The notes under the pieces were generated by a model. The model searched no databases and was not told where the DNA came from. It saw only the letters and a program-made list of their open reading frames with translations. Source: an uncultured Gemmatimonas sp. (GTDB lineage: Bacteria > Gemmatimonadota > Gemmatimonadetes > Gemmatimonadales > GWC2-71-9). Taken from it: a stretch of 64,000 bases of DNA. The translations under genes and the position numbers were made by a program. Of the stretch, positions 1-64,000 are shown piece after piece. The stretch spans positions 21,833 to 85,832 of the forward strand of contig CAYTMW010000006.1 in assembly GCA_964439025.1 (NCBI GenBank). The letters are read 5' to 3'. Numbering within the stretch: the first letter of the stretch is position 1; the number at the start of each line of letters is the position of its first letter.

Positions 1-1859
1 GTGCTCGCAAAGCCCGGGACGCCGAGCCTCGGTACGTAGCCCAGGTCCTCCCGCGCGCCAAGCAGATTGTACCGGTCGTAATAGGCGGTAAAGGCGCCGA
101 TCTGGAGACCGATGTAGGCGCGCATCTGCGTGGCACCGCGAAGGGTGATGGGATCACCGTCGGCGTTGCGGGCCAGCACTCCGGTCCCCCAGTTCTCCAT
201 GGTGGCCTGGAGCTTCAGATTGAAAATCCCGCTCTTGAAGGTGGGCAGAAACTTGCTCTGAATCGTCGCATTGAGGAGGGAATGCGTGGGGGGTTGCCCC
301 TCGGGGCGGGTGCCGCGCGGCGAGCTGTACCACCCGTCGAAGATCACCCACTGCAGTGGAGCGATCCGCGCGTTCACGCTAATCCAGTTCGTCCGCTCAT
401 TCGCCGATATCGTCGCAAGCTCAGGGTACTGCGCGTAGCCGCCCGGGCGAAAACCGCTGTTCGAGGTGTAGTTCACCTCGATCTCGGCGAGCCGGCTGCG
501 CCATCCGCCTATCAGACTCCGATCGTCCAAGTCGTGCGGCAGGTCGGCGCGGACCGAGGGGAAGGAGAGTCCGAATCCCCGGCGCCATACCGCGCTCACC
601 GAGAAGCCCATCGGCAGGATGACCCCCGCCCGACCGGTAATCCAGCTATTGACGCGGCCGCCGTCATGCCGGAGATACACGGCGTCGACGCTTCCGGTGA
701 ACCACCTCGACGGTGCGATCCCGCCCCGCAGCCGGATCTCGAGGGGCGTCCATGTCGAGCGCCAGAATGCCGAACCCTCGAGGCTGGCCGCCGCCCACCG
801 ATAGGCCGCGAGCACCCCCGCCTGGGTCACATTGCGACGATGATCCTCGAGCGCGTAGGTGGTGTCGGTTTTGACCACGTCGCCGTTGTCGGCGAGCGAA
901 TCAGTGAGGATCCGAGTCGAATCTTTCTCGATTTCGTCGGCATAGCCGGTCCGGGCGACCACCAGGTCGAGTCGCGGGCCGAGTCCGGCCGCACCGCCGC
1001 GCGCCAGAAACACTCGAGCCGACAGATCGGTGCGGGTGCCTGCGCGTGCGCGGCTCAGGGTGTCGGCCGGCGTGCCGCTGCTGAGGACCGCCTCCCGCTC
1101 AGGGGAGTTGCGGAGGAACTGCAGCACCGCGCCGAATCGGTCGGACGGGATGTAGTCGAGTCGGAGCAGCCCCTGCGTGTTGCGGTAATCGCCGGAGACG
1201 CTCGGCTGGGCGGGCACCGAGAAGTGATCGAAGGCCGCGGTGAACCCGAGGCCCGGGCCACCCCGGTTCTCGAGCACACCTTGATAGCGGGCGATCTCGA
1301 GATCGCCGCTCGCGATGCCGATGCGACTGTACGGAACGCTCCGGTCGTGCCGGCGGGTGAACATGAGAACCCGCAACAGACCGGGGAGACGCTCGATCTC
1401 GATCCGGTCCAGAAAACTCAGCGGGAGCAGCGAAGGATCGACCATCAGGGAATCCTGACCCATCGGGAGATAGGGGATTCCGTCCAGCACGTACTCGACC
1501 GAGCCGGCGCCGTGGGCCTGATACGCCGGGAGCTCGGGGCGCCCGGCCCAGCCGCCCCGCAGCAGGAAGACGCCGGGCACCTTGGTGAGAATGTCGCTCA
1601 CCGTTTCGGCATTGTGCCAGAGAATCGAGTCGCGTCCGAACACCAGGCGGGTGGCAGCGGGGAGCAACGCCCCCGCTCCGATGCGGTGGGGGACCGGGAT
1701 GAGGCGCCGCGCATCCTGCTGCGCCTTGAGGAACTGTCCGGTGTAATCGGTCGTGTCACGAGCGAGGGAATCGGCGCGCGTCGTGTCGGCCACCTGGGCG
1801 GCGAGCGGGGCGGTCCCCGCGGCAAGCAGGAATGCCGCCGTGAGGTAAGAGTGCTTCAC
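1..1859 (-). CDS. TonB-dependent-receptor-like outer-membrane beta-barrel protein, C-terminus lies outside the window
   Basis: Own minus-strand translation from GTG at 1859-1857 (GTGA overlap with the pepA stop). It gives a VKHSYLTAAFLLAAGTAPLAAQ signal peptide, then plug-like TVSDILTKVPGVFLLRGG..VEYVLDGIPY..LDRIEIERLPG. The frame stays open to base 1 with a beta-strand-like alternating pattern. Not in the ORF track because no stop lies in the window. Confidence 0.6.
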   Translation of the reverse strand, partial: MKHSYLTAAFLLAAGTAPLAAQVADTTRADSLARDTTDYTGQFLKAQQDARRLIPVPHRIGAGALLPAATRLVFGRDSILWHNAETVSDILTKVPGVFLLRGGWAGRPELPAYQAHGAGSVEYVLDGIPYLPMGQDSLMVDPSLLPLSFLDRIEIERLPGLLRVLMFTRRHDRSVPYSRIGIASGDLEIARYQGVLENRGGPGLGFTAAFDHFSVPAQPSVSGDYRNTQGLLRLDYIPSDRFGAVLQFLRNSPEREAVLSSGTPADTLSRARAGTRTDLSARVFLARGGAAGLGPRLDLVVARTGYADEIEKDSTRILTDSLADNGDVVKTDTTYALEDHRRNVTQAGVLAAYRWAAASLEGSAFWRSTWTPLEIRLRGGIAPSRWFTGSVDAVYLRHDGGRVNSWITGRAGVILPMGFSVSAVWRRGFGLSFPSVRADLPHDLDDRSLIGGWRSRLAEIEVNYTSNSGFRPGGYAQYPELATISANERTNWISVNARIAPLQWVIFDGWYSSPRGTRPEGQPPTHSLLNATIQSKFLPTFKSGIFNLKLQATMENWGTGVLARNADGDPITLRGATQMRAYIGLQIGAFTAYYDRYNLLGAREDLGYVPRLGVPGFAS

Positions 1860-3337
1860 ACTCGCGCGAGCAGGAACTCGCTGAACAGGCGTACACCCAT
1901 GCCGGTGGGTCCCTTTCCCATCGCGGGATCATCCCGGTCGCTGTACGCGGTGCCGGCAATATCCAGATGGGCCCAGGGGAAACTCTCGGCGAATTCGCGC
2001 AGAAACCAGGCGGCCGAGATGCTCCCGGCCGACCGCCCGCCGCTGTTCTTGACGTCGGCAATCTCGGACTTGTTGAGGTCGCGATACTCGTCCCAGAGCG
2101 GCAGCTCCCAGGCGCGCTCGTTGGCCCGCTGGCCGGCGGCGAGCAGATCGCGCACCAGGCCGGCATCGGTCCCCATCAGTCCCGACGCGGTATGTCCCAG
2201 CGCGATGCTGATGGCGCCGGTGAGTGTCGCGATGTCGACGACGCAGGCCGGGGAAAAGCGGCGCGCGTACGAAAGGGCGTCGGCCAGGAGGAGGCGGCCT
2301 TCGGCGTCGGTATTCACGATCTCGATGGTTTTGCCGAACTGGCTGGTGACGACGTCCCCCGGCTTGATCGCGGTGCCGGAGGGCATGTTCTCCGCGGACG
2401 GAATCAGCCCGACGACATGAAGACGCGGCCGCAGCCGTCCCAGCATTTCAAACGTGCCGAGCACCGCGGCGGCGCCCGACATGTCGTACTTCATGTCCTC
2501 CATCCCCTGCGCCGGCTTGATGGAGATTCCGCCGGTATCGAAGGAGACGCCCTTCCCGATGAGGACGACCGGCGGTCCTTCCGCACCTTTGTATTCGAGC
2601 ACGATGAAGCGCGGATCTTCGCCACTTCCCTGCGCGACCGCGAGGAGAGCTCCCATCTTCTCCTCCGCGATGGCGGCTTTGTCGAGCACCGTCACTTCCA
2701 GACCGAGGCGAGGGCCCATCTCGGCGGCGAGCTCGCCGATCCGGCTTGGAGGCAGGTGGTTGCCCGGCAGCACCTGAATTCCCCGGCAGACCAAATGTCC
2801 CGCCGCGATGGCAGCGCCGATTGCATGTCCCGCGCGCACGGTATCAATCTCGGACGGGGCCAGAATATCGAGCCGTTCATACGGAGGTTTCTTTTCTTCC
2901 GGCGGCTGCTTCATCGTGAGGTAGTGCCACGCCCCCTGCGCCGCGCCTTCCGCGGCCAGCTGCCCGGTGTCTTTCGCGTCCACCGTTCCGCGCGCTTCCG
3001 GAGTGACGAACAGCGCAGCGCTCGGCAACCCGAGCGTCCGCGCGCGCCTGCTCCCGATCGCCGTTCCCCGCCGAATCGCGGTGCGGCTCCCCTCACCGGG
3101 CGCGCCGAGCCCGACCAACAGCAGCCGAGGCCTCGCGCCCTCCGCGTACAGCAGCGCCGTCTCGTCTTTCTTGCCGGTGAAATCTCCCGCGACATAACAG
3201 CGCGCGATCACACCCTTGCTCACCTTGTCCAGCGCGGCGAGCGACGCGGGCTGTGCGCCCTGGGGCACGAGCAGGATCAGCAGGGGTGTTGCGTGAGCTT
3301 CTGGCGCTGCGGGAATGACCTGGGTCTCGAAGGTCAT
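1856..3337 (-). CDS. pepA: leucyl aminopeptidase, M17 family
   Basis: VNTDAEGRLLLADAL (NTDAEGRL signature). The 509-aa ORF was trimmed to the internal ATG (MTFETQVIP). Confidence 0.9.
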   Translation of the reverse strand: MTFETQVIPAAPEAHATPLLILLVPQGAQPASLAALDKVSKGVIARCYVAGDFTGKKDETALLYAEGARPRLLLVGLGAPGEGSRTAIRRGTAIGSRRARTLGLPSAALFVTPEARGTVDAKDTGQLAAEGAAQGAWHYLTMKQPPEEKKPPYERLDILAPSEIDTVRAGHAIGAAIAAGHLVCRGIQVLPGNHLPPSRIGELAAEMGPRLGLEVTVLDKAAIAEEKMGALLAVAQGSGEDPRFIVLEYKGAEGPPVVLIGKGVSFDTGGISIKPAQGMEDMKYDMSGAAAVLGTFEMLGRLRPRLHVVGLIPSAENMPSGTAIKPGDVVTSQFGKTIEIVNTDAEGRLLLADALSYARRFSPACVVDIATLTGAISIALGHTASGLMGTDAGLVRDLLAAGQRANERAWELPLWDEYRDLNKSEIADVKNSGGRSAGSISAAWFLREFAESFPWAHLDIAGTAYSDRDDPAMGKGPTGMGVRLFSEFLLARV

Positions 3338-3373
3338 GAAGGTCCGGTCAGGGGAGTGGGAGAAACTAATGGC

Positions 3374-3443
3374 GCTAACAGCCAACGGCTAACGGTCGGG
3401 CTCACGGCCGTCTGCAAGCGGTCATCGGCTAGCCGTTAGCCGC
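3374..3443. repeat. hairpin with arms built from tandem GCTAACG-like heptamers
   Basis: Left arm is GCTAACA-GCCAACG-GCTAACG-G. Right arm is CGGCTAGCCGTTAGCCGC. A 10-bp stem CGGCTAACGG/CCGTTAGCCG lies immediately 3' of the tRNA-Leu. Confidence 0.4.
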
Positions 3444-3449
3444 TTCTCA

Positions 3450-3532
3450 TGCCCGAGGCGAGAGTCGAACTCGCATGGGGTTGCCCCCGGCGGATTTTGA
3501 GTCCGCTGCGTCTGCCATTCCGCCACTCGGGC
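3450..3532 (-). tRNA. tRNA-Leu, anticodon CAA
   Basis: 83-nt minus-strand read: GCCCGAG acceptor paired with CTCGGGC plus discriminator A, anticodon loop CT-CAA-AA, long variable arm, T-arm GAGTTCGACTCTC. CCA is not encoded. Confidence 0.9.
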
Positions 3533-3563
3533 CGGCCTCAAATATAACGTCCTGAACGACGAA

Positions 3564-3581
3564 GGGCCGCCGGAGCGGCCC
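3564..3581 (-). terminator. candidate intrinsic terminator after the Spy-like gene
   Basis: Minus strand GGGCCGC-TCCG-GCGGCCC followed by TTCGTCGTT. The T-tract is weak. Confidence 0.4.
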
Positions 3582-3608
3582 CTCGGGTGTGCGCGTTCGA
3601 GCGGCGTG

Positions 3609-4124
3609 TTACGGTCGGCGGTTCGGGCGGAACGGACCGACGGGCGCCTGCGGGCGACCCTGCTGCAACTCCTGCACCCGCTGCATCAACCGGTCGCGTG
3701 TCAGGAGGTACTGTCCCCGCTGCACCGGATTTAGAATGGCGGCCAGCTCGCGCATTTCGTCCTTGAACGTCTGCGCGTAGGCGACCCGATGATTGGTGAG
3801 CGCATCCACCAGCTTCGCGACGCTGTCGGCGTTGGCGGCGACGCCGGGACGGAGTTGGAAGGCCAGCGCCTGACGCATCCGTCGCTCCTCCTGCTCCATG
3901 CCGCGCCGCCTGGCGGCGAGCCCGCCCAGGGCCACCCGCACCTTCGTCGCCTGATCATCCGTCAGTCCGAGCTCCTCCCGGAGCCGCTCGCCGAAGCGCT
4001 GCTCGACCATTTGCCGCAGCCGCTCCGCTCGCACCGGATCGTTGAGCGTGTCCTGGGTCATGCCGAGAGAAGGCAAGCCGGCCAGCATAGCGATCACCAG
4101 CAGTCCACGGTATTTCATCTTCAC
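3609..4124 (-). CDS. periplasmic Spy/CpxP-family (LTXXQ) protein
   Basis: Signal peptide MKMKYRGLLVIAMLAGLPSLG, LTDDQ motif, helical and charged composition. GTGA overlap with the anti-sigma stop. Confidence 0.6.
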   Translation of the reverse strand: MKMKYRGLLVIAMLAGLPSLGMTQDTLNDPVRAERLRQMVEQRFGERLREELGLTDDQATKVRVALGGLAARRRGMEQEERRMRQALAFQLRPGVAANADSVAKLVDALTNHRVAYAQTFKDEMRELAAILNPVQRGQYLLTRDRLMQRVQELQQGRPQAPVGPFRPNRRP

Positions 4125-4636
4125 TCCATCGATTGGAGCATGCGCTCCAGGTCCTTCTCCGACAGATCGCCGATCGGAGCGGCCTCCACATGGAGCGCCT
4201 CGTCCGCGGCGGGGGGAATGGTCTCCAGTACCGCCTCGAGCTCCGCCGGTGTCAGCCCGTCGAGCTCATGCAGCACCGCAATCTCGGCGGCCGGGGCAAC
4301 GCCCTCGGAGGAAGTCGTTCCCCGAGGAAAGAACACAACCAGGGCGATCGCGGCGGCGGCCGCGAATCCGATCGCAACCCGGCGGCCCGCCCTCGGCGCT
4401 GTACCCGGATTCGAGGCAGGCTCGCTCGCGAGCCGTCGGCCAACGATGGCCACCACCCGCGCGGCATCGACTCGCTCCGCAGGGGAGCGGCCGAGCGTTC
4501 GCGCGGTGCGCACGATCTCCCACTCCAGCCGGCACTCCGCGCACCGCTCCAGATGCGCCGCCTCCTCCACGGACCAGCGCGCGAGCCGATGAGCCACGGA
4601 GTGCAGCCGGTCGGAATCCAGGTGCGAGTCGATCAT
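4121..4636 (-). CDS. anti-sigma factor with zinc-finger (ZAS-type) N-terminus and one TM segment
   Basis: HLERCAEC (H-x3-C-x2-C) near the N-terminus, TM segment VAIGFAAAAAIALVVFF. ATGA overlap with the sigma gene stop. Confidence 0.75.
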   Translation of the reverse strand: MIDSHLDSDRLHSVAHRLARWSVEEAAHLERCAECRLEWEIVRTARTLGRSPAERVDAARVVAIVGRRLASEPASNPGTAPRAGRRVAIGFAAAAAIALVVFFPRGTTSSEGVAPAAEIAVLHELDGLTPAELEAVLETIPPAADEALHVEAAPIGDLSEKDLERMLQSME

Positions 4637-5181
4637 TTCATCATGTCCTTGAGCCGCTTGACCGCATGGTGGTAATGCACTCGGGCCGCGCCGGGAGTCG
4701 TGCCGAGTGCGGCACAGATCTCCTCGTACTCGAGACCCTGCTGCGCCCGGAGGAGAAAAACCTCGCGCTGCAGCCTCGGAAGCTGGCTGAGCCCTTCACG
4801 GAGCTTGCGCTCCATTTCGGTCGCGCCCGCCTCTCCTTCAGGATCTGACGAGTCGGCCAGATCCTGGTCCTCGAGCGAGAGGACCACCCTCCTGCCCTCT
4901 TTCCGGTACCAGTCCTTCCGCAGGTTCGCACCGATACGGAAGAGCCAGCTTCGAAAAGTCGCCTCCCCCCGCCACCCCTCGAGCGCCCGGAAGGCCTTGA
5001 AGAAGGTTTCCTGGACAAGATCGTCGAGATCCGAGGGATCCGCCCCGGCACCGTAGAGGTACCGTCCGAGGGCTGCGGCGTGCCGCTGGACGAGCTCCGT
5101 GGCTGCGCCATCATCTCCCGACCGGAATGCGGTGACGAGGACGGGGTCGGACCGGGGTGACTCCTCGCTCAGCGGACGCAT
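4633..5181 (-). CDS. ECF (sigma-70 family) RNA polymerase sigma factor
   Basis: Region 2 DLVQETFFKAFRAL, region 4 LPRLQREVFLLRAQQGLEYEEICAALG..ARVHYHHAVKRLK. The 311-aa ORF was trimmed to the ATG at 5181 (MRPLSEES). The exact start is uncertain. Confidence 0.85.
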   Translation of the reverse strand: MRPLSEESPRSDPVLVTAFRSGDDGAATELVQRHAAALGRYLYGAGADPSDLDDLVQETFFKAFRALEGWRGEATFRSWLFRIGANLRKDWYRKEGRRVVLSLEDQDLADSSDPEGEAGATEMERKLREGLSQLPRLQREVFLLRAQQGLEYEEICAALGTTPGAARVHYHHAVKRLKDMMK

Positions 5182-5373
5182 CGGTCGTTGAAAGGACGCA
5201 AGTCGAGGCCCCTCGTTAACTTGAACGCGGCCGGATGGCATCCGGGCGGCCCCCGGTTCGTGGCCCCGGCCGGTCTCAACACGGTTCGGCAGCGAGGCAA
5301 TCGACATTTTCGACCGACGTGGACGAATCTCACAAAGTATTGCTCCGCCAACTCTTAAGACTCCACAAATTGG

Positions 5374-6084
5374 GTGCTTTATCCAGATCCCGACGGCAAC
5401 TCTCGACCGGTGAGCATCGTGTCGCCCAGAATCCTCGCCCACCGGGGGGCATCCGGCTATGCATTCGAGAACTCGCTCGCGGCGTTCCGCGAGGCCAGGC
5501 GTCTGGGGGCGGCCGGCGTCGAGCTGGACATCCACCCATCGGCGGATGGGGCGCTGATAGTACACCACGACCCTGAGATCGAGCGGGCCGGCGCCATCAG
5601 CAGCCTTCGACTGGAGGAGATCCGGACCATCAGGCTGCCCAACGGAGAGCAGATCCCTACCCTCCCCGAGGCGTTGGACACCTGCCAGGGGCTCGAGGTG
5701 TGGATCGAAGTGAAAGCGCTCCCACGCGAACTGGACGACAGGCTCCTGGGAGCAGTGGCCGCGGCGGACCCGTTACTCATCGGAGTGCACGCCTTCGACC
5801 ACCGCATCATTGCCCGGCTTGGAGCACGCCGCCCGAACCTCCGGTGCGGAATCCTCTCTGTCGGGTATCCCGTGGATCCGGTGGCGCCGATGATCGCCGC
5901 CGGCGCGATGGCTCTCTGGCAGGAGTGGCACCTGATCGACCCGGAACTCGTTCAATCGGTCCATCGTAGAGGGGGAGAGATCATCGCGTGGACCGTCCCC
6001 GATGCAACGACGGCGGCGCACCTCGCGGCGATGGGCGTCGATGCCCTCTGCGGGAACTACCCCGACCGGTTGCAAATCCGCTAG
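5374..6084 (+). CDS. glycerophosphodiester phosphodiesterase family protein
   Basis: ILAHRGASGYAFENSLAAF..GVELDIHPSADGALIVHHD, the typical GDPD N-terminal motifs. Confidence 0.8.
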   Translation: MLYPDPDGNSRPVSIVSPRILAHRGASGYAFENSLAAFREARRLGAAGVELDIHPSADGALIVHHDPEIERAGAISSLRLEEIRTIRLPNGEQIPTLPEALDTCQGLEVWIEVKALPRELDDRLLGAVAAADPLLIGVHAFDHRIIARLGARRPNLRCGILSVGYPVDPVAPMIAAGAMALWQEWHLIDPELVQSVHRRGGEIIAWTVPDATTAAHLAAMGVDALCGNYPDRLQIR

Positions 6085-6115
6085 TTTTGTCCGTCCTCAG
6101 CAAGGATTCCATGCA

Positions 6116-7474
6116 ATGCTCTCACGACGCTGCCTCGCGCCCCTGACGGCACTGGCTGCCTCGATCGGATCGACCGGATCGGCGGCTGCCCAAGAGCCGG
6201 CCCGCATCATGTTCGACACCTATAAGCTCGCGAATGGCCTCACGGTCATCCTCGCGCCCGACCGGACCTCGCAAGTCGTGGCGATCGACGTCTGGTACAA
6301 CGTCGGCTCCCGGAACGAGGCGCTGGGCCGCACCGGATTCGCCCACCTCTTCGAGCACATGATGTTCCAGGGCTCCGCCAACGTGAAGAAGGCGGAGCAC
6401 TTTCAGCTCATCGAGCGGGCCGGCGGGGAGATGAACGGCAGCACCGCGGAAGACCGGACCAACTATTACGAGGCACTTCCGTCGAACCGGCTCAACCTGG
6501 GGCTCTGGCTCGAAGCCGACCGGATGCGCTCGCTCGCGATCACCGATTCCAACTTTGCCAACCAGCGCGAGGCGGTAAAAGAAGAGCGCAGGCTGCGGGT
6601 GGACAATCAGCCGTACACCGGCGCGATCTTCGAGGGCATGTACGCCCTCGCCGACAGCGCCACCTGTCTTCCGTACGCCCATTCGGTGATCGGGTCGATG
6701 GACGATCTCAACGCCGCGAAGACACCGGACGTGAAGGCATTCTTCGACCTCTACTACGCCCCGAACAACGCCACCCTCACGGTGGTCGGCGATTTCGACC
6801 CGACACCGACCAAAGCGCTCATCCAGCAATACTTCGGGGAAATCCCGCGGGGCCAGTCGCCGCCGCCGGTGACCTGTCAGGCCACGTTTTCACCGGGCGC
6901 CATCCATCGGACCTGGCCCGATCCCAAGGCCAGCCTTCCCGCGGTGATGCTCGCCTATCGGCTCCCCGAGTACAAGAGTGCCGACACGCCCGCGCTCGAG
7001 CTTCTCGCCAGCATCCTCGGACAGGGTGAAAGCTCGCGCATCAACAAGACCGTAGTTCGCGAGAAGAAGCTGGCGCAGGCCGCGTTCGTCCTCAGCAATC
7101 CCTTCGGCCCCCGAAGGGGACCCGGCGTCCTGCTCGCGCTCGGGATCGCGAACCAGGGCGTCAAGGTGGATTCTATCGCCGCGGCGCTGGCCGCCGAGTT
7201 TAACCGGGTGGCCCGAGAGGGAGTGACGGAGGCCGAGCTCAGCAAGGCCAAGAACGGCTACCGCACCCAGTTGATCATTCAGCAGCAACGGGCGCTCAAT
7301 AAGGCCGAAGCGCTGCAGAGCGCGAGCCTCTTTCTCGGCGAGCCCGATGCGGTGAACACCAACTGGCGCAGATTCCTGGCGGTGACCGGCGCGGACATCA
7401 AGCGGGTGGCGGCCACGTATTTCCGGCCGGAAAATTCGCTCACGATTCTCATCACCGCGGGGGCCGCCCAATGA
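6116..7474 (+). CDS. M16 family zinc peptidase, catalytic-type subunit, secreted
   Basis: HLFEHMMFQGS (HxxEH inverted zincin). Signal peptide MLSRRCLAPLTALAASIGSTGSAAAQ. Start trimmed to 6116. Confidence 0.9.
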   Translation: MLSRRCLAPLTALAASIGSTGSAAAQEPARIMFDTYKLANGLTVILAPDRTSQVVAIDVWYNVGSRNEALGRTGFAHLFEHMMFQGSANVKKAEHFQLIERAGGEMNGSTAEDRTNYYEALPSNRLNLGLWLEADRMRSLAITDSNFANQREAVKEERRLRVDNQPYTGAIFEGMYALADSATCLPYAHSVIGSMDDLNAAKTPDVKAFFDLYYAPNNATLTVVGDFDPTPTKALIQQYFGEIPRGQSPPPVTCQATFSPGAIHRTWPDPKASLPAVMLAYRLPEYKSADTPALELLASILGQGESSRINKTVVREKKLAQAAFVLSNPFGPRRGPGVLLALGIANQGVKVDSIAAALAAEFNRVAREGVTEAELSKAKNGYRTQLIIQQQRALNKAEALQSASLFLGEPDAVNTNWRRFLAVTGADIKRVAATYFRPENSLTILITAGAAQ

Positions 7475-9558
7475 CCCGACTCCTTCGAGCTGGCGTCCTC
7501 CTCGCCGCCGTGATCGCGATTGCCCACCCGGTGACCGCGCAGGGTCATCCGAAAACTCCGCCGCCTGCGGGACCGCTGACTCCTGCGCCATTTCCGCCCT
7601 TCCAGGAAGCGGTGCTGCCGAATGGGCTCCGTCTCCTCGTGGTGACGAGCCGGAAGCAGCCGGTCGTCTCGGTCTCGCTCAACTTTTCCGCCGGCTCGAG
7701 CGTCGACCCGGCCGGGAAGGAAGGGCTCGCCTCGATGGTGGCGGGACTCCTCACCAAGGGCGCCGGAAGCAGGACGGCCGAGCAGGTCGCCGAGGCAATC
7801 GAAGGCGCCGGAGGGACGCTCAACGCCGGCGCGGGGGCGGATTTCCTTTCGATCGGCGCGACGGTGCTCACCACGAGCCTGCCCCTCGCCATCGAGCTCA
7901 TCGGCGACGGGGTGGTGCGCCCCGCGTTTGCCGACAAGGAGATGGAGCTGCTGCGGACCCAGACGCTCTCGGCGTTGCAGGTGCAGTTGACGCAGCCCGC
8001 GGCCATCGCGGACCGGGTGTTCCGTCGTGCCGTCTACAGCGCGCACCCGTATTCCCGGAGCGAGCTCCCCGCGAGCCTCAAGGCGATCACCCGAGCCGAT
8101 CTCGTGGCGTTTCACCGCTCACGGCTCAGGCCCGGAGGCGCCCTGCTCGTGGTGGCGGGAGACGTGACGCTCGCCGAAGCGCGCCGACTCGCCCTGCGCG
8201 CGTTCCAGGGATGGACCGGTGCCGCGGCGGCCGTCGCCCCCTTCCGCGCTCCTCCGATCCGCACGAGCACCGAGCTGATCCTGGTCCATCGTCCCGGCTC
8301 GGTGCAATCGAACCTCGTGGTGGGCAACCTCACCTACCTCGCCACCGATCCGCGGACCTACGCGGCAACCGTCGCTAACCAAGTGCTGGGCGGCGGAGCG
8401 TCGAGCCGGTTGTTCATGACACTCCGCGAACAGAAGAGCTGGACCTATGGCGCGTATTCGGGATACACCCGGCGAAAAGGGATCGGCTCGTTCAGCGCGA
8501 CGACCGAAGTCCGAACCGAGGTGACCGATTCGGCGCTCCGCGAGCTCTTGAGCCAGTTGGATCGTATCGGCGCCGAGGCGGTGCCGCTTGCGGAGCTGGA
8601 AGACTCGAAGGGCGCGATCACCGGGAGCTACCCGCTCTCCATCGAATCGGCGGATCAGGTGGCCTTGGCCGTCGCCAACGCGCGGATCTATGGTTTGCCC
8701 GCCGAGTACGTGCAGACCTACCGGGTGCGGATCGGCGCCGTCACCGCCGCGCAGGCTCAGGCAGTGGCCAAGGCGACGATCCGGCCGCGCGCCGCCGCGA
8801 TCGTCGTCGTGGGAGACGGGGCCAAGATCTACGACCGCATCAAGGACATCGCCCCGGTCACCATCGTGGATCCCGAAGGCAAGCCGCTCACGCCGGCGGA
8901 CCTCTCTCCCAAAGCGGCCAGGCTCGACCTCGATCTGTCCTCGCTTGCGTCACGCCGCGACAGCTTTACCGTCCGATTCAGCGGCACCGACGCAGGGTGG
9001 ATGCGGGGTGTGTTCGACAAGACCGCGGATGGCTTCCGCTACGTCGAGGACACCCGCCTCGGCGGCTTCGTGGTGCAGACGACCACGCTCGAGATGGACC
9101 CGACCGGTGCCATGAAGTCGGTCAAGCAGGTCGGCAAGGTGCAGGGGCAGGACGTGGCGATCGATGTGGCCTACGCGGGGGGCCGGGCGAAGGGAACCGC
9201 CAGCAGCCCCGATCCCGGGAGCGGACAGATCAAGAAGCTCACCATCGACACCGTACTGACCGAGGGAACGCTCGACGACAACGCGGTACAGGCCCTCATC
9301 CCCGCGTTCAAATGGCGGCCCGATGGCAAGTGGACGTTCAACGTGCTGAGCGCCGGGCAGGGTGAAATCAAGCCCTGGACCCTCGCGGTGAGCGGGGTGG
9401 AGACGCTGACGATCGGCGGCAGGCCGGTCGAGGCCTACAAGGCGGAGCTGACCGGACCGGCGGCACCGCTCACGCTCTGGGTGAGCACGGCGAAGCCCCA
9501 CGACCTGCTCAAGATCGCCATTGTAGGTCAACCCCTGGAATTCGTGCGGGTGCCGTAG
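7471..9558 (+). CDS. M16-family peptidase-like subunit lacking HxxEH, with a C-terminal extension of about 225 aa
   Basis: M16 fold pattern (GLASMVAGLLTKGAGSRTAEQV..) with no His-x-x-Glu-His. ATGA overlap with the upstream M16 gene. Extra beta-rich C-terminus from about 8880. Confidence 0.8.
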   Translation: MTRLLRAGVLLAAVIAIAHPVTAQGHPKTPPPAGPLTPAPFPPFQEAVLPNGLRLLVVTSRKQPVVSVSLNFSAGSSVDPAGKEGLASMVAGLLTKGAGSRTAEQVAEAIEGAGGTLNAGAGADFLSIGATVLTTSLPLAIELIGDGVVRPAFADKEMELLRTQTLSALQVQLTQPAAIADRVFRRAVYSAHPYSRSELPASLKAITRADLVAFHRSRLRPGGALLVVAGDVTLAEARRLALRAFQGWTGAAAAVAPFRAPPIRTSTELILVHRPGSVQSNLVVGNLTYLATDPRTYAATVANQVLGGGASSRLFMTLREQKSWTYGAYSGYTRRKGIGSFSATTEVRTEVTDSALRELLSQLDRIGAEAVPLAELEDSKGAITGSYPLSIESADQVALAVANARIYGLPAEYVQTYRVRIGAVTAAQAQAVAKATIRPRAAAIVVVGDGAKIYDRIKDIAPVTIVDPEGKPLTPADLSPKAARLDLDLSSLASRRDSFTVRFSGTDAGWMRGVFDKTADGFRYVEDTRLGGFVVQTTTLEMDPTGAMKSVKQVGKVQGQDVAIDVAYAGGRAKGTASSPDPGSGQIKKLTIDTVLTEGTLDDNAVQALIPAFKWRPDGKWTFNVLSAGQGEIKPWTLAVSGVETLTIGGRPVEAYKAELTGPAAPLTLWVSTAKPHDLLKIAIVGQPLEFVRVP

Positions 9559-9608
9559 CATCACCCGAGAAGCGGCCCGGCAGTTCTTACACCCGAGGAG
9601 AGCGCGTC

Positions 9609-11036
9609 ATGACCCGCTGGTTGTCTCCCGCAGGCCTCGCGGTGCTTGCTTCGGCGTGTGCCGGCGGCCGCGCGCAATCGTCGCCCCCCGCGCAACCGGC
9701 GCCCGCCGTCGCGACGGCTGCGCCGGCATCCACCGATACGACGAGTTACGACCGTCCGCAGTACGTCTCCACCTACAGGCGGCGCGCGAATCCACCGGTG
9801 CTGATTCGCAACGCGACGGTGCTGACGGCGGCGGGCCAGGAGATTCCTAATGCGTCAGTGCTCTTCCGCGACGGGAAGATCGTCGCGGTGGGCGCGAATC
9901 TGACGGCCCCCGCGGATGCGACGGTGGTGGACGGCAGCGGCAAGTTCGTTACGCCCGGCATCATCGACACCCACAGCCATCTCGGGGTATACGCCGCGCC
10001 GGGAACCCAGGCCGAGAGCGACGGCAATGAGGCAACCAATCCGGTGACTGCGGAGGTGTGGGCCGAGCATTCGATCTGGCCCCAGGATCCGCAGATTCCG
10101 CTCGCCATCGCCGGCGGGGTGACGGTGATGCAGGTGCTTCCCGGCTCCGCCAATCTGATCGGCGGGCGCTCGGCGACGGTGCGGCTCGTTCCGGCGCGCA
10201 CAGCGCAGGAAATGAAATTCCCGGGGGCGCCCTATGGGGTGAAGATGGCCTGCGGCGAGAATCCGAAGCGGGTCTATCAGATTCGGGGGCCCGCGACCCG
10301 GATGGGGAATATGGCCGGGTACCGCGCCGCATTCATCCAGGCCGAACAGTACCGGCAGCGCTGGGACAAATGGCTGAAGGACCGGAAGGGCGACGCCCCC
10401 GGCCGGGACCTCCGCATTGAGACGCTCGCGGGAGTGTTGCGCGGGGAGATCTCGGTCCAGAACCATTGCTATCGCGCCGACGAGATGGCTCAGATGCTGG
10501 ACCTCGCGCGTGAGTTCGGTTTCAAGATTCGCTCCTTCCACCACGGCATCGAGGCCTACAAAGTCGCCGACCTCCTCGCGGCGAATGGCACGGCGGCCTC
10601 GGTCTGGTCCGACTGGGGCGGTTTCAAGATGGAGGCCTTCGACCCCATCCTGGAAAATGCCGCGCTCATCACCAACGCGGGTGCGCGAGCGGTGATTCAC
10701 ACCGACAGTCCCGACGGCATCCAGCGAATGAACCAGGACATGGCCAAGGCGTACTACGCCGGTGTCCGGGCCGGAATCCCGCTGACGCGGGACCAGGCCA
10801 TCAAATGGATCACCGCCAATCCCGCCTGGGTGTTGGGTCTCGATGCCTGGACCGGTACGCTCGTAGCGGGGAAGATGGCCGACGTGGTCCTCTGGTCTGG
10901 CGACCCGTTTTCGGTGTATTCCAAGGCCGAAAAGGTGTGGAACGAAGGCTGGCTGGTGTTTGACCGGCTCGATCCGACGCACCAGTACAAGACGGACTTC
11001 AACATCGGCCAGACCGCGCCGGGGGTCGGACGATGA
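9609..11036 (+). CDS. amidohydrolase-superfamily metallo-hydrolase (COG1228-like), secreted/lipoprotein
   Basis: GIIDTHSHLG (HxH), AVIHTDSPDG (H..D). Signal peptide with LAVLASAC lipobox-like cysteine. Confidence 0.85.
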   Translation: MTRWLSPAGLAVLASACAGGRAQSSPPAQPAPAVATAAPASTDTTSYDRPQYVSTYRRRANPPVLIRNATVLTAAGQEIPNASVLFRDGKIVAVGANLTAPADATVVDGSGKFVTPGIIDTHSHLGVYAAPGTQAESDGNEATNPVTAEVWAEHSIWPQDPQIPLAIAGGVTVMQVLPGSANLIGGRSATVRLVPARTAQEMKFPGAPYGVKMACGENPKRVYQIRGPATRMGNMAGYRAAFIQAEQYRQRWDKWLKDRKGDAPGRDLRIETLAGVLRGEISVQNHCYRADEMAQMLDLAREFGFKIRSFHHGIEAYKVADLLAANGTAASVWSDWGGFKMEAFDPILENAALITNAGARAVIHTDSPDGIQRMNQDMAKAYYAGVRAGIPLTRDQAIKWITANPAWVLGLDAWTGTLVAGKMADVVLWSGDPFSVYSKAEKVWNEGWLVFDRLDPTHQYKTDFNIGQTAPGVGR

Positions 11037-12277
11037 AATACGTCAACGGGATCCTTGCGGTGGCCGCACTAGCCGTCCAGCCGTCCAGCCATCTAGCCGC
11101 CCAGGTCATCGCGATCACGGGCGGCACGGTCTATCCCGTCTCCGGGCCGCACATCGCAAACGGCACCGTGATCATCCAGGACGGACGCATCACGGCTGTG
11201 GGCGCCAACCTCGCCATCCCGGCCGGAGCGACACGGGTGGACGCGACGGGCAAGTGGATCACGCCGGGGTTCATTCACGCGAATGCCAATGCAGGCCTCG
11301 GCGTCGCAGGGCTGAACGGACAACAGGAAGGCGGAGTGCAGGGAGAGATTAATCCTTCCTTCAACCCCGCCGAGGGCGTCGATCCCGCCGCGTTCAGCAT
11401 TCCGGTTGCCCGCACCGGCGGTATCACCGGCGGAGTGCTGGTACCCGGAGGGGCATTCTTCCCCGGTCAGGCGCCGGCGGTGAATTTCGCAGGGGACCGG
11501 GTCGACGACATGATCGTGCGCCGCAATGCGGCAATGATCCTGAATCTCTCTGACAACAGCAGGGCGGCGGGGGGCGGAAGCCGTGCCGGCACGATGGCGC
11601 GGGTCCGCCGCCTCTTCGACGATGCGCTCGAGTATGCCCGCCGCAAGGCGGACTTCCAGCGCGCCGCGATCCAGCCGCTCTCGGCACCGGCCAGGGAGCT
11701 GGAGGCGCTCCTCACGATGCTGCGAGGCGAAGTACCTCTCGCCGTGTCGGCCAGCCGGCGGATCGACATCGAGAACGCACTCCGTCTCAAGCGGGAGTAC
11801 CGGCTCCGCGTCGTGATCCTGAACGGCGTGGAAGCGTGGCAGGTGGCGAAGGAGATCGCCGCGGCGGGAGTCGCGGTCGTCCTCGAGCCGAATCGGGATA
11901 TTCCGAGCTTCGAAGGCCTCGGCGCCCGCCTCGACAACGCCACGCTGCTCCGCGAGGCCGGCGTGGACGTGGTGATCGCCCAGGGCGATCCGGGCGGGGA
12001 GCGGAACCTGCGCTATGCGGCGGGGAACGCAGTCCGGAACGGAATGCGCTGGGACGATGCGCTCAAAGCGGTCACTTCGATGCCGGCGTCGGCCTTCGGA
12101 TTCACCGACTACGGCACCCTCGAGGCCGGCAAGGTGGCGAATCTGGTGATCTGGTCGGGAGATCCCTTCGAGTTCTCCGCGGTCGCGGAGAAGGTGTACA
12201 TCAAGGGGCGGGAGCTCCCGTTGCGCACCAGGGAAACCGAGCTGCGCGACAAGTACCGGGCGCTCCCGCTGCCCTGA
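11033..12277 (+). CDS. amidohydrolase-family paralogue with degenerate metal ligands
   Basis: Same fold pattern as the preceding gene, but HxH reads GFIHANANAG (H-A-N) and H..D reads VVIAQGDPGG. ATGA overlap with the upstream gene. Signal peptide present. Confidence 0.75.
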   Translation: MKYVNGILAVAALAVQPSSHLAAQVIAITGGTVYPVSGPHIANGTVIIQDGRITAVGANLAIPAGATRVDATGKWITPGFIHANANAGLGVAGLNGQQEGGVQGEINPSFNPAEGVDPAAFSIPVARTGGITGGVLVPGGAFFPGQAPAVNFAGDRVDDMIVRRNAAMILNLSDNSRAAGGGSRAGTMARVRRLFDDALEYARRKADFQRAAIQPLSAPARELEALLTMLRGEVPLAVSASRRIDIENALRLKREYRLRVVILNGVEAWQVAKEIAAAGVAVVLEPNRDIPSFEGLGARLDNATLLREAGVDVVIAQGDPGGERNLRYAAGNAVRNGMRWDDALKAVTSMPASAFGFTDYGTLEAGKVANLVIWSGDPFEFSAVAEKVYIKGRELPLRTRETELRDKYRALPLP

Positions 12278-12280
12278 GGA

Positions 12281-12637
12281 TCAGACCGTCGTCGAAGCCG
12301 GCTTGCTCACCTCCGCCTCGCCGGTCTCGGCGGGCGGAGCCGGATGTTCGTCGACGGTGATGGTATCGCCCTGGACTTCGTCCAGCTCACGATCGATCGT
12401 GGCGATCTTGGCTGAAATATCGTCGAGCTGGGCGAAGAGGGCATCAATCTCCCCCTGATTGATTTCCGCGCCCCGCTCCTTCTTGTAGACCAGCATGCCC
12501 AGCTTGTAGGCGGCCTTGCTCCGCAGCCCGATCAGGCGGCTGCGGTCGAGGTGCAGCTTGCTCGATTCGAAGACGGTGCGCACGCGATCGCCGATCTGGT
12601 CGATCTCGGAGTTCAGACGGTCGAAGATGGAAGCCAT
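12281..12637 (-). CDS. hypothetical coiled-coil protein
   Basis: 118-aa ORF with heptad-like charged composition. GGAGAGAGGG RBS lies ahead of the ATG. No motif recognised. Confidence 0.55.
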   Translation of the reverse strand: MASIFDRLNSEIDQIGDRVRTVFESSKLHLDRSRLIGLRSKAAYKLGMLVYKKERGAEINQGEIDALFAQLDDISAKIATIDRELDEVQGDTITVDEHPAPPAETGEAEVSKPASTTV

Positions 12638-12699
12638 GTTCCCTCTCTCCTGTGGTAGTCCGGGAATGACGAGCCGTCACACTCGAATGTTTCAAAGTA

Positions 12700-12797
12700 T
12701 AGGCAATAGGCAGCAGGCAACAGGCAAGAGGGAAAACGAAAGAGGGGCACTCGATTGAGCACCCCTCCTGCCTGCTGCCTGCTGCCTGCTGCCTAGG
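12700..12797. repeat. tandem-heptamer hairpin, AGGCAxx / CTGCCTG units
   Basis: Left arm AGGCAAT-AGGCAGC-AGGCAAC-AGGCAAG. Right arm (CTGCCTG)x4. An inner GAGGGG..CCCCTC hairpin is present. The right arm abuts the rpmA stop codon. Confidence 0.8.
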
Positions 12798-13059
12798 ACG
12801 CGGCAGCGTCCGGATACACGGAAATCTTCTGCCGTCCCTTATCCTTCCACTCGAACTTCACCACGCCGTCGGCGGTGGCGAAGAGCGTGTCGTCGTTGGC
12901 GCGCTTGACGTTTTTGCCGGGGTGAAACCTGGTGCCCCGCTGACGCACAATGATGTTCCCCGAGATGACCCGCTCGCCGCCGAAGTGCTTGACGCCGAGG
13001 TACTGGGGATTGCTGGTGCGGCCGTTGCGCGACGAGCCGACCCCCTTTTTGTGAGCCAT
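12793..13059 (-). CDS. rpmA: 50S ribosomal protein L27
   Basis: [31 protein letters not shown], a canonical L27 sequence. Confidence 0.97.
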
Positions 13060-13060
13060 G

Positions 13061-13378
13061 TTATTTCCCTGCCTTGACGCCGGTAATACGGACGTCGGTG
13101 AACTTGGCGCGATGCCCGGTCTTCCGCCGGATGTTCTTCCGGCGCTTGAAGCGGAACACGTAGATCTTTTCGCCCTTCACTTCGCCCAGGACCTCTGCGG
13201 TAACGCTCGCGCCCTTGACGGTCGGGGCGCCAGCCGTGATCGTGTCGCCATCCGCCGTGAGCAGGACCTCGTCGAAGGTGACGGTCGCACCCGGCTCGAC
13301 CTCCATACGGGGAAGCCGGATGGTCTGCCCCGCCTCGGCTTTGAACTGCTTTCCCTGCGCGCGAAAAATGGCGTACAT
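13061..13378 (-). CDS. rplU: 50S ribosomal protein L21
   Basis: [35 protein letters not shown], a canonical L21 sequence, directly upstream of rpmA. Confidence 0.95.
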
Positions 13379-13419
13379 GATTCCAGCCCGGGTTGGTCGT
13401 AGTCCGAAACGAGCCCGTA

Positions 13420-13448
13420 ACTATAAATGGGGGGCTGGTTTGAGGCAA
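13420..13448 (-). promoter_or_regulatory. candidate sigma-70-type promoter of rplU-rpmA
   Basis: Minus strand TTGCCT - 17 nt - TATAGT. The -10 element ends about 40 nt upstream of the rplU ATG. Confidence 0.5.
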
Positions 13449-13542
13449 GAGGCCAGGGAGAGGCTTTCGATCCCTGCAACCGGCTTGCGCGGCCGGACGG
13501 GGAGGACCATGATCCTTTCCACCATCTTCCGGATATGGGTTC

Positions 13543-13983
13543 ATGGCCAGCGCCGACGCCCTCAGGGGACGGGGTATTGTTTTCCGGCTCCTCCTCGCGA
13601 TCCTCATCGTCTTCGCCACCTTTAATCCCTGGGGCGCTTCGTTCTACCACTGGGCACTCGGGCCGCTTTTCGGCACGGGAGGCGGGCTTGGCACGCTCGG
13701 CCCACTCAAAGTGCTGACCGGGCTCGTGCTGATCGTGGGGTGGGTCATCTGCATTCAGGCTACGAAACGCTCGCTCGGGCTCCGGGGAGCGCTGCTCATC
13801 GTCGCCATTTTCGCAGCGGTGATCTGGCTGCTGCAGGATCAAGGACTGCTGGATCCATCAGGCAGCCGCACCATCGCGACCATCATTCTGGTCCTCGTGA
13901 CGGTCGTTCTCGGGATCGGGATGTCGTGGTCCCATCTGAACCGCAGGCTCACCGGACAGGTCGATACGGATCAGGTGGCGTAG
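13543..13983 (+). CDS. small integral membrane protein (about 4 TM), function unknown
   Basis: Hydrophobic segments FRLLLAILIVFATF, LTGLVLIVGWVICI, ALLIVAIFAAVIWLL, IATIILVLVTVVLGIG. Confidence 0.6.
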   Translation: MASADALRGRGIVFRLLLAILIVFATFNPWGASFYHWALGPLFGTGGGLGTLGPLKVLTGLVLIVGWVICIQATKRSLGLRGALLIVAIFAAVIWLLQDQGLLDPSGSRTIATIILVLVTVVLGIGMSWSHLNRRLTGQVDTDQVA

Positions 13984-13984
13984 C

Positions 13985-14068
13985 TAGGCAGTAGGGAGTA
14001 GGCAGTGGGCAGTGGGCAGTAGGCAAAGGCCTTCCCCTACTGCCTACCGCCTATTGCCTCGTGCCTAC
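13985..14068. repeat. tandem-heptamer hairpin, GGCAGT(A/G) units
   Basis: TAGGCAGTAGGGAGTAGGCAGTGGGCAGTGGGCAGTAGGCA - loop - CCTACTGCCTACCGCCTATTGCCTCGTGCCTAC. Sits between convergent genes. The left arm is nearly identical to 39471-39502. Confidence 0.85.
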
Positions 14069-15732
14069 GCAACTGCGTATTGCTCAGTCACGTCGCGCCC
14101 CGCCGGCCGGCTCATCAACCGGAATTCGTCGAGATGCATCATCGGGTCATCCCGGACTTCGAGCTCCAGGCCGTTGGCCTTGGCCAGGGTGACGAGGAGT
14201 TTCGGCTCCTCTTCCAGGAGATAGAGCGCCACCTCCGGGTGGATCCGGACCGACAACGACTTTTCTCTGTGCTCATGCCCCACCCGGCGCAGGGTCCGCT
14301 CCAGCCGGCGGGCGACCACCTCAGGCCGGAAGACTCGTCCCGACCCGCTGCAGGTTGGACAGTCGGTGGTCATCGAGGCATAAAGGGAGGCCCGGATCCG
14401 CTGCCGGGTCATCTCCACCAGACCCAGATCGGACACCGCCAGAGCCTTCGTCCGGGCGCGGTCGCGTCCCAGATGCGCGCGAAGCTCCTGGAGCACCCGC
14501 TCGCGGTTTCCCTTGGACTCCATGTCGATGAAGTCGCAGACGATGATGCCGCCCAGGTCGCGGAGTCGCAGCTGCCGGGCCACTTCCCTGGCGGCCTCGA
14601 GATTGGTGCGGAGGATCGTCTTCTCGGGGTCCTTCTTCCCGGTATACCGGCCGGTGTTCACGTCAATCGACACCAGCGCTTCGGTCGGCTGGATGACGAG
14701 CGAGCCGCCCGTCGGCAGGTCCACCCGGGCCCGGAAGAGTGATTTGATCTCGGTTTCGATGTCGTATTTGTCGAATAGCGGGAGCGGATCCTCGTACAGG
14801 TGCACCCGGCTCATGAGCTCCGGATCGACGCCGTCCAGGTACTGCTCGACTTCGTGGTAGACCTCGTTCGAATCGACGTGAAGGGCGTCGACCTTGTCGC
14901 TGAAGACGTCTCGGATGAGCCCGCGGGTCAGGGAAGCCTCTCGCTGAAGGAGCGCGGGCGCCTTCCGAACGTAGCGCTGTTTCCGCTTGACCTTGCGCCA
15001 CTGATTGAGGAGGGCGTCGATCTCACGCTTGAAGTGCTCCTCCGTCACCCCCTCAGCCACGGTTCGCACGATGACGCCCCCCGCGTCCTCGGGAAGGAGG
15101 CGGGTGACCATCTCGCGCAACTTCGCACGCTGGTCTCGACTCTCGATCTTGCGGCTCACCCCCACGCGCGAGGCATAGGGCATGTAGACGAGGAAGCGCC
15201 CCGGGAGGGAAATCTGCGCGGTGACCCGGCACCCCTTGGTGCTGATGGGCTCCTTGGTCACCTGCACGGGGAGGGTCTGGCCCTTCTTCAGGATCTCGCC
15301 GATGTCGGGCAGCTGCCGGCGGGAGGAGACTTCGCGCTGGCGTACTTCGGGCTTGGGGGTCCCGTTGCCGCGCCGCCCCCTGCGCGGCTCCTCGTCGGCA
15401 CCGGGGCCGCTGTCGGAGGATTCCGCGATGGAGACGGCGACCGCCGTCACTTCATCCGGCTGCTCCTCGTCCTCGCCCTCGTCCTCCGGCTCGTCGTCCT
15501 CATCGGGCTCCAGGAGGTCCGAGGCGTGGAGGAACGCGCTCTTTTCCTGGCCGATGTCTACGAATGCGGCCTGGATGCCGGGAAGAACAGCATCCACGCG
15601 TCCGAGATAGATGTCACCGACCATGCGCTGCTGATCGGCGCGGTCCACCAGCAACTCAACGAGCCGGTCGTCCTCGAGGATGGCCACCCGCGTTTCGCGA
15701 GGGCCTCCATTGATTAATATCTCGCGCTTCAC
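14065..15732 (-). CDS. rng: ribonuclease E/G family endoribonuclease
   Basis: GDIYLGRVDAVLPGIQAAFVDIG..AFLHASD (S1 domain) and ..TKGCRVTAQISLPGRFLVYMP. GTG start. Contains an acidic insertion. Confidence 0.9.
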   Translation of the reverse strand: MKREILINGGPRETRVAILEDDRLVELLVDRADQQRMVGDIYLGRVDAVLPGIQAAFVDIGQEKSAFLHASDLLEPDEDDEPEDEGEDEEQPDEVTAVAVSIAESSDSGPGADEEPRRGRRGNGTPKPEVRQREVSSRRQLPDIGEILKKGQTLPVQVTKEPISTKGCRVTAQISLPGRFLVYMPYASRVGVSRKIESRDQRAKLREMVTRLLPEDAGGVIVRTVAEGVTEEHFKREIDALLNQWRKVKRKQRYVRKAPALLQREASLTRGLIRDVFSDKVDALHVDSNEVYHEVEQYLDGVDPELMSRVHLYEDPLPLFDKYDIETEIKSLFRARVDLPTGGSLVIQPTEALVSIDVNTGRYTGKKDPEKTILRTNLEAAREVARQLRLRDLGGIIVCDFIDMESKGNRERVLQELRAHLGRDRARTKALAVSDLGLVEMTRQRIRASLYASMTTDCPTCSGSGRVFRPEVVARRLERTLRRVGHEHREKSLSVRIHPEVALYLLEEEPKLLVTLAKANGLELEVRDDPMMHLDEFRLMSRPAGRDVTEQYAVA

Positions 15733-16160
15733 GCCACCGTTCCCTGGCCATTCCCGGGTCCCAGCTTGCTTCGCTGGGACATCGTGCGCCCCGGCCGGCC
15801 ATCATCGTGAGGGGGTCGGGTCGTCCGAAAGGCGCCGAAATGATCCGTCCCCGACGGGGGTGGCGGACCGGCGAAGGGGAACGCCGCGAGGAGTCACCGG
15901 TCCGCTCGCCCGCTCGGGCAGGGGCCGGCGCAGCAAGGCCGGTTCCTGTCGGAGACGGTGAGGGTCCGCCGGTGGGCTCGGGCGGTCGGCTGTCCGAAAG
16001 ACAGCCCTTCGTGGCTGGCGCAATTCGGATCCCCAGGATCCGAGACAGCAGAAATGCGGCGGTACGGAGGGTCCGGAGACGTCCCCCGCACTGACAGCGC
16101 GGATCGTTGAGCGCAGTGACCGCATGCAAGGAACTTAAAGAATGGCAGAGGGTTATGCTA

Positions 16161-16232
16161 GTGATCAGGGGTCAGAGATCAGGGGTCAGGGAACCGGCCG
16201 CTCGCCCCTGACCACTGACCACTGACCACTAC
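16161..16232. repeat. tandem-heptamer hairpin, GGTCAGx / CTGACCA units
   Basis: GTGATCAGGGGTCAGAGATCAGGGGTCAGGG - loop - CCCCTGACCACTGACCACTGACCACTAC. The right arm overlaps the acyl-CoA dehydrogenase stop. Confidence 0.8.
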
Positions 16233-17449
16233 CCATCAACCACGCTTCCCAGTATCTGGCGGGCAATGACGATTCGCTGAATCTCACTCGTCCCCTCCCC
16301 GATTTCGCACACCTTTGCGTCCCGCATCATCCGCTCCACGGGATACTCCGCGGTGTAGCCGTATCCGCCGAAGATCTGGACCGCCTTCGTGGTGACCCGC
16401 ATGGCGAGCTCCGAGCAGTAGAGCTTGGCCATTGCCGCCTCCTTCTTGAAGGGCTTTCCGGCCTGCTTCAACCGTGTGGCGGCATAGAGGAGATGGGTCC
16501 CAGCCTCGATTTCGGTCGCCATGTCGGCGAGCATGAAATGGATGGCCTGAAAGCTCCCGATGCGGCGACCGAACTGTTTCCGGAGGCCGGCATACTCGCG
16601 CGCAGCGTCGTATGCCCCCTCGGCAATGCCGAGGGACAACGCGGCGATACCGATCCGGCCGGCGTCGAGGGTCTTCAGGAATTGCACGAAGCCCTCGCCC
16701 CGCGCGCCGAGCATGTTCTCCTTCGGAACGACCGCATCTTGAAAGTTGAGTGCCCGCGTATCGCTGGCCCGCCACCCCATCTTCTCTTCCTTCTTCCCCG
16801 CCGTGAAGCCCGCGATCTTGGGCAGATCGTCGCTGTGCCCGACGCCGAGCGCCCGGCATTCTTCCAGGTCGACGGTGTCCTTGGTCATGATGAAGCTGGT
16901 GATGCCGCGATGACCGGGCCCGGGGTCGGTGCGCGCAGTGACGGAAAAGATTTCGCCGACACCGGCGTGGGTAATGAGGCTCTTCGCACCGTTCAGGATG
17001 AAGTGGTCTCCCTTATCGACCGCGGTGGTCGCCGTACCGCCGGCATCGCTTCCCGCTCCCGGCTCGGTGAGGCCGAAGCCCCCCATAACGCGGCCGGACG
17101 CCAGCAGGGGAACGTAGGTCTGCTGCTGCGCCTCGGTGCCGAACTCGACGATGGGGGAGGTGCCGAGGTTGGTATGCGCGGAAATCGTCAGCCCGTGCGA
17201 GGCGTCCACCTTGGCCATCTCGTGGATGGTCACATAGTAGGAGGTCTGGTCCATCCCCGCCCCGCCCAGCTCCTCGGACCAGGGAACCCCGAGGAGACCC
17301 AGGTCGCCCATCTTCTTGATGTTTTCCCAGGGGAAGGCGCAGGTGCGGTCGAGCTCGCGGGCGACGGGCGCGACTTCGGTGCGAGCGAACTCGCGCACCA
17401 TGTCCCGGACTTCGCGGTGCTGATCGGTGAAATAGAGTGTATCGTCCAT
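16229..17449 (-). CDS. acyl-CoA dehydrogenase
   Basis: Typical ACAD pattern (GLTEPGAGSDAGG..; C-terminal YEGTSEIQ-like EIGEGTSEIQRIVIAR). Start trimmed to the ATG at 17449 (MDDTLYFTDQH). Confidence 0.9.
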   Translation of the reverse strand: MDDTLYFTDQHREVRDMVREFARTEVAPVARELDRTCAFPWENIKKMGDLGLLGVPWSEELGGAGMDQTSYYVTIHEMAKVDASHGLTISAHTNLGTSPIVEFGTEAQQQTYVPLLASGRVMGGFGLTEPGAGSDAGGTATTAVDKGDHFILNGAKSLITHAGVGEIFSVTARTDPGPGHRGITSFIMTKDTVDLEECRALGVGHSDDLPKIAGFTAGKKEEKMGWRASDTRALNFQDAVVPKENMLGARGEGFVQFLKTLDAGRIGIAALSLGIAEGAYDAAREYAGLRKQFGRRIGSFQAIHFMLADMATEIEAGTHLLYAATRLKQAGKPFKKEAAMAKLYCSELAMRVTTKAVQIFGGYGYTAEYPVERMMRDAKVCEIGEGTSEIQRIVIARQILGSVVDG

Positions 17450-17504
17450 GCGGGAAATATAGTCCCGCCCTGTGGACATCCGCCGCCCCCTGGAGGAGCT
17501 GCGC

Positions 17505-19085
17505 ATGCGGTTCTCCGTCGTTCTCGCGCTGGCAGGCACTCTCGGCTCGCCCGGCACGGCCCCCGCCCAGGGCGCCGTCCGCACCTTCCTCCTGATGGCC
17601 GGATCCGATACGGTGGCGGTGGAGCAAGTGAATCGGTCTCCCAGCCGGCTCGAGGGAGACCTGCTCTTCCGGAGCGGGAATCAACGCTGGCACTACATCG
17701 CCACGATTGGCCCCGGCGAAGAAGTCAGCGCGTTCGACAACGAGTTCCGGTTGGCGACAGACGCCCAGAGCGCCCCGGCGCGCCAGCGAGCGCGTTTGGT
17801 TTTCGCGGCGGACAGCGTCTTCGTCACCTTCGAGGGTCCCACCCCGCCGCCAGAGCGCATCGCGACCAAGCCAGGCGCCATGCCGTTCATCAATCCCTCG
17901 TTCGCGCTGGTCGAGCAGGCGATTCGGAGAAGGCTGCGGGCGGGAACGGACAGTCTCACGCTCGCGTTCTTTGCCGTTGCGGGGGGCCAGACCTTTCCGG
18001 TGGAGATGGTTCGCATCGGGACCGATTCGATCGTCGTCACCCTCGCGGGCGCCCCGGCCCGCCTCGCGCTCGCGGCGAACGGATCGATTACCGGGGGGAC
18101 CGTGACCGGGCAGGGTTTGACCATCCTGGTCGTCGAAGCCGCGGCCGGGCGGTCGCTCGAGGTGGCAAAACCCGATTACTCCGCCCCGGCCGATGCGCCC
18201 TACACCGCGGAATCGGTGAGGGTGCCGACGCCGATGGGACATCACCTCGCCGGGACGCTCACCTTGCCGAAAGGCGCGAGCAGACCGGTTCCCGCCGTCA
18301 TCACCATCACGGGATCGGGATCGCAGGATCGCGATGAGGCCATTCCCCCGGTGAAGGGCTACCGGCCGTTTCGGGAGCTCGCCGATGCGCTGGGACGCCG
18401 GGGCATCGCGGTGCTCCGGATGGACGATCGCGGCTATGGAGAATCCGAAGCCGGATTGGGAACGCCGTCGAGCCTCAATTTTGCCGACGACATCCGCGCC
18501 GGATTGGCGTTCCTGCGGTCCCGGCCTGAGATCGACGGCGCCCGTCTCGGGCTGATCGGCCACAGTGAGGGCGGCCTGATTGCACCGCTCGTGGCGGCAA
18601 CAGATCCTCGGCTCATGGGGATCGTTCTCCTCGCCGGTCCGGCGTACACCGGCCGCAAAATCCTCGAGTTCCAGAACCGCTACGCCCTGGAGCGCGCGCC
18701 GAACGTTTCTCCCGCGGTGCGGGACTCTGTCCTGCGGGTCGCACTGCGGACCGTCGATTCACTGGGTTCAGCCCAGCCCTGGATGCGGTTTTTTCTCGAC
18801 TACGACCCCGTGCCCACTGCGCGAAGGGTGACGGCTCCCGTGCTGATTCTCCAGGGAGCAACCGACCAGCAGGTGACCGCCGACCAGGCCCCGGTGCTCG
18901 AGAAAGCCTTTCGCGCCGGAGGAAACCGCGACGTGACGATGCGGGTGTATCCCGCGACAAATCACCTCTTTCTGGCCGATCCCGACGGCAATCCGGCCGG
19001 GTATTCCGCGTTGAAGAACAACACCCTGAGTTCGGAAGTGCTTCAGACGCTGGTCGACTGGGTGGTGCAGCGGCTCACTCGATAG
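17505..19085 (+). CDS. secreted alpha/beta hydrolase (S9/dienelactone-hydrolase-like) with an N-terminal beta-rich domain
   Basis: Signal peptide MRFSVVLALAGTLGSPGTAPAQG. Nucleophile elbow GHSEGG, later LQGATDQQV and ATNHLF (Asp/His candidates). Confidence 0.75.
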   Translation: MRFSVVLALAGTLGSPGTAPAQGAVRTFLLMAGSDTVAVEQVNRSPSRLEGDLLFRSGNQRWHYIATIGPGEEVSAFDNEFRLATDAQSAPARQRARLVFAADSVFVTFEGPTPPPERIATKPGAMPFINPSFALVEQAIRRRLRAGTDSLTLAFFAVAGGQTFPVEMVRIGTDSIVVTLAGAPARLALAANGSITGGTVTGQGLTILVVEAAAGRSLEVAKPDYSAPADAPYTAESVRVPTPMGHHLAGTLTLPKGASRPVPAVITITGSGSQDRDEAIPPVKGYRPFRELADALGRRGIAVLRMDDRGYGESEAGLGTPSSLNFADDIRAGLAFLRSRPEIDGARLGLIGHSEGGLIAPLVAATDPRLMGIVLLAGPAYTGRKILEFQNRYALERAPNVSPAVRDSVLRVALRTVDSLGSAQPWMRFFLDYDPVPTARRVTAPVLILQGATDQQVTADQAPVLEKAFRAGGNRDVTMRVYPATNHLFLADPDGNPAGYSALKNNTLSSEVLQTLVDWVVQRLTR

Positions 19086-19495
19086 CCAGCATTCTCGCCA
19101 TGAGGAGGTCGCGCTGCTCCTCGGTCCCGAGCATGAACGGCGGCTCCACGCCACCTCGCCGCGTGGCGCACGGCGTGGGGCCGTCGCAGACTCCACTGGC
19201 CGCGATTGGAATTCCTATCGCCCGCCACCATTTTCAGGAGCGAAGCGGTCCGATCAGGATGGCCTTAACAATCTGTGGAACCGGAGCTACATCGCCTCGG
19301 CGTTTCCGAACCCGGACATCGTCGGTGGCGTGCCGGTGGCATACCAGCCGAGCCTTCCGCGTGACCTGCCGGTTTCGGTCGTGATGGGATGGCATCGGCG
19401 ACAGCCGTGAAGGGGGCCGGTGCCCTAGGCGATTCCCCGCAGTCACGGTATTCTCTCAGCCTGTGCTGAAGGTCCTACAAATAAGGAGCCTGATT

Positions 19496-21601
19496 ATGCG
19501 CGGTTGGCAGCTGGCGCGAATCGCCGGTCTCGTAGCAATGACGGCAACCCCGGCGCTCGCTCAGAGCACCGGCGATCCCTATCTGTGGCTGGAGGACGTT
19601 ACCGGTGCGAAGCCACTCGCCTGGGTCGAGCAGCAGAACGCGCGAAGCATCGCGGCTTACACCCAGTCGGACGCCTTCAAGAAGCTCAACGCGCGACTGC
19701 TGTCGATCTTCGACTCGAGGGAGCGAATTCCCTACGTCGGGAAGATGGGAGGGCACTATTACAACTTCTGGCGGGACGCGGAGCATGTGCGCGGCATCTG
19801 GCGTCGCACGACGATGGCCGAGTACCGCAAGCCGACCCCCGCGTGGGAGCCGGTGATCGATCTCGACTCCCTTGGAACCGCCGAGAAGGAAAACTGGGTG
19901 TGGCATGGCGCGGACTGCCTGAGGCCCGCGTACCAGCGCTGCCTCGTTTCCCTCTCCCGTGGTGGGGCGGACGCCGACGTGACGCGCGAATTCGATCTGC
20001 CGAGCAAGACTTTCCTCAAAGACGGGTTCTACCTCCCGGAATCCAAGGGTGGCGCCGGGTGGATCGATCAGAACTCGGTGTACGTGTCCACCAACTTTGG
20101 TGCCGGCACGATGACGACATCGGGCTACCCGCGGGTGGTGAAGCTGTGGCGACGCGGCACGCCTCTCGATTCGGCGGAGAAGATCTTCGAGGGGGAGAAC
20201 ACCGATGTATCGGTCGGTGCCGATCGCGATCACACCAAGGGGTTCGAGCGTGACTTCGTCTCTCGCGGCATCACCTTCTACTCCAGCGAGCTCTATCTCC
20301 GGCGCGACGGAAAGCTGATCAAGGTGGACGTTCCCGCCGATGCGAACGCCAACGCGCATCGTGAGGGGTTGCTCGTCGAGCTTCGCAGCGATTGGACCGT
20401 TGACGGCAGGACCTATCCCGCCGGCGCGCTGCTGGCGACCAACTTCGACGCCTTCATGAACGGCGAGCGTCGCTTCGACGTGCTGTTCGAGCCCACTGAG
20501 CGGAAATCGCTGGCCGGCTACAGCCCGACACGCAACTACATTCTGCTCAACGAGCTCGACAACGTGCGCAACCGCATCTACGTGTTGTCCCGAGAGAAGG
20601 GCGCGTGGAAGCGGGCGCCGCTCCCCGGGATGCCGGCGTTCGGCACGGTGAGCGCGAACGCGGTCGATGCCGACGAGTCGGACGATTATTTCATGACCGT
20701 CGCCGACTACGTCACGCCGACCAGCCTGTCGTTCGGAACGGTTGGGAAGGGGGCGCCGGGGAAGCTGAAGTCGCTCCCGGCATTCTTCGATGCGAAGAAT
20801 CTCGAGATCTCCCAGCACCAGGCGACGTCGAAGGACGGCACCCGGATCCCCTATTTCCAGGTCTCCCGGAATGGGATGGCCCTCGACGCGAAGAACCCGA
20901 CGCTGCTCTACGGCTACGGTGGCTTCGAGATCTCGATGCTGCCGGGATACAGCGGTGGCGTCGGTGCGGCGTGGCTGGAAAAGGGCGGCACCTACGTGGT
21001 CGCCAACATCCGCGGCGGCGGCGAGTTCGGTCCCAAATGGCATCAGGCGGCGCTGAAGGCGAATCGGCACAAGGCCTACGAGGACTTCATCGCGGTCGCC
21101 GAGGATCTCATAGTGCGCAAGGTGACGAGCACGCCGCGTCTCGGCATCATGGGTGGGAGCAACGGCGGACTGCTGATGGGGAACATGCTGACCATGCGCC
21201 CTGACCTCTTCGCAGCGATTGTCGCGCAGGTGCCGCTGCTCGACATGCGCCGGTACAACAGCCTGCTCGCGGGTGCGTCGTGGATGGGAGAATACGGCAA
21301 CCCCGATGACCCGAAGGAATGGGAGTTCATCAGGACGTTCTCGCCGTACCAGAACATGAACGCGACGACGAAGTATCCGCCGACGCTGTTCACCACCTCG
21401 ACTCGCGACGACCGGGTCCATCCCGCCCACGCGCGAAAGATGGTGGCCAAGATGATGGACCAGGGTCACGACGTCGTGTACTACGAGAACGTCGAGGGCG
21501 GGCATGGCGGCTCGGCCAACAACAAGCAGGCCGCGTTCATGACGGCGCTGGCGTACACGTTTCTGTGGAGCAAGCTGAATCCGCCGGCGGTGACTCCCTG
21601 A
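19496..21601 (+). CDS. prolyl oligopeptidase family (S9A) serine peptidase, secreted
   Basis: AAGGAG RBS then ATG at 19496. Signal peptide present. Beta-propeller-length N-terminus. GGSNGGLL nucleophile motif, DDRV and GGHGG near the C-terminus. Confidence 0.9.
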   Translation: MRGWQLARIAGLVAMTATPALAQSTGDPYLWLEDVTGAKPLAWVEQQNARSIAAYTQSDAFKKLNARLLSIFDSRERIPYVGKMGGHYYNFWRDAEHVRGIWRRTTMAEYRKPTPAWEPVIDLDSLGTAEKENWVWHGADCLRPAYQRCLVSLSRGGADADVTREFDLPSKTFLKDGFYLPESKGGAGWIDQNSVYVSTNFGAGTMTTSGYPRVVKLWRRGTPLDSAEKIFEGENTDVSVGADRDHTKGFERDFVSRGITFYSSELYLRRDGKLIKVDVPADANANAHREGLLVELRSDWTVDGRTYPAGALLATNFDAFMNGERRFDVLFEPTERKSLAGYSPTRNYILLNELDNVRNRIYVLSREKGAWKRAPLPGMPAFGTVSANAVDADESDDYFMTVADYVTPTSLSFGTVGKGAPGKLKSLPAFFDAKNLEISQHQATSKDGTRIPYFQVSRNGMALDAKNPTLLYGYGGFEISMLPGYSGGVGAAWLEKGGTYVVANIRGGGEFGPKWHQAALKANRHKAYEDFIAVAEDLIVRKVTSTPRLGIMGGSNGGLLMGNMLTMRPDLFAAIVAQVPLLDMRRYNSLLAGASWMGEYGNPDDPKEWEFIRTFSPYQNMNATTKYPPTLFTTSTRDDRVHPAHARKMVAKMMDQGHDVVYYENVEGGHGGSANNKQAAFMTALAYTFLWSKLNPPAVTP

Positions 21602-21709
21602 GTCGTATTGGCGGGCGCCGGGCCGGGTAAGGCAGGCGGTTCCGCGTCGGGCGGATTCACTGCCCAACGCGTCGCTGACGCCACCTGCTGAGCCAGCCGC
21701 CTGGGGTCC

Positions 21710-21961
21710 TGGTCGGGCGCGGAACTGCTCGTAGAGCCGCGCGGGCCGGTCGATCATCGGCACCCGCTCTCTGCGGATGAACCGGTGCCGGACCACGGTG
21801 CGCACGTCGAGCGGGTCGCCGGTGATCACCATGATGTTTGCAACCTTTCCGGGCTCGATGCTGCCGTACCGGTCGGCGATCCACCAGATCTGAGCCGGAT
21901 AGATCGTGAGCGCCCGGAGCGCTTCGTCCGGGTCGAGTCCGTACGCCGTCGCGAGCGCGGC
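21710..21961 (-). pseudogene. C-terminal remnant of an amidohydrolase paralogue
   Basis: ..YGLDPDEALRALTIYPAQ..YGSIEPGKVANIMVITGDPLDV..ARLYEQFRARP parallels the C-terminus of the 11033-12277 product. The N-terminal ~300 aa are missing and there is no stop at the expected position. Confidence 0.65.
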
Positions 21962-21962
21962 G

Positions 21963-22307
21963 TTGTTCCTGGCCCGCGTGCTCACCCACATCCCCGACAC
22001 GAGACAGGGCACGCCGCGGGACTATGGCTGGTACGCCAACCGCCCGCGGGGGATGCGGCGCCATCAGGCCGAGCCGGCCGATGCGACCGCACCCGGCATT
22101 CGGAGTGCCCGCGCGACCGCTCGCGCCCATCGGGCCCGTCGCCGCTGGGCCGAGCTGGTGCGGCAGATCGTCGAGGTGGACCCCTTGGCGTGCCCCCGAT
22201 GCGGGACCCTGATGCGCCTCATCAGCTTCATGGCGGCGCGGGCCGGCATCAATCACATCCTCACGCACCTCCGATCGATGCCGGGTACCAGCTGGCGCAC
22301 TTGGTGA
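21963..22307 (+). mobile_element. 3' fragment of an IS91-family (rolling-circle) transposase gene
   Basis: LFLARVLTHIPD..RDYGWYANRPRG..RRRWAELVRQIVEVDPLACPRCGTLMRLISFM..INHILTHL is the characteristic IS91 transposase C-terminus. No N-terminal part is present. Confidence 0.65.
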
Positions 22308-22316
22308 CGATGGGGA

Positions 22317-24923
22317 TCATTCTCGCGGTGTGGCGGTGAAACGAACCTCGCCAGTGGCACCGTCCATTTCGAGCTCATCGCCGTCCCGGATCAGGGTGGT
22401 GGCGCCGGCGACTCCGACGATGGTCGGAAGTCCCAGTTCGCGGCCCAGGATCGCGGCGTGCGAGAGGACGCTGCCCCGCTCGACGATCAGGCCTCGCGCG
22501 CCCAGCATGAGATAGAGCCAGCCCGGCTCGGTAGCCTCGGCGACCAGGATCTCGTCCTCGATCCGGTCGGTGAGTCGGGGGTTGAGCATGACGCGGGCGC
22601 GGCCGCGCGCGATCCCGGTCGCACAGGGGATCCCGCGCAGCAAGCCCCGCTCGGTGGGCACCAGCTCCGGCGCGCGAGTGGAATGGGGGTAATAGACGGT
22701 GCCGCGACAGACGATGCGGCTCGCCGCTTTGCCGGCGGGGAAGCCGGCGTAGCTAGCCCGCCGCAACGCCACGATGCCATGGAGATCGGCATCCGGCAAG
22801 CCGCCCTCGAACCAGGCTTCGAGCTCCTCGAGGGTGAGATAGAAAACCTCCTCTCGCGCACGGAGCGCCGCCTCCCGGGTGAGTGCGTGGCCGAGGGCGC
22901 CGAAGATCCGTCGCAGCGTGCCGTACGCGCGCGAACGGGCGTGCGAGAGGTTTTCCCGCGCGGCGATGGCCCGCCGCGCTTCCCCGAGGAGCCAGCGGGT
23001 TATGGTCCATGCGATCGGTCGGCCCCGCATCCCGCCGCGCAGCGCGGCTTCCGCCCGTTCCCGCTCCCGCCGGCGCAGAGCGGCGCGCCGCGCCGGATCC
23101 ACGCCGTAGGCGAGGTGATTCCGGAGCAATGCGACCATCTGGGCCGGATCGTCCGCCGGCGTGGTGCTCTCGAGCTTGAGCTCCTCGATGGTGCGATGCC
23201 CGTGCCGGGTGAGATGCTCGCGCACCAGCTCCAGGAATTGCACCGCGTCGGGGTGCTTCGTCAGCTCCGTCCAGACGGCGGCGGCGAGCGTCTCGCTCCG
23301 CAGCAGCGACTCCAATTCGGGGTGGCGCTTCAGCTCGGCGGCGATTGCTTCCAGCGACTCCGCCGAACCGAAACTCTCCACGCCGGTTAGTCCCGACAGC
23401 AGCCCGCGGTCGAAGGGCTTGCCCCCCACGCGGCGGCTCATTCGGGAGAGCCCCTCCAGGAGCAGAAACAGAAAGAGATCGTTCCAGATGAGCGCCGTCC
23501 AGGGCGGCAGCAGCTCCCGCCGGAGCCGCCGGTACTGCTCGAAGAGTTCTGCCGAGGAGAGGCCCTCCAATGTCAGCCCTTCATAGCGCTCCAGGACTTT
23601 CGGCACTGTCGCCCGGAAGCGCCGGACTTCGGCGCGCATGCCGAGGCAGCGCCCGGCGAACCGGACCAGGGTCCGCGTGATGGCCGGCAAGCGCCGCCGG
23701 CCGCCGCGTCGTCCCGCAACCGCCTCCACTCCCTTGCCATCCACGATGCCGAGCGCGCGCTCCCACGGGCCGACGGTGCGTTCCAGTCCTGGCACGAGGG
23801 AGAAGAGCGCGTGATAGTGGGTAAGGTTGAAGTAGAGCCGTCCGCGGACGATCCCCACCAGGTGAGCCAGGTGAGGCCGCGCCGCCTCGACCTCGCGTGA
23901 CGATACGCCGGCCTCCTGCAACGCGAGCCCGAACAACTGCGCGTAGGTGGAGCAGACCAAGGAAAAGGTGAGCGGCAGCGTGACGCCGGGATAGCTTTCG
24001 CCCACGTTGCTGTCGTCCCAGACGGCCAGCTTCCCTCCCGGCAGGCCCGTCGCGGGCCGGGCCTGAAGGAGCCAGAGCTTACCGCGCTCGTCCAGCGTCC
24101 ACTCGAGGTCGAGCGGTCCGCGCATTCGGCGCTGGAGCCGGGCCGCGGCTCGCGCCAGGCGATTGAGCTCTTCGGGCAGCAGCACCGGCACTGCACCCCA
24201 TGGACGAAGAGTCGTCTGCCACTCCCGAGCACCCTCGGGGCGCACGAAACGTTGTGTCTCGCCCCGGCCGCCGACGACAGCGTCCCCGAACCCCGCCGCT
24301 GCTTCGACGATCAGCATCGGCGCCCCAGTGACCGGGTCGGCGGTGAAGGCGACGCCACTGGTGCGGCTCGCGACCAGTCGCTGGACGATCACCGCGACGC
24401 GCGGAAACCCGTCCGCGCCGAAGCGGCGGCGGTAGAGGAGGGCCCGTCCAGAGAAGGCACTCGCCCACACTGCCGCGATCGCCACACCCAGTCCCTCGGG
24501 CGTGACACCGAGCCGGCTCTCCAATTGGCCGGCATGGCTCGCTCCGGCGCCGTCTTCGCCGACCATGCTCGAGCGCACCGCGAAGCGCGCCGCACTGAGT
24601 CGCTCCGCGCCGCGCTGGACCGCCTCGTAAAGCTCGAAGGGCCAGACGACGCCTTCCACCAGGCCGGCGATTGCGCGCGCGGCGCGATCGGCCTCTGCCG
24701 CGTCGGTGGCGGCTCCGGCCAGAGCGGCAATCGCGTCCTGGTGCGGGGCCAGGAGTTGCTCGCAGGTCTCCGCCGTCACCACGAACCACTCGGGGACGGC
24801 GAGTCCCGCTCCGCGCACCGCGGCGAGCGAGGCAGCCTTCTGCCCAATCGACGCCACCGGGACGTGGTCGTCGTGCCAGCGGAGGAAGGGCACGGCCAGC
24901 GGCTCAGCCGAGGTGGAAGCCAT
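22317..24923 (-). CDS. PEP-utilising (PpsA/rifampin-phosphotransferase-like) enzyme: N-terminal ATP-grasp, central domain, C-terminal swivel His domain
   Basis: N-terminal IGQKAASLAAVRGAGLAVPEWFVVT (PPDK_N-like). C-terminal ILVAEATEPGWLYLM..GLIVERGSVLSHAAILGRELGLPTIVG (phosphohistidine swivel). 868 aa. Confidence 0.8.
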   Translation of the reverse strand: MASTSAEPLAVPFLRWHDDHVPVASIGQKAASLAAVRGAGLAVPEWFVVTAETCEQLLAPHQDAIAALAGAATDAAEADRAARAIAGLVEGVVWPFELYEAVQRGAERLSAARFAVRSSMVGEDGAGASHAGQLESRLGVTPEGLGVAIAAVWASAFSGRALLYRRRFGADGFPRVAVIVQRLVASRTSGVAFTADPVTGAPMLIVEAAAGFGDAVVGGRGETQRFVRPEGAREWQTTLRPWGAVPVLLPEELNRLARAAARLQRRMRGPLDLEWTLDERGKLWLLQARPATGLPGGKLAVWDDSNVGESYPGVTLPLTFSLVCSTYAQLFGLALQEAGVSSREVEAARPHLAHLVGIVRGRLYFNLTHYHALFSLVPGLERTVGPWERALGIVDGKGVEAVAGRRGGRRRLPAITRTLVRFAGRCLGMRAEVRRFRATVPKVLERYEGLTLEGLSSAELFEQYRRLRRELLPPWTALIWNDLFLFLLLEGLSRMSRRVGGKPFDRGLLSGLTGVESFGSAESLEAIAAELKRHPELESLLRSETLAAAVWTELTKHPDAVQFLELVREHLTRHGHRTIEELKLESTTPADDPAQMVALLRNHLAYGVDPARRAALRRRERERAEAALRGGMRGRPIAWTITRWLLGEARRAIAARENLSHARSRAYGTLRRIFGALGHALTREAALRAREEVFYLTLEELEAWFEGGLPDADLHGIVALRRASYAGFPAGKAASRIVCRGTVYYPHSTRAPELVPTERGLLRGIPCATGIARGRARVMLNPRLTDRIEDEILVAEATEPGWLYLMLGARGLIVERGSVLSHAAILGRELGLPTIVGVAGATTLIRDGDELEMDGATGEVRFTATPRE

Positions 24924-25806
24924 GACGACTCACCAGTGAAAGGAGCAGTACCCCGTTGAGCGCGCCGGCGAACGCCTCGGCCCAGCGGCGCAGATCGGCG
25001 TGGGCCGCCGTCGGGTGCAGTAGGAGTCGGCCAACCGCAAAGCCCAGCGGGCCCAGCGGAAGCAGCAGGCGCAGGACCGCCACACCCTCGAGGCCGGCGG
25101 CCATCCCCGCCGGAACGAGGCAGCCTACGGTAAGCAGGGCGAACCCCAGCGGGAGCAGCGCCGCGCGGCGCCAGCCGAACTGCTTCGAATAGGTGCCGTA
25201 TTCGGTCTCATCCGCGGGAAGCCGAATTTTTCGCGCAATCTCCCACGCCCCGATTGCGAAGGTCGGCGCGAGCAGCACCGGGATCGTCCACAGCGTCAGC
25301 GCGGCCGCGGGCCAGCGCTCCAGGAACACCACGACCGCATAGCCCCCCAACAGCACGGCCCCGCTCTTCCGGGCGAGGTAGGCCGCCGGCGGCGGATGCC
25401 TGGCCCAGCTCCGCACGAAGAACCAGCGGAAGCCAAGCCAGGTGACAGCGAGGCCGCCAAGCAAGGCGACGAGCATCGGGCCTGGACCGAACGAGCCAGC
25501 CAGCGCAACGAGTAGCAACCCGATACCGACGGCGAGACCGCGCACCTCACCGAGCTCCACCTCGCCGGTCACCAGCGGGCGGTTGCGATAGCGCGGATCT
25601 CCAGCCTTGCCGAGCCGGATGTCCTCGGGTGCGTCGTGCACGTCGTCGAGCAGGCGCACGAACAGCAGCCAGAACGCGATCGTGACCGCTCCGACCGCTC
25701 CGCGGGAGTCGAGCCGGAGCGGCCTCACGCCGGCCAGCGCCTGCAGCGCGAAATAGGAGGTCAGGAAGCCGAGCGCGCCCAGCGCGCCCTGGGTCCAGGG
25801 GAACAT
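24904..25806 (-). CDS. UbiA-superfamily prenyl/phosphoribosyl-transferase-like membrane protein
   Basis: LLDDVHDAPEDIRLG (DDxxDxxxD), RNRPLVTGEV, several TM segments, second acidic patch PADETEYGTYS. Start is uncertain (ATG 25806, GTG 25815, or upstream to 25935). Confidence 0.65.
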   Translation of the reverse strand: MFPWTQGALGALGFLTSYFALQALAGVRPLRLDSRGAVGAVTIAFWLLFVRLLDDVHDAPEDIRLGKAGDPRYRNRPLVTGEVELGEVRGLAVGIGLLLVALAGSFGPGPMLVALLGGLAVTWLGFRWFFVRSWARHPPPAAYLARKSGAVLLGGYAVVVFLERWPAAALTLWTIPVLLAPTFAIGAWEIARKIRLPADETEYGTYSKQFGWRRAALLPLGFALLTVGCLVPAGMAAGLEGVAVLRLLLPLGPLGFAVGRLLLHPTAAHADLRRWAEAFAGALNGVLLLSLVSRHGFHLG

Positions 25807-25838
25807 CGTCCGCACGTAGTGCGCGAGACGAAGCGCGC

Positions 25839-26450
25839 TCAGACCGCGCCGGCCGCCGGCCGACTCCGCCGTTGCCGCCTGGGCCGTGCCGTGCCGAACA
25901 TCACGTCCCACAGCGACGTCGTGAAACCGTAGCATCGCGTGTCATCCCGGTAATGGTGATAGAGATGGTGGCGCCGCCACATCCGCAGCAGCGGTCCCCC
26001 GCCCCGGCCAAAGTGGATCGCATAGTGGATCAGCTCGTAGGCGAGGTAGCCGGCCAGCACTCCCGAGAGGATCGCCGCTGCCGGCGCCCAAGCCCCGGTG
26101 AGGATACGGAGGATGCCCGCTACCAGGGCGGCGAGAGGGAGCGACAACCAGAGCGGAATCACGAAGAAGGCCGGGTCGTTCGGCGCCTGATGATGTGCGA
26201 GATGCTGTTGCCGGCGCAGCAGCCATTCCGCGCGGGGCACCAGATGGAAGAGAAACCGATGCCCCACGTATTCGATCAGGGTCCAGAGGACCAACCCACC
26301 TCCCAGCTCGGCGATCCAGCGCCACCCCGGTACGCTTCCCGCGCGGAGACTCAGCCACAAGGCCACCGCCAAGACCGGCGGGAAGGCGAGCAGGACGCGG
26401 AGGCTCGGGCCCGCCGGCACCTCGCGCACTACCTCGGAAACCGTTCTCAT
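25839..26450 (-). CDS. fatty acid hydroxylase superfamily protein, FA2H/Scs7-like
   Basis: LIEYVGHRFLFH, HLAHHQAPND, YELIHYAIH, WRRHHLYHH, YGFTTSLWDVMFGT. Start at the ATG 26450 gives an ATGA overlap with the desaturase stop. Confidence 0.8.
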   Translation of the reverse strand: MRTVSEVVREVPAGPSLRVLLAFPPVLAVALWLSLRAGSVPGWRWIAELGGGLVLWTLIEYVGHRFLFHLVPRAEWLLRRQQHLAHHQAPNDPAFFVIPLWLSLPLAALVAGILRILTGAWAPAAAILSGVLAGYLAYELIHYAIHFGRGGGPLLRMWRRHHLYHHYRDDTRCYGFTTSLWDVMFGTARPRRQRRSRPAAGAV

Positions 26451-27394
26451 GCTTCCCCCCTTTCCGGTGCCGGTACTCGGCCATGGAAGCCCCGGCGCGC
26501 GGCCTCCCAGATGAACCGCACATAGGAACGGCAGACCGGCGCGCCGGCAGCGCAGAACTCCTCCTGGAGCAGCGCGTGAACGCGCGGCAGGTTGTACCAC
26601 GGCACCGCGGGCAGGAGGTGATGCTCGAGGTGATAGTTCAGGTTGCACATGAGCAAGCTCACCACGCGGTTGCTCGTGATCGTCCGGGTGGCATGCAGCG
26701 GGTGGTCGGAGCTGGTCAGCATGTGCTCCGACCAGCCTCTCACATTCACGATGATCCACGCGACTCCCATCGGCGCCAGCCAGCCGTGCAGCAGCAGGTC
26801 AAGGCGGCCCGCCTCGCGCGCCCAAAGCAGAACTGCGGCGGCGAGCCCGAGGATCGCGGCGTATTCGAGCACCACCTCGCGGCGTTCCCGCGGCGTGCCG
26901 CGGCCAAGCGCCGTGAGGGGGACGTGTCCCAGGAAGATCAGCATGCCGATCGCCGCCCAGACGTAGAAGGCGATCGCCTGCGCCCGGAAACCCTTGAAGT
27001 GATTGGCGAACTCGTCCGGATCCTCGGGCCCACGGTTGTGCCGATGATGCCGCAGATGGGTTACCCGGTACGCGGCGCCGGACACGAGGACCGGGGCACC
27101 GAGCAGAAAGGCCGCCCACCGGTCGCGCCGACGCTCGCGAAACAGGTTGCCGTGGACTGCCTCGTGCATGAGGATTCCCAGTCCGTGGAGCGCGGCACCC
27201 ATGAGGAGGTACGCCGGCAGCCGTACCGGCCAGATCGGCCAATGCGCCACAACCACCCAGGGAACGATCCAGAGCGCGAAGAAGAACAGGATGATCGCGC
27301 TGCGCCGCCGGTCCACACGCTGCAGCGCGCGCAACGCCGCGCGGGTGTCGGGCGCGAGGCTGTTCAGCCAAGCCGCCGTTCCTGTCGCCCTCAT
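26447..27394 (-). CDS. membrane fatty acid / sphingolipid-type desaturase
   Basis: Three histidine boxes: HEAVHGNLF, THLRHHRHN, NYHLEHHLLPAVPWYNLP. Start trimmed to MRATGTAAW, overlapping the GNAT stop. Confidence 0.8.
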   Translation of the reverse strand: MRATGTAAWLNSLAPDTRAALRALQRVDRRRSAIILFFFALWIVPWVVVAHWPIWPVRLPAYLLMGAALHGLGILMHEAVHGNLFRERRRDRWAAFLLGAPVLVSGAAYRVTHLRHHRHNRGPEDPDEFANHFKGFRAQAIAFYVWAAIGMLIFLGHVPLTALGRGTPRERREVVLEYAAILGLAAAVLLWAREAGRLDLLLHGWLAPMGVAWIIVNVRGWSEHMLTSSDHPLHATRTITSNRVVSLLMCNLNYHLEHHLLPAVPWYNLPRVHALLQEEFCAAGAPVCRSYVRFIWEAARRGFHGRVPAPERGEA

Positions 27395-28560
27395 CGGTCG
27401 GCTCCTTCCAGCCGTCTCTCGTACAGTCGGTAGGTCTTGCAGGGCTCGCCGCCGAAGGCGCCGATGACTCGCTGGATCCGGACGTTGTCCGCGAGGACGA
27501 GCGAGAGCTCCACCTCGGCAATGCCGAGGCGCCGGCAGGCTTGCGCGGTTTCCCAGGCGAGCAGTCCCGCTACGCCCTTTCCGCCCTCGCCCGGTTGTAC
27601 GCCGAGCAGGACGAAGCGCGCGGTGGTGAGGCGGGGGATCATGCGGGTGAGGCGCAGCCAGCCGAAGGGCCAGAGGCGGCCGCGGGCAGGCGCGAGAGCG
27701 CGGTTCACATCGGGCAGGGTGAGCCCGAACCCCACCGGAACTCCGTCCCGCTCGGCAAACAACACCAGCTCGGGGCGGATGAAGGGCCGCATCCGGCCCG
27801 CCCGTTCCGCGAACTCCTCTAGGGTCAGGGGCGTGAAGCCCCACACCGATTCGAACGTGGCCGAGTAGAGGGCGAGCGCCGCGGCAACCTCGGAATCCCA
27901 CCGGTGCAGGTCCATTGGGCGGATCTGCACACCGGCAAGCGGTCCCCGGCCGGCCCGCGCCTCGAGCAGCCGCTGCTCGACCTCGGGGCATGGGTCGCGG
28001 AACGCTTCACCACGGAAGGAGTAGTAGTCACGAAATCCGCGGTACCCCGCCGCCACGAGCAGGCCGGGGTACCAGGGAGGATTCCACGGCGAGAGCACCA
28101 TCGGGGGCGAGCCGAAGCCGCTGACGAGAAGCCCCGTCTCATCGTGGAAAGTCAGGTTCACCGGGCCGAGCAGCCGGTGCATCCCTGCGTCCGCGATCGC
28201 CTGCTCCGCCGCCTCCAGGAGCGCGCGAGCGGTGCCGGGATCCTGCTCGCACTCGAAGAAGCCGAAGAGTCCAGTGTCCGGCTCCCAGCGCTCGGCAAAG
28301 CCGCGGTCGATGATCGCGGCGATCCGGCCGACGACTCGCCCGTTCCGGAGCGCCAGGAACCGTTGCACGGAGCGAGTCCGCAGGGAGGGATTGTGCTGCG
28401 GATCCCAGCGCCGCGATTCCTCCCTTCGTAGCGGCGGCACCCAACAGGGATCCCCGCCGTGCAACTGGTAGGGAAGCTCGACAAACGCGCGGTGCGCCTG
28501 GCGTCCTTCCACCGGGATGACCCGGATGGCCGTGGGCGGCGAAGCGATGACCGTCGTCAT
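27391..28560 (-). CDS. GNAT-fold N-acyltransferase (389 aa)
   Basis: N-terminal FVELPYQLHGGDPCWVPPL. C-terminal GNAT core LLGVQPGEGGKGVAGLLAWE..VELSLVLADN. ATGA overlap with the upstream synthase gene. Confidence 0.7.
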   Translation of the reverse strand: MTTVIASPPTAIRVIPVEGRQAHRAFVELPYQLHGGDPCWVPPLRREESRRWDPQHNPSLRTRSVQRFLALRNGRVVGRIAAIIDRGFAERWEPDTGLFGFFECEQDPGTARALLEAAEQAIADAGMHRLLGPVNLTFHDETGLLVSGFGSPPMVLSPWNPPWYPGLLVAAGYRGFRDYYSFRGEAFRDPCPEVEQRLLEARAGRGPLAGVQIRPMDLHRWDSEVAAALALYSATFESVWGFTPLTLEEFAERAGRMRPFIRPELVLFAERDGVPVGFGLTLPDVNRALAPARGRLWPFGWLRLTRMIPRLTTARFVLLGVQPGEGGKGVAGLLAWETAQACRRLGIAEVELSLVLADNVRIQRVIGAFGGEPCKTYRLYERRLEGADR

Positions 28561-29837
28561 GGCCGGGACCAGGTCGCGATCGCCGCGACCCCTTCCGAAA
28601 TGTCACGCGCAGAATGCGCCGCCGTCGCGCAGAGGCGCAGCCGGGCTCGTCCCGCCGGAACGGCGGGATGGGTCACGGCGGTGGCCAGGACACCTGCGGC
28701 GAACAACCGGCGGGCCAGCCGGTAGGCCTCCATTTCAGGCCCAACGAGGAGCGGCACGATCGGCGTCGGCCACTCACAGAGGGGGTGGCCGCTGCGGCGC
28801 AGACCGCTCCTGAGCTGTACCGCGCGGAGGCGCATCCGCTCGAGCCTGAGCGGCTCTCGGCGAATGACGGAAAGCCCCTCGAGCGCCGCGGCGGTCGAGG
28901 CGGGACAGAGCGCCCCGGAGAAGATGTACGGGGCTCCTTCGTGCTGCAGGTAGGTGATCAACCGTGCGCTCCCCGCTACGTACCCACCCTGCGCACCGAG
29001 TGCCTTCGAGAGGGAGCCCGTCCAGACATCCACCTCGCCCGGATCGATTCCGAAGTGCGCTGCGGTGCCCCGGCCGGCTGGCCCGATGGTGCCCAGCGCG
29101 TGCGCCTCGTCCACCAGCAGGAGGGCCCGGTGACGGCGACAGACGGCGAGGATGTCGGGGAGGGGAGCGATGTCGCCCTCCATCGAGTACACCCCGTCCA
29201 CCATCACCAGGCGCCGCGGGGTAGCAGCTTCCTCGGCGAGAGCCCGGTCGAGCGCGGCGGGATCGTTGTGACGGCAGCGGCGCAGGCGTGCCCTGGAGAG
29301 CCGGCCGGCATCCAGCAGGCTGCGGTGCGCCAGCGCGTCGGCGATGATGACGTCACCCGACCCCACCAGCGCCGGGACGACGGCAAGGTTCGCCGCATAG
29401 CCTGAGCCGAGGACCAGTGCGGCCTCGCTCCCGATGAACCGGGCGAGCTCCCGCTCCAGCGCACAGTGCAGCTCGTTGGTGCCGGTAAGCAGACGGACGC
29501 CGCCGCTGCCTGGGCCATAGCGGCGGATGGCCGCGATCGCGGCCTCCTCCACCTCGGGATGACCGATCAGCCCGAGATAGTCATAGGATGAGAGACTGAG
29601 GTAGGGCCGTCCGCGAATGCGGATTCGCGGACCGGTCCGGCCTTCGAGAGGTTGCTGGCAGGTGTAGAGATCCTCCTGGCGGCCGAACCGGAGCAGCCTG
29701 AACCACCGCTCGGCAGCCGGGAGGTCCAAGAGCGCCCGCTCGCATCGTTGGGAGGGCTCCAGCCCACCGAGAACGGTGGACGGGCGCTCTTGCGAATCGG
29801 TCTGCAGCGGAGCCGGCGAGGCCATGGCAATCTCCAT
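28557..29837 (-). CDS. PLP-dependent alpha-oxoamine synthase (serine palmitoyltransferase / AONS / KBL family)
   Basis: SSYDYLGL, GSGYAANL, VDEAHALG, TGSLSKALG (PLP lysine), C-terminal RLRLCATAAHS. Confidence 0.85.
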   Translation of the reverse strand: MEIAMASPAPLQTDSQERPSTVLGGLEPSQRCERALLDLPAAERWFRLLRFGRQEDLYTCQQPLEGRTGPRIRIRGRPYLSLSSYDYLGLIGHPEVEEAAIAAIRRYGPGSGGVRLLTGTNELHCALERELARFIGSEAALVLGSGYAANLAVVPALVGSGDVIIADALAHRSLLDAGRLSRARLRRCRHNDPAALDRALAEEAATPRRLVMVDGVYSMEGDIAPLPDILAVCRRHRALLLVDEAHALGTIGPAGRGTAAHFGIDPGEVDVWTGSLSKALGAQGGYVAGSARLITYLQHEGAPYIFSGALCPASTAAALEGLSVIRREPLRLERMRLRAVQLRSGLRRSGHPLCEWPTPIVPLLVGPEMEAYRLARRLFAAGVLATAVTHPAVPAGRARLRLCATAAHSARDISEGVAAIATWSRP

Positions 29838-29870
29838 CCGTCAGGACGGGGAGTACGATGGGCGCACGGA
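29761..29870. repeat. 110-bp direct repeat, copy 1 (5' end of the oxoamine synthase gene plus 33 nt upstream)
   Basis: Identical to 32071-32180 except for 2 mismatches (29841 T/C, 29866 A/G). Also visible as identical N-termini of ORFs 29776+ and 32086+. Confidence 0.95.
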
Positions 29871-29985
29871 GTCAAGCGGGAATCAAGTCACCACTCACGC
29901 TCCAACGGCCTGCGGCCTGCGGCCTTCCGGGAAAGTGGTGCCGAGCTCGGGTGTGGCGTTGCGGTGAGGTTCGTCCCTGGGTCCG

Positions 29986-30372
29986 TCACACGGACGAGGA
30001 AGTCGCAGCAAGAGCCGTTCGCGGCCTTCTGACCTCGCTCGACACCCGCGCCACGAGGAGCCCGGCGTACAGCAGGGGGAGGCTCAAGGCCGCGACAGCG
30101 ATCTGGGAAAGCGTCAGCTGCTTTTCGAGTGCCTGCACGCGAGCCTGGAAGGCTCGAAGCTCGGCGGCGCCCATTCGAGTGGTGTCGAACGCCCGGATCA
30201 ATTCCCGGCCGCTGGTGCCGACCGGCTCCAGTGCCGCCCGGCTGTGCCGGGCCGGATTGATGCGCAACAGCGTGACGGCCCAACCCCCGCCGAGCAATGC
30301 CGCCGGCACCGCGCCCAAGAGCATGAGGACGAGGAGAATGCGCTGGCGGAAGGAAATCGGGGGAAGCGACAT
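29986..30372 (-). CDS. hypothetical 2-TM protein, possibly an N-terminal fragment of a sensor kinase
   Basis: TM1 ILLVLMLLGAVPAALLGGGWAV, periplasmic-size loop, TM2 IAVAALSLPLLYAGLLVA followed by RVSSEVRRP (HAMP-like onset), then the ORF ends. Confidence 0.4.
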   Translation of the reverse strand: MSLPPISFRQRILLVLMLLGAVPAALLGGGWAVTLLRINPARHSRAALEPVGTSGRELIRAFDTTRMGAAELRAFQARVQALEKQLTLSQIAVAALSLPLLYAGLLVARVSSEVRRPRTALAATSSSV

Positions 30373-30522
30373 CTATCTCGAACATGAGGGATTGCGCGGG
30401 GTGTAAGGAGAGGTATTTCAGTCGGCGCGTTGGGGGGGGATCCCGCCGAATAGAGGCAACGGGACCGGAATCTGGCCTGCGGGATGACGCTGTTGCAGCA
30501 GGTCGGCAGTTGCTTCGCATTA

Positions 30523-30565
30523 ATGGTGTATAATGTATTCTCAACTGTAAACTGATGGTGCATAA
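30523..30565 (+). promoter_or_regulatory. AT-rich control region with two ATGGTGYATAA motifs 32 bp apart; the first contains TATAAT
   Basis: ATGGTGTATAA at 30523-30533 and ATGGTGCATAA at 30555-30565. The local GC dip lies about 100 nt upstream of the 30658 CDS. No good -35 element seen. Confidence 0.35.
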
Positions 30566-30657
30566 CAATTTACACATTTTTACCGTTTAGCGGTCAAGGC
30601 CCAATTCATGCTCGATCGTCATTCACTTAAAGCAGCTCTACGACCATCCTGGGGGCC

Positions 30658-31170
30658 TTGATGGACTCGAGATCCATCTTGATAACAGACCCCCCTGCGG
30701 CGCCTGCTCCGGGTGAGCGGGATGACTCCCAGTTGGCGTGGAAGTATCTCGGGTGGGCGGGGGTGCTGTTCGCGCTCCTGGGAATCGCGGATCTCGGCAT
30801 TGCGTGGTACCCGGTCCGCTTCGGAACGCCGGAATGGGAGTTCGGCATCGCCACAACGACGATGCAGAATCTTCCATTGACGGTCATGGGGCTGACCCTG
30901 ATGCTCGCCTCGGGGATTTCGCGGGGCCGCCGCGCGGCAACGCTTTGTGCGGCCAGTATCCTGGCGTTTCTGGTCAGCATCGTGATGGTTCTGGGGATCG
31001 TGTTTACCCTCGACGTCCCACTCGCGCTCCAGGCGGTTACGACCGAACCCGCGCGAGACGTGCTTCGCCGAGGGATGCTCAAGACCGGTATCCAGACGGT
31101 GGTCTATTTGCTGATGCTGACACCGCTCGCGGTCATGGGTTTCCGGCATGCCCTGGCACGAAACAGGTAG
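30658..31170 (+). CDS. integral membrane protein (4 TM), function unknown
   Basis: WAGVLFALLGIADLGIAWY, LPLTVMGLTLMLA, CAASILAFLVSIVMVLGIVF, TVVYLLMLTPLAVMGF. Confidence 0.6.
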   Translation: MMDSRSILITDPPAAPAPGERDDSQLAWKYLGWAGVLFALLGIADLGIAWYPVRFGTPEWEFGIATTTMQNLPLTVMGLTLMLASGISRGRRAATLCAASILAFLVSIVMVLGIVFTLDVPLALQAVTTEPARDVLRRGMLKTGIQTVVYLLMLTPLAVMGFRHALARNR

Positions 31171-31189
31171 CTCAACTCACGGGGGAACG

Positions 31190-31936
31190 GTGAACTTTTC
31201 TACTCGAATCTCTCTCGGCGCTGTCCTCGGCATGCTCGCCGTGGCGCAGCCCGCTCAGGCCGCGGCGCCCACCGCCACGTCCTGGGGCATCACCAACTTC
31301 TGCGGTGGGCAGACCTTTGTTTCGTGCGCCACGGTCACGGCCACGGTGACCGGCGGCGTGCTCACCATGGCGGTCACCAACAACGGCGGGAGTTATAACA
31401 GTGCCTGGTTCGGCCGCATCGGATGGTACAACGCCAGCAATGGATCAATCGCCGCCATCGCGAATCCGTGCCCTCAGGGGTCCGCAAGCTGCTACACCAC
31501 CGCATCGGGAATCAGTGGGGGCGTCTGGCAAATTGACAACACACAGAATGATCTCAAATATCTCGGTACGGCGACCCAAGGCGCCACCAAGGTGGGTGGC
31601 GATGGTCTCGACAAGGACGCAACCGTCACCTACCAGTTTCGCCTGACCTCTGGCGCATGGGATCTTTCCAATGCCGTCCTCGGCGTTCACATTCAGGGCG
31701 CGCCGAATTGCTCCAACAAGATGTGGGTCAGGTTCAGTGGAGCGACTCCCCAGAACGTGGACAAGAACGGGAATGTGGATCCCCTGCCGACCGACCAGGC
31801 GATCACCCGAGAATGTGGCGCGTTGGACACCCCGCCCGGCACCACGGTCCCGGAGCCCGCGACGATGGGTCTCCTTGCGCTCGGCCTGGTCGGGATGGCC
31901 GGCGCCCGCGTCATTCGCCGCCGCCGGAAGAGCTGA
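31190..31936 (+). CDS. PEP-CTERM sorting-domain secreted protein
   Basis: GTG at 31190 after GGGGGA. Signal peptide ISLGAVLGMLAVAQPAQA. C-terminal VPEPATMGLLALGLVGMAGARVIRRRRKS (PEP motif + TM + basic tail). Confidence 0.8.
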   Translation: MNFSTRISLGAVLGMLAVAQPAQAAAPTATSWGITNFCGGQTFVSCATVTATVTGGVLTMAVTNNGGSYNSAWFGRIGWYNASNGSIAAIANPCPQGSASCYTTASGISGGVWQIDNTQNDLKYLGTATQGATKVGGDGLDKDATVTYQFRLTSGAWDLSNAVLGVHIQGAPNCSNKMWVRFSGATPQNVDKNGNVDPLPTDQAITRECGALDTPPGTTVPEPATMGLLALGLVGMAGARVIRRRRKS

Positions 31937-31963
31937 GTCAGGCACCCCCACTTCGGAGTCAGC

Positions 31964-32000
31964 CAGCGCGCCCCGGGTAGCCGGGGCGCGCTGCTTTTTA
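31964..32000 (+). terminator. rho-independent terminator
   Basis: CAGCGCGCCCCGG-GTAG-CCGGGGCGCGCTG (13-bp GC stem) followed by CTTTTTA. Confidence 0.8.
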
Positions 32001-32070
32001 CCCGCCATCTTGCGCACGGTGGCTTGCGATCAAGCCCAAGGGACGCTCCAGTGGCCCCACTCGGGCTTTC

Positions 32071-32180
32071 AGCCCACCGAGAACGGTGGACGGGCGCTCT
32101 TGCGAATCGGTCTGCAGCGGAGCCGGCGAGGCCATGGCAATCTCCATCCGCCAGGACGGGGAGTACGATGGGCGCGCGGA
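32071..32180. repeat. 110-bp direct repeat, copy 2 (orphan copy of the synthase 5' end)
   Basis: See copy 1. Starts 14 nt after the recQ stop. On the minus strand it opens a 49-codon ORF: MEIAMASPAPLQTDSQERPSTVLGGL, then divergent sequence. Confidence 0.95.
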
Positions 32181-32194
32181 ACCTCACGCAGCAT

Positions 32195-33787
32195 TCAACC
32201 GTCCTCCGAAAGCGCCTCGAGCATGGTCCGCCCGTATCGTTGCACTACGAGCGGCCCCACTCCCTCGACCTCCGCCAGGGCCTCGGCGCTCACGGGGGGA
32301 TCGGTGGCCAGACGCCGGAGAACCTCCGGCTCGATGGCGCATCCGTTCCAGGGGGAGTCGACGTGCGCGAGCGCGAGCCGGAGGCGGCCAAGACGGCGAT
32401 CCGCCGCAGGATCGCAAACCGGCCGCGGCGCGCTTCGGGAGCAGAGGTCACACCCCGAGCAGCGGGGCAGCTGCTCTCCGAAGTAGCCGATCAACGCGCG
32501 CCGCCGGCAGGCGGTGCTCCGCGCGTAGCGATCCATGACCTCGATTCGCGCCAGCGCGGCGATCCGGCGGAGCCGCACCGGTCTCCAGTCGATTACGCCA
32601 CCGCGGGGCCGGAGCTCCCGGTGCAGCCGCTCGAGCGAAGCGCGCAGATTGGCGGGAACGCGTGCCGCGTCGAGCTCGCCGCGCCAGACCCGCTCCGCGA
32701 GCGGCTCGTTCGGGAAGGTCACGTCGAGCTGGCGCCGGGGCAATGTCGCGTCTCCCGGGCGATAGAGGAGCAGACACCGGGCGAGCCCGCCGTCGCGGCC
32801 GGCTCGTCCCGATTCCTGGTAGTAGGCCTCCGGTGTGGACGGGAGTGTCCAGTGCACCACGAGCCGGACATTCGGTTTGTCGATGCCCATGCCGAACGCG
32901 CACGTCGCAACGAGGACCCCGATCCGGTCGGCCATGAACCGCTCGAGCACCTCGCGGCGAACCGGTGCGGCCAGCCCCGCATGATACGCCGCGGCGCGGA
33001 AGCCCGCCTCCCGAAGCACCCGAGCGAGTTCCTCGACCAGGTTCCGCGTGGGAGCATAGACGATCGCCAGCGCCTGCTGCCAGCGCAGTGCGTCCACCAG
33101 CGTAGCGAAGCGCTCGCGCTCATTGCCGACGCGCGCGACACCAAACCAGAGATTGCGGCGATCGAAGGAGCCGAGCACGACACCGAGTCCTCTCGCCCCG
33201 CCAAGGCCGATGGCGCGCACGACCTCGTGGCGCACGGCCTGCGTCGCGCTGCCGGTGAGCGCGATGGCCTGGGGCCACCCGAGCTGGGCGCGGAGCCGCC
33301 GGAGCGAGCGATAGGAAGGCCGGAAATCGGGGCCCCATTCGCTGATGCAGTGCGCTTCGTCTACCGCGAGCAACGCGGGGCAACAGCTCCGCGCCGCCAG
33401 GTCCTCCGCGAGCCGCCCGAGCCGCTCGGGGGAGGTGTACACCAGCTGGACCTCGCCGCGGGTAATCCGGTCGAGCGCCGCGCGTTGCGCCCCGGCGTCG
33501 AGAGTGCTGTTGAGCGCCTCGGCGGGAATACCCCGGGCGCGCGCGGCGGCGACCTGATCCTGCATGAGCGAGATGAGGGGTGACACGACGATGGTCGGTG
33601 CGGCGCGCAGCAGAGCGGGAATCTGGAAACAGATCGACTTCCCCGCCCCGGTAGGCAGCACCGCGAGCACGTCCCGGCCCTCGTCGAGCGCGGCCATGAC
33701 GCGGGCCTGCAGCGGCCGGAACTCGGCGTAGCCGAAGTGCTCGAGGAGGAGGGTTTGCGCCGGCGCCAGGGGAAGTACGAGTGGCAT
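32195..33787 (-). CDS. recQ: ATP-dependent DNA helicase RecQ
   Basis: FGYAEFRPLQ, LPTGAGKSICFQIPAL, DEAHCISEWGPDFRPSY, zinc-binding C..C..C region. Confidence 0.92.
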   Translation of the reverse strand: MPLVLPLAPAQTLLLEHFGYAEFRPLQARVMAALDEGRDVLAVLPTGAGKSICFQIPALLRAAPTIVVSPLISLMQDQVAAARARGIPAEALNSTLDAGAQRAALDRITRGEVQLVYTSPERLGRLAEDLAARSCCPALLAVDEAHCISEWGPDFRPSYRSLRRLRAQLGWPQAIALTGSATQAVRHEVVRAIGLGGARGLGVVLGSFDRRNLWFGVARVGNERERFATLVDALRWQQALAIVYAPTRNLVEELARVLREAGFRAAAYHAGLAAPVRREVLERFMADRIGVLVATCAFGMGIDKPNVRLVVHWTLPSTPEAYYQESGRAGRDGGLARCLLLYRPGDATLPRRQLDVTFPNEPLAERVWRGELDAARVPANLRASLERLHRELRPRGGVIDWRPVRLRRIAALARIEVMDRYARSTACRRRALIGYFGEQLPRCSGCDLCSRSAPRPVCDPAADRRLGRLRLALAHVDSPWNGCAIEPEVLRRLATDPPVSAEALAEVEGVGPLVVQRYGRTMLEALSEDG

Positions 33788-33972
33788 CCGGCAATTATGG
33801 TACGGCCTCGAGGCTCAACCGGTCACAACTTCACGCGCATCCCCGCCGAAAAACTCGCGTGATCACCGTGCCCTTGCGCCCCGTGCGGGACCTGGTGCGT
33901 GGCCGAGGAATCCCTAACACCGCGCGAAAAGGCTTCACCGGGCGGGGATTCGTTCCTGAGCGGGGTGTGTGG

Positions 33973-34000
33973 AATCCACAGATTTCACAGATGACACAGA
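33973..34000. repeat. left arm of an inverted array of 9-bp units (CACAGATnn)
   Basis: ATCCACAGATTTCACAGATGACACAGAT. Its reverse complement recurs at 34395-34423 (19 nt identical). Confidence 0.9.
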
Positions 34001-34444
34001 TTGGACAGGAGACGGAGGGGAGAAGGGACCCCGAGACCTACGCCATCATCGGGGCGGCAATGATGGTCCATCAAACATTGGGGCCCGGCTTTCTCGAGTT
34101 GGTATACCAGGAAGCCATGGGACTGGAACTGGGATCGCAAGCTATTCCACATGTCCGGGAAATCGAAATTCCGGTTCACGACAAGGGTGTACCGCTGGCG
34201 GTGCGGTACCGTGCCGATTTCATATGCTTTGGTAACATACTCGTGGAGTTGAAGGCCCTGGGTCACCTGACCGCGATCGATGAGGCTCAGGTCATCAACT
34301 ATCTTGTGGCTACGCGGCTTGGCCGAGGCATACTTCGGAACCACGTCCCTTCAATACAGACGATTCGCGGGTCCCGCCCAGCCAGATGCTTCGTCATCTG
34401 TGCAATCTGTGAAATCTGTGGATCTTCCAGGCACGCGGTTATGA
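33991..34444 (+). pseudogene. GxxExxY-family (PD-(D/E)XK nuclease-like) gene, apparently frameshifted near codon 114
   Basis: ETYAIIGAAMMVHQTLGPGFLELVYQEAM (GxxExxY), RADFICFGNILVELKA (D..ExK). The family-typical C-terminus FGTTSLQYRRFAG is only read in the +1 frame from 34334, ending TGA 34442-34444. The in-frame reading runs on to 34893. Confidence 0.6.
34395..34423. repeat. right arm of the inverted array of 9-bp units
   Basis: ATCTGTGCAATCTGTGAAATCTGTGGATC, the reverse complement of the left arm. Confidence 0.9.
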
Positions 34445-34544
34445 CCAAACTGCCCAGCGCCACGGACAGGGTGGGTCGGGTGCTGTCCGGTGAGATCCCC
34501 CCGGTGGAGGTGATCGAAGCCGCGCTGGAGCGCGTCGGGCCAGC

Positions 34545-37401
34545 TCACCGCTTCACACCCGGCATCGGGCGCTCGAGGGCACGCTCCCATGACCAGATGG
34601 TGCCGGCGCTCTCGAGGAGGAATAGACCGAGCGGCGCGAAACCCTCTGGAAGCTGCCAGGGAAGCTCGCCAACCCGGGTGCGGAATGTTCTGGATTCCAT
34701 CGGCCGCAGCGAAAACTCCTCGCCCTCGGCCGTGCCGAGGTTGAGCGCCCCTTCGGCCTCGACTCGGATCGTGATGCGCGCCGACCACGATTCGGTGCTG
34801 CGCGGCTCGGCGAACGCCGGTGAGAGCACCAGCGTCGCGGTCTTGTCGCCGGTCTGCCGGGGGAGATCGACCGCCAGCCGGGCGCTCGGGTAATTGACCG
34901 GGTTTTTCCCCAGGATGCGTCCTTCGGAATCGAGCAGCGTAAACCCCAGGTCGGTGAATCGCGGCCACAGCTCGGCATCGAGCTCGAGATCAATCACGAT
35001 GCGACGGACCCATTCCGGCAGCGAGACAGGCGCCGCGACATCCGGCCCTCCCGACCCGGTCATCACCAGGCGCCCCTCCCCGCCGATCACACCGACGCGG
35101 AGCCGCCCGCTCACCGCGGAATCGGTCAGGGCGCGCAGCAGCATCGTCATTGAATCGCTCGATGGGCGAGTGACCCAGAGCGCCACCGGCGCATGATCGA
35201 CCGTGATCTCCGCGGTGACAGGGCCTTTCGAGGTCGTGGCCGCCACCGCTTCATACCATCCGTCTCGTGCGTCGCGCCCGTCGATGTCGAACACCGCGGC
35301 CGCCGTGTCGGGACCGCCCGGGACGCCATTGTTTCCCGGAATCGGCTCTCCGCCGGGAAGGTACAAGGCCGCAATCAGCCGCTCTTTGGGTGAGGTGGTG
35401 GCGATCCGAACCTGAAACGGTCGCCCGGAGTCGGAGGGAAAGGTGACCCGGCGCGCCGCGCCCAGGGCGAGTCGCTCGGTCACCCGCACCGATGCGACCC
35501 GGCCCGACACGGGTACCACCACGGTGCTCACCAGGGTGAAGAGCGGACCCGCAACACCGGCTGCCGTGGCGCGCACGCCGGCCACATGCTCTCCGGGCTG
35601 TGTCGGCAGCCGCTGGATCAGAGTGAGCTCGGTGGTGGGGCTGTCGAGCCGGATTCGATTCGGCGCGATGAGCCAGTCGGCGTCGCTCGCGAGCGCAACG
35701 TCGACCGGCTCCGTTCCGCGACGCCGCGTCATGCGGAAACGCACCAGCGTATCCGCGGGCGCAGGGGCGATGCGGAATGCCGCCGTCGTGCCGGGACGGT
35801 CGACTGCCTTGATGTCGAACTCGGCGGGGGGCGCCGGACCGCGAAGAATCGACCAGGCCTTCGAAAGCTCCGGCACGCCGGCACCGGCATCAATCAGCGT
35901 CCCCCAGGGCACGGCGCGCCCGCTGCCGGTGAGCGCGCGCCGCATATCGTCCGCGGTGATTGTCCTGCGCTCTGCGAGCGCCCCCGACGCGAGCACGGCG
36001 GCGATGCCCGCGACATGGGGCGATGCCATGCTCGTTCCCGCCTTGATCTCCTCGCCGGTGTCCCAGCGCGGCACGGTCGAATAGGCGATACCGGGGACGA
36101 CGAGGTCCGGCTTGGCAAGTTCGCCGCCGCGCGAGCTGAAGAACATCAGCAGGTCCGGACCCGGGCGGCCGGTGAGCATCATCGCATCCGACAGCGCCGC
36201 CGGCTCGGTGGCGCCGACCGTGATCGCGCGGAGGGAAGAGCCCGGAAATCCCATCGTCGACATTCCGGGGCCATCGTTCCCCGCAGACGTCACGAATATC
36301 ACCGCGGGATTGGCGGTGAGCACCGAGTCGATGAGTTGATCGATCCGGGCGGCGCCTTCCCTCGCATTTCCGACGCCGAAGCTCATGTTCAGCACCAGCG
36401 GCATGCCCCGGGCCGCAGCAAACCGGATGGCGTAATCCATCGCCGTGAGCACACTGCCCGTGGTGGTGATGCCGCCGAAGTCGTTGCGGGCGATCTTGAG
36501 TCCCAGGAGCTGCGCCCCGGGGGCGGCGCCATCGAATCCCGTCACCCCTCCGATTCCGTGCGCCGCCGCAATCCCCGCGACATGGGTACCGTGGCCGCTG
36601 GTATCGAAGGAGAGATCGAGCTGCGGGACCGAGGGACCCTCGGTGAAGTTGACCGCGATCGTGAGCGGCGGCGGCTCGCCACCGCGATGCCAGCCGAAGG
36701 TCTCCCGGCCGGCGAGGTAGTCATGCACGGGACGCTCGTTGGCGAGAGAGCCGTCGCCGTCGGTATCGGCAAAGAGCACCCAACCGTCGCTTGCCTTCCC
36801 GACCAGGAGCGCCAGCGAATCGGAGTCAGTCGCGTTGTCATTGACATCGGAAGCCGGCGCCTCGCCGAGGGGCCTCTCGTGAAACACCCCGGCGTAGAGC
36901 GAGCCGCCACCGACGATGCCGCGCACCCGGCTCACCCCGGTGAGGCGACGGCCCGCCACGAGGAGCGTGTCGCCGCGAAGCACCGCCGCCGTGAGTGGAA
37001 TTCTACCCTCGCCCGAGAAATCCCGGAGGTCGAGCACCTTGGCCCGGCCCGTCGTGGTGGTGTCGAAGCCCGGGACGCCGGGGTCCAGACCGCTGTCGAG
37101 GATGCCGAGCAACACTCCCCGCCCGTCCCACGCGGGGTGCGCGGCGAGGAAGGCGGGTGTTCCGGTGGCTTCGCGGGGCATCCACCCCCTGGCATGCGCG
37201 ACCGCCGCGGGGACGACCGGGCGGCGGAGAATGGGAGGAGGATTCAGCGTCGGTGCGGGCGGGGTGGCGGGCGGACTATCCACCACGACGACCGCGGCGC
37301 GCACCGGCTGAGGCATGGGGCCGCCCGGGCCCGCCGTCTGCGTCGTCGCACACGCCGCGAGGGTGGCGAGTGTGGCGAGCACCCGCCAGGCCGGCCGCCT
37401 C

Positions 37402-37421
<20 letters not shown>
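34545..37421 (-). CDS. S8 (subtilisin-family) serine peptidase lipoprotein with TPPII-like domain spacing
   Basis: GILDSGLDPG (Asp), GHGTHVAGIAAAHG (His, about 175 aa later), GTSMASPHVAGIAAVLAS (Ser). Lipobox LATLAAC after the trimmed start MPRLRAERR. C-terminal region of about 470 aa. Confidence 0.85.
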
Positions 37422-39037
<1,616 letters not shown>

Positions 39038-39048
<11 letters not shown>

Positions 39049-39457
39049 GATGCGCGGCCGCCCAGGTGTTGATGTACTGGATGAGCTCCGTGGTGGGAGT
39101 GCCCGGCCCGAAGAGGCGGCCCACCCCGCGCTGCTGCAGGGCCTCGATGTCCTCGCGGGGAATGATGCCCCCGCCGGTAAGGAGGACGTCCGTGCGGCCC
39201 ATCTCGTCGAGGAGCCGGCGGACCCGGGGAAAGAGCGTCATGTGCGCGCCGCTCAGGATCGAGAGACCCACGACGTCCACGTCCTCCTGGACTGCCGCGG
39301 TCGCGATCATCTCCGGGGTCTGGTGCAGCCCGGTATAGATGACTTCCATCCCCGCGTCCCGCAGGGCCGCCGCGACCACCTTGGCGCCGCGGTCGTGGCC
39401 ATCGAGGCCGGGCTTGGCGACAAGAATCCGAATTGGTCGAGTTCGAGCAGTCGACAC
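39038..39457 (-). CDS. methylmalonyl-CoA mutase-type cobalamin-binding small subunit
   Basis: [35 protein letters not shown] (DxHxxG B12 motif), [13 protein letters not shown]. Confidence 0.9.
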
Positions 39458-39470
39458 AGATCCCTTTCTG

Positions 39471-39553
39471 TAGGCAGTAGGGAGTGGGCAGTGGGCAGTA
39501 GGAGAAAGCCTGTCCTATTGCCTATTGCCTACTGCCCATTGCCTACTGCCTTA
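39471..39553. repeat. tandem-heptamer hairpin, GGCAGT(A/G) units, twin of 13985-14068
   Basis: TAGGCAGTAGGGAGTGGGCAGTGGGCAGTAGG - loop - CTATTGCCTATTGCCTACTGCCCATTGCCTACTGCC. Lies between the eRF1-like gene stop and the B12-subunit start. Confidence 0.85.
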
Positions 39554-40714
39554 CCGAAATCTTAGTAACGCGGCAATCCCGTTAATCGTCTCCGCCGCAT
39601 CGGGCTCGAAGACCACGTCGAGGTCGACCCGCTGGCGCAGCGCTTCCTCGATTGCATCGTCGATCACGTCGGGAGCCGGGATTGCCGCTCCGAGGCTCCG
39701 GCAATCCCGGGCATTGAGCGTGAGCTTTCCGGTCACACCGCAGCGGAAACCCGGCACGCTCGCATCGGCGCGCACGAGCAGCGTGCGCACCTGACCCTTG
39801 GCGAGCGCATCGAGCGTGGCCCCGATGCCGTTCACGGCCCAGCCGGAGCCCTGCCCCAGGAGCATTTCGGCGACCAGGTGCCGCTCCAGCTTCCGCTCGA
39901 ACGCCTCCCGGACTTCGAGCGCGGTCGCGTGCACATCGGCGATCGACGCCTTTCGCCGCGCCATCCGCGCGGTGCCGACGACCTTGCCGGCGACGTACGG
40001 GTGGAGAAACATCCGGAGCGAATCGGCCTCGTTGCCCGCCGAGGCAAGCACGATCCCCCGGACGGGCTCCCGGCGATCCAGGTCGAAGAGCCGCGCGGCG
40101 ACGGCGTCGAAGAGCTGTTCCCGCTCATGCCGGAGCCGGTTATGGAACCCGTGCTCCCCTTTGCCTGGCGCCTCGTGCCGGTCGCTGTGGAAGCGGCCGC
40201 CTTTCCGGGCGGTGGCTTCGATGTCGGCGATCTTCTTCGCTTCGAATGCCGTGACTTCGTAAATCGTCGCCCCGCTCTTGTCCACTTCCGCGAGCAGGAG
40301 ACGGCCCACTTCATCCTCGAGCGCGGCGAGCTCCCGCACCAGCGCTGTCCGGTCCACCAGCAGGCGGGAGCGATGCACCCGCGGGAGCGGGATGATCTCG
40401 AAGAGACCGAGCGGTTTGGAGACGAAGACGGCCAGCCCCTGCGTCGGCGGCAGCGCATCGGGCCGCTGCAGCATCACCTGAAGCTTGTGCAGATCGCCGA
40501 TCACCTGCTCAGTCTCCTGCCGGTCGAGACCTTCTGCGGGGAGCGCCTCGATCACCTCACGGATGCGATTCTTGAGCTTGATCAGGTACTTCCCCCGCGA
40601 GCGATCGCGCGGCTCCAGCTTGAGGTAACAGCTCACGATCCAGTGTTTGCCCGCAGGCAGCCGCACCAGCCGCTGGAGCTGGCGCCGGATCTCGGTCAGC
40701 GCGCGCGATGCCAT
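39551..40714 (-). CDS. archaeo-eukaryotic release factor (eRF1/Pelota)-like protein, bacterial baeRF-type
   Basis: ARKGGRFHSDRHE..FHNRLRHEREQLFDAVAARL parallels the eRF1 GGQ-loop segment. C-terminal WAVNGIGATLDALAKGQVRTLLV resembles the eRF1/Pelota domain pattern. AGGAG overlaps the mutase stop 9 nt upstream. Confidence 0.5.
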   Translation of the reverse strand: MASRALTEIRRQLQRLVRLPAGKHWIVSCYLKLEPRDRSRGKYLIKLKNRIREVIEALPAEGLDRQETEQVIGDLHKLQVMLQRPDALPPTQGLAVFVSKPLGLFEIIPLPRVHRSRLLVDRTALVRELAALEDEVGRLLLAEVDKSGATIYEVTAFEAKKIADIEATARKGGRFHSDRHEAPGKGEHGFHNRLRHEREQLFDAVAARLFDLDRREPVRGIVLASAGNEADSLRMFLHPYVAGKVVGTARMARRKASIADVHATALEVREAFERKLERHLVAEMLLGQGSGWAVNGIGATLDALAKGQVRTLLVRADASVPGFRCGVTGKLTLNARDCRSLGAAIPAPDVIDDAIEEALRQRVDLDVVFEPDAAETINGIAALLRFR

Positions 40715-40723
40715 CGGTCGCTC

Positions 40724-42391
40724 CTAGAAAAAAACCGGCTCGCGGTAGGCGCCGTACACCCGCTCGAGCACCTCGCGAATCTCGAACAGAGTGCAATAGG
40801 CGCGGGCGCAATCCATCATCCCGGGAATCACATTACGGTCGGCGACGGCGGCGGCGTGCAGCGCGGCGAGAGTCGCTTCCACCCGGGTCCCGTCCCGCCC
40901 GGCGCGGAGTCGCGCCATGCGGCCGCGCTGCACCCGGTCGGCGTCGTCGCCGATGCGGAGGATCTCCGGCGGGGCGGCCTCCTCCTCGACGAAATCGTTG
41001 ACGCCGACGATGACCCGCCTCTCGCTCTCGAGCTCCGACTGGAAGCGCGCGGCGCTCTGCGCGATCTGGCGCTGGAACCACCCCGACTCGATCGCCGGGA
41101 CCACTCCCCCCTGGGCCTCGATGTCCGCGAACAGCGCTTCGGCCTCGCGCTCCATCTGGTCGGTGAGCGCCTCGACGTAATAGGAACCGCCCAGCGGATC
41201 GGCGGTGTTGGGGACGCCGGTCTCCACGGCCAGGATCTGCTGCGTCCGGAGCGCGATACGCACCGATTCTTCGGTGGGAAGGGCAAGCGTCTCGTCGAGT
41301 GCGTTGGTGTGCAGCGACTGGGTTCCCCCCAGCACGGCCGCCAGCGCCTGGTACGCGACCCGGACGATGTTGTTCATCGGCTGCTGGGCGGTGAGGGTGA
41401 CCCCGGCGGTCTGGCAGTGGAACCGCATTTTCCAGCTGCGCTCGTCCCGCGCCCCGTAGCGCTCGCGGAGATGGCGCGCCCAGATCCTGCGAGCGGCGCG
41501 CATCTTGGCGATCTCCTCGAAGAAATCGTTATGTACGTCCCAGAAGAATGAGAGGCGCGGCGCGAAGGTGTCGACCGCCAGGCCGCGCGCGACGCCGTGC
41601 TCGATGTAGGAAAAGCCGTTGGCGAGCGTGAACGCCAGCTCCTGGGACGCGGTGGCTCCGGCCTCACGGATGTGGTACCCGGAGATCGAAATGGTGTTCC
41701 ACTGCGGGGTGTGCTCCGCCGCCCACTCGAACATGTCCACGATGATCTTGAGCGCGGGCTCCGGCGGATACACCCAGGCGTGCTGCGCCATGTACTCCTT
41801 GAGGATGTCGTTCTGCACCGTCCCCTGAAGCTTCCGGATATCCACCCCCTGCCGCTCGGCTGCCGCCACGTAAAAACAGAACAGGATCGCGGCGGGACCG
41901 TTGATGGTCATGGACGTCGAGACGCGGTCGAGAGGAATCCCGTCGAAGAGCGTCTCCATGTCGGCCAGACTGGAGATCGCGACGCCGCACTTGCCCACCT
42001 CGCCCTCGGAGCGCGGATGGTCGGAGTCGTATCCCATCAGCGTGGGAAAATCGAACGCGACGGACAAGCCCGTCTGCCCGCGCTCAAGCAGAAACTTGTA
42101 GCGCCGGTTGGTGTCCTCCGCCGTGCCGAAGCCGGCGAACTGCCGCATCGTCCACAATTTTCCGCGGTACATCGTGGGATGAATCCCACGAGTGAAGGGC
42201 CAGATTCCCGGCAGCTCGCCGGGGTCCCCGAGCGTGCCTGCGAGGTCGAGTGGGGTGTACACCGGCTCGACCGGACGCCCGGAGACGCTGGTGAATTCGA
42301 CGTCCCGGCGCGTCGGCAGTTTGCCATAGGAGGCCCGCCACTCCGCCACCTCGGCCCGCAGCCGCTCCAACTCCGCGTCGCGTGCACTCAT
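40724..42391 (-). CDS. methylmalonyl-CoA mutase, large catalytic subunit
   Basis: [60 protein letters not shown]. Start at the ATG 42391 (ATGA overlap with the meaB stop). The 951-aa track ORF is a run-on. Confidence 0.93.
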
Positions 42392-43443
42392 ACCCGCGCT
42401 CCTTCCTTCATACCGGCCACGATGTCCATTGCGAGCTCGTAGGGACTGATTCGCCCGGCAGCGAGGTCGTCGAGGCGCTCCCGCAGGAGCTCCTCGGCGC
42501 GGGTCTCCCGCCAGATCCACCGGTGGACCGACCGATCCACCACCTCGCGCGTGCGCGCGGCGAGCCGCTTGGTCCGGCGCGCGGCGAGCTCGCCGGTCTC
42601 CTGCATCCAGCGGTAGTGCTTCTCGAGCGCCTCGACCAGCGCCTCGGTGCCTTCCCCCTTCGCCGCGGAGGTGAGGAGCACCGGATGCTCCCAGGCCGGA
42701 GCGGCGCGGCCGTCCTGCACGCCCGTTCCAGCGGCGGCCGCGCGCGCCGCTGCGCTGAGGTCCACACCGTGATGCGCCTTCATCCCCCGGAACGCATTGC
42801 CCATCCGGATACCGAGGGTCACCTCGATCTCGCGCGCGAGCGTGTCCGCGCCGGGGCGGTCCGCCTTGTTGACGACGTACAGGTCCGCCGCTTCCATCAC
42901 ACCCGACTTGAGGGTCTGAATGGCGTCGCCCGATTCGGGGACCAGCAGGAGCACGGTGGAATCGGCCATTCCGGTGACTGCGAGCTCCGATTGCCCCACG
43001 CCCACGGTCTCGATCAGGATGCGCTGAAAGCCCCCGGCATCGAGGACATCGCAGACCTCGCGGGTGCTGGTGGCGAGACCGCCGACCGAGCCTCGCGTCG
43101 CCATCGACCGGATATAGACGCCGCGATCCATGGCGACCGATTCCATGCGGATCCGGTCGCCGAGCAGCGCGCCTCCCGAGAAGGGACTGGTGGGATCGAC
43201 CGCCACGACGGCCACCGTGTATCCCCGCTCGCGCCAGGCCTGGACCAGCAGCCGGGTGAGGGTCGACTTTCCCGCGCCGGGCGGGCCGGTGATGCCGACC
43301 CGATGCGCCTGGCCGAGTCGCGGATGCACCGCGGCGAGGAGCTGCTCGAAACCCGGCCGCCCGTTTTCCACGACGGAAATCGCGCGGGCCAACGCGGCAG
43401 TCCGGCCCGCGGCGAGGTCGGCGATGAGCGTGTCGAGATCCAT
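42388..43443 (-). CDS. meaB: methylmalonyl-CoA mutase-associated G3E GTPase
   Basis: [13 protein letters not shown] (P-loop), [39 protein letters not shown]. Confidence 0.92.
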
Positions 43444-43458
43444 GCTGGAAAGTGGCAC

Positions 43459-43526
43459 GGAGGAGGCAAAGAGGCAAAGAGGCACAGAGGCAGGTGGTTT
43501 TCTTTGCCTCCTTGCCTCCTTGCCGC
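43459..43526. repeat. tandem-octamer hairpin, GAGGCAAA / TTTGCCTC units
   Basis: GGAGGAGGCAAAGAGGCAAAGAGGCACAGAGGCAGG - TGGTTTTC - TTTGCCTCCTTGCCTCCTTGCCGC, immediately 3' of the mgtE stop. Confidence 0.8.
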
Positions 43527-44870
43527 TTACAACAGGAGCAGTCCCCCCAGCCCAAGGAGCAAGGCGAACCCGCAGACATCGGTGAAGGCGGTCACGAAAA
43601 TGGACGACGCGATGGCGGGATCGATGTTGAAGCGCTTGAGGAGGAGCGGGATGGACGCCCCGGCGAAACCGGCGACGAAGAGATTCCCCGTCATGGCGAG
43701 GAAGACGAGCAGGCCGAACATTGCCGACATGCCGGTGATGAGGGCGACGACCGTCGCCACCGCGCCGATGGCGAGCCCATTCGTCACCCCGACCAGTATC
43801 TCCTTGGTGATGACTTGGCGGAAATCCTCGCGGGAAATCAGCCCGAGGGCCAGTCGCCGTACGGTGACCGCGAGTGCCTGGGTCCCGGTGTTTCCCCCCA
43901 TGCCCGCGATGACCGGCATCCAGACCGTGAGGGCGATGAAGCGGCTCAGGTTCGACTGGAAATAGGCGACGACCCCTCCTGCCGCGAAGGCGGTGACGAG
44001 GTTGACGAGCAGCCAGGGGAGCCGGGTCTTGACCGCCTCGAACCAGCGGGCGCCGAGATCCTCGGTGGCGGAGACACCACCGAACCGCAGGAGGTCTTCC
44101 GTCGCCTCCATCTCGACCACGTCGGACACGTCGTCGAAGGTGATCCGGCCCAGCAGGCGGCCGTCCCGGTCCACCACCGGAATGCTGGGCACGTTGTACC
44201 GGGCCATCAGGCGCGCCACTTCTTCCTGGTCCATCTCCGGTCCGACGGTGACGTCGGGCTCCTGCATCAGCTCGCGGACGGGACGGTCCGGCGCCCCGAG
44301 CACCAGCTGCTTGAAGCCCAGGATTCCGAGCAGCCGCCGGTTCTGGTCGAGCACGTAGACCTCGGCAAATTCCTCCACGTCCTCCGCCTGCTTCCGGATG
44401 TTCTCGAGAGCGTCGCGCACCGTTTCGTCTTCATTCACGGTGACCATCGCCCCGGTCATCAGGCCGCCGGCAGATTCCTCGTCGTACTCGAGCAGCCGCT
44501 CGACGGTGCGGCGCTCCTCCGGCTCCACCGCCGAGAGAATCCGCTGCTGCTGCTCCGGCTCCAGCTCGCCGAGGAGATCGGCCGCATCGTCGTCCGGCAT
44601 CTCCCCGACGATCTCGGCTGCCTGCTCGGTGGTCAGCGCCGCGAGCGTATCCTCCGCGTGCTCCACGTCCGGCATGGCGACCAGCGCCCCGCCGGTGAGA
44701 TCCGGCGGCAATAGCTTGGCGATCTCGACCCGCTCGTCCTCATCCGCCAGGGCCAGCACGTCGGCGAGATCGGCCGGCTCGAGCATCCTGGCCCGCGCGA
44801 AGAACTCGCTGACGTTCCCATCACGCAGCAGCGCGATCATCTTGGCCGGCTTGAGCGGCTTCTTGATCAT
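43527..44870 (-). CDS. mgtE: magnesium transporter MgtE
   Basis: N-domain, tandem CBS ([19 protein letters not shown]), C-terminal TM domain with [13 protein letters not shown]. Confidence 0.92.
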
Positions 44871-46057
44871 GGCGGGCTCCGGTCCAGCGGGACGGAGGCG
44901 GGCGTGCCGCGCCGCACCAGGAGGCGCTCGATCCGGGTGCGGGTGGCCTGGAGCACATCGAACTCGAGTCCGCGAATTAGGAAGCGTTCCCCCGCCGAGG
45001 GAAAGCGCCCGGCGAGCTCGGCGAGGCGGCCGCCCACGGTCGTGGCCTGTCCCTCGGGCATGCTTACCCCGAAGCGCTCTTCCAGCTCGGATACCGGGAC
45101 GACGCCCTCGAGCTCGACGAGATCGGGATTGGTGGCGGCAGAGCCGGTGACCGGCTCGTCCTCGTCCACGATTTCTCCGACCATCGCTTCGAGCAGATCT
45201 TCCAGCGTCACGATCCCGAGGGTTCCGCCGAACTCATCGAGGACAATCGCGAGATGCCGTCGCTCCCGCTGCATGTCGATCAGCACGTCCCCGCAGCTCC
45301 GGCTGGCGGGCGCCACCGCCAGCGGCCGGACCGGGAGAGGATCGCCGGCGGCCAGACGGAAGAGATCGAAGGCGTGGACCATGCCCACCATTTCATCGAG
45401 CGTGCCGCGATACACCGGCAGGCGGCTGTAGCCGCTCTGGACGAACGCCGCGCGCACCTCTTCGACCGATGCGTCCTCGGGGAGCGCGATGAGGTCGGTG
45501 CGCGGCGTCATGACGCTGCGCACCGTGCGCTGCGAGAAGCTGATGACCCCACCGACCCGGAGCAGCTCGTCGTCCGGCGCGACGCCGCTCCGCGCCCGCT
45601 CCCGCCAGAGCTCGGTGATGAGCGTTTCAGGACGGACCCTCGGCGCGGGGAGGATCCCGGCGAGCACGGCGGCCCAGGGACGCAGGATCGGGCGGAAATG
45701 CTCGGCGACCCGGGCCGCGCGGCGGTAGGTGAGAAAGCGCGGGAGCACGTAGCCGCTCAACAGCACCACGGGAATCGCCAGAAGGATCAGGAGGAGGAGG
45801 AGCCGCGGCAGCGTCGCGCCGGCGAAAATGCCGGGGAAGACCGCGCCGAGCATCGCGATCCCGAGGGTCGTCGTGACCGACGCCGCGGCGAGGTCACGCT
45901 CGAGTGGTGCGAGCCAGGCCAGGGAATCCTTGCCCCCTCGAAGCCGTCGCGCCACGACCTCGGCGAGCCGGCTCCGGCTCGAGGTGATGAGGGCCGCGGC
46001 GGTGGTCGCGCCGAAGACCGTCAGCAGCAGGCCGAGGAGGACGACGGTCCAGATCAT
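44867..46057 (-). CDS. CNNM/CorC-HlyC family protein (DUF21-CBS-CorC_HlyC)
   Basis: N-terminal TM domain, VMTPRTDLIAL, HLAIVLDEFGGTLGIVTLEDLLE, C-terminal transporter-associated domain. Confidence 0.85.
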   Translation of the reverse strand: MIWTVVLLGLLLTVFGATTAAALITSSRSRLAEVVARRLRGGKDSLAWLAPLERDLAAASVTTTLGIAMLGAVFPGIFAGATLPRLLLLLILLAIPVVLLSGYVLPRFLTYRRAARVAEHFRPILRPWAAVLAGILPAPRVRPETLITELWRERARSGVAPDDELLRVGGVISFSQRTVRSVMTPRTDLIALPEDASVEEVRAAFVQSGYSRLPVYRGTLDEMVGMVHAFDLFRLAAGDPLPVRPLAVAPASRSCGDVLIDMQRERRHLAIVLDEFGGTLGIVTLEDLLEAMVGEIVDEDEPVTGSAATNPDLVELEGVVPVSELEERFGVSMPEGQATTVGGRLAELAGRFPSAGERFLIRGLEFDVLQATRTRIERLLVRRGTPASVPLDRSPP

Positions 46058-47259
46058 GTTCTCGGCTCCGGGACAGCCGATACCGGCGCCGCCGGTACTT
46101 CGGGCGTCACCGTCACCCGGCGGATGCGCCGGCGCGCAACCTGATCCACCGTGAGGCGGTAGCCGTCGAGCGTGAGCGTCTCGCCGGCGCGAGGCACCCG
46201 GCCCAGCGCCGCGAGCACGAGACCACCGACGGTGCTCACGTCCTCGCGCGCAAAACTGTGGCCCAGCTCGCTCTCGAGATCGGCGAGCGACACTCCACCC
46301 TGCACCGCCCAGCCCCCTTCGGCGAGACGCTGCACCGGCGCCACCTCGTCGGTGTCGTATTCGTCACGGATTTCGCCGACGATCTGTTCCAGCACATCTT
46401 CGAGCGTCACGATCCCCGAGGTTCCGCCGAACTCGTCGACCACAACCACCAGATGGCTGCCGCTGCGCTGGAAATCCCGGAGCTGGCGGTCGAGCGTCTT
46501 CGCCTCGGGAACTCCCTCCGCCGGCCGGATCAGTGGATGCCAGTCCGCCGGGCCTGTGGTGGGGCCAAGACCCGGGAGGAGATCCTTCGCATAGATCACG
46601 CCCGTCACGGAATCGGGATCGCCATCCACCACCAGCAGGCGCGAGTGCTCCGCCTGGCGGAAGGTCTCGATGACCTTGTCGCGCGAGGCGGAGAAATCGA
46701 CCGACATGAGATCGAGCCGCGGCGTCATCACGTCGGACACAGACACTTCCGCGAGCGCGAGCACGCCGGTCAGCATCTGGCGCTCTGCGATCTGGCTGTC
46801 GCGAGGGGAGGTGCGGCGTGGACGGAATCCGCGATCGACCCAGGCGACCGCGCTCAGAAGGGGCCGAAAGAGGGTCAGCGTGAGCTGCACGAACGGTCCG
46901 TCGAAGCCGACCGATCCCGGCTCGTTGGCCGCCCAGAGACGGGGAGCCACCTCCCCGAGGATCCAGACCAGGAAAACGGCCAGCAGGTACCGGAAGAGCG
47001 CTTCCGAGGGCGCCCAGGCCCACCAGGCCAGCGCGGTTCCGGCGAGTGCCGCCGCGATGGCCAGCAACGCGAGGTGGAGGACGTGGAGGCTGCGCGCGCG
47101 GGGAAGCGGGCCCGTCCGTGAGCCCGACGATGGTGTGAGGAGGCGGGGGACACCCGCGTCATCCTGCTCGGCGAGGGAAACCGCGGCGGCCCAGAGGGTG
47201 AACAGGCCAGCGAGGAGCGCGACCCAAAGCTGAAGCGCCGACAGAATGGAGGGAATCAT
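46054..47259 (-). CDS. CNNM/CorC-HlyC family protein, second paralogue
   Basis: VMTPRLDLMSV, HLVVVVDEFGGTSGIVTLEDVLEQIVGEI. Start trimmed to the ATG 47259 (ATGA overlap with the ybeY stop). Confidence 0.85.
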   Translation of the reverse strand: MIPSILSALQLWVALLAGLFTLWAAAVSLAEQDDAGVPRLLTPSSGSRTGPLPRARSLHVLHLALLAIAAALAGTALAWWAWAPSEALFRYLLAVFLVWILGEVAPRLWAANEPGSVGFDGPFVQLTLTLFRPLLSAVAWVDRGFRPRRTSPRDSQIAERQMLTGVLALAEVSVSDVMTPRLDLMSVDFSASRDKVIETFRQAEHSRLLVVDGDPDSVTGVIYAKDLLPGLGPTTGPADWHPLIRPAEGVPEAKTLDRQLRDFQRSGSHLVVVVDEFGGTSGIVTLEDVLEQIVGEIRDEYDTDEVAPVQRLAEGGWAVQGGVSLADLESELGHSFAREDVSTVGGLVLAALGRVPRAGETLTLDGYRLTVDQVARRRIRRVTVTPEVPAAPVSAVPEPRT

Positions 47260-47729
47260 CGCGCTCCCCGCACGTACCGTTCCTGGCGGCGCCACATCGC
47301 GGACGCGGTGCGCTCCGCCCCCGCGGGGTGGTCGTATCCGAGGACGTGCAGGACGCCGTGCACCACGAGACGAAGCAGCTCCTGACGAAAGGGGATCCCA
47401 CGCGCCTGGGCCTCGCGGGAGGCGACCCAGGGACAGATGTAAATGTCACCCGCGCGCCCGCCGCGCGGATCGGTCAGGACGAAGGCGAGCAGGTCGGTCG
47501 GTTCGTCGCGCCTCTTCCAGCGGGCGTTCAGCGCGCGCATCCGCTCCCGCCCCACGAAGGACACCGACAGCACGGCGGACTCCCGCTCCCCTCGGAGCAC
47601 CGATTCCGCGGCCCGCACGACCGCGACACGCCCGAGCGGAAGGGAACGACCCGAGACCGCAACGACAGACCCGCGTCCTTGCGTCTTCGCGCCTTTCCGC
47701 CGGCGCTCAGCCGTTCTGGTCCTCGGCAT
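47256..47729 (-). CDS. ybeY: rRNA maturation endoribonuclease YbeY
   Basis: HGVLHVLGYDH zinc motif. Start ambiguous (ATG 47729 or GTG 47747); both overlap the phoH 3' end. Confidence 0.88.
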   Translation of the reverse strand: MPRTRTAERRRKGAKTQGRGSVVAVSGRSLPLGRVAVVRAAESVLRGERESAVLSVSFVGRERMRALNARWKRRDEPTDLLAFVLTDPRGGRAGDIYICPWVASREAQARGIPFRQELLRLVVHGVLHVLGYDHPAGAERTASAMWRRQERYVRGAR

Positions 47730-48675
47730 ACGCCCGGATGATCTCACGCACCAGCCGGTGCCGGACCACGTCGCTGTCGCCGAGGTAGCAGAACGCGATG
47801 CCCTCGATCCCGGGAAGGATACGCTCGATCTGGATGAGTCCGGAGTCTTCGCGCTGGGGCAGGTCCACCTGCGTCTTATCGCCCGTCACCACGACTTTGC
47901 TGTTCACGCCGAGCCGGGTGAGGAACATTTTCATCTGGGCGCCGGTGGCGTTCTGGGCCTCGTCCAGAATGATGAAGGCATCGTCGAGCGTTCGCCCGCG
48001 CATGTAGGCGAGCGGCGCGATCTCGATGGTGCGCTGCTCCAGCGCCTTCTGCACCCGCTCGTGCGGCATCATGTCTTCGAGCGCGTCGTAGAGCGGCCGG
48101 AGGTAGGGATCCACCTTCGCCTGCAGATCCCCCGGAAGAAATCCAAGCGATTCGCCGGCTTCGACCGCGGGCCGCGCGAGGATGATTCGCTTGACCCGCT
48201 TGCGGGCCATGGCCTCCACCGCCTTGGCCACCGCGAGGTAGGTCTTCCCCGTACCGGCTGGTCCGATGCCTACGACGATGTCGGTCGTCGCGATCGCCTG
48301 GACGTAGTCGCGCTGCCCCTGGGTTTTCGGGGCGATGGCGCGGCGCAGGCCGGGGAGAATGATTTTCCCCTCGCCGCCGGCGAGCGGACTGTCCGCGGGC
48401 ACGCCATCCTGCGCAAACCGGTAGACATCCTCGACCGACACCACTTCGCCGATCCGCGCAATATCCACCAGCCCCTGCGCGACGCCGGCGGCGCGCTCTA
48501 CCTGGTCCGGTGTCCCGGTGATGGTGAGGGATTCTCCGCGGAGGGATACCCGCGCGGAGGTGGCGCGCTCGAGCTCGGTCCAGTTCACATCGTTGACGCC
48601 GCCCAGCAGCAGCGGATCGGCGCCCTCGATGCTGATCCGCTGGGTGATCTCGTCCTGTCCGGGGACGGGCTTCAT
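47707..48675 (-). CDS. phoH: PhoH-family ATPase
   Basis: [16 protein letters not shown] (Walker A), FIILDEAQN (Walker B). Start at the ATG 48675 (ATGA overlap with the aspS stop). Confidence 0.9.
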
Positions 48676-50435
48676 GGGGTCACCGTGAGATGCAGGGCGG
48701 CAAGATCGGCGGAGGAGACGGTAGTCGGCGCGCCTTCGAAGAGCGCGCGCGCCGTGGTCGTCTTCGGAAACGCGATCACGTCCCGCAACGACGGCGCCCC
48801 CGAGAGGAGCATGGCCACACGGTCGAAGCCGATCGCGAAGCCGCCGTGCGGAGGCGCGCCGGCCGCGAGGCCGTCGAGCAGGAATCCGAAGCGGCGCCGG
48901 ATTTCTTCCGGGGAGATGCCCAGCAGGCCGAAGATGGTGCGCTGCACCTCGGGGTTCGTGATCCGGATCGACCCGCTCCCCAGCTCGGTGCCGTTGTACA
49001 CGGCATCGTAGTGCACCGCGCGGCACCGGCCCGGATCGGTCTTGAGGTAGCGGACATCCTCCGGGTGCGGTGCGGTGAACGGATGATGCACGAAGACGTG
49101 GGCCCCGGTCTCGGGATCCGGCTCGAAGAGAGGGAAATTCACGACCCAGAGAAAGGCGTGCTCCGTCACCGGCGCGGGCGCCAGCCGCCGGATGAGCGCG
49201 GTACGCACGGCATGGAGTCCCGGAGAGGTCACCGCGTCGGGTCCGGCCACCGCAAGGAACAGGTCCCCCTCCGAGCCGCCCAGCGCGGCGAATGCCTCAG
49301 CGCCGATCGCCTTGATCCCCTGCCCTTCCCACGACCCGCCCTTCCGCGCCCAGATCAGGCCTCCCGCACCGGCGTCTTTTGCCAGCGCGCCAAACCTATC
49401 GAGATCCTTTCGGGAGATCGCCTGGGCCCCGGGAGCCACGATCCCCCGCACCCGCCCGCCGGCCGCGACGGCCGCGCGGAGGAACGGCGCCGCCCCGGCA
49501 CCGACGCTGGGCGTCAGGTCGCGAATCTCGAGCCCGTAGCGGAGATCCGGTTTGTCGATTCCGAACCGCTCCATCGCTTCGCGCCAGGGGAGCCGGGGAA
49601 ACGGCCGCGGAACCGCGAGGGCGGCCTCATCCCAGAGCGCGACCAGCACCGATTCGACGACGGAGAGCACGTCGTCCTCCGAGACGAACGACGCCTCGAG
49701 ATCGATTTGGGTGAACTCCGGCTGGCGATCTGCCCGGAGGTCTTCGTCCCGGAAGCACCGGGCGATCTGGAAATAGCGGTCGAAGCCCGCCACCATCAGG
49801 AGCTGCTTGTAGATCTGAGGCGACTGGGGGAGCGCGTAGAATTCGCCGGGATGAACGCGCGAGGGCACCAGGTAGTCGCGCGCTCCTTCGGGAGTCGGCT
49901 TGCTGAGGATCGGCGTCTCGATCTCGAGAAACCCCTGCTCCGAGAGGGTGCGCCGCGCCCGCTGCAACAGGCGGTGCCGCAGCATGAGATTGGCCTGGAG
50001 TTCGGGACGGCGAAGGTCGAGCACCCGGTGCTTGAGGCGCAGGTCCTCCGCGGGAAGCGCTTCGTTCTCCTTCCGCCCTACCGGAATCGCCGGCGTCACC
50101 GCAGGGCCAACGACGTCGAGCATGGTGACCTGGACCTCCACCTCGCGTGAGCCCATGCCGGCGTCCCGCGCGGCATTCGGGCGGAGCGCCACGGTGCCGG
50201 TCGCAAGGACGACCGTTTCGACACCGCAGCCCGCGGCGCGCCCGATGACATCCTTCGGCGTGTACGCGGGATCGAACGAAAGCTGGACCAGCCCGTTCCG
50301 ATCACGCAGATCGATGAAGACGAGTCCCCCGAGGTCGCGCCGGCGATGCACCCAGCCGCCGAGGCGAACCTGGTGGCCCGCGTCGTCACGCGTCAGGAGA
50401 CCGCCGGAGTGGGTTCGGAGCGAAGTGGGGAACAT
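48672..50435 (-). CDS. aspS: aspartate--tRNA ligase
   Basis: GWVHRRRDLGGLVFIDLRDRNG, FRDEDLRADRQPEFTQID, GGSIRI-like GSGSIRI, PPHGGFAIGFDR. Confidence 0.95.
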   Translation of the reverse strand: MFPTSLRTHSGGLLTRDDAGHQVRLGGWVHRRRDLGGLVFIDLRDRNGLVQLSFDPAYTPKDVIGRAAGCGVETVVLATGTVALRPNAARDAGMGSREVEVQVTMLDVVGPAVTPAIPVGRKENEALPAEDLRLKHRVLDLRRPELQANLMLRHRLLQRARRTLSEQGFLEIETPILSKPTPEGARDYLVPSRVHPGEFYALPQSPQIYKQLLMVAGFDRYFQIARCFRDEDLRADRQPEFTQIDLEASFVSEDDVLSVVESVLVALWDEAALAVPRPFPRLPWREAMERFGIDKPDLRYGLEIRDLTPSVGAGAAPFLRAAVAAGGRVRGIVAPGAQAISRKDLDRFGALAKDAGAGGLIWARKGGSWEGQGIKAIGAEAFAALGGSEGDLFLAVAGPDAVTSPGLHAVRTALIRRLAPAPVTEHAFLWVVNFPLFEPDPETGAHVFVHHPFTAPHPEDVRYLKTDPGRCRAVHYDAVYNGTELGSGSIRITNPEVQRTIFGLLGISPEEIRRRFGFLLDGLAAGAPPHGGFAIGFDRVAMLLSGAPSLRDVIAFPKTTTARALFEGAPTTVSSADLAALHLTVTP

Positions 50436-50495
50436 CGGGCCAAACGTAACGGGCGCCAAGAGGGGGATCAAGCAACGGACGACTACATTCCTCCC

Positions 50496-51563
50496 ATGAC
50501 GCGCACCGGCACCCCCGCGAATTCTCTCCTAGATCAAACCCCTCAGGACGCGAAAGCGACGCTTTTGGCCTGGGCACGGGAACGGGGGCTGCCCGCCTAC
50601 CGCGTGGCCCAGATCCACCGCCGCCTCTGGGTCGCGCCGCTGGCGGCGTGGCAGGATGCCACCGAGCTGCCGGCGGCGCTTCGGGCCGAGCTCGACGCCA
50701 CATTTCCGCTCCCCGGGCTGACGGCGGAGACCGTCCAACAGTCCACCGACGGAACCCGGAAATACCTCTGGCGGCTGGCCGACGGCGAAGCGATCGAATC
50801 CGTGCTGATTCCGAGCGGGAACCGCCTCACCCTTTGCATCTCGTCACAGGCGGGGTGTGCCCTGGGATGTGTCTTCTGCGCCACCGGATTGATGGGGTTT
50901 CGCCGCAACCTCGCGGCGTGGGAGATCGCCGGGCAGGTGCGTCAGATCGTGCTCGCACATCCCGCCGAGAAGCCGACCAACATCGTGTTCATGGGCATGG
51001 GGGAGCCGCTGCTCAACTGGCCCGCCGTGAGCACCGCCCTCACGATTTTGAACGATCCGGCGGGGCTGGGCATCGGGGCGCGCCACATCACCGTGTCCAC
51101 CGTCGGCATCATTCCCGGCATGCTGGCGCTGGCGGAGCGCCCGGAGCAGTTCCGCCTCGCCATCTCGCTGCACGCCCCGGCGCAGGGGCAGCGACTTCGT
51201 CTCATGCCGGTTCAAAAGAAGTACCCGATGGATGAGGTGCTGCAGGCGGCGCGAGCCTTCCGGAAGCGGGTCACCTTCGAGTACGTGCTCATCGCGGGAA
51301 AGAACGATTCCGATACCGACGCCGACAAGCTGGCCAGGTTGGCGCACGCACTCGGAGCCCACGTGAATCTCCTCCCTCTGCACCCCGGCGGCAGTCCCGG
51401 GCTCACCCCGGCATCCAGCAACCGGATCAGAACATTCGCCGACCGGCTCCGCAACCAGGGAGTCGAGGCGGTGGTGCGGAAGAGCCGTGGGCTCGACATC
51501 GACGCCGCCTGCGGGCAGCTCTTCGTGGCGATGGAAAAGAAACAGCGGCTCGCGACCCGCTGA
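50496..51563 (+). CDS. rlmN: 23S rRNA/tRNA A-C2 methyltransferase, radical SAM
   Basis: CISSQAGCALGCVFCATG (CxxxCxxC), GMGEPLLN, ISLHAP, CGQL near the C-terminus. Confidence 0.92.
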   Translation: MTRTGTPANSLLDQTPQDAKATLLAWARERGLPAYRVAQIHRRLWVAPLAAWQDATELPAALRAELDATFPLPGLTAETVQQSTDGTRKYLWRLADGEAIESVLIPSGNRLTLCISSQAGCALGCVFCATGLMGFRRNLAAWEIAGQVRQIVLAHPAEKPTNIVFMGMGEPLLNWPAVSTALTILNDPAGLGIGARHITVSTVGIIPGMLALAERPEQFRLAISLHAPAQGQRLRLMPVQKKYPMDEVLQAARAFRKRVTFEYVLIAGKNDSDTDADKLARLAHALGAHVNLLPLHPGGSPGLTPASSNRIRTFADRLRNQGVEAVVRKSRGLDIDAACGQLFVAMEKKQRLATR

Positions 51564-52897
51564 TGCGCACGCTGCTCGTCGCGCTGCTGCGATTCGCGCT
51601 CCGGATCTTTTTCCGGCGTGTTGAGACGAAGGGCCTCGAGCGGGTGCCGCTGGCGGGACCGGTGATGCTCGTGCTCAATCATCCGAACTCGCTGGTGGAT
51701 CCCCTCTTCGTCCTCTGTCTCGCCCCCCGCGCCGTCTCCTTCCTCGCCAAAGCCCCGCTCTTCCGGATTCCCATTGTGGGAGCGCTGGTGCGCGGCGCGG
51801 GGTCGATTCCGGTGGAGCGACGCGCGGACCCCGGCGCCGATCTGACCAAGAACCGGGAAATGTTCTCCCAGGTGCGCGCGCACCTCGGCCGGGGAGGAGC
51901 GGTGGCGCTGTTTCCGGAGGGAACCAGCCACAGCGACCCCCGTCTCAAGCCGATGAAGACCGGAGCCGCCCGCATCGCGCTCGGCGTCGCGTCGCCGGTC
52001 CCGCTGCGGATTCAGCCGGTTGGACTCTTCTACACCGATAAGCGCACCTTTCGCAGCGCCGCCCTCGTCTATTTCGGCGAGCCCTTCCCGGTGCACCCGG
52101 CGCTCCTCGACGCCGCATCCGAACCGCCTCCCGATCTCGTCAAGGCGCTCACCGACCGGGTCGGGCAGGCGCTGGGTGATGTCACCCTCCAGGCCGATGC
52201 ATTCGAGGCGCATGATTTCGTCGCCCGTACGGAGCGCATCCTGGCGAGCGCGCGCAGGGAGAGCGACGACGCCCCCCGCCCCGAGCTGGCGGAGGAGTTC
52301 TCCTTCCGCCGCAGGGTGCTCGCCGGGTACAACGCCCTCAAAGCGCGCGATCCGGAGCGACTGGAGGTGATTCGCAGGAGGGTCCTGCGCTACGAGGACA
52401 AACTGCGAGGCGCCGGCATCGACCCCTGGGACGTACCGGTGGGACGGTTCAGCACCGGCCATATCATCGTGCGCACCCTCCTTTTTCTGCTGCGATTCCT
52501 TCTGCTGATTCCGCTCGGCGTGCCGGGGCTGCTGCTCCACTACCTGCCGTACCGTCTGGTGGGAGTCCTCTCGCAGCGCGCGGTCGGGAAATACGACGAC
52601 ATCCTCGCCACCGCCAAGGCGGTGAGCGCATTCATCGTCTTCCCTTGCACGTGGATCGCGCTCGCATTGCTTTGCTGGCACTGGGGAGGGACGGCGGCTG
52701 GGATCGCGGCGCTCATCCTCGCTCCACTGGCCGGCTACACCGCCCTCCGGCTTGCCGAGCTGGCGGATCGTGCGCTGGGAGCAGTCCGGGCGGTCGGCCT
52801 CTGGATTCTTGGCCGCCGCAGCTTCCTTCACCTGCAGATCGAGCGTCGGGTGCTGCGGGAAGACATCCTGGTGATCGCGGCCGAGCTCGGGGTGTAA
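51563..52897 (+). CDS. lysophospholipid (PlsC-family) acyltransferase with a C-terminal membrane extension
   Basis: LVLNHPNSLVDP (HX4D), FPEGTSH. C-terminal TM segments. Confidence 0.8.
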   Translation: MRTLLVALLRFALRIFFRRVETKGLERVPLAGPVMLVLNHPNSLVDPLFVLCLAPRAVSFLAKAPLFRIPIVGALVRGAGSIPVERRADPGADLTKNREMFSQVRAHLGRGGAVALFPEGTSHSDPRLKPMKTGAARIALGVASPVPLRIQPVGLFYTDKRTFRSAALVYFGEPFPVHPALLDAASEPPPDLVKALTDRVGQALGDVTLQADAFEAHDFVARTERILASARRESDDAPRPELAEEFSFRRRVLAGYNALKARDPERLEVIRRRVLRYEDKLRGAGIDPWDVPVGRFSTGHIIVRTLLFLLRFLLLIPLGVPGLLLHYLPYRLVGVLSQRAVGKYDDILATAKAVSAFIVFPCTWIALALLCWHWGGTAAGIAALILAPLAGYTALRLAELADRALGAVRAVGLWILGRRSFLHLQIERRVLREDILVIAAELGV

Positions 52898-53284
52898 CTA
52901 GGGCCGCAAACCCGGTGGCGGGCGGTAGTCGCCCCCGAGGAGCACGGTCACATCCACGCGAAGCAGCGTGTCGGTGGCCACCCGAACCCGGGTCGCTCCG
53001 AGGGCGCGGGCGACCCGCGCCGCCGCCGCCGAATCGCCCCGCCGTGCGAGTGCCTGCGTCACGCCGACGCTCCGGCTCACATTCCCGAAGTAGACCACAT
53101 CAAAGCCTGCCTGACGCAGCACCCGGGTCGCGGCGCGCGCCAGCCCGCGGCGCCCCGACCCGTTCAGCACCTCCACCACGATGCGCTCCCCCCCGGGGAC
53201 CGGCCGCGCGGTTCGCGCTTCTCCGGCATCCGAGCACCCGGAGAAGCTGCTTGCACCCGCCACCGCGGCGAGCACGATCCGCAT
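52898..53284 (-). CDS. LytR_C-domain lipoprotein
   Basis: MRIVLAAVAGASSFSGC lipobox. IVVEVLNGSGRRGLARAATRVLRQAGFDV is typical of LytR C-terminal domains. The 368-aa track ORF is a run-on. Confidence 0.7.
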   Translation of the reverse strand: MRIVLAAVAGASSFSGCSDAGEARTARPVPGGERIVVEVLNGSGRRGLARAATRVLRQAGFDVVYFGNVSRSVGVTQALARRGDSAAAARVARALGATRVRVATDTLLRVDVTVLLGGDYRPPPGLRP

Positions 53285-53853
53285 TACTCCGCGGCGGAGG
53301 GAATGGCGAGGCTGTTCCAAAACCGGAATGTGGGCTCGGGGATCATCCAGCCGAACTCGATCGAGTACGCCAGGCGGCGACGGGCAACCTCGTACAGCAC
53401 TCCTCGCGGATCGGCGGGAAACCGGGTGGCGAGTGCCGCGCGACCCACCCGATCGAAGGGGCGCCCCGGCTCGAGGAAATCGGCGCAGTAGAGCGCGCGC
53501 CCCGGCATGTCCCACTCCGCACAGCCCACCGAGTGATAGCGCACGGCATCCAGCACGCCGCGATCGGTTTCGCGTTCGGCCTCCGCGCGTGACGCACTCG
53601 CGGGGCCGTGCAGGAGCTCGACCGGGCCCACGGTGCCAGGAGCCCATTGGGCGAGCTCCTCCGGCGCGGCATCCCGGAGCGCATCGTGAAGCCAGGCGGC
53701 CCGAAGCCACCGGGCGCGCTCCGCGGCGGGCAGGCGCAACTCGGCGCCCCAGCGCGCCATGAGCTCCGCCACGCGCTCGATGTGCGCCAGGCGTTTGGGA
53801 CGCACGCGCGCCCAGGACGGAAGCCCGGCGGAAAGTCCGGGGGGTATCGGCAC
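53284..53853 (-). CDS. HD-domain phosphohydrolase, YqeK-like
   Basis: RLAHIERVAELM, AAWLHDALRD (HD), HGPASA, AVRYHSVG, LYCADFLEPGR. Confidence 0.7.
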   Translation of the reverse strand: MPIPPGLSAGLPSWARVRPKRLAHIERVAELMARWGAELRLPAAERARWLRAAWLHDALRDAAPEELAQWAPGTVGPVELLHGPASASRAEAERETDRGVLDAVRYHSVGCAEWDMPGRALYCADFLEPGRPFDRVGRAALATRFPADPRGVLYEVARRRLAYSIEFGWMIPEPTFRFWNSLAIPSAAE

Positions 53854-53856
53854 TCG

Positions 53857-54273
53857 TCACCACCCCATGCGGGCAAGCTCGTCCAGCTCCGAAATCCAGA
53901 ACGGGCGATCTCCCAGCGCGGGGTGCGGCAACGTGAGCCCCGGCTCGTCCATGACCACGCCGGCGTAGCGGACGAGATCGAGGTCGAGTGTACGCGACTC
54001 CCATCGCTCCCGGCGCCGGCGGCCCGCTTCAGCTTCGATCCGGTGGCAGGCATCGAGCAGGGCGCGAGGCACGAGCGTGGTGTCGAGCGCGATCATCTGG
54101 TTGAGATACGGCGGCTGGGCGCGACCGCCGAGGGGGGTCGTTTCTTCGATGGCGGAGGCACCCAGGAGCGCAGTGCCCGGCAAGGTGGCGAGCCGTTCGC
54201 GCGCGAAGGCGAGGTGCGCTTCCCGGTCACCCAGATTGCTTCCGAGGGCCACGTACACGCGGGTAGCGCTCAT
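53857..54273 (-). CDS. folK: 2-amino-4-hydroxy-6-hydroxymethyldihydropteridine diphosphokinase
   Basis: [35 protein letters not shown]. Confidence 0.9.
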
Positions 54274-56354
54274 CCCTCGACGGCGAAGTGGCGCACGATG
54301 CCCCGAAGCTCTCCCGCCACTCGCTCCAGCTGCCCGATGGCCGCCTCCAGCTCCGCCTGGCCCCGGGTTGCTTCGCGGGCTTCGCGCGCGAGCGCCTCGG
54401 TCTGTGCCCGCGCCCGGAGCGCCGCGTCGGCAAGCTGGCGAATCTGCGCCGAGAGACGGCGACTGGCCGCCTCGTGCGCCACCTCCGATTCGGCGATCGC
54501 CCGCGATTGGGTGCCGGCTTCCTGGGTGGCCCGCACGATCGCATCGAGCGCGCGCGCGGTAGCTCCCGATAGCTCGCCGACGTCCTCAACCAGCTGCTTG
54601 CCGCGCTCCATCTGGGTGGCGATGCCGGAGACTTCGCGTGAGATGTCGCTCACCAGGCGGCTGGCGTCGGCGCCCGCGGCGGCGCTCTGCATCGCGAGCT
54701 GGCGAATCTCCTCCGCGACGACCGCGAAGCCCCGCCCCGATTCCCCGGCGCGGTGGGCTTCGATCGAAGCGTTCAGCGCGATGACGTTGGTGAGCTCGGC
54801 AATTTCCTGAATCGACGTGAGGAACGCGCGAATCCGGCCGGTGGTTGCGCCGAGGGCCGCCACCGAGCGCGAGCTGTCGGCGACGAACGCCTGCACGTGG
54901 ACGAGCCGGTCCACCGCGACTTCGATTCCCTCCCGGTGCTTGGCGGCCGCATCCGCGGCGTCGGCGCTGACGCGGGCGGCGCGGGTCCCGGCCTCCGCGG
55001 CGGCCTCCGCGAGCCGGCCCAGCTCCGCGGTCGCTTCGAGGCCGGTCCGCGCGAACGATTCCTGGCTCGACGCATCGCGCCGCATGTTCTCCGATGCCAG
55101 CTGGAGCGCCAGGGCGGAGGACCGCAGGGAGTTCGCGGCGCGCGCGAGGGCGTTGATCTGGCCCCCGATTTTCTCGACGGTCTCGAGCAGAGGCCGTCGC
55201 AGCTCGGCAATCTGGATCGCGGTCGAGATCTGGCTCGCAATCGCCTTCATGGCCGACCGGTCGCGGGCCCGGTAGTGATGCCGTTTGTGGTGCTCGAGCT
55301 CCAGGGTCCCGATCACCCGGTCGGCGTAGCGCAGCGGATGAAAGGCGATGGTGCGCACCCCGGGGTCGGGATACTGCAGCACCCGCTCCCCCATCGTGTC
55401 GTCGATCACCAGCGGTTCCCCGTGATCGAGGACGCGGCTGCGCACCAACTCGAGTCCCGGGTCCGGCGCGATCCGGTTCGGCCGCCCCTGTTGCGCTCGG
55501 TACGCCAGCGCGGGGCGCTCGCCTCCGGCGCGATAAATCCGGAAGTCGCCCCAGTCGAGGAGCCGGTAGGCGAGCTGCTCGATCTGCTCGAAGGAGGTGC
55601 GCAGACTCAGGTTGGACGTGATCGTCCCCTGCATCGTATGCACCTTGTACAAATCCTCGGCGGAGATGGCCTCCTCCAGGAGCGCGCGGGTGACGAGGCC
55701 CGAGACCGCGAGGGCCGACGCCACGACGATCCATCCGGCCGGGGTGAGCTGTGTCAGCGCCCAGATGATGATGGCGGCGCCCAGCAGGGTCATCAGAAAG
55801 GCGATGATCTCCCACCGGAGAATGAAGAGCCGCTCTTCCACTTCGAGCTTGCCCCGCATGATCAGCGACAGATAAAAGAGCACCCGCGTCATGGCGAAGT
55901 AGGTGCCCGCGAGCACGACGAACGGCGCCATGAAATCGAGCGAGAGGCTTCGCGCGCCGCTCACCGAAAGGGCGAGCGCATAGAATCCGTACGCGACGGC
56001 GAAGGCGAGCGCTTCCCGGCCGACATTGACCGACGCCACCGGGAACGGCTTGCGGGTCCAGGCAAAGTCCGCCAGGAACACCCCGCCGGCGAGTCCCAGC
56101 AGGGCGACCGACGGCGGCAACGCGATCGCGGCAACCAGGGCGGGAATCCCGATCTGGGTGAGGTAGGCGAATTTGCTCAGCCGCACCGGGGCGACCCGGA
56201 GGAGCGCCACCGAGAGGAAGACGAGGACCAGAGCCATCGGGTGCTCGGTCCACCGATCGTCCACCAGGGCCGTCACGATGACGAGCGCGGGGCCCGCGAT
56301 CGAGAGCGCGCGGGCGTAGTGTACGAGCACCCGGCTGGAAGGGTCGGGAGCCAC
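54270..56354 (-). CDS. multi-TM GAF-domain protein with a methyl-accepting chemotaxis (MCP) signalling domain
   Basis: About 8 N-terminal TM segments, a GAF-like middle region, and the MCP hairpin core [41 protein letters not shown] start. Confidence 0.8.
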
Positions 56355-56358
56355 CGGA

Positions 56359-57822
56359 TCAGAGGAAATAGTCGCCCACCGTGAGACTGTACCGGTCCGG
56401 GTTGGTGACCTTCACGATGGACCGGAGGAAGTTCTCATCCGAGCCGCGCTCGGTGAGATCGACCGCCAGGCCTGGAGGATCGAGGGCGCCACCGGCCGGA
56501 TCGATCGCGATGCGGATCACCGGACGGTTCAGCATCTCGCGATCAGGATTGGCCTGCGCCACGATTCCCACCTCGAAGGTGTCGAGAATGACGCAGGTGC
56601 CGATGGGATACACGCCGATCAGGTTGATGAGCGCCTTGACCACGATCGGGTCATAGCCCCGGCGCGGGTTGGTCCACATCTCCCGGAGCACCTGGTCGGG
56701 CTCGATCGGCACCGTCTGGTAGACTCGCCGGGTCGTGGCGGCGTCGAAGCCGTCGGCCACCGCGACAAGGCGCGAGAAAATACCCAGAGTGCGGGGCCGG
56801 ATGGCGCGCGGGTAGCCGGTCAGGTCGATCTTCAAGTGGTGCTCGTGCGCCACGAGAATCGACTTGTACGGAATCTCCTCGTAGGCCCGGAGCCCGAACA
56901 GCGACATGGCACCGCGCCAGGGATGCGCCTGGATGACCCGCCATTCGTCCTCCGTGAGACTGTGGGTCTTGTTCAAAATCTCGATCGGAATCTTGGCCTT
57001 CCCGATGTCGTGGAGCAGGGCGGTCATGCCGAGGTCGTAGAGCTGCAGCTTGGTGAGCCCGATCTTCCGGCCCAGCGCCACCGAGAAGATGCAAACGTTG
57101 ACCGAGTGGGTAAACGTGTATTCGTCGTAGTCGCGCAGCGTGGTGAGCCCCATGATCGAGATCTCGTTGGTGAGCACCTGGTCCACGATCATCTGCACGG
57201 CGCGTTTGACCTTCTTGACGCTGCTGGTCCGCCCCATCCGGATGCTATTGACCACCTCCTTGGTGACCGCCACTCCTTGCGCGTAGGTGCGCTTGGCGAC
57301 CTCGCGCGCCTCCTGGGCGTTGAGCTCCTCGGTGACCGCGGAGGCGGGCTCGAATTCGACGTGGGGGGTGTTGGCCTGGCCCAGCCGCTCGACGAGCGCG
57401 GTGTAGCGGTCCGCAACGGCGGAATCCTCCGAGATGCTGAGCAGGATGCTGAGCAGCGCCTGCCACTCGCGGCGCTCGACCCCGACATGGGTCCGGAAGA
57501 CGCCGATGTCGAACGCGCGGAGGGTGGTGAGCAGGTTGCTGAAGGCTGCGAAGTTGTCGAGCTCCAGACGCAGCCGGGTCCCGTTGATGAAGAGGAAGTC
57601 GCCGGCGAGCCGGAGCTCCAGCTCGGACTCCCGGTGCAGGACCGCCGTCGCGGCGCCCTGCAGCTCGTCGAGCGCCTTCTGCACGGTGGCGTTCTCGATC
57701 GGATAGAGCTTGAGGGCCCGAAACGCGGCGTAGAAGGTGAGGAGGAAGGTCCGGCCGACGGCCCGGATGAAGCCTTCGTCCCCCGTGCCGGGCCGCGAAG
57801 AATGGGAGAGATCGTCGGTCAT
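56359..57822 (-). CDS. HD-GYP domain phosphodiesterase with an N-terminal domain of unknown function
   Basis: [29 protein letters not shown]. The ATG 57822 gives an ATGA overlap with the upstream stop (alternative GTG at 57831). Confidence 0.85.
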
Positions 57823-59507
57823 GCCGGCCACTCCCGGAGCGCCCGCACGGCGGCGTTTCGAACCGGGAGGTCCTTGTCCTGTTGGATTCGCTCCAGGATG
57901 GCGCGCGCTTCGGCATTCTGCAACCGCGCAATCGCATATGCGGCGCAGGTACGGGTCTCGGAATTCATCTTCCGCCTGAACAGCCGCTTGGGCTCGAGGA
58001 TTTCGAGGAGGACGGGCAGCGATGCCGGGCCCGCCACGACGGCGTAGGCCTCGAAAAATTGTCGGCGCTCCGCACGCTCCAGCTCGTTGGGGCCCCTGCC
58101 CTGAACCACCGCCTCCAGACGCCGAAGCACCGCGCGATAGCCTTTGGCCGTGACCGCGGACAGCGCGGCCATGCGGACCGACCGGTCCGAATCGTCCACC
58201 GCCCGTTCGAGTCCCGCCATCGCGCCGGCGGAACCGATGTGCGCCAGGGCCTCGACCGCTCCGAACCGTACCACAGCGTCGCCATGCGACACGAGGCGGT
58301 CGAGCGACGGCACCGCGATTTGGAGATTGAGCCGCTTGCAGACGGCCACCGCCCCGGGGAGGCCATTCGAATCGCTGTTCTTGAGGATCGAGAGCAGCAT
58401 GTCGGTGTTGACCGCCGCCAGGCGATCCACCGATTCCTCGAGAATCGCGCGGATGTCCGGCCGTTTGAGCACCGGGATAAAGGTGAGCATCGTCTCGAGC
58501 CCCTCGGCGTGCAGCTCCCCGAGGACCTCGCCGACGTCCTCATCCTCGGGCAGCGCCGACGACTCCTCCAGCGATTGCAGCAGCTGGGAAAGGATCGTCG
58601 GCTCGCTGAGACGGGTCTGGAAGGAGAGCAGGTGGTCGCGTACTTCCGGATCCAGGACGGTGACCCGCTGCGAGATGGTGCGGAACTCCCGGAGAAGGCC
58701 GGCCACGGTGCGGAACTCTCCGCGGGTGAGGAGATTCGGGAAGAGCCCGTCCAGAATACCGAGGATTTCCTCCCGCACGACGGTGACGGGCTGCGTCTCG
58801 AAGGTGTCCAGCAGCGCGTCGAGCGCCGCCTTCCTGGCGTCGCGGGTGTATTCCTCCTCGACCTGTCGCCTGAGGGTGGCGGTCTCGTCCGCCTCCAGGA
58901 AATAGAGCGTGGAATCGAACTCATCGAGATCGACCGCGCCCGCGCGGTCCGCCACATCGGCGCGAACCTCTTCCTTGACGGCCTGCTGGGCGGCCGGATC
59001 CTGCTGCATCGCAAGATCGACCGCCTGGGGATCGAGCACGACGAACGAGTCGGTAATAATCTCGGCGAACTGATACTCGATGCACTGAAAATCCTGCTCC
59101 CACAGCAGCGTCAGCAGGTCGTCCGCGGCATCGCTCGCGAGCATCCGGGCCCGGGTGACGACCTGGAGGAAGCGGACCAACTCCTCGTCCTCCACACCCG
59201 GGCGGATGGTGAGATGCCGCATCCCGTCCTTGTACAGCATCCAGGCAAAGCTGTCGTGCTTGCTGGGCTGCCGGTACACCACCTGTTCTTCCCAGGTGAT
59301 GTCGGTCTCGACGATCGCCAAGGCGAGCTGCTGGGTAGAGGACCAGATCGGGACAAAGGCGTTGCGAATCGCCTGCTCGGCGCGCTGATAGACCGGATTG
59401 TTGGGGAGGTACATCTGAAAGGCCCGAAGGCCCTTGACGAAAGTCCGCATCAACTCCTCCACCTGCGTGGCAGGCAGCGCGAGTTCTGATCCGGTTGGAA
59501 TCGTCAC
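57819..59507 (-). CDS. HEAT-repeat protein whose N-terminal domain resembles that of the adjacent HD-GYP protein
   Basis: C-terminal repeats (DAVVRFGAVEALAHIG, DRSVRMAALSAV, DLPVRNAAVRAL). N-terminal LRAFQMYLPNNPVYQRAEQAI. Confidence 0.7.
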   Translation of the reverse strand: MTIPTGSELALPATQVEELMRTFVKGLRAFQMYLPNNPVYQRAEQAIRNAFVPIWSSTQQLALAIVETDITWEEQVVYRQPSKHDSFAWMLYKDGMRHLTIRPGVEDEELVRFLQVVTRARMLASDAADDLLTLLWEQDFQCIEYQFAEIITDSFVVLDPQAVDLAMQQDPAAQQAVKEEVRADVADRAGAVDLDEFDSTLYFLEADETATLRRQVEEEYTRDARKAALDALLDTFETQPVTVVREEILGILDGLFPNLLTRGEFRTVAGLLREFRTISQRVTVLDPEVRDHLLSFQTRLSEPTILSQLLQSLEESSALPEDEDVGEVLGELHAEGLETMLTFIPVLKRPDIRAILEESVDRLAAVNTDMLLSILKNSDSNGLPGAVAVCKRLNLQIAVPSLDRLVSHGDAVVRFGAVEALAHIGSAGAMAGLERAVDDSDRSVRMAALSAVTAKGYRAVLRRLEAVVQGRGPNELERAERRQFFEAYAVVAGPASLPVLLEILEPKRLFRRKMNSETRTCAAYAIARLQNAEARAILERIQQDKDLPVRNAAVRALREWPA

Positions 59508-59700
59508 GTGCGGACCTCAGCGTGGGAAAGAGAGGCCGAGGGTTGGGAGAGTCTGGTCCAACATAATATGGGACTGGGGGTTAACGCACTAGGCAGTGCC
59601 GGAAATGTCTGGTTGATTTTCGGGGCTTGTTCGGTTATGCTTTGGTGTCCTTTTGGGTAAAGCGCGCCATCGGGCTCTCATCACCGAGGACCGTCCAGCT

Positions 59701-60309
59701 ATGCCTCTCACCAAGCGGCAACGGGAAATCCTCAGTTACCTGGAGGGCCATATCCAGGCCCGGGGCTTCGCGCCCAGCTTCGAAGAAATCGCGGAGCACT
59801 TTTCCTTTCAGTCTCTGGCAACCGTCCACGAGCATCTCACCAATCTGGAGCGGAAGGGATACATCCGCCGCAGCTACAACGAGAGCCGCTCCATCGAGGT
59901 CCTCCCGCCCAAGGGGATGAGCGGCGCCACGGAAATCCCACTGCTCGGGGTGGTGGCAGCCGGCATGCCCATCGAGGCGGTCCTCCATCAGGAGACTCTT
60001 CCCGTTCCGGACGCCATGCTGCCCGCCCGCGGACCGAATTACGCGCTCCGGGTCCGGGGCGATTCCATGATCGACGAGCACATCGTCGATGGAGATTTCG
60101 TGGTCGTCCACGGCCGCCAGTCCGCCGACAACGGCGAGATGGTCATCGCGCTGGTGAACGGCTCGGAAGCCACCGTCAAGAAGTTCTTTCGCGAGCCCGG
60201 CGGCTGGGTTCGCCTGCAGCCTGCCAATCCCACCATGCAGCCGCTCCGATTTCCCGAGAATGACATCATGATCCAGGGCGTCGTCGTAGGGGTCATCCGG
60301 CGTTATTAG
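59701..60309 (+). CDS. lexA: LexA repressor
   Basis: LTKRQREILSYL, winged-helix SFEEIAEHF..SLATVHEHLTNLERKGYI, VAAG cleavage site, RGDSM (Ser), TVKKF (Lys). Confidence 0.93.
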   Translation: MPLTKRQREILSYLEGHIQARGFAPSFEEIAEHFSFQSLATVHEHLTNLERKGYIRRSYNESRSIEVLPPKGMSGATEIPLLGVVAAGMPIEAVLHQETLPVPDAMLPARGPNYALRVRGDSMIDEHIVDGDFVVVHGRQSADNGEMVIALVNGSEATVKKFFREPGGWVRLQPANPTMQPLRFPENDIMIQGVVVGVIRRY

Positions 60310-60366
60310 CAAGGCAGTCGCGACTCCCTTTGCCGTAACCCCCTCGCACGACTAAATTTTCGTACA

Positions 60367-61131
60367 ATGGCGCGCACCTTTCTGGTCACGCTGCACTACG
60401 ACGGCGGGGGATTTGCCGGATGGCAGCGACAGGCCGAAGGGCGCACGGTACAGGCGGTACTCGAAGAGGTATTGGGGCACCTCGCGAAGCTCCCGGTGCG
60501 GGCGCATGCCGCCGGGCGGACCGATGCGGGAGTGCACGCCCTCGGAATGGCAGTTAGCTGCACGATGCCGGAGCGCTGGACAGCCGCGGCCTTCCACCGG
60601 GCCCTCAACGCGCTCCTGCCGGACGATTGCTGGACCGAAGCGGTGCAAGACATGCAGCCGGGCTTTCACGCACGAACCTCCGCGACCGGCCGGCGCTACC
60701 GTTATCTCGTCGGCACCGACCCCGGCGCCGCATCGCCGTTTCGCCGGCGATTTGAGTGGGCGGTCGCCCGGCCCCTCGATCACGACGCCCTCGCGGCCGC
60801 GGCGGAAGCGCTCGGAGGTGAGCACGATTTCCACGGCTTCAGCGTCCGGAGCTCTCCCCGTGCCCACAAGCGCTGTCGCATCCGCACCGCCCAATGGTCG
60901 AAACGGCCGGAGCGCCTGGGCGTGATGTTCGACATCGCCGCCGACCGCTTCCTTCACCACATGGTCCGAAGGCTGGTGGGGACGATGGTGGACATCGGCC
61001 TCGGACGACGCGCGCTGAGCGACATGCACCGGCTGCTTGGCCTCGAGTCCAGTGTGACCACCTCCCCGCCCGCTCCCGCGCGGGGACTGTACTTCGTCGC
61101 GGCGGAGTATCCCGCAGAGTGTTTCGCGTGA
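60367..61131 (+). CDS. truA: tRNA pseudouridine(38-40) synthase
   Basis: YDGGGFAGWQRQ, AAGRTDAGVHA, HMVRRLVG. Confidence 0.92.
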   Translation: MARTFLVTLHYDGGGFAGWQRQAEGRTVQAVLEEVLGHLAKLPVRAHAAGRTDAGVHALGMAVSCTMPERWTAAAFHRALNALLPDDCWTEAVQDMQPGFHARTSATGRRYRYLVGTDPGAASPFRRRFEWAVARPLDHDALAAAAEALGGEHDFHGFSVRSSPRAHKRCRIRTAQWSKRPERLGVMFDIAADRFLHHMVRRLVGTMVDIGLGRRALSDMHRLLGLESSVTTSPPAPARGLYFVAAEYPAECFA

Positions 61132-62537
61132 GCCGCGCCCGCCTCCTCGCCCTCGTACTCACCGCAGGGGCCGCGGCCTGCAAGAGCGCCCAAGAGGGGC
61201 TGATCCCCCCGGCGAGCGCACAGCGGACCGCCGAGAATTCCGCGCTCGGCACCTCCCGGCGCACCGCCGTCGTCGATGCGGCGAGCCGGCTCTCCCCCGC
61301 CGTCGTGTCCATCACTGTGTCCTCCCGGCGCCGGGTCACCGAGCGCAGTCCCTGGGATTTTTTCTTCATCCCGCGCGAGACCGAGCAGCTGGTGCCCAGC
61401 TCCGGCACCGGCTTCATCGTGAAGTCGGACGGCGTGATCATCACCAACCAGCATGTGGTCGCGGGGGCCGAAGCAATCACAGTGACACTCCCCGACGGCA
61501 CCGATCTCCCCGGAACGCTGGTCGGCGAAGATCCCACCACCGATATCGCCGTGGTGCGGATCGACCGGCGCAACCTGCCCGTCGTCGCGCTCGGCCGGAG
61601 CACGGACCTTCTGATCGGCGAGTGGGTCGTGGCGCTCGGCAACCCCTACGCGTTCCTCCTGGGCAACAGCGAGCCGTCGGTGACCGCAGGCGTCGTCAGC
61701 GCGACCCACCGCAACATCCTTCCCGATGGGGAGCAGCCGGGGCTTTACCTGGACATGATCCAGACGGATGCGGCCATCAATCCCGGCAACTCAGGGGGTC
61801 CGCTCGCCAATGCGCTCGGCGAGGTGGTCGCGGTCAATTCCTCGATCTTCACCGGCGGCGGCGGCAGCAGCGGATCGATCGGCCTTGGCTTCGCCATTCC
61901 GATCGAGCGCGCGATGCGCGTTGCCGACGAGCTGCTCCGCACCGGTACGATGCAGCGTGCCTGGACCGGGCTCGAGGTGGCAGGCCCGGGCGCCATGCAG
62001 GACTGGAAGAGCCAGGGGGGTGTCACCGTGACGCGCGTGGCGGCCAACGGGCCGGCGGCGCGCGGCGGCATCTCCGATGGCACCATCCTCATCGAGGCGA
62101 ACGGACGGCGGCTTCGGAACTATCTCGACTGGGAGGCGGTAAAGCTGGACCTCCACGTGGGCGACAAGGTGTCGGTCCGCGTCAAACGCGGCCTGGGGTC
62201 CGAGGCCCGCGAATTCACCACCGGTGATCTGCCGACCAGCACCGCCACCAAGATCACCGTGCTGCGGGGCCTCGAGGTGGTCACCGTCACCGCGGCGATT
62301 CAGGCCGAGCGCGGCCTGCGCGCCCCGCGGGGGGCGCTGATCGTCCGGGTCACCGACGATGTAGCACGGGGAACCGGCCTGCGCGAGGGAGACGTCATTC
62401 TCGCGATCAACCGCTCGCTGGTCACGGATGCGAAACAATTCGCCGATCTGCTCGAGGCGAGTCGCGCCGACCAGGCCTTCCGGATCTACTTCGAGCGAAG
62501 CGGTCAGACCATCTTCACCGACCTGGTGTTCCGGTGA
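61128..62537 (+). CDS. htrA: HtrA/DegP-family serine protease with PDZ domains, lipoprotein
   Basis: GTG start (GTGA overlap with the truA stop), lipobox LTAGAAAC, SGTGFIV, TDAAINPGNSGGPL, two PDZ-like regions. Confidence 0.88.
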   Translation: MSRARLLALVLTAGAAACKSAQEGLIPPASAQRTAENSALGTSRRTAVVDAASRLSPAVVSITVSSRRRVTERSPWDFFFIPRETEQLVPSSGTGFIVKSDGVIITNQHVVAGAEAITVTLPDGTDLPGTLVGEDPTTDIAVVRIDRRNLPVVALGRSTDLLIGEWVVALGNPYAFLLGNSEPSVTAGVVSATHRNILPDGEQPGLYLDMIQTDAAINPGNSGGPLANALGEVVAVNSSIFTGGGGSSGSIGLGFAIPIERAMRVADELLRTGTMQRAWTGLEVAGPGAMQDWKSQGGVTVTRVAANGPAARGGISDGTILIEANGRRLRNYLDWEAVKLDLHVGDKVSVRVKRGLGSEAREFTTGDLPTSTATKITVLRGLEVVTVTAAIQAERGLRAPRGALIVRVTDDVARGTGLREGDVILAINRSLVTDAKQFADLLEASRADQAFRIYFERSGQTIFTDLVFR

Positions 62538-63973
62538 CCGAGGCGCGATACCAGTCGCCGCTGGGGACGCGATACGCCTCCCCGGCGATGCAGCATCTCT
62601 GGGGCGAGCCCCACCGGGTGGGCCTCTGGCGCCGGCTCTGGCTCGCGTTGATGGACACCGAACGGGAGCTCGGGCTCGAGATTCCCGCCGCCGCCATCGA
62701 AGCGCTGCGCGCGCATCTGGACGACGCCGACCTCGCCGTGGCGGCGCAATACGAGCGCCGGTTCCGGCACGATGTCATGGCGCACGTACACGCCCTTGGC
62801 GACCAGGCCCCAGCCGCGCGGCCCTACATCCATCTCGGTGCCACCAGCGCGTTTGTCACCGACAACGCCGACCTGATGGTGATGCGGGACGGGATGCGCC
62901 TGCTGGTGGGGCGGCTTGTCGCGCTGCTCCGGGCCCTCGGCGCCTTTGCCGCGCGATACTCGGCGCTTCCCTGCCTCGCCTACACCCACTTCCAGCCGGC
63001 GCAGCTCACCACCGTCGGCAAGCGGGCCACGCTCTGGGCCCAGGATTTTGCGCTCGACGCGGAGGAGGTCTGCCACCGGCTGGCGGGACTGGTATTTCTC
63101 GGCTGCAAGGGCACCACCGGAACCCAGGCGTCGTTCCTCGAGCTGTTCCAGGGCGATCACGCAAAGGTCCGCGAACTCGACCGGCGGATCGCGGAGCGCA
63201 TGGACTTCGCGCGTCCCATTCCGGTCTCCGGCCAGACCTATCCCCGGAAAATCGACAGCACCGTCCTCGACGCGCTCTCGGGGCTCGCGCAGTCGGCCTC
63301 CAAGATGGCCGCCGACCTCCGCCTGCTCCAGCACGAAGGCGAGCTGCTCGAGCCGTTCGAGTCGGAGCAGATCGGCTCCAGCGCCATGGCGTACAAGCGG
63401 AACCCGATGCGCGCCGAGCGGATCACTGCGCTGGCACGATTTCTGATTTCGCTGCAACAGAACGCCGCCCACACCGCGGCAACGCAATGGCTGGAGCGTA
63501 CCCTCGACGACAGCGCGAATCGCAGGCTGGTGCTCCCGGAGGCATTTCTGGCCGCCGATGCGATTCTCATTCTCGCCACCAACATCGTGACAGGACTCGA
63601 AGTGCGGGAGCCGGTCATTGCCCGCCATGTGGCCGATCAAATGCCCTTCATGGCGACCGAGCGCTGGATGATGCTCGGCGTCGCTGCGGGGGGAGACCGC
63701 CAGCAGCTGCATGAGGTGATGCGCACGGCGAGCATGACCGTGGCGACCGCTGTGAGCGCCGGCGGCAGGAATGATCTCATGGATCGCCTCGTCGGGGATC
63801 CCGCCTTCTCCCGGATCCCGGCCGCGGCGCTCGCCGCCGAGCTCGACCCCACCCGCTACACTGGGCGTTCGGAATCGCAGGTCGCCGAGTTTCTGGAGGA
63901 GTTCCTCGAGCCGGTCATCGCCCGCGCGGCCGCGCACGCCGCTCCCGCCGCGGCCTGGGAGGTTCGCGTATGA
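62534..63973 (+). CDS. purB: adenylosuccinate lyase
   Basis: YQSPLGTRYASPAM, GSSAMAYKRNPMRAERI (fumarate-lyase signature). GTGA overlap with the htrA stop. Confidence 0.93.
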   Translation: MTEARYQSPLGTRYASPAMQHLWGEPHRVGLWRRLWLALMDTERELGLEIPAAAIEALRAHLDDADLAVAAQYERRFRHDVMAHVHALGDQAPAARPYIHLGATSAFVTDNADLMVMRDGMRLLVGRLVALLRALGAFAARYSALPCLAYTHFQPAQLTTVGKRATLWAQDFALDAEEVCHRLAGLVFLGCKGTTGTQASFLELFQGDHAKVRELDRRIAERMDFARPIPVSGQTYPRKIDSTVLDALSGLAQSASKMAADLRLLQHEGELLEPFESEQIGSSAMAYKRNPMRAERITALARFLISLQQNAAHTAATQWLERTLDDSANRRLVLPEAFLAADAILILATNIVTGLEVREPVIARHVADQMPFMATERWMMLGVAAGGDRQQLHEVMRTASMTVATAVSAGGRNDLMDRLVGDPAFSRIPAAALAAELDPTRYTGRSESQVAEFLEEFLEPVIARAAAHAAPAAAWEVRV

Positions 63974-64000
63974 CCTTGGTCGCGTCCACCAGGTTGCCCC
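63970..64000 (+). CDS. start of an unidentified CDS (window edge)
   Basis: ATGA overlap with the purB stop. Only MTLVASTRLP is visible. Confidence 0.25.
   Translation, partial: MTLVASTRLP

Follow-up and report, generated by a model that had tools for sequence, protein, structure and literature searches.

A six-gene operon in a Gemmatimonadota bacterium predicted to make a decorated ceramide-like envelope lipid

Which product would be made by six tightly packed genes in a 64-kb stretch of DNA (the window) from an uncultured Gemmatimonadota bacterium of soil? The original prediction read them as a ceramide-type lipid pathway, and our analysis partly supports this: the GNAT of the bCerS family, the context of the synthase and the Scs7-like hydroxylase agree with it, whereas the curated Spt models and the supposed likeness of the desaturase do not. 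Judged from sequence, its product is probably a sphingolipid-like (ceramide-type) lipid of the envelope that carries decorations, a reading to which we give a probability of about 0.55; as best read, it is a ceramide-like lipid that is decorated and then also phosphorylated or alkylated.

Layout and conservation of the operon

The operon was confirmed as real, since both ORF coordinates and sequence bear out six co-directional genes (g1 to g6) on the minus strand at 22317-29837. All junctions had been described as overlapping. Read from the sequence, this holds for four of the five, namely the ATGA overlaps of g1/g2 (28557-28560), g2/g3 (27391-27394) and g3/g4 (26447-26450) and the 20-nt overlap of g5/g6 (24904-24923); the g4/g5 junction, however, is a 32-nt gap between the g4 stop at 25839 and the supported g5 start, an ATG at 25806. 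This start was chosen because the 97%-identical g5 homologue P0241 is 300 aa long, and because genes called independently on a Logan contig, which encodes an identical g2 protein, include a 300-aa UbiA gene 32 nt past the hydroxylase stop. A start at the upstream ATG (25935), which would give a 97-nt overlap with g4, had no support from homologues. No terminator-like site was found inside the operon. The six family calls all hold, with Pfam families matched for g1 to g4 and g6 and a UbiA score just below cutoff for g5.

Identical genes in identical order were present in two other loci (L006 and L015), while L005 has the operon minus the hydroxylase and L018 has the synthase operon minus the GNAT; protein identities across these related operons are ~50-60%. 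Gene order kept in L006 and L015 at such identities, together with the near-complete L005 and L018, indicates that the arrangement is beyond chance; the order is conserved in L005, L006 and L015. Separately, the first 26 codons of g1 fall within a 111-nt repeat.

Candidate ceramide enzymes g1 to g4

The product of g2 (27391-28560, 389 aa), a tandem-GNAT N-acyltransferase, is by homology a true member of the YghO/bCerS family. Besides a Pfam match to Acetyltransf_1 (3.9e-08), the decisive comparison, that with bCerS, gave 30% identity to YghO of E. coli BL21 over 379 aa, i.e., full length (E=8e-60, BLASTP). YghO is listed as an orthologue of the Caulobacter ceramide synthase CC_1154 (PMC9386255), and yghO of E. 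coli BL21 is annotated in an spt cluster, where it adjoins spt, ACP, a CerR-like gene and a fatty acyl-AMP ligase. The AF2 model of g2 (pLDDT 87.8) has a tandem-GNAT fold resembling MshD. In a NJ tree, g2 grouped with all Gemmatimonadota GNATs as sister to YghO, apart from the GNATs of other UbiA loci. The ATGA overlap of g1 and g2 also bears out the predicted translational coupling of synthase and GNAT.

The g1 product (28557-29837, 426 aa) is a PLP-dependent alpha-oxoamine synthase (Aminotran_1_2, 1.7e-52) that is Spt-like by context, and when it is aligned to Spt, BioF and Kbl of E. coli, the catalytic residues His171, Asp243, His246, Lys278 and Arg401 are the same in all. Synthases adjoining bCerS-like genes in L001, L004, L005 and L006 share 55-59% identity with g1; of these loci, L001 and L004 combine a synthase with a GNAT of g2's clade, an ADH/SDR reductase and a DAGK_cat/YegS-type kinase. 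On these similarities, g1 belongs to a Gemmatimonadota clade found elsewhere with a g2-type GNAT, a reductase and a ceramide-kinase-type gene. As a single sequence, g1 was roughly equidistant from Kbl (218 bits), Spt (209 bits) and BioF (197 bits), whereas the profile of its clade preferred SPT, scoring best with the Sphingobacterium enzyme 3a2b (359 bits). Clade context and this profile favor the proposed Spt, and the catalytic residues are intact, but g1 fell below every NCBIfam equivalog cutoff, Spt and BioF alike, and passed none of the curated Spt models (314.5, 285.3 and 212.7 bits against cutoffs of 640, 500 and 670).

Two putative chain-modifying di-iron enzymes follow. The protein of g3 (26447-27394, 315 aa) is a membrane three-His-box desaturase/hydroxylase (FA_desaturase, 4.3e-43) whose suggested likeness to dihydroceramide desaturases proved generic: Pfam detected no Lipid_DES domain in it, and its best NCBIfam matches, GntB (72.9 bits), CrtR and CrtW, reached only a fraction of their cutoffs. 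Orthologues of g3 were found only in synthase-containing operons (L005, L006, L015 and L018). The FA2H/Scs7 assignment of g4 (25839-26450, 203 aa; FA_hydroxylase, 5.6e-19) fared better, since the PDB sequence matches were limited to 4zr1 and 4zr0, both of yeast Scs7 (best E=5.8e-15), and its four His motifs, HRFLFH, HxxHH, HxxxH and HHxxHH, all align with Scs7. Unlike Scs7/FA2H, the yeast/human ceramide fatty-acyl 2-hydroxylase, g4, a putative fatty-acyl 2-hydroxylase, is only 203 aa long and has no N-terminal cytochrome b5 domain.

With an oxoamine synthase followed by a full-length YghO/bCerS N-acyltransferase, the operon resembles the bacterial Spt/bCerS (CC_1154/CCNA_01212, YghO)/CerR pathway. 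It differs from the Caulobacter and E. coli BL21 versions in that g1 lies outside the curated Spt models and the 64-kb window yielded neither a CerR-type reductase nor a dedicated ACP nor an acyl-ACP synthetase, which extends the absence of CerR and ACP noted earlier for the operon; the BL21 spt cluster, in turn, is without the four extra genes attached here. In the proposed route, g1 would join an amino acid, most likely L-serine, and a fatty acyl thioester into a 3-keto long-chain base, which g2 would N-acylate to 3-keto-dihydroceramide. This follows the order proposed for Caulobacter, where the keto base is N-acylated before reduction (PMC11087976); here, the 3-keto group would be reduced by an unlinked enzyme or kept. 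By family, g3 and g4 would be O2-dependent, and may desaturate or hydroxylate a chain and 2-hydroxylate the amide-linked acyl chain.

The UbiA-like and rifampin-phosphotransferase-type genes

The g5 product (24904-25806, 300 aa) belongs to the UbiA superfamily of intramembrane transferases, within which it falls in a distinct subfamily (NCBIfam PRK13592 type); it scored 33.3 bits with Pfam UbiA against a cutoff of 34.2. Foldseek matched its AF2 model (pLDDT 89) best to 6m31 and 7bpu, both archaeal DGGGP synthases, and to ApUbiA 4od4 (probability 1.0, TM 0.55-0.62). The fold is that of UbiA, closest to DGGGP synthase, which forms lipid ethers. Besides the fold, g5 shares with the superfamily, and DGGGP synthase in particular, the first Asp-rich motif, which is intact (D-x3-D-x3-D) and precedes R-P-x3-G. 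However, identity to solved members is 13-18%, and a second motif, W-E-x2-R-K-x-R-x-P-x-D-E-T-x-Y-x-T-Y-S, replaces the canonical D-x3-D context. Among 86 sequences of the g5 family, R51, D54, D58, D62, R76, W188-E-x-x-R-K, P197, E-T-x-Y and G211 are invariant, and G81, R195, D199 and T-Y-S (205-207) are 93-99% conserved.

The last gene, g6 (22317-24923, 868 aa), had been called a PEP-utilising enzyme; the family stands (PPDK_N, 5.9e-51; PEP-utilizers, 5.4e-22), and the call can be narrowed to an ATP-dependent phosphotransferase of the rifampin-phosphotransferase type, with ATP-grasp, middle and swivelling His domains. Given this architecture and the lack of a PEP/pyruvate-binding domain as examined by Pfam, a PEP synthase was ruled out. 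The best PDB matches (E=6e-47), 5hv1 and 5fbs, are deposited as 'phosphoenolpyruvate synthase', although we take them to be the Listeria rifampin phosphotransferase (RPH); in the His domain, the motif GSVLSHAAILGRELGLP lines up with GGLMTHGAVIAREYGLP. On the Rph model, g6 scored 221 bits (cutoff 999). It is like rifampin phosphotransferase and the PigC and RedH ligases in its three-part architecture and conserved His-domain motif, but it is always paired with a UbiA-like membrane protein, a pairing that we do not know for any of those three enzymes. Specifically, g6 is orthologous to a 'class A' Rph-like paralogue; in 66 of 80 loci, this paralogue is the immediate neighbour of the UbiA-like gene.

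A trio of g2-type YghO-like GNAT, g5-type UbiA and g6-type Rph genes spans many bacterial lineages, from soil bacteria to oral streptococci, and occurs without the oxoamine synthase in Firmicutes, Proteobacteria, Planctomycetota, Myxococcota, Acidobacteriota and four Gemmatimonadota loci. Of the 39 loci in which 6 kb or more flank the UbiA-like gene on both sides, 38 have no oxoamine synthase, indicating that the amine acylated by this GNAT family need not be a sphingoid base. Elsewhere the trio often adjoins genes for CDP-archaeol-synthase-like (CarS-like) protein, phosphatidylserine synthase (Pss) and decarboxylase (Psd), with BtaA-like DUF3419 and AMP-binding fatty-acid-activating genes as further neighbours in other lineages, as well as MMPL, LolA-like and DUF1302 genes, which we read as export genes. 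These head-group, export and fatty-acid-activating neighbours point to a membrane lipid as the trio's product. In Streptococcus sanguinis, an operon annotated with NCBIfam names only (PRK13592 'prenyltransferase', PRK06241.2-3 'phosphoenolpyruvate synthase') has the UbiA-like, class-A Rph-like and YghO-like GNAT genes in matching relative order; it differs from the window in having no oxoamine synthase, desaturase or hydroxylase, and in carrying CarS-like, second Rph-like, archaetidylserine-synthase-like and Psd genes. The literature searched contained neither a functional study of this operon nor a description of the trio's product. By gene content, g5 and g6 are thus no loose appendage but part of a conserved module with a YghO-like GNAT, and since the module mostly occurs without an oxoamine synthase, the sphingoid part may be a lineage-specific add-on rather than the core.

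From these likenesses we infer what g5 and g6 might add to a ceramide-like lipid. Using ATP and a phospho-histidine intermediate, g6 would phosphorylate a hydroxyl, most simply the C1-OH of the lipid, and so fill the place of the DAGK-type ceramide kinase of Caulobacter and of sister Gemmatimonadota clusters, two of which (L001 and L002) have a GNAT, a reductase and a DAGK_cat/YegS_C kinase. The Caulobacter kinase, CpgB, has a GGDG motif and has been compared with YegS; g6 resembles this DAGK/YegS-type enzyme, which forms ceramide 1-phosphate, as a kinase-type enzyme at the end of the operon, but its fold family is unrelated, being the PEP-utilising/rifampin-phosphotransferase type, in which ATP is converted to AMP by way of a phospho-His. 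In the weakest step, g5 might alkylate the lipid or its phosphate within the membrane from a phosphate- or diphosphate-activated donor (e.g., polyprenyl). The genes g2, g5 and g6 would then be a local copy of the widespread lipid module, joined here to a supply of sphingoid base.

Alternative products

The same trio suggests a rival, tentative and clearly less probable than the ceramide-type reading, in which its product is a non-sphingoid lipid with both amide and ether linkages, such as an amino-alcohol or phospho-amino lipid that is N-acylated and bears an isoprenoid; the amine used by g2 would not be the g1 product, and the part of g1, g3 and g4 would be confined to supplying or tailoring an unusual precursor. 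The trios lacking the synthase, in other lineages and in four Gemmatimonadota loci, fit this, as does the GNAT-less operon of L018, and the trio stays constant across lineages whose head-group genes differ (CarS/Pss/Psd, or BtaA-like with Psd), which suggests that it makes the hydrophobic core. On the other hand, the NJ tree places g2 and the Gemmatimonadota GNATs with the bCerS orthologue YghO rather than with GNATs of other UbiA loci, g1 and g2 share the ATGA overlap, and g2's clade is present in near-canonical Spt, reductase and kinase clusters.

A diffusible product, whether an N-acyl amino-ketone or some other small signal or secondary metabolite (cf. CqsA and prodiginine PigH/PigC), is unlikely. 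CAI-1 and prodiginine intermediates are likewise made by oxoamine synthases, and the product would remain a ketone without a reductase; however, CqsA structures were the weakest full-length PDB matches to g1 (~102 bits), and the scores of g6 on the PigC and RedH ligase models (207 and 201 bits) were far under the cutoffs of 1300 and 1350. Pyrrole and PKS/NRPS genes were not found among the window ORFs scanned, half of the six proteins fall into families of membrane enzymes (desaturase, hydroxylase and UbiA), and in related loci there are phospholipid head-group genes as well as MMPL and LolA-like ones, all of which speaks against a diffusible product.

It is very improbable that g1 is no more than a BioF or Kbl of this organism, serving biotin or threonine metabolism beside chance neighbours: its top curated model is BioF TIGR00858 and its best single PDB match the Thermus AONS/KBL enzyme 7poa, but it scored 383.8 bits on the former against a cutoff of 426.45, no bioA/B/C/D or tdh was among the ~40 window ORFs scanned, and g1 overlaps a bCerS-family gene, keeps its gene order across genomes at 50-60% identity and has a clade profile that prefers SPT.

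Organization of the six-gene operon

Six genes are called head-to-tail on the minus strand at 22317-29837, and the family assignments of the original prediction all held in Pfam searches: Aminotran_1_2 for the alpha-oxoamine synthase (g1, 28557-29837), a C-terminal GNAT domain for g2 (27391-28560), FA_desaturase for g3 (26447-27394), FA_hydroxylase for g4 (25839-26450), UbiA for g5 (24904-25806), and PPDK_N plus the PEP-utilising mobile domain for g6 (22317-24923). As read from the minus-strand junction sequence, ATGA start/stop overlaps are present at the g1/g2, g2/g3 and g3/g4 junctions, and g5 and g6 overlap by 20 nt. These four overlaps lie where they had been predicted, but the accompanying claim that every junction overlaps did not hold for g4/g5, a junction left out of the predicted list. 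Specifically, g4 ends at 25839 and the homologue-supported start of g5 is the ATG at 25806, leaving a spacing of 32 nt. This start is backed by a 97%-identical g5 homologue of 300 aa, and in a Logan contig encoding an identical GNAT protein, an independent gene call gave a UbiA gene of 300 aa that starts 32 nt after the hydroxylase stop. No terminator-like sites were found within the operon, and a sigma-70 promoter scan gave no site, a result that is uninformative for this phylum. The gene downstream of the operon is convergent, and the G+C content of the operon is 0.69-0.71. The observation of an operon is sound.

Both edges of the operon showed additional features. A 111-nt direct repeat (98% identical), with two copies only in the window, is located at 29760-29870 and 32070-32180; the former copy spans the first 26 codons of g1 and 33 nt upstream, and the latter begins approximately 15 nt past the stop of a recQ-like gene (32195-33787). 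Between the repeats lie 2.2 kb of lower G+C content (0.63) with three small ORFs, one of which has a PEP-CTERM motif; this stretch resembles a segment inserted or duplicated between recQ and the operon. The Logan contig on which the operon genes recur starts inside g1. Directly past the g6 stop, an ORF on the plus strand (21906-22307) ends in a weak match to the C-terminal part of the Y2_Tnp transposase (IS91-like; E=0.003, under the Pfam cutoff), and could be what is left of a transposase at the operon's 3' edge.

The acyltransferase, the synthase and the oxygenases

The N-acyltransferase required for dihydroceramide synthesis was given by the Geiger laboratory as 'CC_1154, yghO ECD_02850 ...' (PMC9386255). 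In the RefSeq record of E. coli BL21(DE3), yghO is located beside genes for a fatty acyl-AMP ligase, an NAD-dependent epimerase-family protein, ACP and Spt. The g2 protein aligned with E. coli BL21 YghO over 379 of its 389 aa at 30% identity (E=8e-60), so that the relationship to bacterial ceramide synthase (bCerS) raised in the original prediction was borne out through the listed CC_1154 orthologue. PDB sequence searches with g2 and g5 yielded nothing useful, and fold searches were therefore used for both; the predicted structure of g2 (pLDDT 87.8) is a tandem GNAT resembling MshD. Given the full-length YghO match and the MshD-like model, g2 is by sequence a member of the bCerS/YghO family, with putative N-acylation of a sphingoid base. 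We rejected the notion that bCerS is of the FemAB_like/DUF482 type, because the FemAB-like acyltransferase encoded beside the synthase gene in L001 and L004, two comparison loci from other genomes, was unlike YghO (E=1.6), whereas g2 was alike; the same FemAB-like comparison served as the negative control for the g2 match.

In a neighbor-joining tree of GNATs, all Gemmatimonadota sequences formed one clade, sister to E. coli YghO and apart from the GNATs of other UbiA loci. The clade held across gene contexts, namely synthase with UbiA and Rph (rifampin phosphotransferase), synthase with reductase and kinase, UbiA and Rph only, and the GNAT alone. Note that this grouping is indicative only, because it comes from a midpoint-rooted distance tree.

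The g1 protein belongs to the alpha-oxoamine synthase family (PF00155 at 1.7e-52), fold-type I PLP enzymes characterized by a Schiff-base Lys, a stacking His, an Asp/His pair and a carboxylate-binding Arg. H171, D243, H246, K278 and R401 of g1 were invariant in an alignment with E. coli Spt, BioF and Kbl. The proposal that this enzyme is an Spt found support on some counts and not on others. Scores against all three Spt equivalog models were below cutoff (NF047600, 314.5 vs 640; NF047599, 285.3 vs 500; NF047603, 212.7 vs 670), as was that against BioF, the best curated model (TIGR00858, 383.8 vs 426.45 bits), and neither bioA, bioB, bioC nor bioD was found among the roughly 40 window ORFs scanned. 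As a single sequence, g1 did not separate these families, with PDB scores of 264 bits for Thermus AONS/KBL, 242 for Sphingobacterium SPT, 232 for KBL and 231 for BioF, and, against a small set of E. coli references, 218 for Kbl, 209 for Spt and 197 for BioF. A profile of the g1 clade scored best on the solved SPT (3a2b, 359 bits), followed by Thermus (338), KBL (313) and BioF (293).

Genomic association with bCerS has been used to define the 'Spt-like' clade B (PMC11334938). Such an association was found here: g1 shares its ATGA overlap with the YghO-family gene, and the pairing is kept in the related operons L005, L006 and L015 as well as in L001 and L004. By this association, and weakly by the clade profile, the g1 clade appears Spt-like. 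g1 is the sole oxoamine synthase in the window, as examined by phmmer against all window ORFs, and is 55-59% identical to the synthases of other Gemmatimonadota-type loci. L001/L002 and L004 carry the same synthase and GNAT clades together with an ADH or SDR reductase, and L001/L002 additionally have a DAGK_cat/YegS_C lipid kinase, which is of the same broad class as the Caulobacter ceramide kinase CpgB; these gene sets are close to the canonical ceramide 1-phosphate set. In L001 (3627-9901) and L004 (4420-9953), two B12-binding radical SAM genes, the synthase and a FemAB_like/Acetyltransf_6 ('BioF2-like') acyltransferase gene are consecutive, and this row adjoins the bCerS-like GNAT gene. The homologous protein P0239 is a fusion of the synthase with a FemAB-like protein.

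The absence of a CerR-type reductase and ACP, noted for the operon in the original prediction, extends to the whole 64-kb window. Pfam searches of about 40 window ORFs showed no CerR-type reductase, ACP, acyl-ACP synthetase, DAGK-type kinase, CarS, Pss or Psd, and phmmer searches of all window ORFs with E. coli CerR, ACP and FAAL, the NmrA-like protein of L017, the ADH of L001 and the SDR of L004 gave no match.

The only PDB matches of g4 were to the yeast ceramide 2-hydroxylase Scs7 (4zr1, aligned over residues 52-188; whole-protein E=5.8e-15), and all four His-rich di-iron motifs were in register, confirming the predicted likeness to FA2H/Scs7. Pfam detected the FA_hydroxylase domain only in this 203-aa protein, and the N-terminal cytochrome b5 domain is absent. 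The predicted resemblance of g3 to dihydroceramide desaturases gained no specific support: g3 is a generic three-His-box enzyme with PF00487 as its only Pfam domain, no Lipid_DES domain or DES1/DEGS-specific match was found, and the best curated matches were GntB (72.9 bits), CrtR (47.4) and CrtW (36.8). The desaturase motif that had been put forward is generic to the family. Orthologues of g3 were found in synthase-containing operons only. Taken together, the ceramide-type reading is partly supported.

The UbiA-like and Rph-like proteins form a widespread module with the GNAT

The Pfam UbiA score of g5 was 33.3 bits against a cutoff of 34.2, and that of its S. sanguinis orthologue was 36.5. 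An AF2 model of g5 (pLDDT 89) matched archaeal DGGGP synthase and other UbiA structures, with a Foldseek probability of 1.0 to DGGGPS, ApUbiA and AfUbiA (TM 0.49-0.62). Among 86 family sequences, D54, D58, D62 and R76 were invariant and G81 was 99% conserved, so the first Asp-rich motif is intact. The distinctive second motif, W-E-x2-R-K-x-R-x-P-x-D-E-T-x-Y-x-T-Y-S, is mostly invariant in the same sequences, with P-x-D-E-T-x-Y following an invariant R-K-x-R. The modeled fold and the first Asp-rich motif place g5 in the UbiA superfamily. Relatives of g5 numbered 19 in a word-indexed search and 301 cluster representatives in an exhaustive search, and a scan of species-level genomes gave 344 UbiA-like loci.

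The closest PDB entries to g6 were 5hv1 and 5fbs, deposited as 'phosphoenolpyruvate synthase', which we take to be Listeria rifampin phosphotransferase. Enzymes of this type consist of an ATP-grasp domain, a substrate-binding middle domain and a swivelling His domain with the catalytic His, all of which g6 has. The alignment with 5hv1 spans both ends, that is, the ATP-grasp and swivelling His domains, and the His-domain motif is kept, GSVLSHAAILGRE of g6 aligning with GGLMTHGAVIARE; homologues of g6 carry Pfam Rph_4th. g6 is not an Rph equivalog (221 bits vs a cutoff of 999), and it scored under the PEP synthase cutoff (TIGR01418, 206 vs 740). Pfam found PPDK_N and the mobile His domain only, with no C-terminal PEP/pyruvate-binding TIM-barrel, and a gluconeogenic PEP synthase was rejected because the PEP-binding domain is absent. 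Since both domains are Rph-like, the His motif is kept and the PEP/pyruvate domain is missing, g6 is predicted to be a small-molecule phosphotransferase of the rifampin-phosphotransferase type.

To survey the surroundings of g5 relatives, all ORFs of 80 retrieved loci were translated and searched with the window proteins and proteins of related loci. In 72 of the 80 loci, a class-A (g6-like) kinase gene was no more than 8 kb away from the UbiA-like gene (in 66, directly next to it), and a YghO-like GNAT gene was present in 64. Of the 39 loci in which 6 kb or more are available on each side, 38 have the kinase, 35 the GNAT and one an oxoamine synthase. Taxa named in the records include Gemmatimonadota, Planctomycetota, Myxococcales, Proteobacteria, Acidobacteriota, Spirochaetales and many Clostridia, as well as Bacteroides-labelled MAGs, Streptococcus sanguinis, S. 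cristatus, S. ferus and Anaeromyxobacter oryzae. The seven-gene operon of S. sanguinis SK1 (L060, 5399-14410) encodes, in order, a CarS-like protein, a class-B Rph-like kinase, an archaetidylserine-synthase-like CDP-alcohol transferase, Psd, the UbiA-like protein (NCBIfam PRK13592, 'prenyltransferase'), the class-A kinase (NCBIfam PRK06241.2-3, 'phosphoenolpyruvate synthase', a name that is probably misleading) and the GNAT. In other lineages, the neighbors include BtaA-like DUF3419 with Psd, MMPL, P450s, a sulfotransferase, and an AMP-binding enzyme encoded between the kinase and the GNAT. In the Proteobacteria locus L037, MMPL occurs with LolA-like and DUF1302 genes, and we read all three as export genes. 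That the trio of GNAT, UbiA-like protein and class-A kinase is constant while head-group and transport genes vary speaks for a membrane lipid as the module product and, less firmly, for the trio as the builder of its hydrophobic core.

In four Gemmatimonadota loci, the trio occurs without the synthase, and a B12-binding radical SAM gene lies in divergent orientation upstream of the GNAT gene in each (L017, 6175-7611; L019, 3422-4921; L020, 4909-6423; L036, 7082-8779), and an NmrA-like NAD(P)-binding protein is encoded nearby in L017 and L036. Conversely, L018 is a synthase operon without the GNAT. In the main rival to the ceramide-type reading, the amine acylated by the GNAT is not a sphingoid base, as is presumably the case in the synthase-free lineages; in the present operon, the GNAT gene is coupled to that of the Spt-like synthase.

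Proposed pathway, significance and neighboring genes

Bacterial sphingolipid synthesis has only recently been defined genetically, and to our knowledge its head-group and tailoring chemistry is known from a few model organisms only. In the ceramide-type reading, which is the best supported, and judging from family membership and context, g1 would form a 3-keto long-chain base, with serine as the predicted substrate, and g2 would N-acylate it. From their families, g3 and g4 may then oxidise the chains. g6 would phosphorylate a hydroxyl, and g5 would move an activated, probably isoprenoid, group inside the membrane. For these last two enzymes, we also considered a PRPP-type transfer onto a lipid phosphate, as by DPPR synthase, an enol-phosphate or elimination reaction on the 3-keto lipid, and cyclodehydration of an acylamino ketone.

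g1 and g2 are a new member of a known pathway. The operon as a whole is a new variant, in which a ceramide-synthase-family enzyme is joined by an intramembrane transferase of the UbiA type and a kinase of the rifampin-phosphotransferase type. The literature searched gave no prior sphingolipid link of a UbiA-type transferase or an Rph-type kinase, nothing relevant on Gemmatimonadota sphingolipids, and no description of the UbiA/Rph/GNAT module (absence there is no proof of novelty); a paper on the lipocone superfamily holds no such module. The module is the operon's most interesting lead. Tentatively, with a probability of about 0.3, the trio may be the core of an undescribed lipid family widespread in bacterial phyla. 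As ceramide analogues, its members would have an acyl chain in amide linkage and a group, probably isoprenoid, added by the UbiA-like enzyme, and their head groups would be, by lineage, archaeal-style CDP-dependent serine/ethanolamine or betaine-type ones. Oral streptococci, gut Clostridia, myxobacteria and planctomycetes would be among the producers, and in the variant represented by the Gemmatimonadota operon the module would be fed by a sphingoid base. Carriers of the module, which occurs in 344 of the species-level genomes searched, include the genetically tractable, host-associated S. sanguinis, S. cristatus and Butyrivibrio. If such a lipid class is real, the 'phosphoenolpyruvate synthase' and 'prenyltransferase' annotations in carrier genomes would have to be reread, the uses of the bCerS family would be wider, and archaeal-type head-group enzymes (CarS-like and archaetidylserine-synthase-like) functioning in bacteria would become a testable case.

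Elsewhere in the window, a radical SAM gene (50346-51563) and a PlsC-type acyltransferase gene (51563-52897), both on the plus strand and overlapping by one base, may be a further lipid-related pair. A protein with baeRF family 10 and family 2 domains (bacterial archaeo-eukaryotic release-factor-like) is encoded on the minus strand at 39551-40714; its gene adjoins a methylmalonyl-CoA-mutase-like gene (951 aa, 40724-43579) and is near a separate B12-binding gene (39038-39457) and a carboxyltransferase gene (37402-39048).

Follow-up and report, generated by a model that had tools for sequence, protein, structure and literature searches.

The 64,000-nucleotide stretch of DNA analyzed here (the window) encodes, in overlapping genes, a dikinase of the rifampin phosphotransferase (RPH) type and a divergent membrane protein of the UbiA superfamily, and we propose that this pair is the conserved catalytic core of a widespread bacterial membrane-lipid pathway. 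The pathway is, as far as the literature can be searched, undescribed, and no paper describing the pair was found in that literature. The pair is not specific to the ceramide-like lipid operon in which it lies in the window, but is the shared core of a wide set of gene cassettes. The genes concerned are as follows.

22317..24923, minus strand: RPH-type dikinase, 868 aa (N-terminal ATP-grasp, central helical acceptor domain, C-terminal swivel domain with His822)
24904..25842, minus strand: divergent UbiA-superfamily membrane protein (PF01040, family alignment A2, PDB profile, model)
25935 (ATG), 25911 (GTG), 25842 (CTG), 25815 (GTG), 25806 (ATG), minus strand: possible starts of the UbiA-like ORF
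25839..26450, minus strand: fatty acid hydroxylase, Scs7p-like, 203 aa (Pfam FA_hydroxylase, E 1.6e-18)
26447..27394, minus strand: membrane fatty acid desaturase or hydroxylase family protein, about 315 aa (Pfam FA_desaturase, E 1.7e-42)
27391..28560, minus strand: GNAT-type acyltransferase, 390 aa (Pfam Acetyltransf_1, E 3.9e-08)
28557..29837, minus strand: alpha-oxoamine synthase, 426 aa (Pfam Aminotran_1_2, E 1.7e-52)

The Dikinase Has the RPH Architecture and an Arg-Rich Acceptor Helix

The layout of the dikinase is that of RPH and not that of PEP synthase, as had been proposed in a preliminary description of this DNA, and Pfam, PDB profile and Foldseek results agree on this point. Pfam places PPDK_N at residues 24–293 (E 5.9e-51) and the PEP-utilizers swivel domain at residues 789–858 of 868 (E 5.4e-22), while the PEP/pyruvate domain, PEP-utilizers_C, has no Pfam match in the 868-aa protein. 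The precomputed Pfam domain PF27448 (Rph_4th) is found on all dikinase homologs, including the 91%-identical P0001. In a PDB profile search RPH-Lm (5HV1, 5FBS) ranks first, with an E value of about 1e-132, and the structure comparison suggested in the preliminary description, carried out with an AlphaFold model (pLDDT 83.8), gave RPH-Lm as the only Foldseek match aligned over the full length, about 900 columns (E 4.9e-38). The dikinase carries the motif LSHAAILGRELGLPTIVG, and H822, R656 and E657 are invariant in its family. K29, R117, R656/E657 and H822 align with RPH Lys22, Arg117, Arg666/Glu667 and His825, residues that mutagenesis has shown to be essential (PMC4844700). The domain order, the catalytic His and the Arg/Glu pair thus all place the protein in the RPH-type architecture family PRK06241/Rph_4th.

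The acceptor helix beside R656/E657 is rich in arginine, with the family-wide pattern RENxRxxRxR, and R660, R663 and R665 occupy the positions of RPH Lys670, Met673 and Asn675. The rifampin-contacting Met673 of RPH is an invariant arginine in the dikinase family, and R660 is replaced by serine in exactly the clade to which the window protein belongs. This Arg-rich helix suggests that the acceptor is already anionic, which fits the conversion of a monophosphate to a diphosphate, an alternative weighed below.

The scores of the dikinase lie below the cut-offs of all NCBIfam equivalog models. Rifamycin-inactivating phosphotransferase was rejected on the NF041857 score (221 bits against a cut-off of 999, in two stretches of which the best covers residues 526–860) and on the arginine at the Met673 position. 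PEP synthase/PPDK was rejected on the lack of PEP-utilizers_C, on the C-terminal rather than central position of the His domain and on the TIGR01418 (PEP synthase) score of 206 against 740, and a prodiginine ligase of the PigC/RedH type on scores of 207 against 1300 (PigC) and 201 against 1350 (RedH). A further NCBIfam equivalog gave 541 against 883.

The UbiA-Like Partner Retains the First Asp-Rich Motif but Not the Second

The partner belongs to the UbiA superfamily, as first described, by Pfam family match and polytopic fold. PF01040 matches 40 of 44 family members (best E 5.4e-18), the window protein itself scoring 33.3 bits, just below the cut-off of 34.2, and the family profile finds DGGGP synthase (6M31) in the PDB at E 7e-11. 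The structural model (pLDDT 89.4) matches DGGGPS, ApUbiA (TM 0.70 on target) and AfUbiA in Foldseek. By both sequence and fold, the closest solved relatives are prenyl-transferring enzymes, DGGGPS, chlorophyll synthase and UbiA. Enzymes of the DPPR-synthase type are absent from the profile matches and from the top 50 fold matches, although the structure library may not hold one.

Residues are numbered here from ATG 25935, which gives a 343-aa ORF. Alignment A2 shows R94, D97, D101, D105, E232, R235, K236 and E243 to be invariant. The ORF contains DDVHDAPED and RNRPLVTG. The first Asp-rich motif is intact: D97, D/E98, D101 and D105 align with NDxxDxxxD of 6M31. In the region of E232 to E243, which we take to be the position of the canonical second motif, DxxxD is not present; the family consensus there is E-I-G-R-K-I-R-A-P-x-x-E (E232-x2-R235-K236-x6-E243), in which E232 and E243 are the sole acidic residues, alongside the invariant R235 and K236. 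This exchange of the second Asp-rich motif for ExxRK...E indicates that the chemistry may not be classical prenyl transfer. The UbiA-like proteins of the window clade have in addition an AGDPxY loop insertion.

The two genes are tightly coupled, as had been claimed: they overlap by 20 nt, the dikinase ATG at 24923 falling 20 nt before the UbiA-like stop codon, and their adjacency recurs in other genomes. At the other end of the UbiA-like gene, the ATG at 25806 that was initially taken as its boundary probably cuts off a conserved N-terminal helix (residues 33–44 of the long ORF). The genes of relatives begin at an ATGA that overlaps the hydroxylase stop, and CTGA stands in place of ATGA in the window and in its 95%-identical relative.

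The Pair Is the Shared Core of Diverse Lipid Gene Cassettes

Among 84 loci anchored on the dikinase, a UbiA-like gene lies no more than 9 kb away in 60, and in at least 47 it immediately precedes the dikinase gene in the same orientation, the gap between them mostly measuring −4 to +30 nt. Conversely, 68 of 79 UbiA-anchored loci have a dikinase nearby, and at least four of those without one are from MAGs with the dikinase on another contig, judging by record names. The pair, UbiA gene first, occurs in bacteria with more than 15 phylum labels, and the dikinases of the pair from differing cassettes fall into one tree. Lipid-type neighbors are present at 79 of the 84 dikinase-anchored loci and also at most UbiA-anchored loci with more than a few kilobases of flank. 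Thus, the proposed link to lipid genes holds, and the pair is not found mostly away from them, which the preliminary description had named as an outcome that would count against it. In contrast, its picture of the pair as an appendage of this ceramide-like operon gives way to that of a core of far wider cassettes, and the four genes upstream in the window all accompany the pair only in a small clade labeled mainly Gemmatimonadota.

Three accessory sets alternate around the pair. One comprises an HMG-CoA-reductase-like (HMGR-like) enzyme, DUF3419, an AMP-ligase and a membrane protein; another a CarS-like protein, a CDP-alcohol transferase, PS decarboxylase and a second dikinase; and the window type, confined to a Gemmatimonadota-type clade, combines an oxoamine synthase with a desaturase, an Scs7-like hydroxylase and an FtsX/ABC exporter that the window does not have. 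Beyond these sets, the 390-aa GNAT protein is widely conserved as a third partner of the pair, present at 46 of the 84 dikinase-anchored and 55 of the 79 UbiA-anchored loci. In the commonest cassette the pair is preceded by the gene for the HMGR-like enzyme and adjoined by that for a polytopic membrane protein; relatives of the HMGR-like enzyme are fatty acyl-CoA reductases that produce fatty alcohols (PMC11948995). When representatives of the HMGR-like, DUF3419, membrane-protein and AMP-ligase families were compared by tblastn with the whole 64-kb window, nothing was found at E 1e-4. The CarS-like protein accompanies the pair in 35 of the 79 UbiA-anchored loci, often along with CDP-alcohol phosphatidyltransferase and PS decarboxylase, and the sole operon of this type annotated in full (L151) encodes no other kind of kinase among its ORFs of at least 100 aa.

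Two other Gemmatimonadota-type contigs encode a GNAT protein 55–56% identical to that of the window, followed by a reductase. One of these contigs then encodes a DAGK_cat lipid kinase at the position held by the UbiA-like protein and dikinase in the window operon.

The Window Operon Encodes Lipid-Building Enzymes

The window derives from an uncultured MAG from permafrost. The only PDB relatives of its hydroxylase are structures of the ceramide fatty acid hydroxylase Scs7p (E 5.8e-15). The hydroxylase and desaturase genes share an ATGA overlap, and the desaturase start at 27394 lies on a further ATGA overlap with the GNAT stop. The GNAT profile matches other GNATs weakly, among them the two-domain 352-aa 7Q3A, mycothiol synthase, and the 390-aa acyltransferase is probably a tandem GNAT. 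Judged by its sequence, the oxoamine synthase may be SPT-like, BioF-like or KBL-like and cannot be assigned as serine palmitoyltransferase (SPT): the SPT models give 314, 285 and 213 bits against cut-offs of 640, 500 and 670, the BioF and KBL models score equal to or above them, and all NCBIfam models remain below their cut-offs. Its PDB matches (ThAOS, 3e-77; SPT, 1e-70; KBL; BioF) have a ranking that does not discriminate. By ORFs and Pfam the window operon encodes no reductase, including ketoreductases of the CerR type, and the lipid may therefore keep a 3-keto group. Neither a CTP-dependent kinase in the window-type operon nor, in the window, the FtsX/ABC exporter of relatives was found.

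A Model for the Pair and Its Alternatives

The domain layout and catalytic residues, the coupling of the two genes and their lipid context are established above. On this basis we favor, with somewhat less than even confidence, a model in which the dikinase transfers phosphate to a lipid hydroxyl and the UbiA-like enzyme attaches an alkyl group to that same lipid. The identity of the acceptor, which enzyme acts first and the nature of the donor are inferred, as follows. ATP would be held in the ATP-grasp domain, and His822 of the swivel domain would accept the β-phosphate, giving AMP and Pi, and move it to the central domain, where R656/E657 would place it for transfer onto the oxygen of a hydrophobic acceptor. 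This acceptor would be a hydroxyl of the operon's own lipid, in the window most likely the primary hydroxyl of an N-acylated amino lipid that the oxoamine synthase and GNAT protein would assemble and the desaturase and hydroxylase would trim. Its phosphorylation would yield an analog of ceramide-1-phosphate or phosphatidic acid. The UbiA-like enzyme would then use a diphosphate donor to prenylate or alkylate this phosphorylated lipid, and in relatives the FtsX/ABC pump would export the product. We propose this UbiA-like step in view of the conserved Mg2+/diphosphate-binding first Asp motif and of DGGGP synthase as the nearest solved relative; that synthase accepts a lipid phosphate, which itself speaks for a lipid-phosphate model. 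Similarly, the CarS-like, CDP-alcohol and PS decarboxylase partners need a lipid phosphate, which argues for the dikinase as a lipid kinase; the DAGK_cat kinase at the position of the pair in a relative argues for lipid phosphorylation; and the hydroxylase, which resembles Scs7p and nothing else, argues for a ceramide-type lipid. Against this model, the operon has no ketoreductase and offers no obvious second hydroxyl for prenylation, and no lipid-phosphate-using enzyme comes close to the UbiA gene in the tightness of its coupling to the dikinase. The Arg-rich acceptor helix, the unassignable oxoamine synthase and the noncanonical second UbiA motif also weigh against it.

The tight coupling to the UbiA gene, the Arg-rich helix (R660, R663 and R665 by R656, versus Lys, Met and Asn in RPH) and the intact first Asp motif would all fit a scheme that we regard as possible but doubtful, in which the dikinase acts on a lipid alcohol or, with greater likelihood, a lipid monophosphate, and the lipid diphosphate so formed serves the UbiA-like enzyme as donor, with the ceramide-like lipid as acceptor. 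To our knowledge all characterized UbiA enzymes use a diphosphate-bearing donor, and the HMGR-like enzyme of the commonest cassette, with its fatty-alcohol-making relatives (PMC11948995), would suit such a scheme. However, the window-type operon lacks a reductase or CTP-dependent kinase as a source of alcohol or monophosphate, R660 is serine in exactly the window clade, saturated alkyl diphosphates serve UbiA enzymes poorly as donors, and salvage is not needed for ordinary prenyl diphosphates. Moreover, we know of no RPH-family member that phosphorylates a phosphate. The UbiA superfamily also includes decaprenyl-phosphate phosphoribosyltransferase, and the UbiA-like protein might, by analogy to that enzyme and PRPP, put a polar group on a lipid phosphate made by the dikinase. 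The basic R235 and K236 could bind an extra phosphate, and one relative (L003) has a weak Pribosyltran gene near its UbiA-like gene; yet the closest solved relatives transfer prenyl groups, and no phosphoribosyl-related gene is conserved near the pair across the 84 dikinase-anchored and 79 UbiA-anchored loci. The earlier suggestion of phosphoribosyl transfer onto a lipid phosphate thus gained no direct support, and we consider polar-group transfer improbable.

Slightly less probable still is a role for the UbiA-like protein as a UbiA-type terpene synthase or hydrolase. It would free a terpenoid alcohol from a prenyl diphosphate, and phosphorylation of this alcohol by the dikinase would give a lipid phosphate to which a head group could be attached. 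Terpene synthases of the UbiA type are known, RPH-type enzymes do phosphorylate hydroxyls of bulky hydrophobic molecules, and the gene order (UbiA, then dikinase) and noncanonical second motif would be in keeping; but nothing in the operon requires a terpenoid, terpene-pathway genes are not conserved nearby, and the GNAT protein and oxoamine synthase would have no role. We give the same low weight to a dikinase that acts like PigC, HapC or PEP synthase, phosphorylating a carbonyl or enol oxygen (the 3-keto group from the oxoamine synthase) as a leaving group for condensation or elimination, so that no phosphate lasts. Enzymes of the PigC type have the same layout (PMC13534948), the dikinase scores about 200 bits with the PigC and RedH models and the operon lacks a ketoreductase, but these scores are far under the cut-offs of 1300 and 1350, and some cassettes that contain the pair have no oxoamine synthase. 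Finally, the best-matching NCBIfam models are named "phosphoenolpyruvate synthase," and sources name the homologs "pyruvate, water dikinase" or "rifampicin phosphotransferase." That the protein is an ordinary PEP synthase or rifamycin resistance enzyme beside a UbiA gene by chance is nonetheless extremely improbable, given the absent PEP/pyruvate-binding domain, the C-terminal His domain, the equivalog shortfalls (541/883, 221/999, 206/740), the arginine at Met673 and a UbiA linkage kept across more than 15 phylum labels.

A more far-reaching possibility, which we advance with considerable doubt, is that the pair is a new two-enzyme unit in which the dikinase turns a membrane lipid alcohol or monophosphate into a diphosphate donor for the UbiA-type enzyme or, in the mirror case, supplies a phosphorylated acceptor, and that it marks out a so far undescribed lipid class, N-acylated phospho-amino lipids with ether or prenyl links, made by bacteria across many phyla. 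Should this be so, there would be three interchangeable versions by amine source, namely an oxoamine synthase (the window), a SAM-dependent DUF3419 enzyme, or serine addition and decarboxylation; the tandem-GNAT protein would usually be part of the unit, and the Gemmatimonadota product would be a prenylated, ceramide-like outer-membrane lipid.

Comparison with Characterized Systems

RPH-Lm (5FBS/5FBT/5FBU, 5HV1) and the window dikinase have the same domain order and share the catalytic His, the Arg/Glu pair and the ATP-phosphate contacts, at about 20% identity and with profile positions 317–507 of 891 not aligned by HMMER. The gene of the window dikinase, unlike that of RPH-Lm, is part of a lipid operon and is coupled to the gene of a membrane transferase. 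The UbiA-like protein shares the polytopic helical fold, the (N/D)DxxDxxxD motif and the RP..G loop with DGGGP synthase and other UbiA prenyltransferases (6M31/7BPU, 4OD4, 4TQ3), from which it differs by its low identity (14–18%), the replaced second DxxxD and, in the window clade, the AGDPxY insertion.

In plant phytol salvage, the kinases VTE5 and VTE6 act before UbiA-type VTE2 or chlorophyll synthase. This donor-supply logic resembles that of the donor-making alternative above, but the plant kinases are from other families and the window has no such kinase pair. If our preferred model is right, the dikinase has the same role as Caulobacter CpgB, ceramide-type phosphorylation as the first head-group step (PMC11324152, PMC10331486). 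CpgB is a bacterial ceramide kinase with the GGDG motif of the DAGK_cat lipid-kinase group, which includes hCERK and YegS (PMC10331486), and it moves the ATP γ-phosphate directly, whereas the window dikinase is of the His-swivel type, with AMP and Pi as expected products. No homologs of CpgA and CpgC of the ceramide phosphoglycerate pathway were seen here, and the UbiA-like partner is present instead. As in the bacterial Spt–bCerS–CerR system, an oxoamine synthase gene is followed by an acyltransferase gene (here with an ATGA overlap), and an Scs7-like hydroxylase is encoded in the window; unlike that system, its SPT model scores lie below cut-off and the operon has no CerR-type reductase. The seven-gene cassette (HMGR-like enzyme, UbiA, dikinase, DUF3419, membrane protein, GNAT, AMP-ligase) has the pair and the GNAT protein in common with the window, which in contrast has the oxoamine synthase, desaturase and hydroxylase and a dikinase clade with the R660S change.

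The Dikinase–UbiA Pair Ends a Six-Gene Lipid Operon

The operon comprises six translationally coupled genes, all on the minus strand, with ATGA overlaps at three of its gene junctions. The UbiA stop codon lies 20 nt beyond the dikinase ATG, such that these two genes also overlap.

Genes of the operon, with domain assignments
28557-29837, minus: alpha-oxoamine synthase
27391-28560, minus: GNAT-type protein, 389 aa
26447-27394, minus: membrane desaturase-family protein
25839-26450, minus: fatty acid hydroxylase, Scs7-like
24904 to about 25842, minus: UbiA-like protein
22317-24923, minus: dikinase, 868 aa

Because the oxoamine synthase is about equally similar to broad-specificity AOS, serine palmitoyltransferases, KBL, and BioF, "ceramide" is a plausible label for the lipid of the window rather than an established one. 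The sole solved relative of the hydroxylase is the ceramide fatty acid hydroxylase Scs7p. The GNAT protein, which returned no match in a phmmer search against the PDB and required profiles, belongs to a large family whose members carry generic names only. The source organism is uncultured and was sampled by permafrost metagenomics; its relatives occur in soils and sediments, and a search of sequencing runs listed none classed as RNA. Just upstream of the operon promoter region, the plus strand (31148-31936) encodes a secreted protein that ends in a PEP-CTERM tail composed of VPEP, a transmembrane segment, and RRRRK.

The Dikinase Resembles Rifampin Phosphotransferase

The dikinase harbors a PPDK_N domain (E 5.9e-51) and, at its C terminus, a swivel domain of the PEP-utilizers family (E 5.4e-22), and the Pfam domain search found no PEP/pyruvate-binding domain; precomputed Pfam assignments place an Rph_4th domain on all of its homologues. 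Scores against the NCBIfam equivalogs all fall far under their cut-offs: 541 versus 883 for the "PEP synthase" PRK06241 model, 221 versus 999 for rifampin phosphotransferase (RPH), 207 versus 1300 for PigC, and 206 versus 740 for true PEP synthase. Domain content and these scores together make assignment as a PEP synthase or a rifampin-resistance enzyme very unlikely. In architecture, the preliminary description had likened the protein to RPH, and this comparison is borne out by both profile and model. With a profile of 24 homologues, the top PDB matches are structures of the Listeria enzyme (RPH-Lm; E about 1e-132), covering the ATP-grasp domain and the last 380 residues. The AlphaFold model (pLDDT 83.8) aligns over about 900 columns with RPH-Lm alone (E 4.9e-38), while PEP synthase and PPDK structures give partial matches only.

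Dikinase residues K29, R117, R656/E657, and H822 align with RPH Lys22, Arg117, Arg666/Glu667, and His825, respectively. In RPH, Arg117, Arg666, and Glu667 are required for rifampin inactivation and His825 is described as the catalytic histidine (PMC4844700). Because these residues align, the dikinase is expected to be an active His-swivel phosphotransferase that would convert ATP to AMP and Pi and phosphorylate a substrate oxygen at its central domain.

The central domain is conserved as strongly as the catalytic domains, with 44 positions at 90% identity or more among 84 dikinase sequences from all three types of gene context described below, which suggests that a common moiety is recognized across the types. 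Residues 656-668 (about 22920-22958) form a helix that carries the catalytic R656/E657 and conforms to the family-wide motif R-E-x-x-R-x-x-R-x-R-x-(F/Y)-G. Where the family has the extra arginines, RPH has Lys670, Met673, and Asn675, and Met673 is a rifampin contact (PMC4844700). The cationic, arginine-rich helix suggests an anionic acceptor. The first extra arginine, at motif position five, is a serine (S660) in all nine readable sequences of the window clade but is retained in all of the roughly 125 other sequences with a readable motif, and the change coincides with a switch of accessory genes.

The UbiA-Like Protein Has a Replaced Second Motif

The UbiA-like protein of the window scores just under the Pfam threshold for PF01040 (33.3 versus 34.2), which is matched by 40 of its 44 relatives. 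A phmmer search with the protein against the PDB gave no match and a profile was needed; the family profile recovered DGGGP synthase (DGGGPS; E 7e-11), chlorophyll synthase, and a UbiA homologue. For the structural model (pLDDT 89.4, pTM 0.87), the matches are likewise DGGGPS together with UbiA homologues from Aeropyrum and Archaeoglobus. With residues numbered from the ATG at 25935 (343-aa ORF), the first motif (D97, D/E98, D101, and D105) aligns with the NDxxDxxxD of DGGGPS. In place of the second Asp-rich motif, the family alignment shows an invariant E232-x2-R235-K236-x6-E243. Because the first motif aligns and the second is replaced, the protein is, as judged from these alignments, a member of the UbiA superfamily with a predicted altered active site.

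Relatives start the UbiA-like ORF at an ATGA overlap with the hydroxylase stop (for example at 5520-5530 of locus L085). The window (25800-25850, minus) and the 95%-identical contig L086 (1620-1630) have CTGA instead, and the gene therefore lacks a standard start codon at the homologous position. The start at ATG 25806 proposed in the preliminary description is disfavored, as it cuts part of a conserved, confidently modeled N-terminal helix (residues 33-44). A loop insertion, (L/M)(G/A)xAGDPxY, is located after the first Asp motif and before the RP..G loop (about columns 80-90 of A3, an alignment of a UbiA subclade); insertions of this type occur in the window clade and in Planctomycetota and Myxococcota relatives, and the rest of the family lacks them. 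In two independent cluster representatives, P0248 (815 aa) and P0381 (855 aa), a full-length UbiA-like domain belonging to this subfamily is fused to an AMP-binding (ANL) ligase. A third protein, P0285, was excluded as a UbiA–dikinase fusion, since it looks like a frameshifted or cut read-through.

The Pair Recurs with Three Accessory Gene Sets

Used as query, the dikinase alignment retrieved 80 genome loci, compared with one distant locus for the single sequence. All ORFs in the flanks of the dikinase-anchored loci were clustered and counted over 84 loci. A UbiA-like gene lies within 9 kb of the dikinase in 60 of the 84. In at least 47 it immediately precedes the dikinase gene in the same orientation, the spacing usually being between -4 and +30 nt. 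Of the 84 loci, 46 encode the GNAT protein and 79 have at least one lipid-type family. The reverse search used A3, as the broad family alignment was too diverse; in this test, which the query biases to relatives of the UbiA-like protein of the window, a dikinase was found in 68 of 79 new UbiA-anchored loci and the GNAT protein in 55. By their record names, at least four of the UbiA loci without a dikinase come from MAGs with a dikinase on another contig. The system is split over two contigs in four MAGs (L008/L096, L058/L106, L030/L109, and L012/L118); in one case, the genes for the HMGR-like protein, membrane protein, dikinase, and CarS lie on one contig and those for the CDP-alcohol transferase, MMPL, PS decarboxylase, GNAT, and UbiA proteins on the other.

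Over 15 phylum labels appear in the record titles of these loci. In a profile search over 1.84 billion cluster representatives, 1574 members of the UbiA subfamily reached E 1e-30 or lower. Bacteria with the gene pair come from soil, sediment, marine, and gut habitats, and some are in culture, among them Ignavigranum ruoffiae DSM 15695, Clostridium lacusfryxellense DSM 14205, and Ruegeria, Roseovarius, and Rhodovulum strains. In Nocardia spp. (L010, L019, L024, and L035), a dikinase of the family is found without the UbiA gene, clustered with an AMP-ligase, a P450, an oxoamine synthase, and a DAGK_cat kinase.

Accessory gene sets accompanying the pair
Type I: HMG-CoA-reductase-like protein, DUF3419 (BtaA-like) protein, polytopic membrane protein, AMP-ligase; the commonest form
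Type II: CarS-like protein, second dikinase paralogue, CDP-alcohol phosphatidyltransferase, PS decarboxylase; common in Firmicutes
Type III: oxoamine synthase, desaturase, hydroxylase, usually with a downstream FtsX/ABC pump; the window clade (L085, L089, L004, L092, L086), with shorter forms at L002, L005, L091, and L094

No type I or type II accessory genes were found in the 64-kb window. In the dikinase tree, the window groups with L004, L002, and L005 in a clade that is itself embedded among sequences from type II and mixed contexts. The type II set was verified gene by gene in I. ruoffiae DSM 15695. There, locus L151 (3424-12416) encodes the CarS-like protein, dikinase paralogue 2, CDP-alcohol phosphatidyltransferase, PS decarboxylase, the UbiA-like protein, dikinase 1, and a GNAT protein, and thus holds two RPH-type dikinases within one lipid operon. 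The same seven-gene operon is present at L057, L132, L138, and L140, also from cultured Firmicutes, and sequences of the second paralogue make up the outgroup clade in the dikinase tree. Compared with CarS in a profile–profile test, the 220-aa membrane protein found in type I gave a probability of 0.4%, and it had no PDB hit. We infer that a primary amine is supplied differently in each type (through an oxoamine synthase, through a SAM-dependent aminocarboxypropyl transferase-like enzyme, or through addition of serine followed by decarboxylation) and could then be acylated by the shared GNAT protein.

L087 (1627-11277) and L088 (2420-9985) carry another Gemmatimonadota-type lipid cluster, in which two B12-binding radical SAM enzymes are accompanied by an oxoamine synthase, a FemAB-like protein, and, in L087 only, a desaturase. 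Both contigs encode a GNAT paralogue 55-56% identical to that of the window, followed by a reductase. In L087, but not L088, the reductase is followed by a DAGK_cat lipid kinase, at the position where the window has the UbiA–dikinase pair. The bacterial ceramide kinase CpgB has the GGDG motif of the DAGK_cat lipid-kinase group (PMC10331486).

Proposed Roles of the Two Enzymes

Collectively, these data make it probable that the pair lies at the heart of a membrane-lipid pathway not yet described, with the RPH-type dikinase and the UbiA-type transferase catalyzing adjacent steps on a lipid. For the order of these steps we tentatively favor a putative scheme in which the dikinase would phosphorylate the lipid that the operon builds and the UbiA-like enzyme would then alkylate the phosphorylated lipid in the fashion of DGGGP synthase. 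This scheme is preferred because it covers the type II neighbors, which need a lipid phosphate, the resemblance to DGGGPS, and the replaced DAGK-type kinase. Its main rival, in which the dikinase would instead make a diphosphate donor, accounts better for both the tight coupling of the two genes and the arginine-rich site; however, the operon of the window has no source of the alcohol or monophosphate such a route would use. We rate it as less probable than the favored scheme, and other options as lower still.

We found no description of a UbiA and RPH-like pair in the literature searched, including the Lipocone preprint, the FCB-group archaeal-lipid paper, and the Caulobacter phosphosphingolipid paper, and no reported product of the gene pair despite its wide occurrence. 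Identification of that product would probably reveal a new class of lipid or, failing that, a new means of phosphorylating or activating membrane lipids, with a dikinase that spends ATP to AMP in place of a DAGK-type kinase. The version in the window is informative because the front end of the pathway is replaced by a ceramide-like one, which narrows the possible roles of the shared core and points to N-acylated amino lipids as a common theme of the cassettes.

The Downstream Edge of the Operon

FtsX/ABC pump genes follow the dikinase in L085, L089, L004, L002, and L091, and L094 has the beginning of FtsX at its contig end; none were found anywhere in the 64-kb window. Homology to L086 stops at position 22304, 13 nt beyond the dikinase stop. 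Within 21906-22316, a plus-strand ORF ending at 22307 weakly matches (E 0.003) the C terminus of a Y2_Tnp (IS91-type) transposase.
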